From the NCBI GenBank assembly GCA_948432605.1, contig CAOJCV010000002.1, positions 1 through 43,325 on the forward strand: a DNA stretch of 43,325 nt, given 5' to 3'. Numbering within the stretch: the stretch's first letter is position 1; each line of letters starts with the position of its first letter. The DNA comes from an uncultured Mycoplasmatota bacterium. GTDB lineage: Bacteria > Bacillota_I > Bacilli_A > RF39 > UBA660. The position numbers were made by a program, and so were the translations under genes. This document shows, piece after piece, positions 1 to 43,325 of the stretch. The notes beneath the pieces are model-generated. The model searched no databases. It saw only the letters and a program-made list of their open reading frames with translations, and was not told the DNA's origin.

Positions 1-2
1 AA

Positions 3-1148
3 GAAAAAACATTTGAATTAAGATTATGGATGGATGAGAATACCCCAACAGTGGATGATGCAATGAACGCAAATTATATGGGCAAGATTACCATAAATAG
101 TAGTTATGTAGCTTCACCAAATACAAAAAATATGATGGTAGCTATGGAAGTTCATGAAGAAAGTGATGGAATGAATAGAGGAGTTCTCCAAAATGATATT
201 TATACTCAAAATGGCAGATTTTCCATTTCAAAAGTTGTCTTTCAAGATCAAGTAAATCCAATAGAAAATCCAGAAGAAATAGTAGATTTTAGTGTATCGC
301 AAGATAGATCAGTGTTGGGGTATTACGTAAAAGATAATCTTGAAAGTGAATCTTCAACATATACATTATATATCCAAGCAGATGGAAAAATTAAAGTAAA
401 TCCTAAGGCTTCTTACTATGGGTTGGTCTGGTATGGTAATCTATGGAGTGGGCCATATCCAATCATAGAAGGATTAGAAAATTGGGATACCAGTTTGGTG
501 ACAGATATGAGTAATATGTTTTTTGGAGGTTCTTTTAAAGAATTAAATTTATCTCATTTTGACACCTCAAATGTAACTAATATGAGTGGTATGTTTCAAG
601 GTATAGAAAGTGAATGGGCCAGTATTGATGGTTTAACCAGCTTAGATATAAGTAACTTTGATACATCTAAAGTAACTAATATGAGTGGTATGTTTGGTAG
701 ACTGAGTAGCTTAACAAGCTTAAATGTAAGTAATTTTGACACATCAAAAGTAACCAATATGGGTGAAATGTTTTCAGGAATGAGTGGCTTAGCAAGTTTA
801 GATGTAAGCAACTTTGATACGAGAAATGTAACGAATATGAATTATATGTTTCATGGAATGAGAAGTTTAACGAGTTTAGACCTAAGCAATTTTGATACTA
901 CAAATGTAACGAATATGAGACATATGTTTAATGGAATGTACAGTTTAACGAATTTAAATCTAAGTAGTTTTGATACTTCAAATGCAACTGATATGCAGTC
1001 TATGTTTCAATACAATCGCAACTTAACAAACATAGTATATGGAAATAATTTTATCAAAAATTCTGAACTTAATATAAATTATATGTATAGTGACTGTCCA
1101 GCAAACAAACCAACTCATTCTTCTTGGGACGATGTTTCATGGGAGTAG
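3..1148 (+). CDS. DUF285 / BspA-like leucine-rich-repeat surface protein, 5'-truncated by the window edge
   Basis: The reading frame is open from nt 3 to the left edge, so the ATG at 30 is probably internal. The C-terminal half holds about 7 tandem 26-aa units of the form L(T/S)SL(D/N)xSNFDTSxVTNMxxMF. This is the signature of the DUF285 / bacterial surface protein 26-residue repeat family. Confidence 0.75.
   Translation, partial: EKTFELRLWMDENTPTVDDAMNANYMGKITINSSYVASPNTKNMMVAMEVHEESDGMNRGVLQNDIYTQNGRFSISKVVFQDQVNPIENPEEIVDFSVSQDRSVLGYYVKDNLESESSTYTLYIQADGKIKVNPKASYYGLVWYGNLWSGPYPIIEGLENWDTSLVTDMSNMFFGGSFKELNLSHFDTSNVTNMSGMFQGIESEWASIDGLTSLDISNFDTSKVTNMSGMFGRLSSLTSLNVSNFDTSKVTNMGEMFSGMSGLASLDVSNFDTRNVTNMNYMFHGMRSLTSLDLSNFDTTNVTNMRHMFNGMYSLTNLNLSSFDTSNATDMQSMFQYNRNLTNIVYGNNFIKNSELNINYMYSDCPANKPTHSSWDDVSWE
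481..1010 (+). repeat. Degenerate tandem ~78-bp (26-codon) coding repeats of the LRR protein
   Basis: The FDTSxVTNMxxMF units recur with a 26-aa period, from WDTSLVTDMSNMF to FDTSNATDMQSMF. The DNA copies have diverged while the amino-acid pattern is conserved. Confidence 0.7.
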
Positions 1149-1193
1149 TATGATTTCAGTAAAAAATTATCTTTTATTTGAAATATAGTTGTT

Positions 1194-1221
1194 AAAAAAT
1201 CCCTCTTTTGAGGATTTTTTT
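1194..1221 (+). terminator. Rho-independent terminator after the LRR gene
   Basis: The sequence AAAAATCC(C)TC-TTTT-GAGGATTTTTTT forms a hairpin with one bulge, followed by a T-run. Confidence 0.6.
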
Positions 1222-1246
1222 GATATACTTAAATAGAGGTGTAGTT

Positions 1247-1768
1247 ATGGATCAATTTCGACCTGATATCTATCAAAAAAGTATTTATGATATCAATTAT
1301 CAAAAATTAAAAGAAAATGGGATTTGTTGCTTAATCTTTGATTTAGATAATACCATTGCTTCTATAGATATTGAAGTTCCTGATAAAAGACTTCTTGAAT
1401 TTTTTTTGTATTTAGAAGATTTAGGATTTAAAACCATTATTTTGTCTAATGCAAGTAAAAAAAGAGTTGCTCCTTTTAAAGAGAAATGTAATATTGATTC
1501 TTCTTTTAAAGCTAAGAAACCTTTAAAAGGAAAATATTTGAAAATTTTAAATATTTATAATTATAAAGATACTGAAATAGCTTGTATTGGAGATCAATTG
1601 TTAACAGATATTTTCGGGGCAAATCGTATGGGTTTTACAAGTATTTTGGTTAATCCTATTAGTAAAAAGGAATCATTTGGAACAAAAATAAATCGTTGTG
1701 TTGAAAAAATGATTTTCAAAGGATTTCAAAAAAGGGGTATTTTTTTGAAAGGACATTATTATGAATAA
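1247..1768 (+). CDS. yqeG: YqeG-family HAD-IIIA phosphatase
   Basis: It has HAD motif I (FDLDNTI) and motif IV (IGDQLLTDI). Its small size and position directly upstream of yqeH match B. subtilis. I moved the start to ATG 1247 (GAGGTG RBS just upstream) because the track's TTG at 1208 lies inside the upstream terminator hairpin. Confidence 0.8.
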   Translation: MDQFRPDIYQKSIYDINYQKLKENGICCLIFDLDNTIASIDIEVPDKRLLEFFLYLEDLGFKTIILSNASKKRVAPFKEKCNIDSSFKAKKPLKGKYLKILNIYNYKDTEIACIGDQLLTDIFGANRMGFTSILVNPISKKESFGTKINRCVEKMIFKGFQKRGIFLKGHYYE

Positions 1769-2741
1769 GAAATGTGTTGGATGTGGGGTTCATTTACAAA
1801 CAGAGAATAAAAATAAAAAGGGATATACTGTGTCTTTAGATAAAGATTATTGTATGCGTTGTTTTCGTTGGAATCACTATAAAGATTTTTCCTTAGGTCA
1901 GGAATGTATTAAAAAAGAAGATATTATTTCTAAATTAAATCAAAATTCAGGCTTAACTTTTTTCTTTATCGATTTCTTAAATTTACATGAGGAAGCAATA
2001 AGAGATTATGAAAAAATTAAAAATCCTAAAATGTTAGTTATTACAAAATTAGATACAATTCCAAAAAGTATTTATTTAGAAAAAATTAGAATGTGGCTTA
2101 AAGATGTGTGGCAAATAGAAAAAGTTATTTTTTTAAAAAAGAATAGTAATACTAGTCAAAAGAAAATAGAAACATGTATTAGTGAAATGCGTGTTAAGAC
2201 TGTTTATTTTGCAGGAATTACCAACGCTGGAAAAAGTACTTTTTTAAATTCTTTTTTTCAAAATGCTAAATTAACTGTAAGTGAAATGCCAAATACTACT
2301 TTGGATTTTTTGAAAATGAAAATGGGAGATATTACAATATACGATACTCCAGGAATTCCTTATTCTCAGTTTGCTTTAGATCCTAAATTTATTCAAAAAG
2401 TAAATTTAGAAGGAGAAATGAAACCTAAAAATTATCCATTAAAAAAGGAAGCGAGTTTAGTTATTGAAGATAAGATAAGAATATCTTTTTCAATAGATAA
2501 TAATATTACTTTTTTTGGAAGTAATTATTTACAATTAAAAAAAATATATGAGAAAAATTTATCTTTGTTAAATTTGAATAAATTAGAGCTCTTTGTTAAG
2601 AATAATAGTAATTTATATATAAAAGGGTTAGGCTTTTTCTATATTAAGAAAGCTTCTAATGTAAATATATATGGAGTTTCTCAAGACCAGATTTCTGTTG
2701 TCTCTTCTTTCTTGGGGGAAAGTGAGTGGAAGTATGAATAG
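1761..2741 (+). CDS. yqeH: YqeH circularly permuted ribosome-biogenesis GTPase
   Basis: The N-terminus has Cys pairs (CVGCG ... CMRC). The GTPase motifs run in permuted order: G4 (TKLD), G1 (GITNAGKST), G3 (DTPG). It overlaps yqeG by 8 nt. Confidence 0.85.
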   Translation: MNKKCVGCGVHLQTENKNKKGYTVSLDKDYCMRCFRWNHYKDFSLGQECIKKEDIISKLNQNSGLTFFFIDFLNLHEEAIRDYEKIKNPKMLVITKLDTIPKSIYLEKIRMWLKDVWQIEKVIFLKKNSNTSQKKIETCISEMRVKTVYFAGITNAGKSTFLNSFFQNAKLTVSEMPNTTLDFLKMKMGDITIYDTPGIPYSQFALDPKFIQKVNLEGEMKPKNYPLKKEASLVIEDKIRISFSIDNNITFFGSNYLQLKKIYEKNLSLLNLNKLELFVKNNSNLYIKGLGFFYIKKASNVNIYGVSQDQISVVSSFLGESEWKYE

Positions 2742-4485
2742 AATTCGCGTTATGGATGAAAATCTTGCTAATAAAATTGCAGCTGGTGAGGTTGTAGAAA
2801 AGTGTTCTTCTATTGTTAAAGAACTATGTGAAAATAGTATTGATGCAAAGGCTAAAACGATACTTATTAATCTTTTGGAAGGTGGAAAAAAACTTATTGA
2901 GGTTATAGATGATGGAATTGGAATGAATAGTGATGATGCAAGTCTTGCTTTTCAACGTCATGCTACTAGTAAAATATATAAAGATGACGATTTATTTTTT
3001 ATAGATACTTTAGGATTTCGAGGAGAAGCTCTTCCATCCATTGCAAGTGTTTCAAGAGTTGAATTAAAGACCAGTGATGGTAATGTTGGTACTCACATAG
3101 TGATTGAGGGTGGAAAAAGATTACTTGAAGAGAAAAGTGATGCAAGAAAAGGTACAATGATTAAAGTAACAAATCTTTTTTATAATACTCCAGCAAGGCT
3201 TAAGTATTTAAAAAGTGATGCATCTGAACTTGCAAATTGTGTTTCGCTTGTTGAACGTTTGGCTCTTTCTCATCCTGATATTTCTTTTACCTTAAATCAT
3301 GATGATCATTTTGTTGTTAAAACAAGTGGAAGTAATGATTTATTAAAAACAATTCATGAAATATATGGTGTTTCAGTTTCTTCTAAAATGATTGAAATAA
3401 AAAATTCTTGTGATGATTTTGATATTTATGGATATATTTGTAAGCCAGAAATTTTAAAAAGTAATCGCAATCATATGATTGTCTTTGTAAATGAAAGGGT
3501 AGTAAAAAATTTTGAAATAAATAAGGCGATTAATGATGCTTATTATACATATAAACCTGATATTAAATATCCTATTGTTATTTTAAAAATAAATACTGAT
3601 CCAACTTTGATTGATGTAAATATACATCCGACAAAGCAAGATATTAAAATGGGAAAAATGGATGTTTTAACAGATTTGATTTTAAATACTTTAAAAGATG
3701 CTTTATATAAAACTTTATTAATTCCAAATGCGGCAGAACGTATTCCTGTATCTAATCCAATTCAAAAAAAAATTTTGGAAAGTGTAGTTAAAGAAAGTGA
3801 TGAAGAGTATTCTATTACTACTCAAACTACTTTTGATTTTGCAAATAGTGAACTTGAGGAATCTGTAGAAGATGTGATTGCTGTAAATCCGGAAATGAAA
3901 AAATTAAAGCTTTATCCAGTTGGAGTAGCACATGGGACATATATAATTGCTGAGAATGAAACAGGTGTATTTTTGATTGATCAACACGCTGCTCAAGAAA
4001 GGATTAATTATGAACGAAATATGAAAGCTTTGAAAGAGAAAAAAGTTGCTACTACAGAGCTTTTGTTTCCAATCACGATTGAACTATCTTCAAGCGATTA
4101 TTTAAAGTTAAAAGCTCAAGAAGATTTATTGCTAGAAATGGGTTTTGGAATAGAAGAGTTTGGAGTAAATACTTTTGTTTTTAAACATCATCCTACATGG
4201 TTATTGGAAGGGCATGAGGAAGAAAGTATTCGAAGAATTATTGATTTAATAGTTGGAGGATTATCTGGTTTTGATCGTGTAAAATTTAATGAATCGATTG
4301 CCATTACTTTGTCTTGTAAAATGAGTATTAAAGCGAATATGCATATTTCTCATGAAGCACAGGAAGAATTGTTAAATGAACTTTGTTTATGTGATAATCC
4401 ATATAATTGTCCTCATGGAAGACCTACGATTATAAAGTTTACAATTTATGATTTAGAACGAATGTTTAAAAGAAGTATGAATTAA
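2734..4485 (+). CDS. mutL: DNA mismatch repair protein MutL
   Basis: It has a GHKL ATPase N-terminus (IAAGEVVE, ELCENSIDA, DDGIGM), a C-terminal domain with DQHAAQERI, and the terminal CPHGRP motif. I chose the start MNRIRVMDENLANKIAAGEVV at 2734, and this ATG overlaps the yqeH stop (ATGAATAG). Confidence 0.95.
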   Translation: MNRIRVMDENLANKIAAGEVVEKCSSIVKELCENSIDAKAKTILINLLEGGKKLIEVIDDGIGMNSDDASLAFQRHATSKIYKDDDLFFIDTLGFRGEALPSIASVSRVELKTSDGNVGTHIVIEGGKRLLEEKSDARKGTMIKVTNLFYNTPARLKYLKSDASELANCVSLVERLALSHPDISFTLNHDDHFVVKTSGSNDLLKTIHEIYGVSVSSKMIEIKNSCDDFDIYGYICKPEILKSNRNHMIVFVNERVVKNFEINKAINDAYYTYKPDIKYPIVILKINTDPTLIDVNIHPTKQDIKMGKMDVLTDLILNTLKDALYKTLLIPNAAERIPVSNPIQKKILESVVKESDEEYSITTQTTFDFANSELEESVEDVIAVNPEMKKLKLYPVGVAHGTYIIAENETGVFLIDQHAAQERINYERNMKALKEKKVATTELLFPITIELSSSDYLKLKAQEDLLLEMGFGIEEFGVNTFVFKHHPTWLLEGHEEESIRRIIDLIVGGLSGFDRVKFNESIAITLSCKMSIKANMHISHEAQEELLNELCLCDNPYNCPHGRPTIIKFTIYDLERMFKRSMN

Positions 4486-4521
4486 TTTAAATTTTTTATT
4501 GTATTTAAAAAGGAGATAACT

Positions 4522-5379
4522 ATGATTTTAGCTATTGTAGGACCAACAGGAGTTGGCAAAACGAAATTAAGCATTGAACTTGCTAAAAAGTATAATGCAA
4601 TTATTTTAAATTGTGATGCTATGCAAGTATATAATTCTTTGAATATAGGAACGGCTAAAGTAAAAGAAGAAGAGAAAGAAGGAATTCCTCATTTTCTTTT
4701 TGATATAGCACCTGTAACTCAAAATTATACTGTTTTTGATTATCAAAAAGACGTTAGAAAACTTTTAGATAAGTATTATGATAGAAATATTATCTTTGTT
4801 GGTGGAACTGGACTTTATTTGAAAGCTGCTCTTTATGATTATCATTTTGAGGAAGAAAATAATTATTTTGATTATTCAAATTTTTCAAATGAACAACTTT
4901 ATAAAGAGTGTTTAATAAAAGATCCTAATTGCTCTATTCATATGAATAACAGGAGACGATTGATAAGATTTTTAATGAGAAAAAATTATAGTGATGAGGC
5001 ACCTAAATCTTTATATGATGCTATTATCATAGGACTTACTACAGAAAGAGAAAACCTTTATTCTATTATTAATCAAAGAGTTGATCAAATGGTTTTAGAT
5101 GGCTTGGAAAATGAAGTGAGAGCATTTTATGATAATCATATTGAAAGTAAGGCTTTGAAAACAGCTATTGGGTATAAAGAGTTTTATGAATATTTTGGAC
5201 AACTTATTTCGTATGAGGAATGTATTGATAAAATAAAGAAAAATTCTAGGCACTATGCAAAACGGCAATATACTTTTTTTCGGCATCAGTTACCTGTTGA
5301 GTGGTTTTCTGTTAATTATGCAGATTTTAATGAAACAATTGATAAAGTTATAAATTATATTGAAAATAAAAATTACTAA
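4522..5379 (+). CDS. miaA: tRNA dimethylallyltransferase MiaA
   Basis: It has the P-loop GPTGVGKT at the N-terminus, LNIGTAK, and GGTGLY. It sits directly after mutL, as in the canonical mutL-miaA arrangement. GGAG RBS. Confidence 0.9.
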   Translation: MILAIVGPTGVGKTKLSIELAKKYNAIILNCDAMQVYNSLNIGTAKVKEEEKEGIPHFLFDIAPVTQNYTVFDYQKDVRKLLDKYYDRNIIFVGGTGLYLKAALYDYHFEEENNYFDYSNFSNEQLYKECLIKDPNCSIHMNNRRRLIRFLMRKNYSDEAPKSLYDAIIIGLTTERENLYSIINQRVDQMVLDGLENEVRAFYDNHIESKALKTAIGYKEFYEYFGQLISYEECIDKIKKNSRHYAKRQYTFFRHQLPVEWFSVNYADFNETIDKVINYIENKNY

Positions 5380-5398
5380 TGGTTTTTTAGTAATTTTT
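5368..5398. terminator. Possible bidirectional AT-rich hairpin between convergent miaA and the transglutaminase-like gene
   Basis: AAAAATTACTA (5368-5378) pairs with TAGTAATTTTT (5388-5398) across a 9-nt loop. The stem has only one G:C pair, so the structure is weak. Both stop codons lie within it. Confidence 0.35.
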
Positions 5399-6358
5399 TT
5401 CTTTTAATTCTAAATAAATATTTTTTTTGAAATCATGTTCTGTAATTTTTACTTCTCCTTCTTCATCTATACTTTTTAGTTGTGATGTAGTAATTAAAAA
5501 GTATTTGTGTTGTAGATAGTCTTTTCCATCTTTACTTACTGGATCATCCCAGGTAAGGTCTAAGTGTAACCATTGATTGTCTATGTAAATGGCATTCCAT
5601 ACATGTCCAGCACTGTTACTGCCTTTTTCTGGGGTCATTGCTACTTTAAAATTAGGAATATTCAATTTAATTAAAAATAGGGCCATTGCATCTGTATATC
5701 CATTACAAGTAGCAAATCCTTCAAAAAGTGGGCCATATGCAATGTAAGAACGGTATTTTGAAGAATTTTCATTATTTCTTTCAATGTCGTATTTTGTTGT
5801 ATTTATAATATAATCATGAATTTTTTCTATTTTTTCTCTTGTATTCATTGTGTCATTTAAAATTTCTTGGGCAATTTCATCTACTTTTTTATTAATTTGT
5901 TTTATTTCTTCTTCTTTGTAAAAATAATCAACTGTGATGGTAATACTTCCATTTTCACTTATTACTGTTCGTACATTTGAAAAGCCATTAAAGGGATGAA
6001 CGAAATTATTTAAATGGGTTAATAGATCTTGATTTTGACTAAATTCTTTTACATCATTTAAGCAGTTCACATATTCATTTGGGCAATAAAATGTAAATTT
6101 TTTCCAACCATTATTTACAATTGTATAAAATATGTTCATAATATCTTGTTTACTTAAAGGAACAAAATTTTCTGTTTGTTTTACAAATAAAAATGTTTCT
6201 TTTTTGGAATAATCATTTTTTGGTTCGATCACAATATCAGGCTCTTTTTTTATTAAATGTACTATTTGATCTGTTATTTTGTCCATATTAAAAAATAGAA
6301 ATACTAAAAAAAGAAAACAAGATAATGGGATAAAAATTTGTTTTATGATTTTTTTCAT
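5387..6358 (-). CDS. Membrane-anchored transglutaminase-like (papain-fold Cys-His-Asp) protein
   Basis: An N-terminal hydrophobic anchor (IFIPLSCFLFLVFLFF) is present. A C-terminal triad pattern follows: ATCNGYTDAMALF (Cys), AGHVWNAIY (His), HLDLTWDDP (Asp). The start could be ATG 6358 or 6364. I preferred 6358 for its spacing from AGG. Confidence 0.7.
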   Translation of the reverse strand: MKKIIKQIFIPLSCFLFLVFLFFNMDKITDQIVHLIKKEPDIVIEPKNDYSKKETFLFVKQTENFVPLSKQDIMNIFYTIVNNGWKKFTFYCPNEYVNCLNDVKEFSQNQDLLTHLNNFVHPFNGFSNVRTVISENGSITITVDYFYKEEEIKQINKKVDEIAQEILNDTMNTREKIEKIHDYIINTTKYDIERNNENSSKYRSYIAYGPLFEGFATCNGYTDAMALFLIKLNIPNFKVAMTPEKGSNSAGHVWNAIYIDNQWLHLDLTWDDPVSKDGKDYLQHKYFLITTSQLKSIDEEGEVKITEHDFKKNIYLELKEKNY

Positions 6359-6412
6359 AGACATCAACCTAAAAATATTTTATCAAAGAACAATCTTAAG
6401 AGCAATCTATTC

Positions 6413-6441
6413 TTTACAATTCGACAATATAAGTGTAGAAT
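6413..6441 (+). promoter_or_regulatory. SigA-type promoter for the amidoligase-like gene
   Basis: TTTACA (6413-6418), a 17-nt spacer, then TAGAAT (6436-6441), 19 nt before the ATG at 6460. Confidence 0.45.
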
Positions 6442-6459
6442 TGAGTCTTAGGTGGTAAT

Positions 6460-7185
6460 ATGACATACGGTTATGAATTAGAATTTTTAAGGGCTTCTTT
6501 AAAATCTTTGGCAGAAAAGTATCATATAAAATATTATGATTTATCATCTTCTTTAGATTATAAAGATTTTGCCTTGAAGAGTGAGTGTAATATTACAGAA
6601 TTTGGATGTGGTGGAGAACTTATTTCGCCAATCTATAATGATAAAAATGTAGAAATTTGTAAAAAGGAATTAAAAGAAAAATTGTATATTTTGAAATCAG
6701 AAAAAGCTTATATAAAGAAAAATTCTGAAAAGACTGGTTTTCATATTCATATAGGAACGGATATTTTTGAAGATGATTGGGAAAGAAAGATTTATTTTTT
6801 TAAATTTTTAAAAGCTTTTCAAAATGAAATTTTTGATTTTGCAAAAGGGGAAGAAGAACAACTTCGATCTTGTGCATCAATATGTGCAGGAAGGCTTACT
6901 AAAAATATAGTGGAAGAAATTATAAAAAAAGGAATATATAATATAACTATATTGTCGAAGTTTTATTGTGTTCGATTTAGTAAGTATAATACAGTTGAAC
7001 TTAGATATTTTAATGCTAGTTTACAATATGATATTTTAGTAAGTTATCTTTTATTTGTTCTACGATTAGGTAGTATTTGGAAAAATAAGCAATACGATAA
7101 AGAAGTAATTGATTTCTTTTATAAAAAAGAGGATCAAAAAATTTCAAAAAAACGAATTCTTGTTTTAAAAGATATGTTTTGCTAA
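6460..7185 (+). CDS. Putative amidoligase (Amidoligase_2 / GCS2-glutamine-synthetase-like carboxylate-amine ligase fold)
   Basis: The ordered motif set matches the family as I remember it: YGYELEF at the N-terminus, GGELISPIY, TGFHIHIG, and TVELRYFNAS near the C-terminus. There is no signal peptide. GGTGG RBS. Confidence 0.55.
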   Translation: MTYGYELEFLRASLKSLAEKYHIKYYDLSSSLDYKDFALKSECNITEFGCGGELISPIYNDKNVEICKKELKEKLYILKSEKAYIKKNSEKTGFHIHIGTDIFEDDWERKIYFFKFLKAFQNEIFDFAKGEEEQLRSCASICAGRLTKNIVEEIIKKGIYNITILSKFYCVRFSKYNTVELRYFNASLQYDILVSYLLFVLRLGSIWKNKQYDKEVIDFFYKKEDQKISKKRILVLKDMFC

Positions 7186-7221
7186 TGAGTATTGTTCATT
7201 TGAAAATAAAAAAAACAGCTT

Positions 7222-7485
7222 TTAAGCCATTTCTTTTACTTTTTGAGAAAGTCTAGATTTTTGACGATCTCTTGTATTTTTCTTAATTAAACCTTTGCTT
7301 GCAGCACGATCAATATATTTTTGAGTATCAGCAAGGAGTCTTGAAGCATTTTCTTTTTCTCCAGCAGCAATAGCTTTATCACATTCACGAATGCAGTTTT
7401 TTACACGAGCTTTTAATTCATGAAAATTTTCAGTTTTCTTTGCAATTACTTTAATCGCTTTTTTAGAACTCTTAATGTTAGCCAT
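7222..7485 (-). CDS. rpsT: 30S ribosomal protein bS20
   Basis: MANIKSSKKAIKV... is a basic 87-aa protein typical of S20. AGGAG RBS. The track's longer ORF (to 7581) is an upstream in-frame extension. Confidence 0.95.
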   Translation of the reverse strand: MANIKSSKKAIKVIAKKTENFHELKARVKNCIRECDKAIAAGEKENASRLLADTQKYIDRAASKGLIKKNTRDRQKSRLSQKVKEMA

Positions 7486-7517
7486 ACATAATCTCCTTTC
7501 TTCATAAGTCATGTATA

Positions 7518-7546
7518 ATTTTATCAGAAACCTTATTAGAATACAA
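7518..7546 (-). promoter_or_regulatory. SigA-type promoter for rpsT
   Basis: On the minus strand: TTGTAT (7546-7541), a 17-nt spacer, then TGaTAAAAT (-10 hexamer at 7523-7518). Confidence 0.45.
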
Positions 7547-7574
7547 GTAAAACTAGTTGATTTTTCTCTAAAAT

Positions 7575-7603
7575 TTGACAAAATGCATACTTTTTGGTAG
7601 GAT
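7575..7603 (+). promoter_or_regulatory. SigA-type promoter for the tandem paralog pair
   Basis: TTGACA (7575-7580), a 17-nt spacer, then TGgTAGGAT (-10 hexamer at 7598-7603). Confidence 0.5.
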
Positions 7604-7626
7604 ACATTCTATAAATGGGGGTAATT

Positions 7627-8442
7627 ATGACAAATGTTGATTTTAAAAATATTACAAAAGATTGGCTTGATTTTGGATCATTAGATTCAAATGTTAAAAA
7701 ATTTGATGATCTTGTAATTCCAAGAAGATATTCGATGGAAATGCAACATGGCTTCTTTTTTCAAAAAGATAATATTTTATATCATTTTAAAGTTTTGAAT
7801 TTAAAAAAGTATTATATACGCGAATTGTTAGGCGAGCTTGTATCAGAAAGCCTTTCTATTCCGACAATTAAATGCAATTTAGCTAGGATCAAAATGAATA
7901 ATAAGGATTTTTTTGGTTTAGTATCTGAATGGGCAAGAAATCCTTCTTATAGTTATTTTTCTATAGAAAAGTTTCGTTCACAGTTAGATGTGTCTAAGAA
8001 TCCATTAAAAATATTAGACGTTTTAGAAGATAACTATCCTAATTCTATTATCAATCAAGAATTTAGAAATTTTTTGGCTAGAGATTATTTTGCTCATGAA
8101 TTAGATCGCAAGGAGGATGAAATTACATTTCAATCAAAAAATCAAGAAGTTAGTTTTGGATATCTTTGTGATTATGAATTTGAATTTTATAAAATAAATC
8201 AACTGATTGGTATTGAAAATTATTATAAAATGGATTTAGAAAATGAAAGTATAAAAAGAAGAGTTTTAAGTGATGATCGTTTAATGGAATCTTTTCGCAA
8301 AGTATTAAAAATTAATTTTTTGAATTTATTAGAACAATTAGAAACTCAGAAAAAAATAAATATTACAAAGGAGGAAAAAGATAATTTATTAGAATTTCAA
8401 TTAAATAGTCAAAAAGAAATTCGAAGAGTGTTGTCTTTATAA
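7627..8442 (+). CDS. Hypothetical protein, paralog 1 of a tandem pair; possible HipA/PI3-4K-like atypical kinase fold
   Basis: It shares ordered blocks with the next ORF: LY(H/Y)FK(V/I), ELLGEL(V/A)S, a (F/W)AR block, an RD(Y/F)F block followed by xDRxxxE, FGYLCDYE(F/A)EF, and LEQL. I preferred the start at ATG 7627 (GGGGG RBS) over 7615, which would lie only about 10 nt from the -10 element. Confidence 0.7.
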   Translation: MTNVDFKNITKDWLDFGSLDSNVKKFDDLVIPRRYSMEMQHGFFFQKDNILYHFKVLNLKKYYIRELLGELVSESLSIPTIKCNLARIKMNNKDFFGLVSEWARNPSYSYFSIEKFRSQLDVSKNPLKILDVLEDNYPNSIINQEFRNFLARDYFAHELDRKEDEITFQSKNQEVSFGYLCDYEFEFYKINQLIGIENYYKMDLENESIKRRVLSDDRLMESFRKVLKINFLNLLEQLETQKKINITKEEKDNLLEFQLNSQKEIRRVLSL

Positions 8443-8447
8443 AAATT

Positions 8448-9272
8448 ATGGAATCTAAAATTTTTTTTGATCATTTAATCCAATTAGGTAATTTAGATGA
8501 AAAGAAAGTTTTTTTACAAGATGATATCATTCCAGAGTGTAAAAGATCAAATAGTGATATATTTTCTTCAGGTTATTGGATTAAATATAATAATGAACTT
8601 TATTATTTTAAAATTAGGGATAGAGAAGATCTTTTGAAAGAACTTTTAGGGGAATTAGCTAGTAAATATTTTCAAATTCCAACTGTTCATTATGAGCTTG
8701 CTACTGGATTTGTAGAGCAAAATGGAAGTTTAGTTCAAGTTTATGGGGTTTTATCCAGATTTGCTAGAACTAACAGTAAAAAATATATGCCTTTGCAAGA
8801 TTGTCTTAAAGCTCATCATTATGAATTTATTGACGGGATATATGTAGTCGATGTTATACAAGATCTTTGGCCTGACTCACCAATTAGTAAAGAAATTTAT
8901 GCTTTTTTAGTAAGAGACTTTTTTACAAATGATTGGGATCGTATTACTAATGAAGTTTTAATTGAGTTAGGTTCTAAGCCTCGTTTCGGTTATCTTTGTG
9001 ATTATGAGGCTGAATTTACAGAATTACAATTAAAAATTGCCATTCCAAGTTTTTATTATATGACTTTGGAAAATGAGATTATTTTGGATAAAATAAAGAA
9101 GCACGATCTTTTTATTGAAAATTTTGAAAAAGCACTGAAAATTGATTTAGTGAGTATGCTAGAACAGTTATGCTCGGAAAAACAGATCCGTTTAAATGAT
9201 TGGGCTCTTTTGAAGTATCAAAATTTTGAACAAAAGCAAAAAGACATGATATTAAATAAATTATTTCGATAG
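8448..9272 (+). CDS. Hypothetical protein, paralog 2 of the tandem pair; possible HipA/PI3-4K-like atypical kinase fold
   Basis: It has the same length class and motif order as paralog 1 (YYFKI, ELLGELASK, DWDRITNEV, FGYLCDYEAEF). It starts 5 nt after the paralog 1 stop with no strong RBS, which suggests translational coupling. Confidence 0.7.
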   Translation: MESKIFFDHLIQLGNLDEKKVFLQDDIIPECKRSNSDIFSSGYWIKYNNELYYFKIRDREDLLKELLGELASKYFQIPTVHYELATGFVEQNGSLVQVYGVLSRFARTNSKKYMPLQDCLKAHHYEFIDGIYVVDVIQDLWPDSPISKEIYAFLVRDFFTNDWDRITNEVLIELGSKPRFGYLCDYEAEFTELQLKIAIPSFYYMTLENEIILDKIKKHDLFIENFEKALKIDLVSMLEQLCSEKQIRLNDWALLKYQNFEQKQKDMILNKLFR

Positions 9273-9611
9273 TACATTAGTAGAAGCTGTTTTGTATGCT
9301 CTGATAAGTCCTCCAGCTCCAAGTTTTGTTCCACCAAAATAGCGAACTACAAAAATTACTTTGTTAGTTAAATTGTTTCTTTCTAAGACTTGATAAATAG
9401 GGGATGCACTTGTGCCACTTGGCTCTTTGTCATCACTTTTTCCAGCAGTATTTGTTAAAATGTAAGCATATGGTATATGTCTTGCTTTTTTATGTTCTTT
9501 TTTTAATGATTCCCATAATTTTTTTACTTCTTCTTTTGTTTCTACTTCATAATAATATGCTATAAATTTTGATTTTTTAATTTCTAAGGTGTATGTGTTT
9601 AAAAGTTTCAT
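9261..9611 (-). CDS. YigZ/IMPACT-family (UPF0029) protein, N-terminal domain only
   Basis: Motifs are KSKFIAYY, ARHIPYAY, DDKEPSGTSASPI and VVRYFGGTKLGAGGLIRAY. I set the start at MKLLNTY (GAGGTG RBS). The 116-aa product lacks the C-terminal DUF1949-type domain found in longer homologs. Its 3' end overlaps the convergent paralog 2 by 12 nt. Confidence 0.8.
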   Translation of the reverse strand: MKLLNTYTLEIKKSKFIAYYYEVETKEEVKKLWESLKKEHKKARHIPYAYILTNTAGKSDDKEPSGTSASPIYQVLERNNLTNKVIFVVRYFGGTKLGAGGLIRAYKTASTNVLSK

Positions 9612-9716
9612 AGAATCACCTCTTAATTTTATGATACAATAAATATGTAGAAAAGAAAACAAATTTGGTAATAACCGTGTTATTTTTTGAAATACTAATA
9701 TATAAGGAGGATTAAA

Positions 9717-11501
9717 ATGTTAAAAGAAAAACTTGCTCAAATTCCAAATTTACCAGGAAGCTATCAAATGAAAAATAAAGATGGGATTATTATTTATGTT
9801 GGAAAAGCTAAAAATTTACATAAAAGAGTAAATTCTTATTTTAATCGCACCCAAACTGGTAAAACTGCCAAATTAGTTAGTGAGATTAATGATTTTTCAT
9901 ATATTGTCACTTCTAGTGAGTTGGAAGCTTTTTTGCTAGAAATTAATTTGATAAAAGAATATGATCCGAAATATAATATTTTGCTAAAAGATGATAAAAG
10001 CTATCCTTATATTGAATTTATTGAACATCCTTATCCTAAACTTAAAGTTTCAAGATATTTAATGGTGAAAAAGAAGGAACATAAGAAACTATATGGCCCT
10101 TATCCAAATGCGTATGCTGCTAGAAGAATTGTAAATTTGTTAAATCGTTTGTATCCTTTAAAAAAATGTGATGGAAATCCAAAAAAAGTTTGTCTTTATT
10201 ATCATATTGGAGAATGTTTAGGATTTTGTGAAAAGAAAGAAACTGTAGAAGATATTTTGAAAATGAAGGAAGACATTTTGGGTTTTTTAAATGGAAATGA
10301 TAAAATTTTAAAAGATAAAATTATGGAAAAAATTAATCTTTATAGTGAAGCTTTAAACTTTGAATTAGCCCTAGAATTAAAACGTGAATTAGATTATATA
10401 AATATTGTTTTAGATAAACAAAAAATTACGATTCAAGATTTTACAAATCGCGATGTTCTTGGTTATTATTTTGATCGTGGTTATATTTCTGTGCAATTAT
10501 TATTTTTAAGAAATGGAAAATTAGTAGGGGGACATACTGATATGTTTCCTGTTGTTAGTGATTTGGTAAGTGATATGGAGTCTTATTTACCTGCTTTTTA
10601 TTCTCGTCATGAAATTCCTAAAGAGATTCTTATTTCGAATGATATTCATACAGATGTATTGAATGAATATTTTGAACAAAAATTATTTAGTCCTCAAAAA
10701 GGGCAAAAAAAACATTTATTAGATATGGCAGAAGAAAATGCTAGAATTAATTTGGAAAATGAATTAGAAATAACTATTAAAAAAGAAAAATTAACAGAAA
10801 ATGCTAATGAGGAATTAAAGCGTATTTTACATTTAGATATTTTGGATCGTATTGATTTATTTGATAATTCTAATCTTTTTGGAGATTGGTCTGTTTCTGG
10901 AATGGTTGTTTTTAAAAATGGAATGCCTGCCAAAAATGAATATCGTAAATATAAAATTAGCTTTGATAAAAATGATGATTATAATATGATGCGAGAAGTA
11001 ATTTATAGACGTTATCAAAGGGCATTGGTTGAAAAAACTGAACTTCCTAATTTGATTATTGTGGATGGTGGAATTGGGCAAATTCATGCTTGTAAAGAAA
11101 TTCTTCAAGAACTTAATTTAAATATTAAAGTTTGTGGTTTAAAAAAGAATGATAAACATAGAACGAATGATTTAGTGGATGGGGATACTTTTTTGCTTGT
11201 TGACATTCCACGTGATAGTGATGTTTTTCATTATTTGACAAGAATGCAAGATGAGGTTCACAGATACACCATTACATATCACAGGACTATTAGAAGTAAA
11301 GGATCTATCAGTAGTGTCTTAGATGGTATTCCAGGAATAGGCACCAAAAGAAAAAAAGATTTGATAAAGAAATTTGGTAGTGTTACAAATATGGAAAATG
11401 CTAGTTTAGAAGAATTAGAAAAGATAGTTCCACATGACGTTGCAGAATCTTTAAAAAGTTATTTAATGAGTAGAAAAAATGAAAAAGAAAAGAGAAAATA
11501 A
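9717..11501 (+). CDS. uvrC: Excinuclease ABC subunit C
   Basis: It has a GIY-YIG N-terminus (GSYQMKNKDGIIIYVGKAKNLHKRVNSYF) and a C-terminal helix-hairpin-helix region (IPGIGTKRKKDLIKKFGS). It is 594 aa with an AAGGAGG RBS. Confidence 0.95.
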   Translation: MLKEKLAQIPNLPGSYQMKNKDGIIIYVGKAKNLHKRVNSYFNRTQTGKTAKLVSEINDFSYIVTSSELEAFLLEINLIKEYDPKYNILLKDDKSYPYIEFIEHPYPKLKVSRYLMVKKKEHKKLYGPYPNAYAARRIVNLLNRLYPLKKCDGNPKKVCLYYHIGECLGFCEKKETVEDILKMKEDILGFLNGNDKILKDKIMEKINLYSEALNFELALELKRELDYINIVLDKQKITIQDFTNRDVLGYYFDRGYISVQLLFLRNGKLVGGHTDMFPVVSDLVSDMESYLPAFYSRHEIPKEILISNDIHTDVLNEYFEQKLFSPQKGQKKHLLDMAEENARINLENELEITIKKEKLTENANEELKRILHLDILDRIDLFDNSNLFGDWSVSGMVVFKNGMPAKNEYRKYKISFDKNDDYNMMREVIYRRYQRALVEKTELPNLIIVDGGIGQIHACKEILQELNLNIKVCGLKKNDKHRTNDLVDGDTFLLVDIPRDSDVFHYLTRMQDEVHRYTITYHRTIRSKGSISSVLDGIPGIGTKRKKDLIKKFGSVTNMENASLEELEKIVPHDVAESLKSYLMSRKNEKEKRK

Positions 11502-11504
11502 ATC

Positions 11505-11536
11505 TTGACAGGGGGGGGGGTATCTTTTGGTATAAT
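11505..11536 (+). promoter_or_regulatory. SigA-type promoter of the glycopolymer locus with a homopolymeric spacer
   Basis: TTGACA (11505-11510), a 20-nt spacer that begins with G10, then the extended -10 TGgTATAAT (11528-11536). It lies 4 nt after the uvrC stop and 127 nt before the ATG of the priming transferase. Confidence 0.6.
11511..11520 (+). repeat. G10 homopolymer tract (candidate slipped-strand contingency repeat)
   Basis: There are ten consecutive G. The longest other G or C run I could find by eye in the window is 6. Confidence 0.9.
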
Positions 11537-11662
11537 AAAGTTAACAAAAGATGATTTTGTTAGTTTAAATGTGATTCTCTTGTAAAGCTATTCTTATATT
11601 TGTTGCGAATTGTATTTTTTCATGCTAGAATTATTACAACAGAATTATTGTAGGGTGATTTA

Positions 11663-12304
11663 ATGAAAAATAAAGTTTCTAAAAGAAGGGTTTATTATTT
11701 TATCAAAAGAGGATTTGATATTTTTTGTAGTATTATTGGTATATTAGCTTTAATTCCGTTATGGATTATTATAAAGATTAGCTATATGTGTACTGGTGAT
11801 TTTCATGGTGTTTTTTATAGACAAAAAAGGTTAGGTAGAAATGGAAAAATTATACATATTTTTAAATTTCGAACAATGGTTGTAAATGCGGAAGAAATTC
11901 TTCAAGAATGGCTTCAGAATAATCCTCAGAAAAGAGAAGAATATTATAAAGATAGAAAAATTGAAAATGATCCAAGAATTACAAAGATTGGGAATGTTTT
12001 AAGAAAAACTTCTTTAGATGAATTTCCTCAATTTTTGAATATTTTATTTGGAGATATGTCTTTGATAGGCCCTCGTCCAGTTGTTTTGGATGAAGCAGAT
12101 AATTATGGAAAAAATAAAGCTAAGTTTTTAAGTATGAGACCTGGATTAACTGGATATTGGGCAAGTAATGGCCGTAGTAATATTTCCTATGAAGAAAGAA
12201 TGAAAATGGAACTTTATTACATTGATCATTGTAGCTTATTACTTGATATTCAAATAATATTTGATACCGTTTTTGCAGTTATTAAAAAAGATGGTGCAAA
12301 ATAA
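11663..12304 (+). CDS. Small monotopic polyprenyl-phosphate sugar-phosphate transferase (Bac_transf family, PglC/WbaP C-terminal type)
   Basis: It has an N-terminal re-entrant helix (FDIFCSIIGILALIPLWIII), KFRTM, DPRITKIG, and the hallmark DEFPQFLNILFGDMSLIGPRP. Confidence 0.9.
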   Translation: MKNKVSKRRVYYFIKRGFDIFCSIIGILALIPLWIIIKISYMCTGDFHGVFYRQKRLGRNGKIIHIFKFRTMVVNAEEILQEWLQNNPQKREEYYKDRKIENDPRITKIGNVLRKTSLDEFPQFLNILFGDMSLIGPRPVVLDEADNYGKNKAKFLSMRPGLTGYWASNGRSNISYEERMKMELYYIDHCSLLLDIQIIFDTVFAVIKKDGAK

Positions 12305-12423
12305 AAGGAATTTTGTAAAAAAATGTAACTAATTTGAATAATTTGAAAATTATGTTATATTTATTTAAATATAGTTTTTTTGGGAAATGTTTTTTCTTTA
12401 AAACAAAGAATAGAGGTAGAATT

Positions 12424-13032
12424 ATGGAATATATGGAGTTGACAATTGAAGATGTAAAAAAATTGTCACTGGATTTAGCGAAAAAAATAAAAAAAGATTT
12501 TAACCCTGATTACGTTCTTTTTGTGGAACGAGGGTCTTTATATATAGGACAAGAAGTATCTAATTTTTTTGAAGTTCCTTTGTTAGGTGTTTCTGCTTCT
12601 CGAAAAAAAAGTAAATTGAAAAAAGTTGTTAGTCCATTATTGATTATAATTCCGTCATTTATAAAGAAAAAGCTTAGGGAAAAAGAAATAAATTCTAATA
12701 CTCATGAGAAAAATTCTGATAGAAAAGTTTTTTTGAATTTTGATTGTAATTTAAATAAAAAGAATGTTGTAATAGTGGATGATTCTGCAGATACAGGATT
12801 TAGTATTTTGCAGATTCAAAAAAAGTTAAAAGAAAAATATCCAGAAATTACAGTTAAAACAGCTTGTTTAAATGTATTAGATAAAAGTGTAAAAAATATT
12901 AAAATTGATTATTTTTTGATGAAAAATACTATGTTGTCAGGTCCATGGTCGAATGATTCAAAATTTCATAAACAATTTTTAATTGATTTTCAGCATTATA
13001 AGAGTGGAGGTTTTTTTTGTGAAAAATATTAA
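12424..13032 (+). CDS. Type I phosphoribosyltransferase-like (PRPP-binding) protein
   Basis: It carries the PRPP-binding signature NVVIVDDSADTGFSILQI. I set the start at MEYMELT (ATG 12424, GAGGT RBS). The track's longer ORF begins in low-complexity sequence. Confidence 0.6.
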   Translation: MEYMELTIEDVKKLSLDLAKKIKKDFNPDYVLFVERGSLYIGQEVSNFFEVPLLGVSASRKKSKLKKVVSPLLIIIPSFIKKKLREKEINSNTHEKNSDRKVFLNFDCNLNKKNVVIVDDSADTGFSILQIQKKLKEKYPEITVKTACLNVLDKSVKNIKIDYFLMKNTMLSGPWSNDSKFHKQFLIDFQHYKSGGFFCEKY

Positions 13033-13861
13033 TGAGGAGCTAAAAAAATTACAGTCAATAGAACTAGATATGTTACAAGAATTAAAAAAAATTTGTACTA
13101 AACATGACTTAAAATATTATATTATTGGAGGAACTTTATTAGGAGCAAAACGACATGGTGGATTTATTCCATGGGATGATGACATTGATGTAGCGATGCC
13201 AAGAAAAGATTATGATTCTTTTATTTCTATAGCCAAAAAGGAGTTGGTGCATCCTTATAAGATAAATCATTATACATTGGAAGATAGTGATCCTACAAAA
13301 TATGTTGCTGGGGTTGTTAATTCAGATGTTATTGTTTATGAAGATCGTGCATCAGAGTTTTCACAAAATTTGTGGATTGATATTTTACCAATAGATGCTT
13401 TACCAAATAGTTGGTTAGGGATGAGAATGTTTAAATTTAGAACTTATTATTATCGTGCTCTTTCTGGTTTTGTTAATATAGATAAAATTAGAAATATTAA
13501 AAGAAAGTGGTATGAAGTTGCTCTTATAAAATTTGCACAAATAATCCCTATTGGAAAAATTTTAAATCTTTTTAAAATTCGTATTAAAATGGATAAAATG
13601 TTTCGAAAACAAAATTATCTAAAAGCAAATTTTGTAGGAACTTTTTTAGGAAGATATGGGTTTCATGAAGTTGTTCCTAAATCTTATTTTGGTGAGGGAA
13701 CTATGATAGAGTTTGAAGGTATTCCTTTTAATGCTCCAGAAAAGCTTGAAGAATATTTGACTCATATGTATGGCGATTACATGCAATTACCACCAGAAGA
13801 TAAAAGAAATCCACATATTGTTAAGGTAGAATATAAAAACAAAAGAAAAGAGGAAAAATAA
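13019..13861 (+). CDS. LicD-family phosphotransferase (CDP-alcohol-dependent phospho-alcohol transferase)
   Basis: It has the hallmark LKYYIIGGTLLGAKRHGGFIPWDDDIDVAMPRKDY and the C-terminal YGDYMQLPP. The probable start is GTG 13019 (GGAGG RBS at 13006-13010), which overlaps the PRTase-like stop by 14 nt. The alternative ATG 13070 would remove conserved N-terminal residues. Confidence 0.85.
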   Translation: MKNINEELKKLQSIELDMLQELKKICTKHDLKYYIIGGTLLGAKRHGGFIPWDDDIDVAMPRKDYDSFISIAKKELVHPYKINHYTLEDSDPTKYVAGVVNSDVIVYEDRASEFSQNLWIDILPIDALPNSWLGMRMFKFRTYYYRALSGFVNIDKIRNIKRKWYEVALIKFAQIIPIGKILNLFKIRIKMDKMFRKQNYLKANFVGTFLGRYGFHEVVPKSYFGEGTMIEFEGIPFNAPEKLEEYLTHMYGDYMQLPPEDKRNPHIVKVEYKNKRKEEK

Positions 13862-13863
13862 AT

Positions 13864-14274
13864 ATGAAAAGAATTATAACTTATGGAACATATGACTTAT
13901 TACATTATGGACATATTAATTTATTGAAAAGAGCGAAAGATTTGGGAGATTATTTGATTGTAGGATTATCCACAGATGAATTTAATACAAATGCAAAAAA
14001 TAAGAAAACTTATTTTCCTTATGAAGTCCGTAAGCAATTGCTTGAATCATTGAGATTTGTAGATTTGGTTATCCCTGAAGAAAATTGGGAGCAAAAAAAG
14101 ACTGATATAGTAAAATATGAAGCAGATGTTTTTGTTATAGGTGATGATTGGGCTGGCAAATTTGATGAATTAAAAGAATTTTGTGAAGTTGTTTACTTAC
14201 CAAGAACACCAGAAATTTCTACTTCGAAAATTAAATCAGATTTAGGAATTAATTCTAGTAACCAGAAAGAGTAA
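13864..14274 (+). CDS. tagD: Glycerol-3-phosphate cytidylyltransferase (makes CDP-glycerol)
   Basis: It has YGTYDLLHYGHINLLKRAK (HxGH), the C-terminal TPEISTSKIK (RTxGISTT-like), and a length of about 136 aa typical of TagD/TarD. Confidence 0.9.
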   Translation: MKRIITYGTYDLLHYGHINLLKRAKDLGDYLIVGLSTDEFNTNAKNKKTYFPYEVRKQLLESLRFVDLVIPEENWEQKKTDIVKYEADVFVIGDDWAGKFDELKEFCEVVYLPRTPEISTSKIKSDLGINSSNQKE

Positions 14275-14278
14275 TTTT

Positions 14279-16174
14279 ATGAATGATTGTCCTTATGCAT
14301 TAGAAGAAATTTATTCTAAAATTGATACAGCTGAAATAATATCTTTTGATATTTTTGATACTTTAATTAAAAGAAATTTTTCTGAACCGAAGGATATTTT
14401 TTTTCAGGTACAACAGATATATAATAATACACATGATCAAAAAATTATTGATTATGTTGAGCAAAGAATAGAGGCCCAAAAAAAAGCTCGATTAGCCCAT
14501 ATAAAAGATGATTATACTTTTGAAGAATTATATAATTTTTTACAATATGAAGATTTTATAAAAAGTGAATTAAAAAATATTGAAATTGAAGTAGAATTAA
14601 ATGCTTGTGTTGCTAATGAGTGGATGAAAAATGTGTATGATTATTGCTTATCAAATAATAAGACTATTGTAATTGTTTCAGATATGTATCTTGATGAGAG
14701 TATTGTTTCTAAAATATTAAATAAAAATGGTTTTAATAATTATAAAAAGTTATATGTTTCTTCGAAATATAGATTACGAAAGAGAAATGGATTATTATTT
14801 AAAAAAGTGTTGTCAGATTTTTATATAAAACCTCAAAAGTTTTTGCACATTGGAGATTCTTATAAGAGCGATTATTTATTTGCTAGAAAAAATGGAATGC
14901 AAGCAGTTCATATTCCAACAAAGGTAAATAATTTGAATTATTATTGTAATAAAGTTCCTAATTCATTAGAAGAAAACTTTTTTTTGAATTTTTTAAATAA
15001 TAAAATTACTAGTCAAAGAAGTCGCGAAGAAAAAATTGGCTTTGAAATATTTGCACCATTGTTATATGGTTATATTCATTGGTTAAAAGAAAAGTTTTTG
15101 GAGAAAGATTTAAAAAATATTTTCTTTTGTTCAAGGGATATGTATTTAGTTTATAGTTTTTTTGATAAATATTTACCAGATTTTTTGTCACACTATTTTT
15201 ATATTTCAAGAAAGAGCATTCGAGGAGCTTATCTATATAAATATCCAACATTAGAAAATATAAATGATATTATATCTGTAAAAAAAATGTCTATGAAACA
15301 ATTTTTAAAAAATATTAATGTCAATGAAAATAATGTTAAGACAGTCTTACAAAATTGTGATTTAGATTTATCTATTTCTATAGATTTGGCGTCTCCTACT
15401 ACTAATTTTCGAAATTTTGTAGAAAAAATTAAAAAAGAAATTGTATCAAGTAATAAAGAAAAATATGATTTATTTTTAAAATATTTAAAGCAAATAAATT
15501 TTCAAGGAGAAGTTGCTTTGGTGGATAGTGGCTGGAATGCGACTTCACAATATTGTTTGAGTAAAATAATAGAAGATGTCAATATAAATGGTTTTTATGT
15601 TGGATTAGAGTACAAAGCATATGAAAGAATAAATCCAAGTTTGTTGCATGGTTATTTATTTTCTTTAAATAAAAATGTTCAGCTTATACCTTTTGTTAAT
15701 TCTTTTAAACAAGTTTTGGAGTCTGTGCTATCAGGAACACAACAGTCTGTAATAGGTTATCAATTAAATGAAGAGAACAAGGTTATTCCTGTTTTAGATA
15801 ACACAAGCGTGGAGATGCCAGTATTTGCTTTGGATGTTCAAAAAGGTATAATGTCTTTCTTACAAAACGCTTTAGAAAGCAATCTAAGTCTGTTTTGTTC
15901 AGAACAATTTTTATTTTATGGTATTTATAACGTGTCGACAAATCCAGATTTAAAAGATGTTAAGATTTTAACTAATTTTCAAATAAATAATCTTGAAATA
16001 AATTCCTACAATTATCCTACAAATAGTGTTATTTTCTATTTATTTCATCCAAAGTTCTTTTTTAAAGAATTCAAACAAGCACCGTGGAAAGTTGGGTATT
16101 TAAAAGCACTATTAAAAATTAAATTACCATATTATAAGATGTATAGATTTTTAAAAAAAATGACTAAGAGGTGA
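14279..16174 (+). CDS. HAD-phosphatase-like N-terminal domain fused to a ~400-aa uncharacterised C-terminal domain
   Basis: N-terminal HAD-like motifs are SFDIFDTLIKR, IVIVSDMY and HIGDSYKSDY. The remaining ~400 aa has no motif I recognise, although blocks such as FFCSRDMYLVY and VALVDSGWNATSQ look conserved. It ends in TGA just before the Wzx RBS. Confidence 0.6.
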   Translation: MNDCPYALEEIYSKIDTAEIISFDIFDTLIKRNFSEPKDIFFQVQQIYNNTHDQKIIDYVEQRIEAQKKARLAHIKDDYTFEELYNFLQYEDFIKSELKNIEIEVELNACVANEWMKNVYDYCLSNNKTIVIVSDMYLDESIVSKILNKNGFNNYKKLYVSSKYRLRKRNGLLFKKVLSDFYIKPQKFLHIGDSYKSDYLFARKNGMQAVHIPTKVNNLNYYCNKVPNSLEENFFLNFLNNKITSQRSREEKIGFEIFAPLLYGYIHWLKEKFLEKDLKNIFFCSRDMYLVYSFFDKYLPDFLSHYFYISRKSIRGAYLYKYPTLENINDIISVKKMSMKQFLKNINVNENNVKTVLQNCDLDLSISIDLASPTTNFRNFVEKIKKEIVSSNKEKYDLFLKYLKQINFQGEVALVDSGWNATSQYCLSKIIEDVNINGFYVGLEYKAYERINPSLLHGYLFSLNKNVQLIPFVNSFKQVLESVLSGTQQSVIGYQLNEENKVIPVLDNTSVEMPVFALDVQKGIMSFLQNALESNLSLFCSEQFLFYGIYNVSTNPDLKDVKILTNFQINNLEINSYNYPTNSVIFYLFHPKFFFKEFKQAPWKVGYLKALLKIKLPYYKMYRFLKKMTKR

Positions 16175-16177
16175 GTT

Positions 16178-17695
16178 ATGAGAACAAAGAATTCTATTCG
16201 TAATTTATGTTATGCATTTATAGGACAATTTTTTGGTTTAATAATAAGTTTTTTAGCACGAATGGTTTTTGTGCATACATTGAATGTGGAATATTTAGGA
16301 GTGAGTGGATTATTTACAAATATATTAAATATTTTATGTTTTACGGAACTCGGTATTGGGACTTCTATAGCATTCTGTTTGTATAAGCCATTAGAAGAAA
16401 GAGATACGGAAAAAATCAAAACTTTAATGTTTTTCTTTAAAAAAGTATATTGCTTTTTAGGGGTATTAATTCTTATTCTTGGTTGTTGTTTTTTACCTTT
16501 TTATAAGTTTACATTAAATGAAATTCCTAATATTTCTGATTTAAATTTAATTTATATATTATTTGTGATAAATACTGGAATTTCATATTTCTTTTCTTAT
16601 AAAAGAACTTTGGTAATTACAGATCAAAAAAGATATATTGCTACTATCTATCGTTATGTTTTCTATTTTTTTCTAAATGTTTTTCAAATTATTATTTTAT
16701 TATGGTTTCATAATTATATATTGTTTTTAATTCTTCAAATTATTTTTACTTTTTTAGAAAATTATTTCTTATCAAAAAAAGTAGATAAATTATATCCGGA
16801 ATTAAAAGAAAAAAATGTAAAAAATATTGAAAAAGAAGAGCTTCAAAACATAATAACAACCTTTAAATCTGTAGTCTATCACAAATTTGGTGGTGTTATA
16901 TTGAGAACAACTGATAATATTTGTATATCAAAAATTTTAGGTGTGTTTTTTGTTGGATTATATTCAAATTATTATATGATTACAAATGCTTTAGATACAA
17001 TTATTTCACAAATATTTAATTCTGTAGTGGCAAGTATTGGTAACTTAAATGTGAATAATACACGTGAAAAAATGGAAAATGTATTTCATAAAATCTTTTT
17101 TTTAAATTCTTGGATTTATGGTTTTTGTAGTATTTGTTTAATTTCTTTAGCAAATCCATTTATTGAATTATGGCTAGGAAAAGATTATATTTTAGATTTT
17201 TCTATTTTAATCGCGATTGTTTTGAATTTTTATATTTTTGGGATGCGTAAAACATGTATGACTTTTAGAGAAGCTACTGGTAATTATGAGTTAGATAAGT
17301 ATAGTCCGCTTATAGAAGCTGTGATTAATATTGTTTCCTCTATTATTTTTACTAAATTTTTTGGTTTAATAGGTGTTTTTCTTGGAACAATTTTAAGTTG
17401 TCTTTGTACTTGCTTTTGGTGGGAACCTTTAGTAATTTATAAAAAAAGTCTGAAATCAAATTTAACGGATTATTTTAAAAAATATTTTCTTTATTCGGTT
17501 GTAACTTTAGGTTTAGGTGTAGTAACAGTTTTATTATGTAGTTTTATTTCTAAAGTTAATTTTATAACGTTTTTTCTGAGATTATTTTTGTGTATTATAA
17601 TTCCTAATATTACATATTATTTTATTTATAGAGAAAATAAAGATTTTAATTTTTATAAAAGTTTAATTAAGAGAAAGGTGTGTAAAGAAGCATGA
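16178..17695 (+). CDS. Wzx-type polysaccharide flippase (MOP superfamily)
   Basis: This 505-aa polytopic membrane protein has the N-terminal pattern typical of polysaccharide-biosynthesis flippases (NSIRNLCYAFIGQFFGLIISFLARMVF). GAGGTGA RBS. Confidence 0.8.
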   Translation: MRTKNSIRNLCYAFIGQFFGLIISFLARMVFVHTLNVEYLGVSGLFTNILNILCFTELGIGTSIAFCLYKPLEERDTEKIKTLMFFFKKVYCFLGVLILILGCCFLPFYKFTLNEIPNISDLNLIYILFVINTGISYFFSYKRTLVITDQKRYIATIYRYVFYFFLNVFQIIILLWFHNYILFLILQIIFTFLENYFLSKKVDKLYPELKEKNVKNIEKEELQNIITTFKSVVYHKFGGVILRTTDNICISKILGVFFVGLYSNYYMITNALDTIISQIFNSVVASIGNLNVNNTREKMENVFHKIFFLNSWIYGFCSICLISLANPFIELWLGKDYILDFSILIAIVLNFYIFGMRKTCMTFREATGNYELDKYSPLIEAVINIVSSIIFTKFFGLIGVFLGTILSCLCTCFWWEPLVIYKKSLKSNLTDYFKKYFLYSVVTLGLGVVTVLLCSFISKVNFITFFLRLFLCIIIPNITYYFIYRENKDFNFYKSLIKRKVCKEA

Positions 17696-19062
17696 CATAT
17701 TTGTTTTTAATTTTAGTAATTTTGTTTTTGACAGTTATGTCATATCGATTATTTTCTAAGGATTTTTTATCTCCTTCTTTCTTATTGTGTATTTCTTTTC
17801 TTTTTGGGGTTGTTTGTTCTTTTTTTGGACGTTTAAGTTGGAATCCAATTGAAGAACTTCATTTAGAGACTTTATCCATTATTATTATAGGTTTATTTTG
17901 TTTTATTGTTGGAGAAATTATTGTTCGGTTATTCGTAAAAATAAAATTAAAAAAAATAGGAGAGCAAAAAAAGATAAATATAGAATTTTGGAAAATTATT
18001 ATTTCTTTCTTGTTCGTAACAATTACAATGGTTTTATATTTTTTTGAAATTCGAAGAATCGTTTTTCAGCTGGGACATAATACGAACAATATTAGCCAAA
18101 TTTTAAAATTATATCGAGAAACTACAAGTTTATATACTACTAAGTATGTTGGCACGGATTTATCGATTAATGTTATAGTTTCACAAATGAGAAAAGCATG
18201 TGATATGCTATGTTATTTATACATGTTTTTTCTAGTAAATAATGTTACGTGTCAATCATGGAAAGAAAGTTTTTTGAAAGGAAACCGTAAATTTAATATA
18301 GGTTATATTTTAATTATTTTGGTTTGTGCGATTTCTTCTTTCTTAACTGGTGGTAGAATGAAAATCATGAGTTATATTATAGGGTTTGTGTTTTTGTATT
18401 TGTGTTTGAGAACACGTAATAGTGAAATGAAAATTAATAAGAAAAAGATTATTAAATATTTTATGTTATCATCACTTCCTTTATTATTGTTTTTTTATAT
18501 AAGTTCAGCAATAGTTGGAAGAAAAAAAGATGTTTCTCCTTCAAGTTACGTATCATTTTATTTCGGTTCTGCTATAACTGGATTGGATAAATATGTAGAA
18601 GATCCAGCGAAAAAAAATGGAAGATTTGGTGAGGAAACATTATCAGGTATATATACTACTTTATATAAATTTCATTTAATTGATGAAACTGATCCTATTT
18701 CTTTACGTTGGTATCCATATCAAATTCAAGATACAGTCATTCACGCTAATATTTTTACATCTTTTCGAAGGTACTATCATGATTTTGGAACAACTGGGCT
18801 TGTTTTGTGTCAAATTTTATTTGGAATGATTATGGTATATTTATATTATAAAAGCACTAGTAGTAAAAATGTGTTGTATATAATATTTTATTCTTCAATT
18901 GTTTACATTTTATTAGATCATGTTCGTGATGATATATTTTTTAGAAACATTGTGCATTTTAATACAATAATAAATTTAATACTATTATCTATAGAGTATT
19001 ATTTATTAGTTCATTTTAGTTTTAAAGACTTGAGAAATTTTAAATTAAAAATAAAACGTTAA
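17692..19062 (+). CDS. Polytopic membrane protein, candidate Wzy-type repeat-unit polymerase
   Basis: The protein is 456 aa with many hydrophobic segments and no soluble catalytic domain. Its start overlaps the wzx stop (ATGA at 17692-17695). The assignment rests on position and topology only. Confidence 0.5.
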   Translation: MTYLFLILVILFLTVMSYRLFSKDFLSPSFLLCISFLFGVVCSFFGRLSWNPIEELHLETLSIIIIGLFCFIVGEIIVRLFVKIKLKKIGEQKKINIEFWKIIISFLFVTITMVLYFFEIRRIVFQLGHNTNNISQILKLYRETTSLYTTKYVGTDLSINVIVSQMRKACDMLCYLYMFFLVNNVTCQSWKESFLKGNRKFNIGYILIILVCAISSFLTGGRMKIMSYIIGFVFLYLCLRTRNSEMKINKKKIIKYFMLSSLPLLLFFYISSAIVGRKKDVSPSSYVSFYFGSAITGLDKYVEDPAKKNGRFGEETLSGIYTTLYKFHLIDETDPISLRWYPYQIQDTVIHANIFTSFRRYYHDFGTTGLVLCQILFGMIMVYLYYKSTSSKNVLYIIFYSSIVYILLDHVRDDIFFRNIVHFNTIINLILLSIEYYLLVHFSFKDLRNFKLKIKR

Positions 19063-19098
19063 AGTAGTCGATTCTTTACAATAATTAAATTTTAAATT

Positions 19099-19127
19099 TT
19101 GACAAATAATATGTGGAATGATAAAAT
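19099..19127 (+). promoter_or_regulatory. Internal SigA-type promoter for the surface-protein gene
   Basis: TTGACA (19099-19104), a 17-nt spacer, then TGaTAAAAT (-10 hexamer at 19122-19127). Confidence 0.5.
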
Positions 19128-19153
19128 GGTTATATAGAATTGGGGTAGAAAAT

Positions 19154-20443
19154 ATGAGAAAAAAAATTTTTAGGTTAGGTGTTCATCTTTTAATGTTTGT
19201 TTCATTTTTTAGTTTTGGATTTTTACTAGTCAATGCCCAAGATAAGGTTCAATCTATTTCATATAAAAAATTATTTGATGTTTCTTTGAAAGATGGATAT
19301 GAATCCTTTCAGGGAATGACAATTACAGATAAATACATTATTATTGCTATGATAAAAAATGACAATTCTAAAAGTGCACTTTTTGTTTATGATAAGAACT
19401 CTTATAATTTAGTAAATTTGGAAAATATGCAAAATCCAATTGAAACTTATGATATTGGACACGCAAATGATATGACATTTAATAAAGAAAAAAATGAGGT
19501 TTATATAATAAAAGGAAATGAAATAGTAGTTATCGATTCAGAGACATTTAATCAAAAAGAAAGTATTCCTTTAAGTAATAGTTATGGTGGAATTACATTG
19601 AATAAAGATAAACAATTTATTTTTCAAAAAAATAATAAAATATATATTATGAAAGATAATGTTGTTCAAAATGAATTTGATGCAATTACTAATTTGACTC
19701 ATCAAAATATTTCTTATTTTAATGGTAATATATTTCATACTTGTTATGAGTATGGAAAAGTTGGTTTGTATCAACCAGTATATGATGGGGTTTATGAAGC
19801 TGGAACTAATTTAATATATGTATATGATGAATCAGGAAATCAAGAAAATATTCTTTTTATACCTACTGGATATGGAGAGATAGAGGCTTTAGAATTTGAT
19901 GAAAATGGAATTCCTTTTGTTTTATTTAATTCCCCAGATAAATATGGTACAGTATATATTCCTATTTATAATGATGCTGTAGTGAAAATTTCTGTTTCTG
20001 ATGAGAGCACTACTGATGATTCCACTGCTTCTCTTGTTGATAAAAATGGCAATATTGAGACTGTTAATATAAAAGATGGAGTTTATAATTTTCAAGATCT
20101 TGTATATTATGAACCAGGTGTTTATGAATATTTTGTATTAAAAAGCATAAATAATTTAGAAAGAACTTCTGATGAAAGTATTAGAGTAACAGTAAAAGTA
20201 ACATATGATGCCACAACGAATCAGTTAATTGCTAATTCTGAATATGAAAAAAGTGGTTTTACAAAAGATGAGGTTATTGAGACGCCTATAGTTCCTGGTA
20301 ATACTTCTAATGAAATCTTAGAAGAAGAGATAGTTGAAAATCCTCAAACTGGTAATTATTTCCCTTTTTATATTCTTCCTATTATTTTAGGAGCTGGACT
20401 AGTATTTGTATTATTTAAAAGAAAATTTTTCTTTAAATTGTAA
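19154..20443 (+). CDS. Secreted, sortase-anchored surface protein (NPQTG sorting signal) with a pilin-like isopeptide-type C-terminal domain
   Basis: It has a signal peptide (MRKKIFRLGVHLLMFVSFFSFGFLLVNAQD). The C-terminus is ENPQTG, then a hydrophobic helix, then a KRKFFFKL tail. The block YYEPGVYEYFVLK...IRVTVKVTYD resembles the FctA/Spy0128-type pilin domain. I set the start at ATG 19154. Confidence 0.7.
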   Translation: MRKKIFRLGVHLLMFVSFFSFGFLLVNAQDKVQSISYKKLFDVSLKDGYESFQGMTITDKYIIIAMIKNDNSKSALFVYDKNSYNLVNLENMQNPIETYDIGHANDMTFNKEKNEVYIIKGNEIVVIDSETFNQKESIPLSNSYGGITLNKDKQFIFQKNNKIYIMKDNVVQNEFDAITNLTHQNISYFNGNIFHTCYEYGKVGLYQPVYDGVYEAGTNLIYVYDESGNQENILFIPTGYGEIEALEFDENGIPFVLFNSPDKYGTVYIPIYNDAVVKISVSDESTTDDSTASLVDKNGNIETVNIKDGVYNFQDLVYYEPGVYEYFVLKSINNLERTSDESIRVTVKVTYDATTNQLIANSEYEKSGFTKDEVIETPIVPGNTSNEILEEEIVENPQTGNYFPFYILPIILGAGLVFVLFKRKFFFKL

Positions 20444-20470
20444 AACTCTTTTTTTAGAGTTTCTTTTTTA
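20443..20470 (+). terminator. Rho-independent terminator after the surface-protein gene
   Basis: AAACTCT (20443-20449) pairs with AGAGTTT (20456-20462) across a 6-nt loop, followed by CTTTTTTT. Confidence 0.55.
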
Positions 20471-20507
20471 ATAAGTGTCAATTATTTTCTTTTAAATTAA
20501 TTTTTTT

Positions 20508-20535
20508 TTGAAAAAAGCAAATTATATAGTATAAT
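20508..20535 (+). promoter_or_regulatory. SigA-type promoter for the LCP-VanZ pair
   Basis: TTGAAA (20508-20513), a 16-nt spacer, then TATAAT (20530-20535). Confidence 0.4.
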
Positions 20536-20594
20536 ATCTATGAAAGTAGAAGTTATTTCAAATAGAAACTTTCAAGTAAAATAGGAGAGAAAAG

Positions 20595-22061
20595 ATGAAA
20601 AAAAGTAGTAAAAAAAATAGTAAGTATAGAATGATATCAAAATTTAGTCAATTATTGTGGATTTTATCTATATTGTTGATTATGTTGCTTGGGTATTTTA
20701 TTTATTCTTCTAATGTGTTGCCTTTAAAATATTTTTTAATCATAATTGGAATTTGTTTCGTATTTTTAGTGTTACATGGTTTTTTTGTATTGAAAAAGAA
20801 TACACGATTATGGTTATTAATTTTGCTAAATATTGTTACTTTAATTTTTATGTGTGGAGAAGTTTTTGCTATTACTAAAATTAGTGATATGATTAATTTT
20901 TTGAGAGAGAATTTAGCTAATCATTTTGAAACAAATGTTTACAATATTATTGTGAATAAAGATTCTTCTTATTCTAAAATTGATGATATAAAAAATAAAA
21001 CATTGAAAACTGTTAAAGATATGGAAGATTTAAATTTATTTGAAACAAGTGTGAAGAATAAAGTAGATGGATCTATAGAATATCAAGATAATATAGTTGA
21101 TTTATTAACTAAAATTAAAAATGATAAAGAGCTTATAGTAATTGTTAATTCAGGTAGTTATGACGCAATGGTTGAAATGGATGATAAGTTTGAAGATAGT
21201 GTTAAAATTATTGATACTATAGTTATTACAGTTGAAATTCATAATAATGAAACCGGCATTGATATTACAAAAGACCCATTTGTTCTTTATTTAAGTGGTA
21301 TTGATACAAGAAGTAATTATTTACCTTCAAGAAGTTTAAGTGATGTTAATATTCTTTTGGCTATTAATCCAAAAAATAAAAGAATTTTGATGATTCATAT
21401 TCCTAGAGATTATTATGTTCAAATTCATGGTACTTCAGGTTATAAAGACAAACTAACTCACACTGGAACTATTGGTGGTGTAGAGTTAACTATGAAAACG
21501 CTTGAAGATTTACTGGAAATAGAACTACCATATTATTTTAGAGTTAATTTTAATGCTGTTGTTAATTTAGTAGATGCAATAGGAGGAATCAATATTAATT
21601 CTGATGTAGATTATTCTTTTACATGTTGGACTGATCGTAGTTGTGTGTTCCATCCTGGATTAAATTCTGTAGGTGGGAAATGTGCTCTCGCATTTGCTAG
21701 AGAGCGTCATGCGTATGCAACGGGAGATAGACATCGTGGAGAAAACCAAGAACAAGTCTTAGAATTAGTTATTAATAAAATTACAAGTTCAAGTACTATT
21801 ATTTCTAAATATACTGATATTTTAAATGCATTAAATGGAACGTTTCAAACTAATATTTCAATGGAAGAAATTACAAATTTAGTTAAAATGCAAATTGATG
21901 ATATGAGTCCTTGGAGGATGGAAACTTTAAATGTAGATGGAACAGGTGCTTACATGCCAACTTATAGTTATCCAGGACAAAATTTGTATGTTATGGAACC
22001 AAAGATGGATACTGTTACAAAAGCTATTGAGAAATTAAATGAAGTATTGGAGACCCCTTAA
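20595..22061 (+). CDS. LytR-CpsA-Psr (LCP) family glycopolymer-peptidoglycan ligase
   Basis: An N-terminal multi-TM region is followed by an extracellular LCP core (YLSGIDTR, SDVNILLAINP, MIHIPRDYYV, ALAFARERH, GDRHRGENQEQV). AGGAGAG RBS. Confidence 0.85.
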   Translation: MKKSSKKNSKYRMISKFSQLLWILSILLIMLLGYFIYSSNVLPLKYFLIIIGICFVFLVLHGFFVLKKNTRLWLLILLNIVTLIFMCGEVFAITKISDMINFLRENLANHFETNVYNIIVNKDSSYSKIDDIKNKTLKTVKDMEDLNLFETSVKNKVDGSIEYQDNIVDLLTKIKNDKELIVIVNSGSYDAMVEMDDKFEDSVKIIDTIVITVEIHNNETGIDITKDPFVLYLSGIDTRSNYLPSRSLSDVNILLAINPKNKRILMIHIPRDYYVQIHGTSGYKDKLTHTGTIGGVELTMKTLEDLLEIELPYYFRVNFNAVVNLVDAIGGININSDVDYSFTCWTDRSCVFHPGLNSVGGKCALAFARERHAYATGDRHRGENQEQVLELVINKITSSSTIISKYTDILNALNGTFQTNISMEEITNLVKMQIDDMSPWRMETLNVDGTGAYMPTYSYPGQNLYVMEPKMDTVTKAIEKLNEVLETP

Positions 22062-22495
22062 TGAAAAAGAAAGTCATTTCTTGGGCTTTACTTATAATTT
22101 GGATGATCGTAATCTTCTTTTTTTCTCATCAACCAAGTATAAAAAGTAGTGGTGTTTCGAATAAAGTATTGGAAATAATCGATACTATAATACCATTTTC
22201 TCTAAATTATGAATGGAGCTCTTTTGTAATCCGAAAACTTGCCCATTTTACGGAGTATGCGATTTTAGGAATACTTATGATACGTCTTGTGAATGTATAT
22301 TTAAAAAAAGAAAAAAATGCTATATATTTTGCTATTTTTTGTTGTTTTTTATATGCTATTAGTGATGAAATTCATCAGCTTTTCATTGTAGGGAGAAATG
22401 GTAATGTTGTAGATGTATTAATTGATACTTGTGGAAGTATGTTTGGTATTTTTCTTCTTCTTATTATTTCAAAATTATTACATAAGCATGTATAA
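22061..22495 (+). CDS. VanZ-family membrane protein
   Basis: It is 144 aa with 4 hydrophobic segments and the motifs RKLAHFTEYAILG and SDEIHQLFIVGRNGNVVDVLIDTCG. Its start overlaps the LCP stop (TAATG). Confidence 0.8.
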   Translation: MKKKVISWALLIIWMIVIFFFSHQPSIKSSGVSNKVLEIIDTIIPFSLNYEWSSFVIRKLAHFTEYAILGILMIRLVNVYLKKEKNAIYFAIFCCFLYAISDEIHQLFIVGRNGNVVDVLIDTCGSMFGIFLLLIISKLLHKHV

Positions 22496-22533
22496 TTTTT
22501 AACTTAATACGTATACTATTAATAGGTGGTAGT

Positions 22534-22665
22534 ATGTATATAGTAATATTTTTTATTGCATTAGCATTTTTATTAGATGTAAGTTGCTGTATTATTTCGG
22601 CAAGAAAAAATAAAGCACAAGTCTTAGTTTCTATTGACGAAAATAAGGAACGATCTAATTTATAA
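22534..22665 (+). CDS. Possible 43-aa small membrane protein (not in the ORF track)
   Basis: ATG 22534 is preceded by a GGTGG RBS. My translation is MYIVIFFIALAFLLDVSCCIISARKNKAQVLVSIDENKERSNL, one TM helix plus a charged tail. A terminator follows directly. Confidence 0.35.
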   Translation: MYIVIFFIALAFLLDVSCCIISARKNKAQVLVSIDENKERSNL

Positions 22666-22673
22666 TATTTTTG

Positions 22674-22697
22674 AAGATAGGATTTCTATCTTTTTTT
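22674..22697 (+). terminator. Rho-independent terminator closing the glycopolymer locus
   Basis: AAGATAG (22674-22680) pairs with CTATCTT (22686-22692) across a 5-nt loop, followed by a T-run. Confidence 0.55.
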
Positions 22698-22805
22698 ATG
22701 TAAAACACATTACTTCATTAATTTTCGTTGCGATTCTTTTTATTTTATATTAAAATAGTTAGTACTGATATTTTATTTTATCTTTAGAGTTGGGAGTTGT
22801 GAAGT

Positions 22806-23882
22806 ATGGATTCTTTTGTTAAAATAATGTATTTATTTTTAGGAGTATTTCTTTTATATGCTTTATTTCAATTATTTTCGTTTCTATATATTAATTATAG
22901 AAAAATCAAAAGAAAAGTTCAGCAAATTATTTTGAAAAAATTTATGAAAAAAGAAGGAATTCTTTATGTATCTTTAGCTCATGAAAATTTTTTGTTGCAT
23001 AAATTAAAAAAAATGGATTATTTTATTAATTTTGTAGAAGTTACAGAAGAGAGTGAAAAAGGTAAAAGAGAAAATTATTTAATGAATTTGAAACCTGTTT
23101 TTGAAAAGCTTATTTCAAAATATGAAAAGAAAAAAATTAGTTTTCAAGTCTATTTTGTTTCTTTTCTTGAAAAATATCCAATAATTTATAATGATGATTG
23201 GAATAAAATTGTTGAATATCTTATTCAATGTTGTAGTAGTAAATCAATTTATTTAAGAGAAAGTGCATTGAGTTCTTTATATAAAATTGGAAATGAGAGT
23301 TATTTAGAGGAAGCTTTGAGGAATATGAATTATTTAAAAATTAATCACCCAACTAAATTGTTAACGGATGGATTTATTCGTTTTGAAGGTTCTATAAATA
23401 ATTTTGCTGAAATGTTAAAAGAAAATATTTCTAATTATAGTGATTCTTATAAAATATCTTGTTTGGAATATTTTAGTTATCAGAAAATAGATTTTCGAAA
23501 AGGAATTTTTCAATTGTTATCTTCTCCAGAAGAGACTAAAGAAGTAAAACTTGCTTGTATTCGATATTTTGCAAATTCAATTTATGAACCAGTAAGTAAA
23601 ATGCTTTATGAACTCTTAAAAGAAGATCAAGATACATTTGAATATGCTGCTGTAGCCGCGAATGTTTTAAAAAGTTATCCAAGTAAAGAAACTTTAAAAC
23701 ATTTAGTAGAGGCTTTACGAAGTAAAAATTGGTATGTTAGAAATAACGCTGCTTGTGCAATAGTGTCTTTTGCAACTGAGAAAGAACTTGAGTCATTGAA
23801 AAACTTTGATGATAAATATGGAAGAGAAGCTTTAATGTATCATATTTCTATGAAAAAGGATGTGGTAAAATGTCAAAAATAG
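22806..23882 (+). CDS. Membrane-anchored HEAT/armadillo-like repeat protein
   Basis: It has an N-terminal TM helix (MYLFLGVFLLYALFQLFSFLYI). The remainder is helical-repeat-like, with HEAT-type signatures (SIYLRESALSSLYKIG; NWYVRNNAACAIVSF). GGGAG RBS. Confidence 0.5.
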   Translation: MDSFVKIMYLFLGVFLLYALFQLFSFLYINYRKIKRKVQQIILKKFMKKEGILYVSLAHENFLLHKLKKMDYFINFVEVTEESEKGKRENYLMNLKPVFEKLISKYEKKKISFQVYFVSFLEKYPIIYNDDWNKIVEYLIQCCSSKSIYLRESALSSLYKIGNESYLEEALRNMNYLKINHPTKLLTDGFIRFEGSINNFAEMLKENISNYSDSYKISCLEYFSYQKIDFRKGIFQLLSSPEETKEVKLACIRYFANSIYEPVSKMLYELLKEDQDTFEYAAVAANVLKSYPSKETLKHLVEALRSKNWYVRNNAACAIVSFATEKELESLKNFDDKYGREALMYHISMKKDVVKCQK

Positions 23883-25084
23883 GAATGTATGTTTTTTATG
23901 GGTTTACAATTTATTTTTTAATTGATTTTTTCTTAAAGGTTCTTTTTTCAATTATTACAAAATGTACTGTTGAAAAAACACTTTATCAAAAAAGGATGAA
24001 TCATAAAATTAATTATCAATATTATCGACCTGTATCTATTATCATACCGATTAATGGCTCAGAACAAGAATTTATAAATTGTTTAGAAAGTGTAGTTAAT
24101 TTAGATTATAAACAATTTGAAATCCTGCTTATTGCTAAGTGTGATCAAAAAGAATCTTATTTAGAATTTATTGAAAAAAATAAACTTATAAAAGTTTCTA
24201 GGCCTTTTAAAAAAGTATTAGATACCAAAAAAATTGATTGTATTTATGAGGGATTTTATAAAAATGTTCCTGTTACTTTTGTTTTAAAAGAGGCATCTAT
24301 TTTACCAGATGATTATAATGCAGGTGTTAATATAGCTAGGTATCCTTATATTTTAACTTTGAAGGGTAATCAAGAAATTAAAAAAAATGCTTTGAAAGAA
24401 TTTGTACGAACTGTAATGCAAAATGAAGATGTTGTATTATGTTCAGGGGTTACTATAAAAAAGTTTAAAACCAAAAATCTTTTTTCTTTTTTAGAAAATT
24501 GGCGAATTACTAATTTATTTGTAAAAAATACATGTTTTGAAATATGGAATGGCAATTTATTTTTTTCTAATTCGTTTTGCTTTTTTAAAAAAGATATATT
24601 TTTAGAAATGAAAGGTTTCTCTTTAAAAAATGGTTTTATAGATGGTAGTTTTTTAGCACGATTTCATATATTTTTAAAACGATTAAAAAGAAAATATTAT
24701 ATTCGTTATGTTTTAACAGCAAATATAATAGAATACCCTTTGATGGGCAAAGAGAAAAACTTTTTAAATGAAGAAACTAAAAGTTTTCTTTTAGGACTTT
24801 TACATAATAAAAAGCTATTATTTCAGCCCAAATATGGTTTATTAAGTTTTTTTACTTATACTTATTATTTTTTCTTTGAATTTTTAAAACCATTATTTTT
24901 ATTAATTGAAATTATTTTAGTTCTTTCGTTTTTATTTACATCTCAATTGTCTTGGTGGATAGTTCTTGTTTTAATCTTTTTATTCATATTCTTTCCACTT
25001 TGGTCTTATTACTATAATTACACATCTTTAAAAAAATTATTGAAAGAGAGAAAAACAGAAATCGACCATGTGATTATAAATTAA
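23870..25084 (+). CDS. GT2-like membrane-embedded glycosyltransferase homolog (synthase-type topology), catalytic motifs atypical
   Basis: After an N-terminal TM helix comes the GT-A opening PVSIIIPINGSEQEFINCLESVVNLDYKQFEILLI, with C-terminal TM helices. Where DxD is expected after NAGVNIARYPYILTL, the sequence reads KGN. It overlaps the HEAT gene by 13 nt. Confidence 0.55.
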   Translation: MSKIGMYVFYGFTIYFLIDFFLKVLFSIITKCTVEKTLYQKRMNHKINYQYYRPVSIIIPINGSEQEFINCLESVVNLDYKQFEILLIAKCDQKESYLEFIEKNKLIKVSRPFKKVLDTKKIDCIYEGFYKNVPVTFVLKEASILPDDYNAGVNIARYPYILTLKGNQEIKKNALKEFVRTVMQNEDVVLCSGVTIKKFKTKNLFSFLENWRITNLFVKNTCFEIWNGNLFFSNSFCFFKKDIFLEMKGFSLKNGFIDGSFLARFHIFLKRLKRKYYIRYVLTANIIEYPLMGKEKNFLNEETKSFLLGLLHNKKLLFQPKYGLLSFFTYTYYFFFEFLKPLFLLIEIILVLSFLFTSQLSWWIVLVLIFLFIFFPLWSYYYNYTSLKKLLKERKTEIDHVIIN

Positions 25085-25117
25085 TAGAAAATAGCATAGT
25101 ATTTATTAGGTGATACT

Positions 25118-27022
25118 ATGTTTTTTAAAGACATTCATACGAGAATTCGTTTTTTCTTTTTGGTTATATTATTCATTTTGATAATTATTGTTTTAAGAGT
25201 ATTTTATATTCAAGTTTTTCAATATGATAAATTAAGTAGTTTAGCTGAGTCTTTATGGAGTAGAAAACTTCCTATTGGGGCTGATCGTGGTGAGATTTAT
25301 GATCGAAATGGAAAGGTTTTAGCAACTAATCTTACAACTACTTCTTTGGTTTTAATACCTAATCAAATTAAAAATAAAGAGGAGGTAGCTAGATCATTAA
25401 GTGAAATCTTAAATTCTGATTATGAAGATATGTTGGCTCATGTTAGTAAAAAAACAAGTATCGAACGAGTCCATCCAGAGGGACGTCAACTTTCCTATGA
25501 GATTGCAAGTAAAATAGACGAATTACAGTATGATGGAGTTTATTTGGTGAAAGAAAGTAAAAGATATTATCCTTATGGAACTGTTTTATCTCATGTTTTA
25601 GGATATGTTGGTATTGATAATCAAGGATTGTCAGGATTAGAACTTACTTATGATAAATATTTAACAGGAGAAGATGGGGCTATTAAATATTTTTCTGATG
25701 GAAAAGGAAATCGTTTGGAATTATCAGAAGTTTATGAAAAACCACAAAATGGAGTTAATTTAAAGTTAACTATTGATTTAGATATTCAATTAGCTGCAGA
25801 GCGAGAATTAGATAATATTATGACAAAATTTACTCCTGAACATGCGATGATTCTTGCAATGAATCCTAAGACAGGGGAAATTTTGGCTATGTCAAGTCGT
25901 CCAAATTTTGATTCAAATAATTATAAAGAATATACAACTGAGACTATTAATCAAAATCTTCCTATATGGATGACTTATGAGCCAGGAAGTACATTTAAAA
26001 TTATGACATTGGCTTCTTCTTTGGAAGAGAAAACAGTAAATCTTTTTGAAGATACTTTCTTTGATTCTGGAAGTGTTCATGTAGATGGGGCGACAATTCA
26101 TTGTTGGAAAAGTGGAGGGCATGGAGCTCAAACTTTTTTGAATGTTGTTGAGAATAGTTGTAATCCAGGGTTCGTTTCTTTGGGGCAAAAGCTTGGAACA
26201 GAAACATTAATGAAGTATATAAATAATTTTGGTTTTGGAGAGAAAACAGGGATTGACTTAAATGGAGAATCTAATGGTATTTTATTTAGAATTAATAAGA
26301 TGGGGCCTGTAGAGCTTGCAACGACTAGTTTTGGCCAAGGTATTTCTGTAACACCTATTCAACAAGTTACGGCAGTAAGTGCTGTTGTTAATGGAGGAAA
26401 TTTGTATCAACCATATCTTGTAGGACAGATGCTTGAACCTGAAACGAATTCGATAATATTTCAAATGGAACCTGTTTTAAAAAGGCGAGTTATTAGTGAA
26501 GAAACTTCGCGTCTTGCAAGATATGCTTTAGAAAGCGTTGTGGCAAATGGTTCAGGTAAAAATGCTTACATTGAAAATTATCGTGTAGGAGGAAAAACAG
26601 GAACAGCTCAAAAAGTAAAAGATGGACATTATATGGATGGAAATTATATTTTGTCTTTTGTAGGTTTTATGCCAGCTGATGATCCTGAAATTGTAGTTTA
26701 TGTTGCGATTGATCATCCTGTTGGTGTAGTTCAGTATGGAGGTACTACGGCAGCTCCTATTGCAAAATCTGTTTTAGAAACGGCTATTAGTGTTTTAAAT
26801 CTTGAACCAACTACAGAAGGTATGGAAAGAGAATATACATGGATGGATACAAAATACGTTACTTTGCCAGATGTACGAGGAATGATTGTAGAGGAAGCAA
26901 AAAAGGTTTTAAAAGGTTTTAAGGTGGAATATTCTGGCTCTGGAGATAAGATAATATATCAAAGTCCTAATGCAAATAGTCATGTAAAAGAAGGTGGAGA
27001 TGTAAAATTGATGTTAGGGTAA
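25118..27022 (+). CDS. Class B penicillin-binding protein (FtsI/PBP2B/SpoVD family) with one C-terminal PASTA domain
   Basis: It has an N-terminal TM anchor, the transpeptidase motifs GSTFK, SCN (ENSCNPG) and KTGTA, and a C-terminal PASTA-like block (VTLPDVRGMIVEEAKKVLKGFKVEYSGSG). AGGTGA RBS. Confidence 0.9.
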   Translation: MFFKDIHTRIRFFFLVILFILIIIVLRVFYIQVFQYDKLSSLAESLWSRKLPIGADRGEIYDRNGKVLATNLTTTSLVLIPNQIKNKEEVARSLSEILNSDYEDMLAHVSKKTSIERVHPEGRQLSYEIASKIDELQYDGVYLVKESKRYYPYGTVLSHVLGYVGIDNQGLSGLELTYDKYLTGEDGAIKYFSDGKGNRLELSEVYEKPQNGVNLKLTIDLDIQLAAERELDNIMTKFTPEHAMILAMNPKTGEILAMSSRPNFDSNNYKEYTTETINQNLPIWMTYEPGSTFKIMTLASSLEEKTVNLFEDTFFDSGSVHVDGATIHCWKSGGHGAQTFLNVVENSCNPGFVSLGQKLGTETLMKYINNFGFGEKTGIDLNGESNGILFRINKMGPVELATTSFGQGISVTPIQQVTAVSAVVNGGNLYQPYLVGQMLEPETNSIIFQMEPVLKRRVISEETSRLARYALESVVANGSGKNAYIENYRVGGKTGTAQKVKDGHYMDGNYILSFVGFMPADDPEIVVYVAIDHPVGVVQYGGTTAAPIAKSVLETAISVLNLEPTTEGMEREYTWMDTKYVTLPDVRGMIVEEAKKVLKGFKVEYSGSGDKIIYQSPNANSHVKEGGDVKLMLG

Positions 27023-27102
27023 TGTTAAGAAATGTCAAAAATGTAACTTCTTTGATGTAATTTAGTTAATATATTGTATAATAAGATTAAGTAGGTGATT
27101 TT

Positions 27103-28095
27103 ATGTTAATTTTGGCAAAGACAGCTCTTGCTATGATGCTAGGTTTTATATTTGCAATTATATGTGGTTTAGTTATCATACCTGTATTGAAAAAAATAAA
27201 TTTTAGGCAGCATGTAAGTTCTTTAATTGGAGAGAGGCATTTAAAAAAAGAAGGAACACCGACAATGGGGGGTGTTATCTTTATTTTTCCAGTTTTAATT
27301 ACACTTCTTTTACTTTACATAAGAGGAAGTATTACTTTTAATCATAATTTGATTATTTTGATATTTGTTTTTATTGCTTATGCATTGTTAGGTTTTATTG
27401 ATGATTGGCTTAAAGTTCGTTATAACAATAATGAAGGACTTCGTATATCAACAAAGTTTTTATTACAAATGGTGATAGCTCTTATTTTCTTTTATATTTT
27501 TATGAAAAATGGTGGAGAGCCAGTTTTACGAATTTCTTCTTTAAACCTTGTTTTGCCAATGGGATGGGCGTTTGGGTTATTTATTTTATTTTTACTTGTT
27601 GGAAGTAGTAATGCTGTTAATATTACAGATGGATTAGATGGACTTTGTGGAGGATTATCTGTTATTGCATTTTTTGCATTTGGTATTATTACATGGAGTA
27701 CAACTTGGATGGAAGGATATCAAGAAGTCGCGATATTTTGCTTTGTTTTAGTTGGTTCATTGTTAGGATTTTTATTGTTTAATTCAAATCCTGCAAAAGT
27801 TTTCATGGGAGATTTAGGAAGTTTAGCACTTGGTGCTGCGATGGCGACTGTGGCAATTATTACTCGTCATGAACTTTCTTTGGCATTAATTGGTGGAGTG
27901 TTTGCTGTTGAGACATTATCTAGTATGATTCAAATTATTGCTATTCGAAAATTTAAAAGAAAAGTATTTAGAATGGCTCCCCTTCATCATCACTTTGAAC
28001 AATTAGGGTGGAGTGAAAGAGATATTGTAAAAGTATTTTATGTTGTAGGTTTACTGTTGGCAATGGCCGCTATAACTTATGGAGTCTGGTTGTAA
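27103..28095 (+). CDS. mraY: Phospho-N-acetylmuramoyl-pentapeptide transferase
   Basis: It is polytopic with the motifs GTPTMGG, NAVNITDGLDGL, MGDLGSLALG and APLHHHFE. Confidence 0.95.
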   Translation: MLILAKTALAMMLGFIFAIICGLVIIPVLKKINFRQHVSSLIGERHLKKEGTPTMGGVIFIFPVLITLLLLYIRGSITFNHNLIILIFVFIAYALLGFIDDWLKVRYNNNEGLRISTKFLLQMVIALIFFYIFMKNGGEPVLRISSLNLVLPMGWAFGLFILFLLVGSSNAVNITDGLDGLCGGLSVIAFFAFGIITWSTTWMEGYQEVAIFCFVLVGSLLGFLLFNSNPAKVFMGDLGSLALGAAMATVAIITRHELSLALIGGVFAVETLSSMIQIIAIRKFKRKVFRMAPLHHHFEQLGWSERDIVKVFYVVGLLLAMAAITYGVWL

Positions 28096-28097
28096 CA

Positions 28098-28127
28098 AAG
28101 CATACAAAAACACATGTATGTTTTTTT
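28098..28127 (+). terminator. Rho-independent terminator after mraY
   Basis: CATACA (28101-28106) pairs with TGTATG (28115-28120), extendable by flanking A:T pairs, followed by T7. Confidence 0.5.
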
Positions 28128-28128
28128 G

Positions 28129-28157
28129 TTGACATTTTGTCTTAATTTTGGTATTCT
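28129..28157 (+). promoter_or_regulatory. SigA-type promoter for the 564-aa orphan gene
   Basis: TTGACA (28129-28134), a 17-nt spacer, then TGgTATTCT (-10 hexamer at 28152-28157). Confidence 0.4.
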
Positions 28158-28183
28158 ATACACTCGTTAAGGGGGGCATTTTA

Positions 28184-29878
28184 ATGAATGCAAAAGAGTT
28201 AGATAAAATAAAGGATCAAATTTTCTTTTATATCGAAGGAATGAATAAAATTTTAATTACAAGTGATATTCAACTACCTGATAAAATTAAAAAAAGCAAA
28301 AATAAAAATTATGGAAATACCAATTTTTATGATGCAAGAGAATTAAAGGAATTAGATAAAAATTTTCAATCAAATACAGATTTTCAAACTAAAAGGGTAT
28401 TTCTTACAGATTGGGTTTTTAAAGCTGTAAAAGTTGGTAAAATAAAAATAGCTCCAAATTCAAATTTAAAAAATATGAGAAATGGTGAATATGTAAGCTT
28501 ATCTGCTGTAAAAGAAGTAATAGAAAAAAATATTAAGGGAGAACATTTTGGAGATTTTAAAGAAGAGTTTTTTATTTTTTTAAAGCAATCTTCTCAATTG
28601 AAGTTGAAAGAAGGCAAAATGGGGAAGGAAACTTCTAGATATATTTCTTTAAAAGAAAAAAAGATGAATAAATTTGCTAGAAATGTTGAACTTTATTTTG
28701 CAAAATATGCTTTTCCTATGCCTAATGATTCTTATATTCACATAGAAGAACTGCAACAATTTTTAACATGCTATTTAAAAAAGAAATGCAAGAAAGAGTT
28801 ACCAAGTGTAGTAGTAAGATCTAATCTTTCAGATTTTGAAGTTGTTAAGAAAATTAAGGAATTAAATATTCAAAAACATGTTCCAAAGACAAATTTTTGG
28901 AAAGTAGAAAAGAAGTTTTTGCCTAGTGTTGTTGTAAGAAATTTAAATTTAGATTTTCCTTTTTATAGGAAGATGGTAAGTGATAAAGTACGTTCTTCTT
29001 CTATTGTTAAATTACAAGAAAATAAAAAACCCAGATTAAAGAAAAGAACTATCATGCCAATTTTATTAGCAAGTGCTATTACATTATTATCTGGAACTGC
29101 CTATAATAAACCGTCTTCTTTTGATGTTCATAATACGACTGTTGTTCAAAGTGTGAATTATGAAGTTTCTAAATTTCATACAGAGCCTATTATGGAAACA
29201 AAAGAGTCTCAGGAGTTAAATGCATTATCTAAGTATGTAATAGGAGGAAAAATTGAATTAAAAGAAGGAACTCATTTATATGCATCTAGTGATCATAATT
29301 ATGGTGGAAGTTCTAAGTATGGAGCTTTAAAAGGTGATATAACTTCTTCTATTGATCGAATTGTTTTATTAAAGGGTGGCAAAATTGTTTTAAATGAACA
29401 AATGAAAGGAAAAAATGTTTTAGATTGTCTTGATGCATATGATAATGATTGTGAAGTTATTTTCCATGTAGAACAAGGATGGGTAGATCTAAATGATATA
29501 AAACAAAGTTTTAATATTAAAACAATTGGTAGCCGAATGGTAATGGATGGAACTATTCGTGGAGAAGTAGATCCATATAATGGTAAATGCGATTTGGAAG
29601 ATGAAAAAGTAGATATTTCGAACATGAGTATTGGAGAAGTAAAAACTTTTAATGGTACAAGCTATATGTTAAAAGAATTTGATATTTCTGAAAGAGAAGA
29701 AGTTCATGTTACTACTTGTTATACTGAAGGACATTGGGATTGGAATTTAAAAAATATTTCTAAAAAGAAAGCGTTATTATTGGAAAGTTTGGGACTTCTT
29801 TCTTCTGTTTTATGGGCGAGGAAGTATAAAGAAGCAACGAAACAAGTTAATGAACGTCACGACTTACGCTTAAAATAA
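28184..29878 (+). CDS. Hypothetical bitopic membrane protein (Lys-rich cytoplasmic half, TM helix, extracytoplasmic half, C-terminal hydrophobic segment)
   Basis: I set the start at MNAKELDK (AAGGGGGG RBS). A central TM helix (IMPILLASAITLLSGTAY) lies at about residue 300, and a C-terminal hydrophobic stretch (ALLLESLGLLSSVLWA) is present. An internal duplicated motif LPSVVVR occurs at 28799-28819 and 28919-28939. I recognised no family. Confidence 0.65.
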   Translation: MNAKELDKIKDQIFFYIEGMNKILITSDIQLPDKIKKSKNKNYGNTNFYDARELKELDKNFQSNTDFQTKRVFLTDWVFKAVKVGKIKIAPNSNLKNMRNGEYVSLSAVKEVIEKNIKGEHFGDFKEEFFIFLKQSSQLKLKEGKMGKETSRYISLKEKKMNKFARNVELYFAKYAFPMPNDSYIHIEELQQFLTCYLKKKCKKELPSVVVRSNLSDFEVVKKIKELNIQKHVPKTNFWKVEKKFLPSVVVRNLNLDFPFYRKMVSDKVRSSSIVKLQENKKPRLKKRTIMPILLASAITLLSGTAYNKPSSFDVHNTTVVQSVNYEVSKFHTEPIMETKESQELNALSKYVIGGKIELKEGTHLYASSDHNYGGSSKYGALKGDITSSIDRIVLLKGGKIVLNEQMKGKNVLDCLDAYDNDCEVIFHVEQGWVDLNDIKQSFNIKTIGSRMVMDGTIRGEVDPYNGKCDLEDEKVDISNMSIGEVKTFNGTSYMLKEFDISEREEVHVTTCYTEGHWDWNLKNISKKKALLLESLGLLSSVLWARKYKEATKQVNERHDLRLK

Positions 29879-30935
29879 TACCTATTGAGGCCATTGTTAC
29901 TAATAAACTACTGCCTCCATAACTAAAAAATGGTAAAGTTACTCCAGTTACAGGTATTAAACCAATAACAACTGCTAAATTTAAAGTTGCTTGGATTAGA
30001 ATTCCTATTGAAAAGCCAAATACTAAGAATTTAGAGAATAAATCATTAGATTTTAAGGCTATTTTAATGGAACGATAAAATAAGAAAAAGAAGAAAGATA
30101 CTACTATTAAAACACCTAGAAAACCAAATTCTTCGCTGATGATAGAAAAAATGAAATCTGTCTGTGGTTCTGGAAGGTAAAAGTGTTTTTGATGTGAGTT
30201 TAAAAATCCTTGACCTAGTAATCCACCTGGTCCAATTGCATAAAGACTTTGAATAATTTGAAATCCGCTTCCTAATGGATCACTCCAAGGGTTTAAGAAA
30301 GATACAATTCTTGCCATACGATAAGGAGCGATGATTATTAAACCAACGATACCTAAAAGACCTAATAAACCTATTTTAATAAAAAATGATATTTTTACAC
30401 CACTAATAAAAATTAAACTTATCAGAGTAAGAGCAATTACCATTGCTGTACCGAAATCTGGTTCTAGCATAATTAAAAGAAAAAATATACCTATTACAAG
30501 GAGGATTGGAAAAACTCCTTTTTTTATATCTCTTAATTCTTTTCTGTTTTGGCTTAAATATTTTGAAACAAATATAATGAGGCCAATTTTGGCAAATTCG
30601 CTTGGTTGGATTCCCATACCTCCAATTCCAAACCAACTTCTTGAACCATTTCTTACTGTCCCTATGCCAGGTATTAAAACTAAAACTAACAGTATAAAAC
30701 ATCCTAATATAATTTTATTTGCGTTTTTATGCCAGAATGCTACATTTATTTTGCTAAGAAAATTACATAGGAAAATGCCTATTATGAAAAAGATACTTTG
30801 GCTTTTTATAAATTTTAATGAATCATGAAATTTATATTGAGCCCATATGGAACTGGCAGAGTAAATCATTATAATTCCAAAAATTCCTATTATAATTACA
30901 GTAAAAAAAAGTATTTTATCATAAGATTTTTTCAT
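29847..30935 (-). CDS. SEDS-family peptidoglycan polymerase (FtsW/RodA/SpoVE)
   Basis: It is polytopic, 362 aa, with the motifs GSRSWFGIGGMGIQPSEFAK, EPDFGTA, LPEPQTDFIFS and PFFSYGGSS. GAGGTGG RBS. Its 3' end overlaps the convergent 564-aa gene by 32 nt. Confidence 0.9.
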   Translation of the reverse strand: MKKSYDKILFFTVIIIGIFGIIMIYSASSIWAQYKFHDSLKFIKSQSIFFIIGIFLCNFLSKINVAFWHKNANKIILGCFILLVLVLIPGIGTVRNGSRSWFGIGGMGIQPSEFAKIGLIIFVSKYLSQNRKELRDIKKGVFPILLVIGIFFLLIMLEPDFGTAMVIALTLISLIFISGVKISFFIKIGLLGLLGIVGLIIIAPYRMARIVSFLNPWSDPLGSGFQIIQSLYAIGPGGLLGQGFLNSHQKHFYLPEPQTDFIFSIISEEFGFLGVLIVVSFFFFLFYRSIKIALKSNDLFSKFLVFGFSIGILIQATLNLAVVIGLIPVTGVTLPFFSYGGSSLLVTMASIGIILSVSRDVH

Positions 30936-31049
30936 GATCCACCTCTATATAAAATATATGCATTCTTTGATAGAAATATTTTTTCTATTTTTTTAGATAA
31001 AATTGAAGCTTAAAACATACATTTTTTTGCATTTTCTGACCTTTTTTTC

Positions 31050-31079
31050 TTGCAATATTATCTTTGTTGGTGATATAAT
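31050..31079 (+). promoter_or_regulatory. SigA-type promoter for rpsU-yqeY
   Basis: TTGCAA (31050-31055), an 18-nt spacer, then TGaTATAAT (-10 hexamer at 31074-31079). Confidence 0.5.
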
Positions 31080-31114
31080 CATTTGTAGAAAAAACGTGAA
31101 GGGAGGGATTGTGA

Positions 31115-31306
31115 GTGAATTCCAATAAAGTTGTAGTAAAAGATGGCGATATTGATAAGGCATTAAGAAGATTTAAAGTCGTAGTTGCCAAAAGTGGTGT
31201 CCCTTCAGAAATCAAAAAAAGAAAACATTATGAAAAGCCAGGCGTGAAGAAAAGAGAAGAAAAGAAGAAAAATACTAGAAATTCTAAAAAAAATCGCAAT
31301 TACTAG
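31115..31306 (+). CDS. rpsU: 30S ribosomal protein bS21
   Basis: The sequence VVVKDGDIDKALRRFK...KKRKHYEKPGVKKREEKK is typical of S21. It has a GTG start with a GGGAGGG RBS. Confidence 0.9.
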   Translation: MNSNKVVVKDGDIDKALRRFKVVVAKSGVPSEIKKRKHYEKPGVKKREEKKKNTRNSKKNRNY

Positions 31307-31329
31307 AATGAAATTTCATTCTTTTTTTA
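31305..31329 (+). terminator. Rho-independent terminator or attenuator after rpsU
   Basis: The palindrome AGAATGAAA/TTTCATTCT (31305-31322) is followed by T-rich sequence. Confidence 0.55.
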
Positions 31330-31377
31330 CTTTTTTAAATTTTATTGTATAATATTATATAGAAGGGATTTATAATT

Positions 31378-31818
31378 ATGAATTTAAAAGAACAAATAAC
31401 TAAAGATATGACAGAAGCTATGAAAAATAAAGACAAATTAACATTGTCAGTTTTGAGACTTTTAAAAAGTGCATTGCAATTAGAAAGTATTAAAGAAAAG
31501 AAAGAACTAGAAGATAAAGATGTTATTGTGGTAATTAAGAGAAGTGTAAAACAAAGAAAAGATTCTATCTCAGAGTTTTTAAAATTTAATAAACAAGAAG
31601 AGGTGCAAGTTTTAGAAGAAGAAATTTTAGTTTTGAAAAAATATTTACCTCAGGAATTATCTGATGAACAAATTGATTCTAAAATTGATGAAATATTTGA
31701 GGAATTAAAACCTCAAAGTATCAAAGATATGGGTCTTGTTATGAAACGTTTAACTGAAGATATTGGTGCTGTTGCAGATATGTCAAAAGTTAGTCAAAAA
31801 GTTAAGGAAAAATTTTAA
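31378..31818 (+). CDS. yqeY: GatB/YqeY-domain protein
   Basis: LKEQITKDMTEAMKNKDKLTLSVLRLLKSAL is the typical YqeY N-terminus. It is 146 aa and adjacent to rpsU, as in B. subtilis. Confidence 0.85.
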   Translation: MNLKEQITKDMTEAMKNKDKLTLSVLRLLKSALQLESIKEKKELEDKDVIVVIKRSVKQRKDSISEFLKFNKQEEVQVLEEEILVLKKYLPQELSDEQIDSKIDEIFEELKPQSIKDMGLVMKRLTEDIGAVADMSKVSQKVKEKF

Positions 31819-31823
31819 AAACA

Positions 31824-31858
31824 AAAAGATATTTTGTCGAAAAAGTATCTTTTTTTTC
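31824..31858 (+). terminator. Rho-independent terminator after yqeY
   Basis: AAAAGATA (31824-31831) pairs with TATCTTTT (31846-31853) and is followed by a T-run. Confidence 0.5.
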
Positions 31859-31891
31859 TATTTATTGGTACCATTTTGGTGGGTGAAGGAA

Positions 31892-32119
31892 ATGATTTTG
31901 TATTATCAAAATGAAACATTATATATTGAAATAGAAACTGAATTGAAGGAAAAAGAATATTTAAATCTAAAAAATAGACTTTTTCGGATTATAGAAGATT
32001 ACGAAGTTGATCGTGTTGTAATAGCTGATCCTAAAGACGGTTTTTATAATTGGAAAATTTTAAGAGAATTGAAACAAGATTATTACGCAAGATATAAAGG
32101 AGATTTTTATATTCGATAG
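31892..32119 (+). CDS. Small hypothetical protein (75 aa)
   Basis: ATG 31892 follows a GGTGGGTGAAGGA RBS and lies downstream of the yqeY terminator. The track's start at 31763 overlaps yqeY and the terminator. The sequence MILYYQNETLYIEIETELKEKEYLNLKNRLFRIIEDYEVDRVVIA weakly resembles a mini STAS/anti-sigma-antagonist beta-alpha unit. Confidence 0.45.
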   Translation: MILYYQNETLYIEIETELKEKEYLNLKNRLFRIIEDYEVDRVVIADPKDGFYNWKILRELKQDYYARYKGDFYIR

Positions 32120-32147
32120 CATATATTTATTTTTCCAGACCATACTA
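32119..32147 (+). promoter_or_regulatory. Forespore sigma-G/sigma-F-type promoter in front of gpr
   Basis: GCATA (32119-32123), a 17-nt spacer, then CATACTA (32141-32147), 17 nt before the gpr ATG. From memory, this matches the forespore consensus (-35 gnATR, -10 CATnnTA, with CATACTA the sigma-G optimum). Confidence 0.6.
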
Positions 32148-32164
32148 TTTTTGGGTGAAGTTTA

Positions 32165-32893
32165 ATGAAACAAAATTTAATATTGGATGCTGGAGAAATG
32201 TTTGAAAAAGATAAATTAATAGCAAGAAAAAAAATTAATGATGTTTTAGTAAAACATTATTTTATAAAAGATGGAAAAAAGGAAAAAAGGAATAGTGGAG
32301 ATTATTTTACTCTTTCTTTTGATGATGATGTTTTATATAAGAAGGAAAAAGTTTTAGAAAAAGTATTTTTAAAAACTTTTAAAACATTTTTAGCTAAATA
32401 TCATAAAGGTGGGACTATTTTGTTTGTTGGTTTAGGAAATTCTTCGATATTAGGAGATTCTTTTGGTGTGAATACACTAAATAAATTAATTGCCACGAAT
32501 GCTTATAATGATTTTTTAACGATTCCTAAAGTTGCTTTGTTTGCTCCTGAAACAACTAGTAAAACTGGTATATCTAGTTTTAAACTAATTGAAATGGTAG
32601 TAAATCATTTAAAACCAGATGTAATCATTTTGTTAGATAGTTTTGTAACTTCTAATGTAAACTTTATTAATAGAACAATTGAGATTAATGACTGTGGAGT
32701 TATTTTTCAAGATCAGTTACGAAGTAATCGTGTGATCGACAAGAAAACTTTTCAAATTCCAGTATTGTCTATCGGTTGTCCAACTCTTTTGGAATATGAA
32801 AAAACTTTTTTTTCTAAATATACTTTAGAACAAGATTTAGAAATTTTAACTAAAATAGTAGCAAATGCAATAAATCATACTGTAATGTCTTAA
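32165..32893 (+). CDS. gpr: Germination protease GPR (peptidase A25), short form
   Basis: It is collinear with B. subtilis GPR as I remember it. GDYFTLSF matches GRYLTLEA. ILFVGLGNSSILGDSFG matches LIVGLGNWNVTPDALGP. FAPETTSKTGISS matches FAPGVMGITGIET. KPDVIILLDSFV matches KPDFVIAIDALA. IPVLSIGCPTLL matches VPVIAIGVPTVV. Both catalytic Asp positions are retained. Confidence 0.8.
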   Translation: MKQNLILDAGEMFEKDKLIARKKINDVLVKHYFIKDGKKEKRNSGDYFTLSFDDDVLYKKEKVLEKVFLKTFKTFLAKYHKGGTILFVGLGNSSILGDSFGVNTLNKLIATNAYNDFLTIPKVALFAPETTSKTGISSFKLIEMVVNHLKPDVIILLDSFVTSNVNFINRTIEINDCGVIFQDQLRSNRVIDKKTFQIPVLSIGCPTLLEYEKTFFSKYTLEQDLEILTKIVANAINHTVMS

Positions 32894-32943
32894 ATCGACA
32901 TTCTTTTTTTATTTGATATATTACAATATATATAGGTGATATT

Positions 32944-33864
32944 ATGAAACAGTTTAAAGGTAAAAAAATTAGGACTAAACGAATTAAAATATTTTTGTTT
33001 TTTCTTGTAGTTGCAATTACTTTTGGTTTTAGTTTGTCTTATTTTTCTCATTTACTTCAAAAAGAGGAAGTTTTGGAATTTTTAATAGAGTCGACTTTGT
33101 TTTCGGAAAAAAATATAGATAAGAAAAAAAGTACTAGTTTGCTCGATTTTTTGTTAGATTATACTATTGGTAAGAAAAAAGATATAGATCATTATACTTT
33201 AGATGATGTTATGGGAAATTTTATGGAAGATCCTACTCCTGAAGAAAATAAAAGTGAGAAACCTTTAGTTTACATTTATAGTACTCATCAAGGAGAGGGA
33301 TATGGAGGAGGAGTATTACAAGAACATGATATTACTCCAACAGTTATGATGGCTTCTTTTCGCCTTCGAGAAGAATTAAATAAAAGAGGTATTCCAACTA
33401 TTGTCGAAACTACTTCTATTAGTGATATTATTAATGCAAATGGCTGGGGATATACGGCAACATACCGAGTAAGTAGAATGTTAATGGAGCAAGCAAAAGA
33501 AAAAAATCCATCGCTAACTTATTTTATTGATTTTCATCGCGATGCCATACCTTATGAAAGTTCTATTTTAAGAACAGATGATAAAACGTATGCTAAAATT
33601 ATGTTTGTTATTGGTTCTGACCATGAAAATGCTTCTTCAAATATTGAGTTTGCAACTTTAATAAGTGATACTTTGAATCAAAAAGTAAATGGAATTTCAA
33701 GAGGATTGTATTATATTGGAAATCGTGAAGTAAATGGTGTGTATAATCAAGATTTTTCTCCTAAAACACTTCTATTTGAGGTGGGTGCTAACTATAATAA
33801 AATAAGTGAAGTTAATAATACTGTGTCAGTATTAGCAGATGCACTTAAAGAAATTATAGGGTGA
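32944..33864 (+). CDS. spoIIP: Stage II sporulation protein P (SpoIIP amidase/endopeptidase family)
   Basis: It has an N-terminal TM anchor and the motifs PLVYIYSTHQGEGY, YFIDFHRDA, KIMFVIG and LLFEVG. Its position after gpr matches B. subtilis. Confidence 0.85.
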   Translation: MKQFKGKKIRTKRIKIFLFFLVVAITFGFSLSYFSHLLQKEEVLEFLIESTLFSEKNIDKKKSTSLLDFLLDYTIGKKKDIDHYTLDDVMGNFMEDPTPEENKSEKPLVYIYSTHQGEGYGGGVLQEHDITPTVMMASFRLREELNKRGIPTIVETTSISDIINANGWGYTATYRVSRMLMEQAKEKNPSLTYFIDFHRDAIPYESSILRTDDKTYAKIMFVIGSDHENASSNIEFATLISDTLNQKVNGISRGLYYIGNREVNGVYNQDFSPKTLLFEVGANYNKISEVNNTVSVLADALKEIIG

Positions 33865-33870
33865 GGTATT

Positions 33871-34200
33871 ATGGATAAAAAAAATCAAGGATCGTGGTTT
33901 CTAAAAGGGATTGGTGTTTTGTTTCTTTTGTATTTATCTTTAACTGTTGCCATAAAGTCTGGTTATTATGAAGCTAAATTAAGTCAAAAAACAACGATTA
34001 CAAATGAAGCTATACAAAAATTTGAAGAAGATGTGAAAGAAGGAAGAGATGTGGATATTACTGACTATGTGACTGATATTCATAAAGATTTTTCTAATCA
34101 TACTACAAAAGTTGGAGTTACATTTTCTAATGTTGTTCAAAATTTTATGTCAAAAGGTATTAGCGAAATGGTTCAAGTTTTTAAGAAATTATTTACTTAA
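33871..34200 (+). CDS. Small membrane protein in the yqxA (DUF3679) position
   Basis: It is 109 aa with one N-terminal TM helix (FLKGIGVLFLLYLSLTVAI). It lies between spoIIP and lepA exactly where B. subtilis has yqxA. The assignment rests on synteny and size only. Confidence 0.4.
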   Translation: MDKKNQGSWFLKGIGVLFLLYLSLTVAIKSGYYEAKLSQKTTITNEAIQKFEEDVKEGRDVDITDYVTDIHKDFSNHTTKVGVTFSNVVQNFMSKGISEMVQVFKKLFT

Positions 34201-34278
34201 ATATTTGAAATTAAACTATCAAATTTTTGCTAGTTTTTTTTATAGTTTTTCTGTATAATATTGATAGGTGATGGGTGG

Positions 34279-36090
34279 ATGCAAAAGACTATTAAACAAG
34301 AAAATATAAGAAATTTTTCAATTATTGCTCATATTGATCATGGAAAAAGTACGCTTGCGGATCGTATTTTAGAAATAACAGGGGCTGTTACAGAACGAGA
34401 AATGGTAAATCAACTTTTGGATAATATGGATTTAGAAAGAGAAAGAGGTATTACAATAAAATTAAATGCTGTTTCTCTAAATTATAAATATAAAGATGAA
34501 GAATTTCTTCTTAATTTAATTGATACACCAGGTCATGTTGATTTTTCGTATGAAGTTTCAAGAAGCTTGGCAGCATGTGATGGGGCTATATTAGTAGTTG
34601 ATGCAGCTCAAGGAATTGAGGCTCAGACATTAGCGAATCTTTATTTGGCATTGAATGCAGATCTTAAAATTATTCCTGTTATTAATAAAATTGATTTGCC
34701 AAATGCAAATGTTGAAAAAGTAAAGGAAGAATTAAAAAAAGTTTTGGGCTTTAAAGAAGAAGAGATTCTTCTTTGTAGTGGAAAGACAGGTGTTGGAGTA
34801 CGTGAATTAATTGAAGCTGTGATTGATTTAGTTCCTCCTCCCATTATTTCAAACCATACTCCTTTAAGAGCTTTGATTTTTGATTCTTATTTTGATCCTT
34901 ATAAAGGTGTGGTTGGATTAATAAAAGTAGAAGATGGAGAGATAAAAGTTAAAGATGAGATTTTATTGATGGCAAATAATGCGAGTTTTGAAGTTACAGA
35001 GCTTGGTTTTCGTGATCCAAAAGAAGTTCATGTGAATTGTTTAAAAAGTGGTGAGGTAGGTTATTTTTGTGCTGCAATTAAGGATATTGCCTCTGTTTCT
35101 GTTGGTGATACTGTTACTAAAAAAAGTCAACCTGCACTTACTGCTATTAAAGGATATCAACCAATGAAACCGATGGTTTATTCTGGAATTTTTCCTGTTG
35201 AGCCTAATCGATATGAAGCTTTAAAAGAAGCTTTTGAAAAGTTAAAATTAAACGATGCAGCTTTAACGATTGAACCAGAAACTTCAGATGCATTAGGATT
35301 TGGGTTTCGAGTAGGATTTTTAGGGCTTTTGCATATGGATATTATTACAACCAGAATCGATAGAGAATTTAATATTCCTGTAATAGCTACAAGTCCTAGT
35401 GTTGTTTATCATGTAACGCTTACAAATGGAGAAGAGGTTTTTGTTGATAGTCCAAATAAAATGCCTGAAGTAGTTAAGATTTCAAAAATAGAAGAACCTT
35501 ATATTTTTACAAATATTATTGTACCTAGTGATTATATAGGACCTATTATGGAACTTTGTCAAAATAAAAGAGGTATTTATAAAAATTTAGAATATATTGA
35601 TGAAACTCGTGTTAATATTCATTATGAAATTCCTTTATCTGAAGTTGTTTATGATTTTTTTGATAAATTAAAAAGTTATACGAAAGGATATGCGTCGTTA
35701 GATTATGAAATTTGTGGCTATCGAGAAAGTAATCTAGTAAAAATGAATATTTTATTAAACGGGGAGATTGTAGATGCATTATCGATTATTGTTCATAAAG
35801 ATTTTGCTTATCAAAGGGGAAGAAGTATTGTAGAAAAATTAAAAGACTTGATTCCACGGCAATTGTTTCAAATTCCAATTCAAGCACAGATTGGTTCAAA
35901 AGTTATTGCAAGAGAAAATATTAGTGCGATGCGTAAAAATGTTTTAGCAAAATGTTATGGTGGAGATATTACAAGAAAAAGAAAATTGTTAGAAAAACAA
36001 AAGGAAGGTAAGAAAAAAATGAAAATGGTTGGTAGTGTGGAAGTTCCTCAAGAAGCATTTTTATCTATTTTAAGTGGGGAGGATAAATAA
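34279..36090 (+). CDS. lepA: Elongation factor 4 (LepA)
   Basis: Motifs are [28 protein letters not shown] and NKIDL, with the C-terminal LepA-specific region ([16 protein letters not shown]). I set the start at MQKTIKQ (ATG 34279). Confidence 0.97.
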
Positions 36091-37454
36091 TGAGCAAAGT
36101 AGTTACAAAATGGGAACAACAAATAATAAAACTTGCTTTGCAAGGAAAATCAAATTATACAATAGCATATGAAATGAATTTAGATGCTGCTGTTGTAGCT
36201 TCTTTTATTCAAAGTCTAAGTATATTAAATCATCCGAATTATGATTTAGATACTTTTCAAAAAATTCAAATAGAACGTAATTTGAGTCAAAGAATAATTA
36301 TTGATAAAGATTTCTTAGAGGATGTAGTTTCTCTTGTATTTTCTGGTTTTACTTATGTTGAGATTGCTTCGATGTATGAAGATAAAACTGAAAAAGATGT
36401 TCAGCAAACAATTTATTTCTTGAAAGATAAACACTCAATATATAAAGATGAAGAATTATATGAAAGAGTTGTTCGAAAAAATTTAGAAAATATAAATAAT
36501 AATGAAGAGAAGATTTTTAAAAGACTTGAAGAATTAGAGCAGAATGGTTTAGACTTAAAAACTATTTCTGCTTCAATGCTTATTAAAAAGTATGATTTTA
36601 ATAAAAGACTACGTCTTATGATACAAGAATATTTGGATCATAATATGAATCTTACTGATCAATATTTAGCTACACATTATGGATTTCCCGATAAGACTGT
36701 AGCAGCAATTTTTACATCTTTCGAATACGAACAAAGAGTATTAAAAATTATAACTAAAGAAACTTTAGAGAGAATTCGCGAGTATCGAATAGCTAATGGA
36801 TTAAGATTGGCGAGGGAGTCAAATCAATTTCCATTGGAAGCTACTGAAGAAGAAAAAAAACAAGCAAATAAAATAAGATCGCAAATAAATTTATGGATTC
36901 CTATTCTTTTTACTTTTAAATTGTCTATAGAAGATTTAGCTATCATAAATAATATTAAAAATTTTTCTTTACTTCGATCTATAATTTATCAATCAACAAA
37001 TCAAATAGATGTTGTCACTTTAAATTCATTAGATTATTTATTTTCTCATGAAATTGCTGCTGATCCTCTTGAGGCTCTGCAACGAAGAAATAAAGCAAAA
37101 GCATTTTTGGCAGAATTAAGTAAAGCACAATTGACAAATAATGTGTCTAAGTATAAAGAAATGTTAGGATGGTTGATGGATGTTAAAGCAAAAAAATTAA
37201 TAAAAACTAAAAAAAGTCTATCTTCAATGACAGAAGAAGAATTGAATTCTATTTATGAGTATCGTATAAAATATGCTATTCCATATTCTTTTTTTCCATA
37301 TCATCGTGAAACACTTTTAAGTTATATGCCTGAAAAGTATAAAGACCAAATGGAAGAAATTTCAGATTTTAATGATAGAATATCAAAAGAATTATTTTCT
37401 AAATTAAATTATCAAAATAGTTCTTTAGAAAGTGATATGAGCTTTCGAAAATGA
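36090..37454 (+). CDS. Hypothetical 454-aa protein with several helix-turn-helix-like modules
   Basis: Its start shares one base with the lepA stop (TAATG), and its TGA overlaps the hemW ATG (ATGA). At least three HTH-like units are visible: WEQQIIKLALQGKSNYTIAYEMNLDAAVVASFIQSL, VVSLVFSGFTYVEIASMYEDKTEKDVQQTIYFLK, and MIQEYLDHNMNLTDQYLATHYGFPDKTVAAIFTSF. I recognised no family. Confidence 0.7.
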   Translation: MSKVVTKWEQQIIKLALQGKSNYTIAYEMNLDAAVVASFIQSLSILNHPNYDLDTFQKIQIERNLSQRIIIDKDFLEDVVSLVFSGFTYVEIASMYEDKTEKDVQQTIYFLKDKHSIYKDEELYERVVRKNLENINNNEEKIFKRLEELEQNGLDLKTISASMLIKKYDFNKRLRLMIQEYLDHNMNLTDQYLATHYGFPDKTVAAIFTSFEYEQRVLKIITKETLERIREYRIANGLRLARESNQFPLEATEEEKKQANKIRSQINLWIPILFTFKLSIEDLAIINNIKNFSLLRSIIYQSTNQIDVVTLNSLDYLFSHEIAADPLEALQRRNKAKAFLAELSKAQLTNNVSKYKEMLGWLMDVKAKKLIKTKKSLSSMTEEELNSIYEYRIKYAIPYSFFPYHRETLLSYMPEKYKDQMEEISDFNDRISKELFSKLNYQNSSLESDMSFRK

Positions 37455-38542
37455 CAAAAATGAGAAGTGTTTATATTCATATACCTTTTTGTAAATCTAT
37501 TTGTTCTTACTGTGACTTTTGCAAGGTTTTTTATTATGAAAAGTGGGCGCATGAATATTTATTGCGTTTAAAAGATGAAATAGAAGATTTTTATCAAAAT
37601 GATGAAATTAAAAGCATTTATATTGGTGGGGGTACGCCATCTGCTTTATCTTTAAAAGAAATTGAATTTTTGCTTGAACTTACTAAAAAATTAAAAAAAT
37701 CTTTAAATTTGGAATTTACTTTTGAATGTAATTTAGATGATATTAATGAAGATTTTCTTAAAATTTTAAAACAGTATCAAGTTAATAGATTAAGTATTGG
37801 GATTCAAACATTTCAAAAGCATTTATTAAAACTTTTAGGAAGAAATCATACATATGAAGACGCTTTTGAAAAAATGAAGATAATTCGATCTTTTGGTTTT
37901 CATAATGTTAATTTAGATCTTATTTATGCAATTCCTTCTGAAACTAAGAAAGATTTAATGAATGATTTAAAGTTATTTTTGAAGTTGAAACCTGATCACA
38001 TAAGTACTTATAGTTTAATGATTGAACCTCATACTTTGCTTTTTTCTAAAAGTATTAAACCTATAGACGAATGCATAGATTCTGAAATGTACAAGATTAT
38101 TTACAAATTTTTAAAAAAGAAAAAATATGTTCATTATGAAATTAGCAATTTTGCTCTTTTGAATCGTGAATCAATTCATAATCTAACTTATTGGAATAAT
38201 GAAGAATATTATGGATTTGGTGTTTCGTCGTCGGGCTATTTGGAAAATATACGTTATACTAATACGAAGAATTTGCTTAAATATTTAAAAGGTAATATTG
38301 ATCCTGTGCGAGAAATTTTATCCAAACAAGATATTATGGATAATGAAATGATGGTAGGGCTTCGGAAAAGAAAAGGGATATGTGTTCAGGAATTTCAAGA
38401 AAAGTACCATGTAATTTTGGAAGATGTATATCCTATTAAACCTCTTTTGAAGAATGGAGATTTAAAATTGAAAAATGGTTATTTATTTATTCCTTTTGAA
38501 AAAGTTTATGTAAGTAATGAAATTCTTTTAAAAATGATTTAA
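37451..38542 (+). CDS. hemW: Radical SAM heme chaperone HemW (HemN-like, formerly YqeR/HemN)
   Basis: It has the CxxxCxxC cluster (FCKSICSYCDFC), GGGTPS, and the HNLTYW motif. It lies downstream of lepA as in B. subtilis. Confidence 0.9.
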   Translation: MTKMRSVYIHIPFCKSICSYCDFCKVFYYEKWAHEYLLRLKDEIEDFYQNDEIKSIYIGGGTPSALSLKEIEFLLELTKKLKKSLNLEFTFECNLDDINEDFLKILKQYQVNRLSIGIQTFQKHLLKLLGRNHTYEDAFEKMKIIRSFGFHNVNLDLIYAIPSETKKDLMNDLKLFLKLKPDHISTYSLMIEPHTLLFSKSIKPIDECIDSEMYKIIYKFLKKKKYVHYEISNFALLNRESIHNLTYWNNEEYYGFGVSSSGYLENIRYTNTKNLLKYLKGNIDPVREILSKQDIMDNEMMVGLRKRKGICVQEFQEKYHVILEDVYPIKPLLKNGDLKLKNGYLFIPFEKVYVSNEILLKMI

Positions 38543-38589
38543 GAAGAATATTTTGATAATCTTTTGCCAAACTAGCAGTAGGTGATTGT

Positions 38590-39033
38590 ATGAAAAAATT
38601 CTTCTTTTTTTTAATTCTTTTACTTTTTCCGATTGTTGTTTCCGCAGGTTCTATACAAAATTTAGAAGTTAAAAATGGAACTTTGTCTCGAAAGTTTGAA
38701 TCGAATAATAATATATATTCCGTTATACTTTATGATGGAGAACAAAATCCTATTTTTGATTATGATTTAAGTAATGAAAATTGTAGTGTAGAAATTGAAG
38801 ATACAGATAATATTACTCAAATTCATGTTACTTTAGACAATAATTTGAAAGAAACTTATACTTTTTATGTTGAAAAGGAAGAAGATGTTCCTGTATTTAA
38901 AGAATTTTCAAATGATCCAAAAACGATTCAAGCGAAGCTTCCTCATTTAGAAATATATGTAGGGATGGTCTGTTTATTTGTTATTGTTGTTTTGTTTAAA
39001 TGTATTGTTTTAGGTTTTAAAAAAAGAAAATAA
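38590..39033 (+). CDS. Small secreted or anchored protein with a cadherin-like beta-sandwich-type domain
   Basis: It has a signal peptide (MKKFFFFLILLLFPIVVSA) and a C-terminal TM helix plus KKRK tail. The opening IQNLEVKNGTLSRKFESNNNIYSVIL resembles the Cadherin-like beta-sandwich domain pattern (L-x-v-s-x-G-x-L-x-P-x-F-...-Y-x-v). Confidence 0.5.
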   Translation: MKKFFFFLILLLFPIVVSAGSIQNLEVKNGTLSRKFESNNNIYSVILYDGEQNPIFDYDLSNENCSVEIEDTDNITQIHVTLDNNLKETYTFYVEKEEDVPVFKEFSNDPKTIQAKLPHLEIYVGMVCLFVIVVLFKCIVLGFKKRK

Positions 39034-39048
39034 TTCATATTATGAATT

Positions 39049-39669
39049 ATGACAAAATTAATTGCCCATCGAGGCTTGAAAATAAAAGATGTTAAAGAAA
39101 ATTCTATTGAAGCTATTCGTCTTGCTTTGCAAAACGATCATTATGCTGGTTTTGAATGTGATGTTCGAACAACGAAAGATAAAAAATTTGTAATTATGCA
39201 TAATCCTATAAAGCAAAATGATATGATATCTTTAACAACTTATAAGGAATTAAAGGATAAATATCATATACCTTTGCTAGAAGATGTTTTGAAACTTCAA
39301 AGCGAAAAGATTTTTTTACTTGAAATTAAAGAACCTAATTTGGATGTTGATTTATTTCTTAATTTTTTAAGGTCTTATCAAAATAAAAATATCTATTTGA
39401 TGAGCTTTCACAATAGCGTGATAAAAAAGTTAGCTGTATCATCACGATTTTATAAGTTAGGTGTTCTAAACTATGTGCTGAATAGTGAAGAAAATTATAA
39501 TGATTATGATTTTATTTGCTTGTTAGAAGCTATTGTAACACCAAAATTAATAAAATATTTTGAAGCAAAAAAAATAGAAACTTTTTTATATGGAATTCAT
39601 CATTTTGATTCGCTTGTTTCTATGTATCCAAATAGTTATTTTATTACAGATAAAATCATTGATTCGTAA
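39049..39669 (+). CDS. Glycerophosphodiester phosphodiesterase (GDPD family), cytoplasmic type
   Basis: The GDPD active-site pattern is present: IAHRG...ENSIEAIRLA...GFECDVRTTKDKKFVIMHN. There is no signal peptide. Confidence 0.8.
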   Translation: MTKLIAHRGLKIKDVKENSIEAIRLALQNDHYAGFECDVRTTKDKKFVIMHNPIKQNDMISLTTYKELKDKYHIPLLEDVLKLQSEKIFLLEIKEPNLDVDLFLNFLRSYQNKNIYLMSFHNSVIKKLAVSSRFYKLGVLNYVLNSEENYNDYDFICLLEAIVTPKLIKYFEAKKIETFLYGIHHFDSLVSMYPNSYFITDKIIDS

Positions 39670-39896
39670 TTTTTTTTCTTTTTTATGGCATTTATTTCTT
39701 CTTTAAATCCTAAAATGTAGTCTGCTGATACATTTAGATATTTACAGATTTCAATAAAACGTGTAATGGACATAATAATAATACCTTTTTCATATCTGGT
39801 ATATTGTTGTTGTTGTTTTATTTTAGCGATTCATAGCTTTTTTTGTGTAATATTTTTACAATCTCTTATCCATTGCAATCTTTCTGTATAATACAT
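39636..39896 (-). pseudogene. XRE-family HTH gene interrupted by a single in-frame TGA
   Basis: The minus-strand frame from ATG 39896 (GGAGG RBS) reads MYYTERLQWIRDCKNITQKKL-TGA(39833-39831)-IAKIKQQQQYTRYEKGIIIMSITRFIEICKYLNVSADYILGFKEE... and runs to TAA at 39638-39636. The TQ..L.......YE.G ... DYILG spacing fits Cro/CI-type HTH domains. The 3' end overlaps the GDPD gene by 34 nt. Confidence 0.6.
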
Positions 39897-39986
39897 AATA
39901 CCTCCTTTTCACGGTTATACTATGCATTTCTTTAAAAGAATTAAAATGTGAACGTATGTGTTGTTAGGATCTGAAAATAAATGTAT

Positions 39987-40013
39987 TTAGCACTTATTCC
40001 TTGACAGTGCTAA
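39987..40013 (+). promoter_or_regulatory. CIRCE (HrcA operator) inverted repeat upstream of htpG
   Basis: The sequence is TTAGCACTT-N9-CAGTGCTAA against the consensus TTAGCACTC-N9-GAGTGCTAA. The arms are a perfect 8-bp match with exact 9-nt spacing. Confidence 0.8.
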
Positions 40014-40029
40014 ATAGTTGTGTTATAAC
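40001..40029 (+). promoter_or_regulatory. SigA-type promoter of htpG, overlapped by CIRCE
   Basis: TTGACA (40001-40006) sits in the CIRCE spacer and right arm. A 17-nt spacer follows, then TGtTATAAC (-10 hexamer at 40024-40029). Confidence 0.6.
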
Positions 40030-40052
40030 ATTAATGGATGGTGATGAAAAAT

Positions 40053-41933
40053 ATGGCTAAAAAAGAATTTAAAGCAGAATCAAAAAAATTAATGGAATTA
40101 ATGATAAATTCTATATATACAAATAAAGATATTTTTTTAAGAGAACTCATTTCTAATGCAAGTGATGCGATTGATAAGTTGCATTATGAGTCGTTAACAA
40201 ATGATAATGTGAAAGTGAAGAAAAAAGAATTTGAGATTTTTTTAAAAACAGATAAAGAAAAACGAACTTTAACTATTATGGATAATGGTATTGGAATGTC
40301 TAAAACAGAACTTGAAATTAATCTTGGAACAATTGCTAAAAGTGGTTCTGAAGTTTTTAAAAATGAAAATGAACATAAGAAAGATATAGATATTATTGGA
40401 CAATTTGGAGTAGGTTTTTATTCAGCATTTATGATTGCTCAAAAAATCACTGTTTTAAGTCGTTCTTATCACAGCGATGAAGCTTATCTTTGGAAATCAA
40501 GTGGCATCGATGGCTATACCATAGAAAAAAGTGAGAAAGATTCCTACGGAACAGAAATTACTTTATATTTAAAAGAAGACACAGAAGATGTAAAATATTT
40601 TGAATACTTAGAAGAATACAAATTAAGAGAATTAATTAAAAAATATTCAAACTACATAACTTATCCTATAAAAATGGAAACTACACATTCTCATAAAAAA
40701 GAGGATAGTGAAGAATATGAAACACACACTGAAGTAGAAACACTAAACGATATGATTCCATTATGGAAAAGAAACAAAGCAAAAATTACTGACGAAGAGT
40801 ATAACACTTTTTATAGTGACAAATTCTTTGATTATGAGAGTCCTTTAAAAACAATTCATACAAGTGCTGAAGGGCTAGTAAGTTACAATTCTATGCTGTT
40901 TATTCCTTCACATGCACCTTATGATTATTATTCGAAAAACTATGAAAAAGGATTACAACTTTATTCCAATGGTGTGCTAATCATGGAAAAATGTAGGGAC
41001 TTACTTCCAGATTATTTTAGTTTTGTAAAAGGTGTTGTGGATTCTCCTGACTTATCTTTAAATATTTCAAGAGAGATTTTACAACAAGATAAGAATTTAA
41101 AAATGATTGCAAAAAATATTGAAAGTAAAATTACTAAAGAACTTACAACTATGTTAGCAGACGATCGCGAAAATTATGAAAAATTTTGGGAAGCTTTTGG
41201 TATGCAAATTAAGTTTGGGGTTTATGATAGTTTTGGAATGAATAAAGAAAAGCTTCAAGATTTATTATTGTTTGTTTCTTCTCAAGATTTGAAATTCAAA
41301 ACTTTAGAAGAATATATTAATCAAATGAAAGAAGAACAAAACAGTATATATTATGTATGTGGAGAGTCAGTTTCGGCATGTGATTCTATGCCTCAAGTGG
41401 AAATGGTAAAAGAAAAAGGATATGAGGTTTTATATTGTAAAGATTATGTAGATGAATTTGCTCTTCAAATTCTTAGAGAATATAAAGGTAAGAAATTTGT
41501 AAATGTTTCTAAAGATGATCTTGATTTAGATACCGAAGAAGAAAAAGAACTATTAAAAAAAGAAAATGAAGATAATAAATCTATGTTTGATTTCATGAAG
41601 GAATCTTTAAAAGATATTAAAGAAATTAAGTTTACAAATCGTTTAAAAAATCATCCTGTTTGTTTAACAAGTGTAGGTAATTTATCCATTGAAATGGAAA
41701 AGGTAATGAACGCAATGCCTAATAATAATGGTGTAAAGGCTGAAAAGGTTTTGGAAATTAATATAAATCATAACATTGCAAAAAAATTAAAGAAACTTTA
41801 TGAACAAGACCAAGAAGAGTTAAAGGCGTATACAAAGATATTGTATGCTGAAGCTAGATTAATTGAAGGTTTACCAATTTTGAATGCTACAGAAATTGCA
41901 AGTCTTATTTGTGATACGTTATCAAAAGAGTAG
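40053..41933 (+). CDS. htpG: Molecular chaperone HtpG (Hsp90)
   Basis: Motifs are FLRELISNASDAIDKL, DNGIGM, IGQFGVGFYSAF and VDSPDLSLNISRE. I set the start at MAKKEFKAES (ATG 40053). Confidence 0.97.
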   Translation: MAKKEFKAESKKLMELMINSIYTNKDIFLRELISNASDAIDKLHYESLTNDNVKVKKKEFEIFLKTDKEKRTLTIMDNGIGMSKTELEINLGTIAKSGSEVFKNENEHKKDIDIIGQFGVGFYSAFMIAQKITVLSRSYHSDEAYLWKSSGIDGYTIEKSEKDSYGTEITLYLKEDTEDVKYFEYLEEYKLRELIKKYSNYITYPIKMETTHSHKKEDSEEYETHTEVETLNDMIPLWKRNKAKITDEEYNTFYSDKFFDYESPLKTIHTSAEGLVSYNSMLFIPSHAPYDYYSKNYEKGLQLYSNGVLIMEKCRDLLPDYFSFVKGVVDSPDLSLNISREILQQDKNLKMIAKNIESKITKELTTMLADDRENYEKFWEAFGMQIKFGVYDSFGMNKEKLQDLLLFVSSQDLKFKTLEEYINQMKEEQNSIYYVCGESVSACDSMPQVEMVKEKGYEVLYCKDYVDEFALQILREYKGKKFVNVSKDDLDLDTEEEKELLKKENEDNKSMFDFMKESLKDIKEIKFTNRLKNHPVCLTSVGNLSIEMEKVMNAMPNNNGVKAEKVLEININHNIAKKLKKLYEQDQEELKAYTKILYAEARLIEGLPILNATEIASLICDTLSKE

Positions 41934-42031
41934 TTTTACTATTTCTTTTTTTGTTTCTAAAGTTATAACTTGAGAAAGACCATTTTTTCTAAACTTTCTG
42001 CTTTTTTATTTGTTAAAAACTGGAAAGTTTC

Positions 42032-42060
42032 TTGTGCTTTCTTTTTTTCTGTATTATAAT
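42032..42060 (+). promoter_or_regulatory. Possible SigA-type promoter for mutS
   Basis: TTGTGC (42032-42037), a 17-nt spacer, then TATAAT (42055-42060). Confidence 0.35.
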
Positions 42061-42078
42061 TTTTTACAGGTGATAAAA

Positions 42079-43325
42079 GTGAAACGCAGTGAAGTAGATG
42101 TTAATAAATTAAGCCCAATGATGCAACAATACATGGAAATAAAAAGGGATTATTTAGAAGAAATTTTATTTTACCGAGTTGGAGATTTTTATGAACTTTT
42201 TTTTGAAGATGGGGAACTTGCAAGTCGTGAATTAGAACTTACTTTAACTGGTAAAAATGCAGGATTAGAATCAAGAGTTCCTATGTGTGGGGTTCCGTTT
42301 CATTCTGTTAAACCTTACATTGAGAAATTAGTTAATAAAGGTTATAAAGTTGCTATTTGCGATCAGTTAGAAGACGCAAAGGATACAAAAAAAATGGTTC
42401 GTCGTGGTGTAACTCAAGTTATAAGTAAAGGGACTGTTGTAGATTTAGAATTATTAAATGAACATGATAATCATTATATTGCGAGTGTTCTAGATTTTTC
42501 TTATATTTATGCAATTTGTTATGCTGATATTTCTACGGGATCTATTTTTGTGTCTATTCTTCCTCATCAAAAAGAAAAATTAATTAGTACAATTTTAAAT
42601 CTAGGAATTTTAGAAGTAGTTTTGAGAAATAATGAAGATTTAGATTTAATAGGATTACTGAAAGGTAATTATGGAATTGAAGTTTCTATATGTGATCAAG
42701 AATTAGAAAATCAATATACTTCTATTTATGAGTCTTTAGAAGAAGAACATTATATTCATTCTATTAAACATTTGCTTTATTATCTTGTTGTAAAAGAATT
42801 GAAAGATTTGAGTCATGTAAAAGAAGCAGAAATTATTATTCCTGATGATTATTTGATGATGGATGTTCATACTGTAAGAAATTTGGAATTAGTAGAAACT
42901 CTTCGTTTAAAAGAAAGAACTTATTCTTTAGTTTGGCTTTTGGATAAAACTAAAACGTCAATGGGCTCTAGAAAATTAAAATATTGGTTGATGAATCCTT
43001 TGAAAAACGAAAAATTAATTCAAGAACGTTATGATAAAATTGAAATATTAAATAATGAATTTATTTTAAAAGACAAATTGAGGGACTCTTTATATCAAAT
43101 TTATGATATGGAACGTCTTTGTGGTAAAGTTTCTTGTGGTTCTTTAAATGCACGTGATTTGTTACAGTTGAAATTAAGTTTAAAAGAATTACCTACAATT
43201 AAACAAATCGTGAAAGATTTAAATTTTGACTTAACGATTCAAACTCATGAAGAATTATATAATTTATTAGAGAATGCAATTTATGAAAATCCACCTGTAA
43301 CTATAAAAGAAGGTTATTTAATTAA
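42079..43325 (+). CDS. mutS: DNA mismatch repair protein MutS, 3'-truncated by the window edge (absent from the ORF track)
   Basis: I translated it by eye from GTG 42079 (AGGTGA RBS 5 nt upstream): VKRSEVDVNKLSPMMQQYMEIKRDYLEEILFYRVGDFYELFFEDGELASRELELTLTGK...MCGVPFHS...YKVAICDQ... This is the canonical MutS domain I (the mismatch-binding GDFYELF block). The frame stays open to nt 43325. ATG 42118 is an alternative start. Confidence 0.93.
   Translation, partial: MKRSEVDVNKLSPMMQQYMEIKRDYLEEILFYRVGDFYELFFEDGELASRELELTLTGKNAGLESRVPMCGVPFHSVKPYIEKLVNKGYKVAICDQLEDAKDTKKMVRRGVTQVISKGTVVDLELLNEHDNHYIASVLDFSYIYAICYADISTGSIFVSILPHQKEKLISTILNLGILEVVLRNNEDLDLIGLLKGNYGIEVSICDQELENQYTSIYESLEEEHYIHSIKHLLYYLVVKELKDLSHVKEAEIIIPDDYLMMDVHTVRNLELVETLRLKERTYSLVWLLDKTKTSMGSRKLKYWLMNPLKNEKLIQERYDKIEILNNEFILKDKLRDSLYQIYDMERLCGKVSCGSLNARDLLQLKLSLKELPTIKQIVKDLNFDLTIQTHEELYNLLENAIYENPPVTIKEGYLI

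Follow-up and report, generated by a model that had tools for sequence, protein, structure and literature searches.

The intergenic region between uvrC and the first gene of a surface-glycopolymer locus appears to carry two tandem sigma-A-type promoters, P1 and P2, the upstream of which holds ten consecutive G residues in the spacer between its hexamers. The reading we favor, and regard as rather likely, is that P1 is an auxiliary promoter of consensus strength throttled by this slippage-prone tract, and that contraction to G7-G8 boosts the glycopolymer operon above a floor. The region lies in a 43,325-nt stretch of DNA that was analyzed as a whole and is referred to here as the window; the coordinates of its features and of poly-G tracts in related genomes are given in Table 1.

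Table 1. Positions of promoter elements and genes in the window, and of long G tracts in related gut Bacilli.
Feature	Position	Strand	Evidence or source
MutL mismatch-repair protein	2671..4485	+	Pfam MutL_C, DNA_mis_repair, HATPase_c_3
uvrC, 594 aa	9717..11501	+	Pfam GIY-YIG, UvrC_RNaseH, HHH
P1 -35 hexamer TTGACA, perfect consensus	11505..11510	+	Sequence; pair-shuffle statistics
G10 homopolymer, first half of P1 spacer	11511..11520	+	Sequence, run counts, shuffles
P1 extended -10, TGgTATAAT	11528..11536	+	Sequence; TGaTATAAT in L091 lineage
P2, predicted: TTGCGA (11603-11608), 17-nt spacer, TGcTAGAAT (11623-11631)	11603..11631	+	Promoter scan, conservation
Putative ribosome-binding site AGGGTGA, ahead of ATG at 11663	11652..11658	+	Sequence; inference
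Initiating polyprenyl-phosphate sugar-phosphate transferase (Bac_transf, WbaP-type catalytic/C-terminal domain), 213 aa	11663..12304	+	Pfam 1.8e-60; NCBIfam WbaP/EPS_sugtrans
Phosphoribosyltransferase-like protein	12334..13032	+	Pfam Pribosyltran
LicD-family phosphotransferase	12983..13861	+	Pfam LicD 1.6e-45
Cytidylyltransferase (TagD/TarD-like)	13864..14274	+	Pfam CTP_transf_like
631-aa protein with HAD-like domain	14279..16174	+	Pfam, NCBIfam, weak matches
Possible Wzx-like flippase	16178..17695	+	NCBIfam WZX_like, 37 bits, below cutoff (weak)
Wzy-type polymerase	17692..19062	+	Pfam O-ag_pol_Wzy, 30.4 bits (cutoff 26.6)
LytR-CpsA-Psr (LCP) ligase, attaches glycopolymer to wall	20595..22061	+	Pfam 1.2e-36
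Promoter tract, TTGACTtctt-G10-catgaTAGAAT	L011:8312-8342		
Promoter tract, TTGACTta-G9-taaagttaTATAAT	L026:8147-8177		
Promoter tract, TTGACAc-G10-tattatTATAAA	L031:6433-6463		
Promoter tract, TTGACTttc-G8-tacttTATACT	L077:1768-1795		
Promoter tract, TTGACTcc-G8-tgttaTATAAT	L080:1532-1560		
Signal-peptide tracts	L098:39-48, 3215-3224, 6116-6125; L099:1256-1265; L100:34-42; L101:33-42		GCA_947631205 and matching rabbit-gut assemblies

P1 begins 3 nt after the uvrC stop codon (11499-11501), and TATCTTT separates its G10 from TGgTATAAT, giving a hexamer spacing of 20 nt; the preliminary description of this DNA had placed all of these elements correctly. The A-rich 3' end of uvrC (about 11470-11504) occupies the place of an UP-like element and may act as one. 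With a GC content of 26.6% (G 16.6%, C 10.0%), the window contains no other G or C run longer than 6. Homopolymer counts returned two G6 as the only further G runs of at least 6 and no C run of that length, confirming an earlier count by eye. Dinucleotide-preserving shuffles of the window predict 0.07 G8+ words, against three overlapping ones observed, all within the G10. Perfect TTGACA-N15-21-TATAAT pairs are likewise in excess, with 0.37 expected in such shuffles and two present, P1 among them. The second, a TTGACA-N20-TATAAT on the minus strand (35531-35562), lies antisense within lepA (34261-36090) and is probably due to chance. At the sequence level, the G10 is therefore a pure homopolymer of slippage-prone length inside the spacer of a predicted sigma-A-type promoter. 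It shares its place in the spacer, here that of a promoter known by prediction, with the porA, tp0126 and vlp class of switches, and is uninterrupted over more than the ~7-8 residues that characterize that class.

Several other roles for the G run were considered and rejected. A terminator scan found no terminator-like site between uvrC and the tract, as had been stated before, and the tract itself is ruled out as the uvrC terminator by the lack of both a complementary C run and a terminator match. A G-quadruplex is ruled out because only a single G run is available, and reiterative transcription because the tract lies upstream of the -10 rather than at a start site. The alternative -35 sequences that would give a spacing of 17-18 nt, ACAGGG and GACAGG, are poor candidates.

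P1 had been taken to head the locus, an account that overlooked P2. The promoter scan places P2 between P1 and the transferase start codon (ATG at 11663), 32 nt before the latter, and the same element is conserved in other species. Upstream regions were compared among the closest transferase homologues in other species (L095, L096, L196, and L197-L202). In L095 (84% identity) both promoters are present, P1 as TTGACA-18-TACAAT with an interrupted G run for a spacer (TATCCTCTAGGGGGAGGG) and P2 as TTGCGT-17-TGaTACAAT. The upstream regions of L096 (82%), L196 (80%), and L197-L202 (80%) have a P2-type promoter only, TTG(ACG/CTT/CGT)-17-TGnTA(T/C)AAT. Across the window and these homologues, P2 takes the form TTGCG(T/A), TTGCTT or TTGACG, then 17 nt, then TGnTA(C/T/G)AAT; it is kept upstream of homologous transferase genes in 5/5 related lineages checked, and P1 is not. 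By this comparison P2 is the predicted canonical promoter conserved in the transferase gene family and P1 a lineage-specific addition, which speaks for modulation above a floor rather than for switching the locus ON or OFF.

A genuine ON/OFF phase switch controlling the entire glycopolymer locus, with P1 as its sole effective promoter and G10 as the OFF or low state, is in our judgment quite unlikely. The perfect P1 hexamers and the tract would suit such a switch, as would a single G9 allele (contig L002) and the poly-G promoters of relatives, which are seemingly the sole promoters of their genes. However, the conserved P2, with its 17-nt spacer and extended -10, stands between P1 and the ATG, and read-through from uvrC is possible because no terminator intervenes. 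Moreover, were G10 the OFF state, nearly all sampled populations would be polymer-less, yet the locus is intact in each. The earlier proposal of a slippage switch or rheostat is partly supported, by the position and length of the tract, the G9 allele, the recurrence of such tracts in the clade, and a spacing off the clade's optimum; control of the whole locus by ON/OFF switching is unlikely given P2, and a boost or rheostat is more plausible. A riboswitch or antiterminator leader was dropped: Rfam gave nothing credible across the whole window at the gathering threshold or within 11400-11750 at E<=10, and the predicted fold of the P1 leader (11543-11670) is no more stable than those of its shuffles (z = +0.87).

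The spacing of P1 was judged against that of the clade. We counted TTGAC[AT]-Nx-TAnnnT pairs with at least 5/6 matches to TATAAT in the window and 80 related uvrC loci. The distribution has a sharp maximum at 17 nt, with 34 cases that include 5 with TGn; 16 nt comes next with 17 cases, and the background is ~10. Relative to this peak the P1 spacer is off its optimum, 3 nt too long at G10, in keeping with the earlier view that 20 nt is supra-optimal; G7 or G8 would correspond to spacers of 17 or 18 nt. In the favored reading, P2 would be the ancestral, canonically spaced promoter that provides basal expression of the glycopolymer operon and, with read-through from uvrC, sets its floor. P1, with perfect boxes and an A-rich upstream flank, would be held 3 nt out of register by the G10, whose length would change by slipped-strand mispairing as the DNA replicates. 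With a tract of G10 or G9 (20 or 19 nt), P1 would be weak and reliant on its TGn -10 alone; rare contraction to G8 or G7 (18 or 17 nt) would activate P1 fully, and the entire operon would be expressed more strongly. Acting in this way, the element would heritably and reversibly boost or grade the amount of surface glycopolymer rather than switch it ON or OFF. The firing of P1, the influence of tract length on its strength, and the pace and reversibility of slippage are what we infer from this arrangement. Given its perfect TGnTATAAT, P1 may also fire without a -35, making the spacing less important.

Variation of the tract within the species was followed in 13 contigs from JGI, ENA and Logan, the window itself excluded, which were gathered by exact-protein look-ups and one homologue (P0001, 98% identical) and are 97-100% identical to the window over the tract region. 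Eleven of the 13 contain the tract, as G10 in ten and G9 in one (L002), or with the window G10 in 11/12 and G9 in 1/12; these are counts of assembly consensus, and L002 is a low-coverage short-read assembly whose G9 may be a consensus error. The tract is the sole indel of L002 relative to the window across 5.1 kb. Contigs in which the tract is internal share the arrangement TTGACA-Gn-TATCTTTTG(G/A)TATAAT. G10 is thus the consensus in 11/12 assemblies despite strain divergence of up to 3%. Invariance across strains had been named beforehand as evidence against slippage; the tract proved near-invariant, apart from the one G9 allele at consensus level. Neither an exact-flank pattern scan of a metagenome contig collection, which gave no match, nor a protein-based scan of it, which returned distant homologues at most 66% identical, yielded further strains.

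Spurious poly-G arises from two-color Illumina chemistry, and several of the contigs end near the tract, as might be expected of a sequencing or assembly artifact. Nonetheless, the tract is internal and flanked by unique sequence in 12 independent assemblies produced by three pipelines from many samples. It is therefore not an assembly artifact, a concern raised at the outset, and we assign that explanation a negligible probability. Four of the 13 contigs end within ~20 nt of the tract (L094 at 11511, L093 at 11523, L010 at 11532, and L006 at 11541), and L094 starts exactly at its first G, a hint of an assembly-graph branch. Such ends hint at either tract-length heterogeneity or a drop in poly-G coverage or quality, and are confounded by the selection of short contigs.

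A second strain lineage, ~2% diverged (L091/L092), retains TTGACA-G10 with TGaTATAAT as its -10, a substitution that keeps the TGn motif. These contigs also keep uvrC, both promoters and a 98% identical transferase. The genes that follow are different: L091:3189-5642 encodes GT2, Stealth CR1/CR2 and Wzy_C-GT2 glycan proteins, compared with the genes at 12334-16174 of the window. The downstream region thus resembles a serotype-like, replaceable cassette behind a conserved module of promoter and first gene. The gene calls previously made for the locus hold in domain searches, which support Bac_transf, LicD, TagD-like and Wzy proteins and give a weak match for Wzx; VanZ is also among the genes of the locus. 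None of the 80 related uvrC loci (63-84% UvrC identity) has this glycopolymer operon within 4 kb of uvrC.

Among the other products encoded in the window are PBPs, MraY, FtsW/SpoVE, Gpr and SpoIIP, indicating that the host is wall-bearing and spore-forming. A DUF285 ('Mycoplasma protein') LRR-like surface protein is encoded at 30-1148 (+) and the sporulation genes gpr and spoIIP at 32165-33864 (+); together these suggest a relative of the Mollicutes that forms spores and has a wall. In a one-genome-per-species GTDB set, UvrC has its best matches, at 82-84% identity, in rabbit, chicken, human and ruminant gut MAGs labeled 'uncultured Bacilli/Tenericutes', including Ca. Ventrenecus. These MAGs belong to a Mycoplasma-related uncultured radiation of Bacilli (PMC10868615). 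Judging from the mutL gene of the window, mismatch repair is probably present in the host, and slippage rates would accordingly be limited rather than unchecked. In this it probably differs from Campylobacter, Helicobacter and Mycoplasma, which are rich in contingency loci.

Long G tracts recur in related gut Bacilli, and do so in a restricted set of places. The comparison set of 80 related uvrC loci amounts to 615 kb, and clade DNA in all to ~800 kb. Within the 80 loci G8+ runs are rare, and nearly all have the TTGAC[AT]-G8-10 layout. In the ~800 kb, 6/7 distinct G8+ tracts occupy the position of a promoter spacer (window, L011, L026, L031, L077, and L080). The same DNA contains 706 TTGAC[AT] sites on both strands, from which the chance of a tract lying 0-4 nt after one is ~2e-3 per tract. 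All six promoter tracts have their G on the non-template strand and start 0-4 nt past the -35. Runs of G5-G7 within 5 nt after TTGAC[AT] were not found anywhere in the ~800 kb; tracts are either absent or at least G8. An orthologue of the L026 gene from another species (L111/L112, about 1415-1450; 78% amino acid identity) has TTGACAta-G9 with a changed -10. Depending on the -10 chosen, the spacers of the relatives' tract promoters measure 15-20 nt. This spread could be what switches caught in different states are expected to look like, although the choice of -10 makes the register argument soft.

The recurrence of this layout bears on a further alternative, which we consider very unlikely: that P1 is unused, its hexamers and tract being a relic or a chance arrangement beside P2 as the real promoter. 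P1 is indeed absent at most homologous loci, where P2 is universal, and its 20-nt spacer is unfavorable. Against this, perfect TTGACA and TGnTATAAT boxes together with the sole G10 of 43 kb would be very improbable by chance; the arrangement is retained in the diverged L091/L092 lineage, with a substitution preserving TGn; L095 retains P1 with an 18-nt G-rich spacer; and the layout recurs at six promoter sites in relatives (L011, L026, L031, L077, L080, and L111/L112).

The poly-G promoters of relatives precede genes of a very large secreted-protein family (more than 3000 matches), whose members have a SipW-type signal peptide (…YAYW/FAYF…) and a C-terminus resembling DUF6273. GCA_947631205, a relative whose UvrC is 72% identical, has tandem paralogues of this kind with a G tract within their signal-peptide codons. 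There, G10 in L098, L099 and L101 leads to an ORF that ends after 34 aa, whereas G9 in L100 leaves the ORF intact, and deleting one G in silico from L099 restores a full-length protein. This G9/G10 frame difference between samples shows directly that poly-G length varies between natural populations of the clade, with an ON/OFF consequence. Contingency loci are characterized by length variants in opposite states in nature and by simple sequence repeats that are enriched at surface or secreted genes, recur through the genome or clade, and are rare elsewhere. Opposite-state variants were found for the coding tract of the relative, while the window tract shows G9 versus G10 only. The enrichment was found across the ~800 kb of clade DNA, in which almost all G8+ tracts lie at promoters of SipW-type genes, in the signal-peptide codons of the same family, or at the glycopolymer locus. 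Taken together, the repeated TTGAC[AT]-G8-10 layout and the G9/G10 frame switch mark poly-G contingency tracts as a trait of the clade.

The near-constant G10 of the window locus, together with G9 in both the L026 and L111 orthologues (19-nt spacer), points to selection for the tract. A near-constant length is equally compatible with a preferred modal length, with a static element, and with a switch. As a static promoter element, the tract would have a fixed, selected length and act structurally, as a rigid, A-like G.C tract, or through protein binding beside the -35, with P1 constitutive through its extended -10 and free of meaningful phase variation. This account we consider unlikely, though several observations favor it: G10 in 11/12 assemblies at 2-3% strain divergence, G9 in orthologous promoters of two species, the uniform strand and placement of all six promoter tracts, and the presence of MutL. 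Against it, every tract is at least G8, the hypermutable range, with none at G5-G7, and spacer lengths vary by locus from 15 to 20 nt. A coding tract of the same clade also occurs as either G9 or G10, a difference that alters the reading frame, and the window's own locus has a G9 allele. Finally, a G run is not known to serve as a sigma-A spacer element.

Several known systems resemble the predicted arrangement. Poly-G tracts of ~8-11 lie in the sigma-70-type promoters of T. pallidum tp0126, tpr E/G/J, F/I and tprL, which are surface-component genes; populations show a modal length with minority variants, tprL having ~80% of one length, and tp0126, with its poly-G between -35 and -10, is transcribed best at a 17-nt spacer (PMC7864442). 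The window shares with tp0126 a poly-G inside the -35/-10 spacer and a surface-component target. T. pallidum, however, is a spirochete of ~53% GC in which G runs are common and single promoters serve outer-membrane protein genes, whereas the window has 27% GC, a glycopolymer operon and a second (predicted constitutive) promoter downstream. In N. meningitidis, porA (poly-G spacer) and opc (poly-C at the -35) likewise have a homopolymer in or next to the spacer, as P1 does. Slipped-strand mispairing of these homopolymers moves the promoter stepwise between high, medium and no activity (PMC7864442). The meningococcal cases concern a Gram-negative pathogen and a lone porin or adhesin gene under one promoter, unlike the window's operon with P1 and P2, and the porA variants have sub-optimal spacing, whereas G10 in the window is supra-optimal.

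The phylogenetically nearest precedent is provided by the poly-A spacers of Mycoplasma hyorhinis vlp, the clade of the window lying in the Mycoplasma-related radiation of Bacilli. In this system a homopolymer sits in the -35/-10 spacer of promoters for a multigene surface-protein family, and the vlp promoters thus resemble the relatives' poly-G promoters of the SipW-type protein family. They differ from the window in having poly-A, lipoprotein targets and a wall-less organism, rather than poly-G and a wall glycopolymer operon. The Vlp system is cited in PMC11868660. The poly-T of Helicobacter pylori sabA is a promoter-proximal homopolymer that gives graded rather than ON/OFF expression (PMC4081817), as proposed for P1. 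The sabA tract, though, lies upstream of the -35 and acts by DNA bending and phasing, while that of the window lies in the core spacer. The capsules of C. jejuni and N. meningitidis and the capsule promoters of Bacteroides offer stochastic, heritable surface-polysaccharide variation in host-associated bacteria, as is proposed here. C. jejuni and siaD use intragenic frameshifting tracts and Bacteroides uses DNA inversion; neither has a promoter-spacer tract. The window differs from these known cases in its very AT-rich, mismatch repair-encoding, spore-forming host, in its target, a wall glycopolymer operon with serotype-like variation, and in the stacking of the tract promoter on a predicted constitutive promoter.

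More broadly, and as a tentative proposal that we rate as possible but below an even chance, the clade may have a poly-G 'phasome': uncultured, wall-bearing, spore-forming gut Bacilli that retain mismatch repair would carry G8-G10 tracts 0-4 nt past the -35 and in SipW-type signal-peptide codons, and in the species of the window one such tract would have been co-opted for an auxiliary promoter layered over a constitutive one, giving bimodal, heritable levels of a serotype-variable wall glycopolymer. Phase variation in the gut microbiota is known mostly from invertible promoters in Bacteroides and Clostridioides, and SSR switches mainly from pathogens. In our literature searches we came upon no published case of SSR-based phase variation in uncultured gut Bacilli of this kind; the class of mechanism is already well known, and the group of hosts is new for it. 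If the proposal is true, abundant uncultured Mycoplasma-related gut Bacilli diversify secreted proteins and a wall glycopolymer by poly-G slippage, both of which are likely targets of phage, IgA and host lectins. Consensus MAGs would then conceal the expression state of tract-controlled genes, and the length of their homopolymers should be determined from reads rather than lost to 'polishing'. Stacking a tunable consensus promoter above a constitutive one would also offer a simple natural route to graded, heritable expression.

The genome of L026 also contains a paralogue of its secreted-protein gene (L113:30-110; also L114 and L115), which has a homologous -10 and leader, with GG instead of TTGACT-G9, following two direct copies of AAAATGTATACATAA, each with the palindrome ATGTATACAT. 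These repeats are operator-like and may provide regulation in place of slippage there. The sole long tract of relatives outside a promoter spacer or signal peptide is an in-frame G10 (…DMGGGLK…) at L064:2300-2309, in a 624-aa protein with a weak match to sigma-70 region 4.

In unrelated gut organisms with a GC content of 50-56%, G or C tracts of 7-10 occur shortly upstream of full-length WbaP-type transferase genes. Sister contigs differ in the tract, with G10 at L153:221-230 versus G9 at L154:222-230, and G9 at L183:225-233 versus G6AG7 in L184; a further tract of this kind lies upstream of a WbaP-type transferase gene at L179:214-223. Poly-G control of polysaccharide initiation may be widespread in gut Firmicutes. 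One such region (L194:260-266) reads TTGCAA-tcc-G7-agtctgg-TATAAT, with a 17-nt spacer.

Follow-up and report, generated by a model that had tools for sequence, protein, structure and literature searches.

An operon without conventional glycosyltransferase genes in an uncultured Mycoplasmatota bacterium encodes a predicted bipartite ribofuranosyltransferase and a candidate PRPP-dependent glycan phosphoribosyltransferase

The window analysed here is a 43,325 nt stretch of contig CAOJCV010000002.1 (GCA_948432605.1) from an uncultured Mycoplasmatota bacterium, the genome of which is 78.55% complete; all genome-wide absences are to be read within that scope. Positions 11663-22495 are occupied by ten tightly packed genes, all on the + strand, which were confirmed by checking of ORF positions to have the order and content given in the first-pass annotation. 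Intergenic distances across the operon range from -14 to +151 nt, and no terminator-like sites were found on the + strand within it. The best reading of these genes, in keeping with the earlier proposal, is of a cell-wall sugar-polymer locus, the product of which is Wzx/Wzy-polymerised and LCP-anchored.

The first gene (11663-12304) encodes a small priming transferase (Bac_transf; PF02397, E = 1.8e-60) that matches the WbaP subfamily profile at 2.5e-78. Among PDB entries, the WbaP catalytic domain scores best (8t53, 1.4e-55), with PglC matching at only 1e-28, and the protein is, as judged from these matches, a small monotopic polyprenyl-phosphate hexose-1-phosphate transferase with a WbaP-like catalytic domain only. 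The polytopic protein encoded at 16178-17695 has 11 hydrophobic segments and homologues that are 53-55% identical in two comparison loci (L007 and L061); it returned no PDB or Pfam match and scored below cut-off against NF041503 (WZX_like, 1.8e-9), and is put forward tentatively as a candidate repeat-unit flippase. The product of 17692-19062 is a Wzy-type repeat-unit polymerase, with 137.6 bits against TIGR04370 (5.3e-40; cut-off 40) and a further match to PF14296 at 2.1e-7. The surface protein encoded at 19118-20443 has a signal anchor, a weak match to a pilin isopeptide domain and a C-terminus composed of ENPQTG, a hydrophobic stretch and KRK; this NPQTG sorting signal marks it as sortase-anchored, and it is probably a co-transcript of the operon that stands outside glycan assembly. 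The operon closes with a CpsA-like LCP enzyme, a glycopolymer-peptidoglycan ligase that has three TM segments at its N-terminus (20595-22061; PF03816, 1.2e-36; NF051849, 1.4e-86) and a VanZ-family membrane protein (22061-22495; PF04892, 5.3e-24).

A Pfam profile search revealed no GT1, GT2 or GT4 domain in any ORF of 11663-22495, and PF04464 (TagB/TagF) was not found in the 78.55%-complete genome, so the initial observation that GT-A/GT-B signatures and TagB/TagF are absent holds literally. Two unassigned proteins, the product of 12424-13032 and the C-terminal ~400 aa of that of 14279-16174, had been singled out as possible sites of elongation, and rightly so. Pfam and NCBIfam recognise only the N-terminal HAD part of the latter, 631-aa protein. 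Using phmmer, residues 15-541 were matched to 7SHG, a 'Ribofuranosyl transferase' (5.3e-20), while a profile of 64 homologues matched 7SHG at 1.5e-69 and the CrpP-CriT region of Haemophilus Bcs3, to which the protein is similar in both sequence and fold, at 4.7e-58. The best Foldseek matches of the AlphaFold model (pLDDT 92.5) were 7shg (5.4e-25) and 8a0c (3.6e-23) over ~600 columns, values for 7shg and 8a0c/8a0m ranging from 5e-25 to 3e-21, with HAD matches over residues ~20-215. The protein divides into an N-terminal HAD phosphoribose-5-phosphatase (PRP) domain (14279-14960), which keeps the motif SFDIFDT (FDIFDTLI in Bcs3, the core being identical), and a C-terminal CriT-like glycan phosphoribosyltransferase (gPRT) domain (15000-16174). 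In the former, D24 aligns with the CrpP nucleophile D386 and K168 with CrpP K548; in the latter, S285/R286/D287, S310/R311/R315, and D416 and E481 align with Bcs3 S678/R679/D680, S707/R708/R712, and E818 and E874, respectively. Each catalytic residue that has been named in Bcs3 (PMC10299916) aligns with an identical one in the 631-aa protein, with the exception of D416 versus E818. D24, K168, R286, S310, R311, D416 and E481 are invariant across the 64-sequence family alignment, whereas D287, S285 and R315 were assigned from sequence plus consensus motifs; on alignment, all active-site residues compared are conserved or conservatively replaced.

The sequence, fold and active-site residues of the 631-aa protein clearly place it in the bipartite HAD-phosphatase plus gPRT family. 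PRP-gPRT is a glycosyltransferase fold of non-Leloir type that was reported in 2022-2023 (PMC10299916, PMC11127046). Established examples of the two-step gPRT/PRP chemistry come from Klebsiella O4/O7, Hib and C. jejuni Cj1432 (PMC11231755, PMC11127046, PMC12096443), and, by analogy with these characterised relatives, the 631-aa protein would transfer beta-ribofuranose from PRPP; a PRPP synthetase-like ORF is encoded in the genome. The first-pass annotation had suggested profile and structure searches for cryptic glycosyltransferases and had named a clear glycosyltransferase fold in the C-terminal domain of the HAD fusion as grounds for giving up its own interpretation, and such a fold is what these searches revealed.

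The possibility was considered that the locus is not self-sufficient, and that conventional glycosyltransferases encoded elsewhere add sugars to the polymer. A divergent GT2-like membrane protein gene (23870-25084) lies on the same strand 1.4 kb downstream of the operon, and other contigs carry 9 GT2 and 6 GT4 genes, with GT2/GT4 clusters on contigs C5 and C57. However, the downstream gene is separated by 310 nt from a HEAT-repeat gene that precedes it, and its product has a synthase-like topology, with one N-terminal and two C-terminal hydrophobic segments. Moreover, the syntenic locus L061 is likewise devoid of Leloir glycosyltransferases, and self-containment is normal for glycan loci. A contribution from these genes is accordingly considered unlikely, if still worth bearing in mind.

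The LicD-family phospho-alcohol transferase gene (13019-13861; PF04991, 1.6e-45, full length) has a GTG start at 13019, preceded by a GGAGG ribosome-binding site, that overlaps the stop of the upstream PRTase gene by 14 nt. The gene for TagD, a glycerol-3-phosphate cytidylyltransferase (13864-14274; TIGR01518, 3e-57, 192 bits against an equivalog cut-off of 165), begins 2 nt after LicD ends and is followed after 4 nt by the gPRT gene. L025 shows the same LicD-TagD-HADgPRT order, and several further loci have TagD or LicD in the vicinity of the gPRT gene. The product of TagD is CDP-glycerol, and the LicD family includes phosphocholine transferases. Proposed ribitol-phosphate transferases also belong to the LicD family (PMC7188991), the best PDB match of the LicD protein is the ribitol-phosphate transferase FKRP (2.5e-5), and sequence does not reveal which donor such an enzyme uses; LicD could feasibly transfer phosphocholine or ribitol phosphate, with TagD serving another pathway. 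This seems improbable, since LicD and TagD are separated by only 2 nt, Pfam/NCBIfam searches found no choline or CDP-ribitol genes within the operon, and the alternative consumer of CDP-glycerol, TagB/F, is absent from the genome as sampled. In A. pleuropneumoniae, poly(glycerol-3-phosphate) is the product of the LicD-family enzyme CpsC, which has been described as a polyol-phosphate polymerase and whose family draws on CDP conjugates (PMC11666461). Given this precedent and the adjacency to TagD, LicD here would act as a CDP-glycerol:glycan glycerophosphotransferase, and the CDP-glycerol-dependent transfer envisaged at the outset remains plausible.

The remaining protein, of 202 aa, is encoded at 12424-13032 and has a type I PRTase fold (PF00156 Pribosyltran, 8.6e-13) with a canonical PRPP loop, VVIVDDSADTGFS. 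Where a flexible loop would normally be expected, it carries a basic/hydrophobic insert of 35 aa in which one proline is invariant. The best Foldseek matches of its model (pLDDT 85.6) are purine PRTs (4trb at 5.8e-13), in sequence, too, it is closest to purine PRTs of archaea and bacteria, and profile-profile comparison with the gPRT domain was not significant (probability 2%). Among 400 genomes from the class, a single one carries a member of this family, indicating that it is not housekeeping, and all 21 of its sequence clusters sit in glycan loci, with fusions to GT2, LicD, PHP_C and CDP-alcohol phosphotransferase. A PHP gene lies directly upstream of, and overlaps, the PRTase gene in 16-17 of the 21 clusters, and the PRTase is predicted to be almost always translationally coupled to this phosphoesterase. 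The PHP partner keeps invariant His, Asp and Glu residues matching canonical PHP metal-binding motifs; its identification as CpsB was rejected, since true CpsB is present alongside. The PHP gene is present in L061, which otherwise has the same gene set, but is missing from the locus described here, where HAD-gPRT is found instead. Indeed, HAD-gPRT stands beside the PRTase in the PHP-less loci (window/L088, L039 and L068) wherever the flank suffices, as opposed to 1 of 17 PHP-bearing clusters (Fisher p = 0.0035), although many comparison contigs are short, and limited flank length accounts for part of the absence from PHP-bearing loci. Comparison with the orthologue in L088 gave a dN/dS of 0.12, indicating that purifying selection acts on the small PRTase in the PHP-less lineage. 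We know of no type I PRT that makes an O-glycosidic bond; the small PRTase is nonetheless put forward as a candidate for a PRPP-dependent glycan phosphoribosyltransferase, and the family to which it belongs is rare and confined to glycan loci.

The protein might alternatively be a nucleobase-salvage enzyme (XGPRT/APRT-like) or an operon relic, with ribose added by the 631-aa enzyme only, as its purine PRT relatives, its PRPP loop and the lack of a PHP partner here would allow. Since no PF00156 protein other than the PRPP-synthetase-like ORF was found elsewhere in the 78.55%-complete genome, redundancy offers no argument against a role in purine salvage. The rarity of the family within the class, its restriction to glycan-assembly loci, its fusions, its insert and the purifying selection nevertheless make salvage or decay an improbable explanation. 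Slightly harder to sustain is the idea that the small PRTase makes undecaprenyl-phosphate ribose-5-phosphate, which, once dephosphorylated and flipped, would serve as donor outside the membrane, in a soluble analogue of UbiA-type PPPRS three-component systems. To our knowledge, a phosphate nucleophile is unprecedented for a type I PRT, the operon has no recognisable GT-C-type gene, and the fusion partners are enzymes of cytoplasmic assembly (GT2, LicD) as opposed to GT-C or flippase proteins. These points weigh against the suggestion of interfacial membrane binding offered by the insert, and against the precedent of a known PRPP-to-polyprenyl-phosphate route (PMC11127046). Finally, that no glycosyl transfer follows priming, the repeat unit being a primed sugar phosphate extended with glycerol phosphate by LicD, would fit the lack of GT-A/GT-B Pfam domains and the adjacency of TagD to LicD but is scarcely credible, since the 631-aa protein belongs over its full length to a characterised glycosyltransferase family with conserved catalytic residues, and the minimal unit first proposed for want of a glycosyltransferase falls with it.

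The preferred reading, with a probability of about 0.7, is of a wall polymer of ribofuranose and glycerol phosphate built on undecaprenyl diphosphate without a Leloir glycosyltransferase, all donors being supplied by central metabolism and TagD. In the repeat unit, the primer hexose would be joined by one or two PRPP-derived ribofuranoses and by glycerol phosphate, the contribution of LicD. The small WbaP-like transferase would place hexose-1-phosphate on Und-P (the family is evident, the sugar presumed); the 631-aa protein would act as the bipartite ribofuranosyltransferase, its HAD domain stripping the 5-phosphate to leave beta-Ribf; and LicD would move glycerol phosphate from CDP-glycerol, made by TagD, onto the growing unit. 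Comparative genomics suggests that a second phosphoribosyl residue is probably added to the lipid-linked intermediate by the small PRTase, and that the role of the absent PHP phosphatase has likely passed to the HAD domain of the 631-aa protein. The sequence gives no order for the ribofuranosyl, LicD and small-PRTase steps. The completed unit would be flipped by the Wzx-like protein, polymerised by Wzy and joined to peptidoglycan by the LCP enzyme. Such a route for a teichoic-acid-like polymer had been regarded as unusual; pneumococcal teichoic acid, however, is likewise modelled as a Wzx/Wzy-route polymer. Enterococcal EPA decorations are also modelled on this route, with LicD-family enzymes (PMC7188991). 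What stands of the first interpretation, then, is the Wzx/Wzy-LCP locus and a plausible transfer of glycerol phosphate, and not the minimal unit or the singularity of the route. The novel lead of the locus is the small PRTase, which may represent an undescribed PRPP-using, sugar-adding enzyme working beside the 631-aa protein.

Profile searches confirmed all of the genes that the first-pass annotation had named in the operon at 11663-22495 (+ strand), and its observation that GT-A and GT-B glycosyltransferases are absent is literally true, in that no GT1, GT2 or GT4 Pfam domain was detected within the operon. The reported lack of a TagB/TagF-type CDP-glycerol glycerophosphotransferase was also borne out, with no match to PF04464 in the host genome under conditions in which control genomes were matched; the PF04464 enzyme of the classical type I wall teichoic acid pathway (TagB/TagF/TagGH) is missing from this genome (1.06 Mb, 77 contigs, 78.55% complete). 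The genes of the operon lie on the same strand with intergenic gaps of -14 to +151 nt, and are flanked upstream by uvrC (9717-11501) and on the other side by a cell-wall block comprising a transpeptidase-type PBP, MraY and a FtsW/RodA-family gene. No terminator-like site was found on the + strand inside the operon, the promoter and terminator scan as a whole being uninformative in DNA of 26% GC (window G+C ~26%; 121 promoter-like sites versus 104 expected).

The core of a Wzx/Wzy pathway is present, in the form of a priming transferase (11663-12304; 213 aa, WbaP-like, PF02397), Wzy (17692-19062; TIGR04370, above cut-off) and a CpsA-like LCP ligase (20595-22061; PF03816), and a VanZ gene (22061-22495) ends the operon. 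Assignment of the Wzx-like protein (16178-17695) is weaker: it has 11 hydrophobic segments and matches NF041503 at 1.8e-9, far below cut-off, and no match was returned by a PDB search or a low-stringency Pfam search. Located between the Wzy and LCP genes is a sortase substrate (19118-20443) with the uncommon sorting signal NPQTG, its C-terminus comprising ENPQTG, a hydrophobic stretch and KRK; the sole family match of this protein is a weak one to a pilin isopeptide domain. Elsewhere in the window, neither Pfam nor NCBIfam gave a match for three ORFs at 7615-9272 and 28148-29878 (275, 274 and 576 aa). Of these, the first two adjoin and are of equal size, and so may be paralogues, and the third sits between mraY and the FtsW/RodA-family gene. 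The start of the window (30-1148) encodes a DUF285/leucine-rich-repeat protein, a type first described in Mycoplasma.

The broader claim of the first-pass annotation, that the locus is without a glycosyltransferase, fails, since the C-terminal domain of the 631-aa HAD fusion protein (14279-16174), in which a GT fold had been named as a refuting finding, matches solved glycan phosphoribosyltransferases (gPRTs) by sequence, fold and residues. Pfam and NCBIfam recognise only the N-terminal HAD part of this protein. A plain sequence search against the PDB nevertheless returned 7SHG, entitled 'Ribofuranosyl transferase', with an E-value of 5.3e-20 and coverage of residues 15-541, and the CrpP-CriT region of the Haemophilus protein Bcs3 aligns with the 631-aa family profile at 4.7e-58. 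The AlphaFold model (pLDDT 92.5, pTM 0.90) was matched by Foldseek to 7shg (5.4e-25) and to 8a0c and 8a0m (~4e-23, 3.6e-23 for 8a0c, to 3e-21) over ~600 columns spanning both domains, the next-ranked matches being plain HAD phosphatases at ~1e-8. Identity to 7SHG in the Foldseek alignment is only ~21%.

The catalytic residues of Bcs3 have counterparts throughout. The HAD nucleophile, D386 in Bcs3, corresponds to D24, which lies in the motif SFDIFDT (FDIFDTLI in Bcs3, with an identical core), and K548 of HAD motif III corresponds to K168. Within the gPRT domain, S678, R679 and D680 of loop 1 are matched by S285, R286 and D287, and S707, R708 and R712 of loop 2 by S310, R311 and R315; the loop 3 acid, E818, is replaced by D416, and the proposed base, E874, aligns with E481. 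D24, K168, R286, S310, R311, D416 and E481 are invariant in a 64-sequence alignment of the family. In characterised enzymes, the gPRT domain uses PRPP to place a beta-linked ribofuranose-5-phosphate on an acceptor sugar, and the HAD-family PRP domain then strips the 5-phosphate (PMC11127046, PMC11231755, PMC10299916, PMC12096443). By family membership, then, the 631-aa protein is the operon's missing glycosyltransferase, with a predicted ribofuranosyl transfer activity; the host genome carries a PRPP-synthetase-like ORF.

The 631-aa family comprises at least 453 protein clusters and at least 560 confirmed loci in species-representative genomes of Firmicutes, Bacteroidota, Proteobacteria, Saccharibacteria and others. 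Since those members of so large a family that are named in the source records are called only 'HAD family hydrolase' or 'FMN phosphatase YigB (HAD superfamily)', ribose-containing surface polymers are systematically missed in annotation. At one comparison locus (L068, 9893-12009) the HAD and gPRT halves are encoded by two distinct ORFs (333 and 366 aa), representing either a natural split or a frameshift; splitting of the two halves is reportedly possible in vitro for Bcs3.

Upstream of the 631-aa gene of the window, the genes are tightly packed. LicD (13019-13861) starts with GTG behind a GGAGG site and overlaps the stop of the preceding PRTase gene by 14 nt, TagD (13864-14274) begins 2 nt past LicD, and the 631-aa gene follows 4 nt past TagD. 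LicD matches PF04991 over its full length (positions 1-227/227, 1.6e-45) and TagD scores above the equivalog cut-off. The LicD-TagD-HADgPRT order was found again at another locus (L025), and about a dozen of 80 unrelated loci have TagD or LicD in the vicinity of the gPRT gene. LicD-family enzymes have a range that extends beyond phosphocholine: LicD homologues are the proposed ribitol-phosphate transferases in Wzx/Wzy-dependent teichoic-acid decorations of the enterococcal polysaccharide EPA (PMC7188991), and CpsC of A. pleuropneumoniae, a protein of the LicD family, which uses CDP-conjugate donors, makes poly(Gro3P) (PMC11666461). Given the proximity of TagD, the recurrence of the gene order and these precedents, it is reasonable to infer that LicD uses CDP-glycerol and transfers glycerol phosphate.

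The second PRPP-binding protein of the operon, a small PRTase of 202 aa (12424-13032), is predicted to adopt a canonical type I PRT fold (model pLDDT 85.6). Its PRPP loop (VVIVDDSADTGFS) contains VDDSADTG, which fits the type I pattern of acidic-acidic-x-x-D-T-G, and purine PRTs of archaea and bacteria head the Foldseek matches, with E-values from 6e-13 to 1e-8 (4trb, 5.8e-13; 1vdm, 7e-12). A 35-residue insert, basic and hydrophobic with an invariant proline (modelled with low confidence, pLDDT 55-74), is a feature of the family and occupies the place of the flexible loop of the purine PRTs, and would be compatible with interfacial binding beside a lipid-linked acceptor. Profile-profile comparison with the gPRT domain revealed no detectable homology (probability 2%), and the two were treated as independent folds. 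An apparent PRTase relative of 293 aa (P0130), whose gene terminates an unrelated contig with the annotation Ppx-GppA, was set aside as uninformative.

The small PRTase family is rare, being represented by 85 clusters (50% identity) among 1.84 billion representatives worldwide at a threshold of E <= 1e-30, and among 400 genomes of the class by the window's own genome only. It has neither a housekeeping distribution nor a salvage context; all 21 sequence clusters, accounting for 87 loci, together with three named hosts, lie within glycan loci, with neighbours that include priming transferases, GT2, GT4, LicD, EpsG/Wzy, flippase and LCP genes. Fusions join the PRT domain to GT2 (P0140, P0212), PHP_C (P0157, P0168, P0141), LicD (P0180) and a CDP-alcohol phosphotransferase (P0192). 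Distribution, context and gene fusions tie the small PRTase to glycan assembly rather than to nucleotide salvage. In P0192, a metagenomic protein of 416 aa, the fused partner is a CDP-alcohol phosphatidyltransferase membrane domain, which hints at coupled phospho-alcohol and phosphoribosyl transfer. One PHP-PRT glycan locus closes with a PRPP synthetase paralogue (L001, 18949-19887), which fits a dedicated PRPP supply but was seen at only this one of the 87 loci.

In 16 of the 21 clusters, or 17 if a truncated one is included, a PHP(+PHP_C) phosphoesterase gene is located directly upstream of the PRTase gene, and the ORFs, as called, overlap by 38-71 nt. The pair is arranged likewise in Veillonella parvula, Acidaminococcus fermentans and Bacillus sp. 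X1. The PHP partner has invariant His, Asp and Glu residues matching the canonical PHP metal-binding motifs, and its identification as the capsule tyrosine phosphatase CpsB was rejected because genuine CpsB_CapC genes coexist with it at two loci (L119 and L182). The literature search found no description of a PHP and phosphoribosyltransferase pair in capsule loci, and nothing relevant on ribofuranose in the Veillonella O-antigen. The V. parvula locus (L178, 3063-18618), which is of Wzx/Wzy type, encodes a TagB/F-like Glyphos_transf protein, PHP-PRT, LicD, a TagD-GFO fusion and IspD/ADH genes of CDP-ribitol type, and points to a teichoic-acid-like surface polymer of complex make-up in this diderm Firmicute. 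At the O-antigen/capsule-type locus of A. fermentans (L180, 2735-7681), the priming transferase and the PHP-PRT pair are separated by several genes (those of an AAA_21/RloB pair and of a reverse transcriptase of 519 aa (RVT_1), and an ORF of 228 aa) that look like a defence or retroelement island.

No PHP gene is present in the window, where the 119 nt between the priming transferase and PRTase genes are non-coding with no remnant ORF, and PHP matches in the host genome are confined to two long open frames (1540 and 977 aa) that are read as the two DNA polymerase III genes. The PHP-less arrangement is shared by a relative with 75% identity (L088), and the dN/dS of 0.12 between the two PRTase genes (dS 1.29, near saturation) indicates that the PRTase is maintained without PHP. 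Moreover, all PHP-less clusters with enough flanking sequence (window/L088, L039 and L068) have a HAD-gPRT gene directly beside the PRTase, versus only 1 of 17 PHP-bearing clusters, that of L061, which is syntenic with the window apart from its PHP gene. The association between PHP absence and HAD-gPRT presence has a Fisher's exact p value of 0.0035, or 0.0023 once the three named hosts are added, with the caveat that short contigs are numerous in the sample. The most economical interpretation is that PHP can be replaced by the HAD phosphatase of the bipartite enzyme; alternatively, the product of the small PRTase may here keep its 5-phosphate, or the PRTase may be inactive.

These components can be arranged in a pathway in which Und-P would be primed with a sugar-1-phosphate by the priming transferase, the sugar probably being a hexose since the enzyme is closer to WbaP than to PglC. 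The 631-aa enzyme would then add one ribofuranose, LicD would add glycerol phosphate from TagD-made CDP-glycerol, and the small PRTase may, at about even odds, add a second phosphoribosyl residue. Flipping by the tentatively assigned Wzx, polymerisation by Wzy and ligation by LCP, the last two being recognised at family level, would complete the process. PRPP would be the sole source of post-priming sugars in such a repeat unit. In the most far-reaching interpretation, which has a probability of roughly 0.5, the small PRTase would represent a previously uncharacterised class of cytoplasmic, PRPP-dependent glycan phosphoribosyltransferases with a type I PRT fold and an interchangeable 5-phosphatase, usually the coupled PHP phosphoesterase, and in the window, L039 and L068 the HAD domain of the gPRT protein, and the operon would be a Leloir-free glycopolymer pathway.

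Glycosyltransferases encoded outside the operon may contribute further sugars, since 9 GT2 and 6 GT4 genes are present on other contigs and a divergent synthase-like GT2 gene lies nearby at 23870-25084. However, the latter is found in only 3 of 41 genomes of the family and is separated from the operon by a 310-nt gap and a HEAT-repeat gene, and the syntenic locus L061 is equally without Leloir enzymes. The HEAT-repeat protein, which has an N-terminal TM segment, overlaps the 404-aa GT2-like membrane protein by 13 nt (22806-25084 for the pair); in the latter the PF00535 match is limited to residues 56-101 and the best PDB match is a ceramide glucosyltransferase (0.0019). A 28%-identical paralogue of the pair is present on another contig (C8).

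With regard to known systems, bipartite PRP-gPRT ribofuranosyltransferases were reportedly described by Kelly et al. 2022, and are said to include the T. composti enzyme of structure 7SHG and Klebsiella O4 ORF5 and O7 ORF7. The 631-aa protein shares with these the layout of an N-terminal HAD and a C-terminal PRPP-dependent gPRT domain, the motifs and the position in a glycan locus. The characterised enzymes work alongside Leloir glycosyltransferases in ABC-transporter-dependent O-antigen pathways of Gram-negatives, whereas the 631-aa protein belongs to a Wzx/Wzy/LCP operon with no Leloir enzyme adjacent, in a Firmicute-like host whose genome is small. Bcs3 of Hib (CroT-CrpP-CriT; 8A0C/8A0M) follows the same logic as that proposed here, with Ribf-5-P from PRPP, dephosphorylation and addition of a CDP-polyol-derived polyol phosphate to give a ribose/polyol-phosphate polymer, but employs a TagF-like GT-B domain, CDP-ribitol, processive cytoplasmic polymerisation and ABC-transporter export in place of separate LicD and TagD proteins (CDP-glycerol), an Und-PP-linked repeat unit and Wzx/Wzy.

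Pneumococcal teichoic acid is a Wzx/Wzy-dependent teichoic-acid-type polymer, and the EPA decorations of E. faecalis share with the window a priming PGT, LicD-family polyol-phosphate transfer, Wzx, Wzy and LCP (PMC7188991). Such polymers being already known, the first-pass suggestion that a teichoic-acid-like polymer made by Wzx/Wzy departs from the usual route is not supported. Both systems use GT2/GT4 enzymes for their sugars, whereas the only recognisable sugar-adding enzymes of the window are PRPP-dependent. CpsC belongs with the window LicD to a family that uses CDP-conjugate donors, but it assembles a linker of poly(Gro3P) upon a Kdo glycolipid, as part of a group 2 capsule system in a Gram-negative; the window LicD may add one unit or several. 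The small PRTase has the core fold and PRPP loop of type I purine PRTs (S. solfataricus GpT-1, 4TRB; P. horikoshii, 1VDM; XGPRT) but differs in its glycan-locus context, PHP coupling, GT2/LicD fusions, sporadic distribution and 35-aa insert. UbiA-type polyprenyl-phosphoribose synthase systems (Citrobacter youngae O1; mycobacterial DPPR synthase) also draw ribose from PRPP and include a 5-phosphatase step (PMC11127046), but these three-component systems require an integral-membrane UbiA protein and a GT-C enzyme acting outside the cytoplasm, neither of which is recognisable in the operon. Chemically, the proposed polymer would be similar to the Hib and E. coli K18 capsules, which are of ribose/polyol-phosphate type, and its assembly would be like that of pneumococcal or enterococcal Wzy-dependent teichoic acids.

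A family known from 2022 onwards thus accounts for the apparent lack of a glycosyltransferase in a Wzx/Wzy locus. The novelty lies in a complete pathway without a Leloir glycosyltransferase, in the occurrence of an established gPRT-PRP enzyme together with LicD/TagD in an LCP system of Gram-positive type, and in a small type I PRTase whose glycan-locus family is uncharacterised and which here is without its usual PHP partner. Should the small PRTase prove to be a glycan phosphoribosyltransferase, it would constitute a third enzyme class for ribofuranose incorporation and the first type I PRT fold to form an O-glycosidic bond, with V. parvula, A. fermentans and Bacillus sp. X1 as cultivable hosts for the family, and would offer a new glycoengineering tool. 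For the organism itself, a Wzx/Wzy wall polymer of this design would need only PRPP and CDP-glycerol and no nucleotide-sugar glycosyltransferase, an economy that fits a genome of ~1 Mb.
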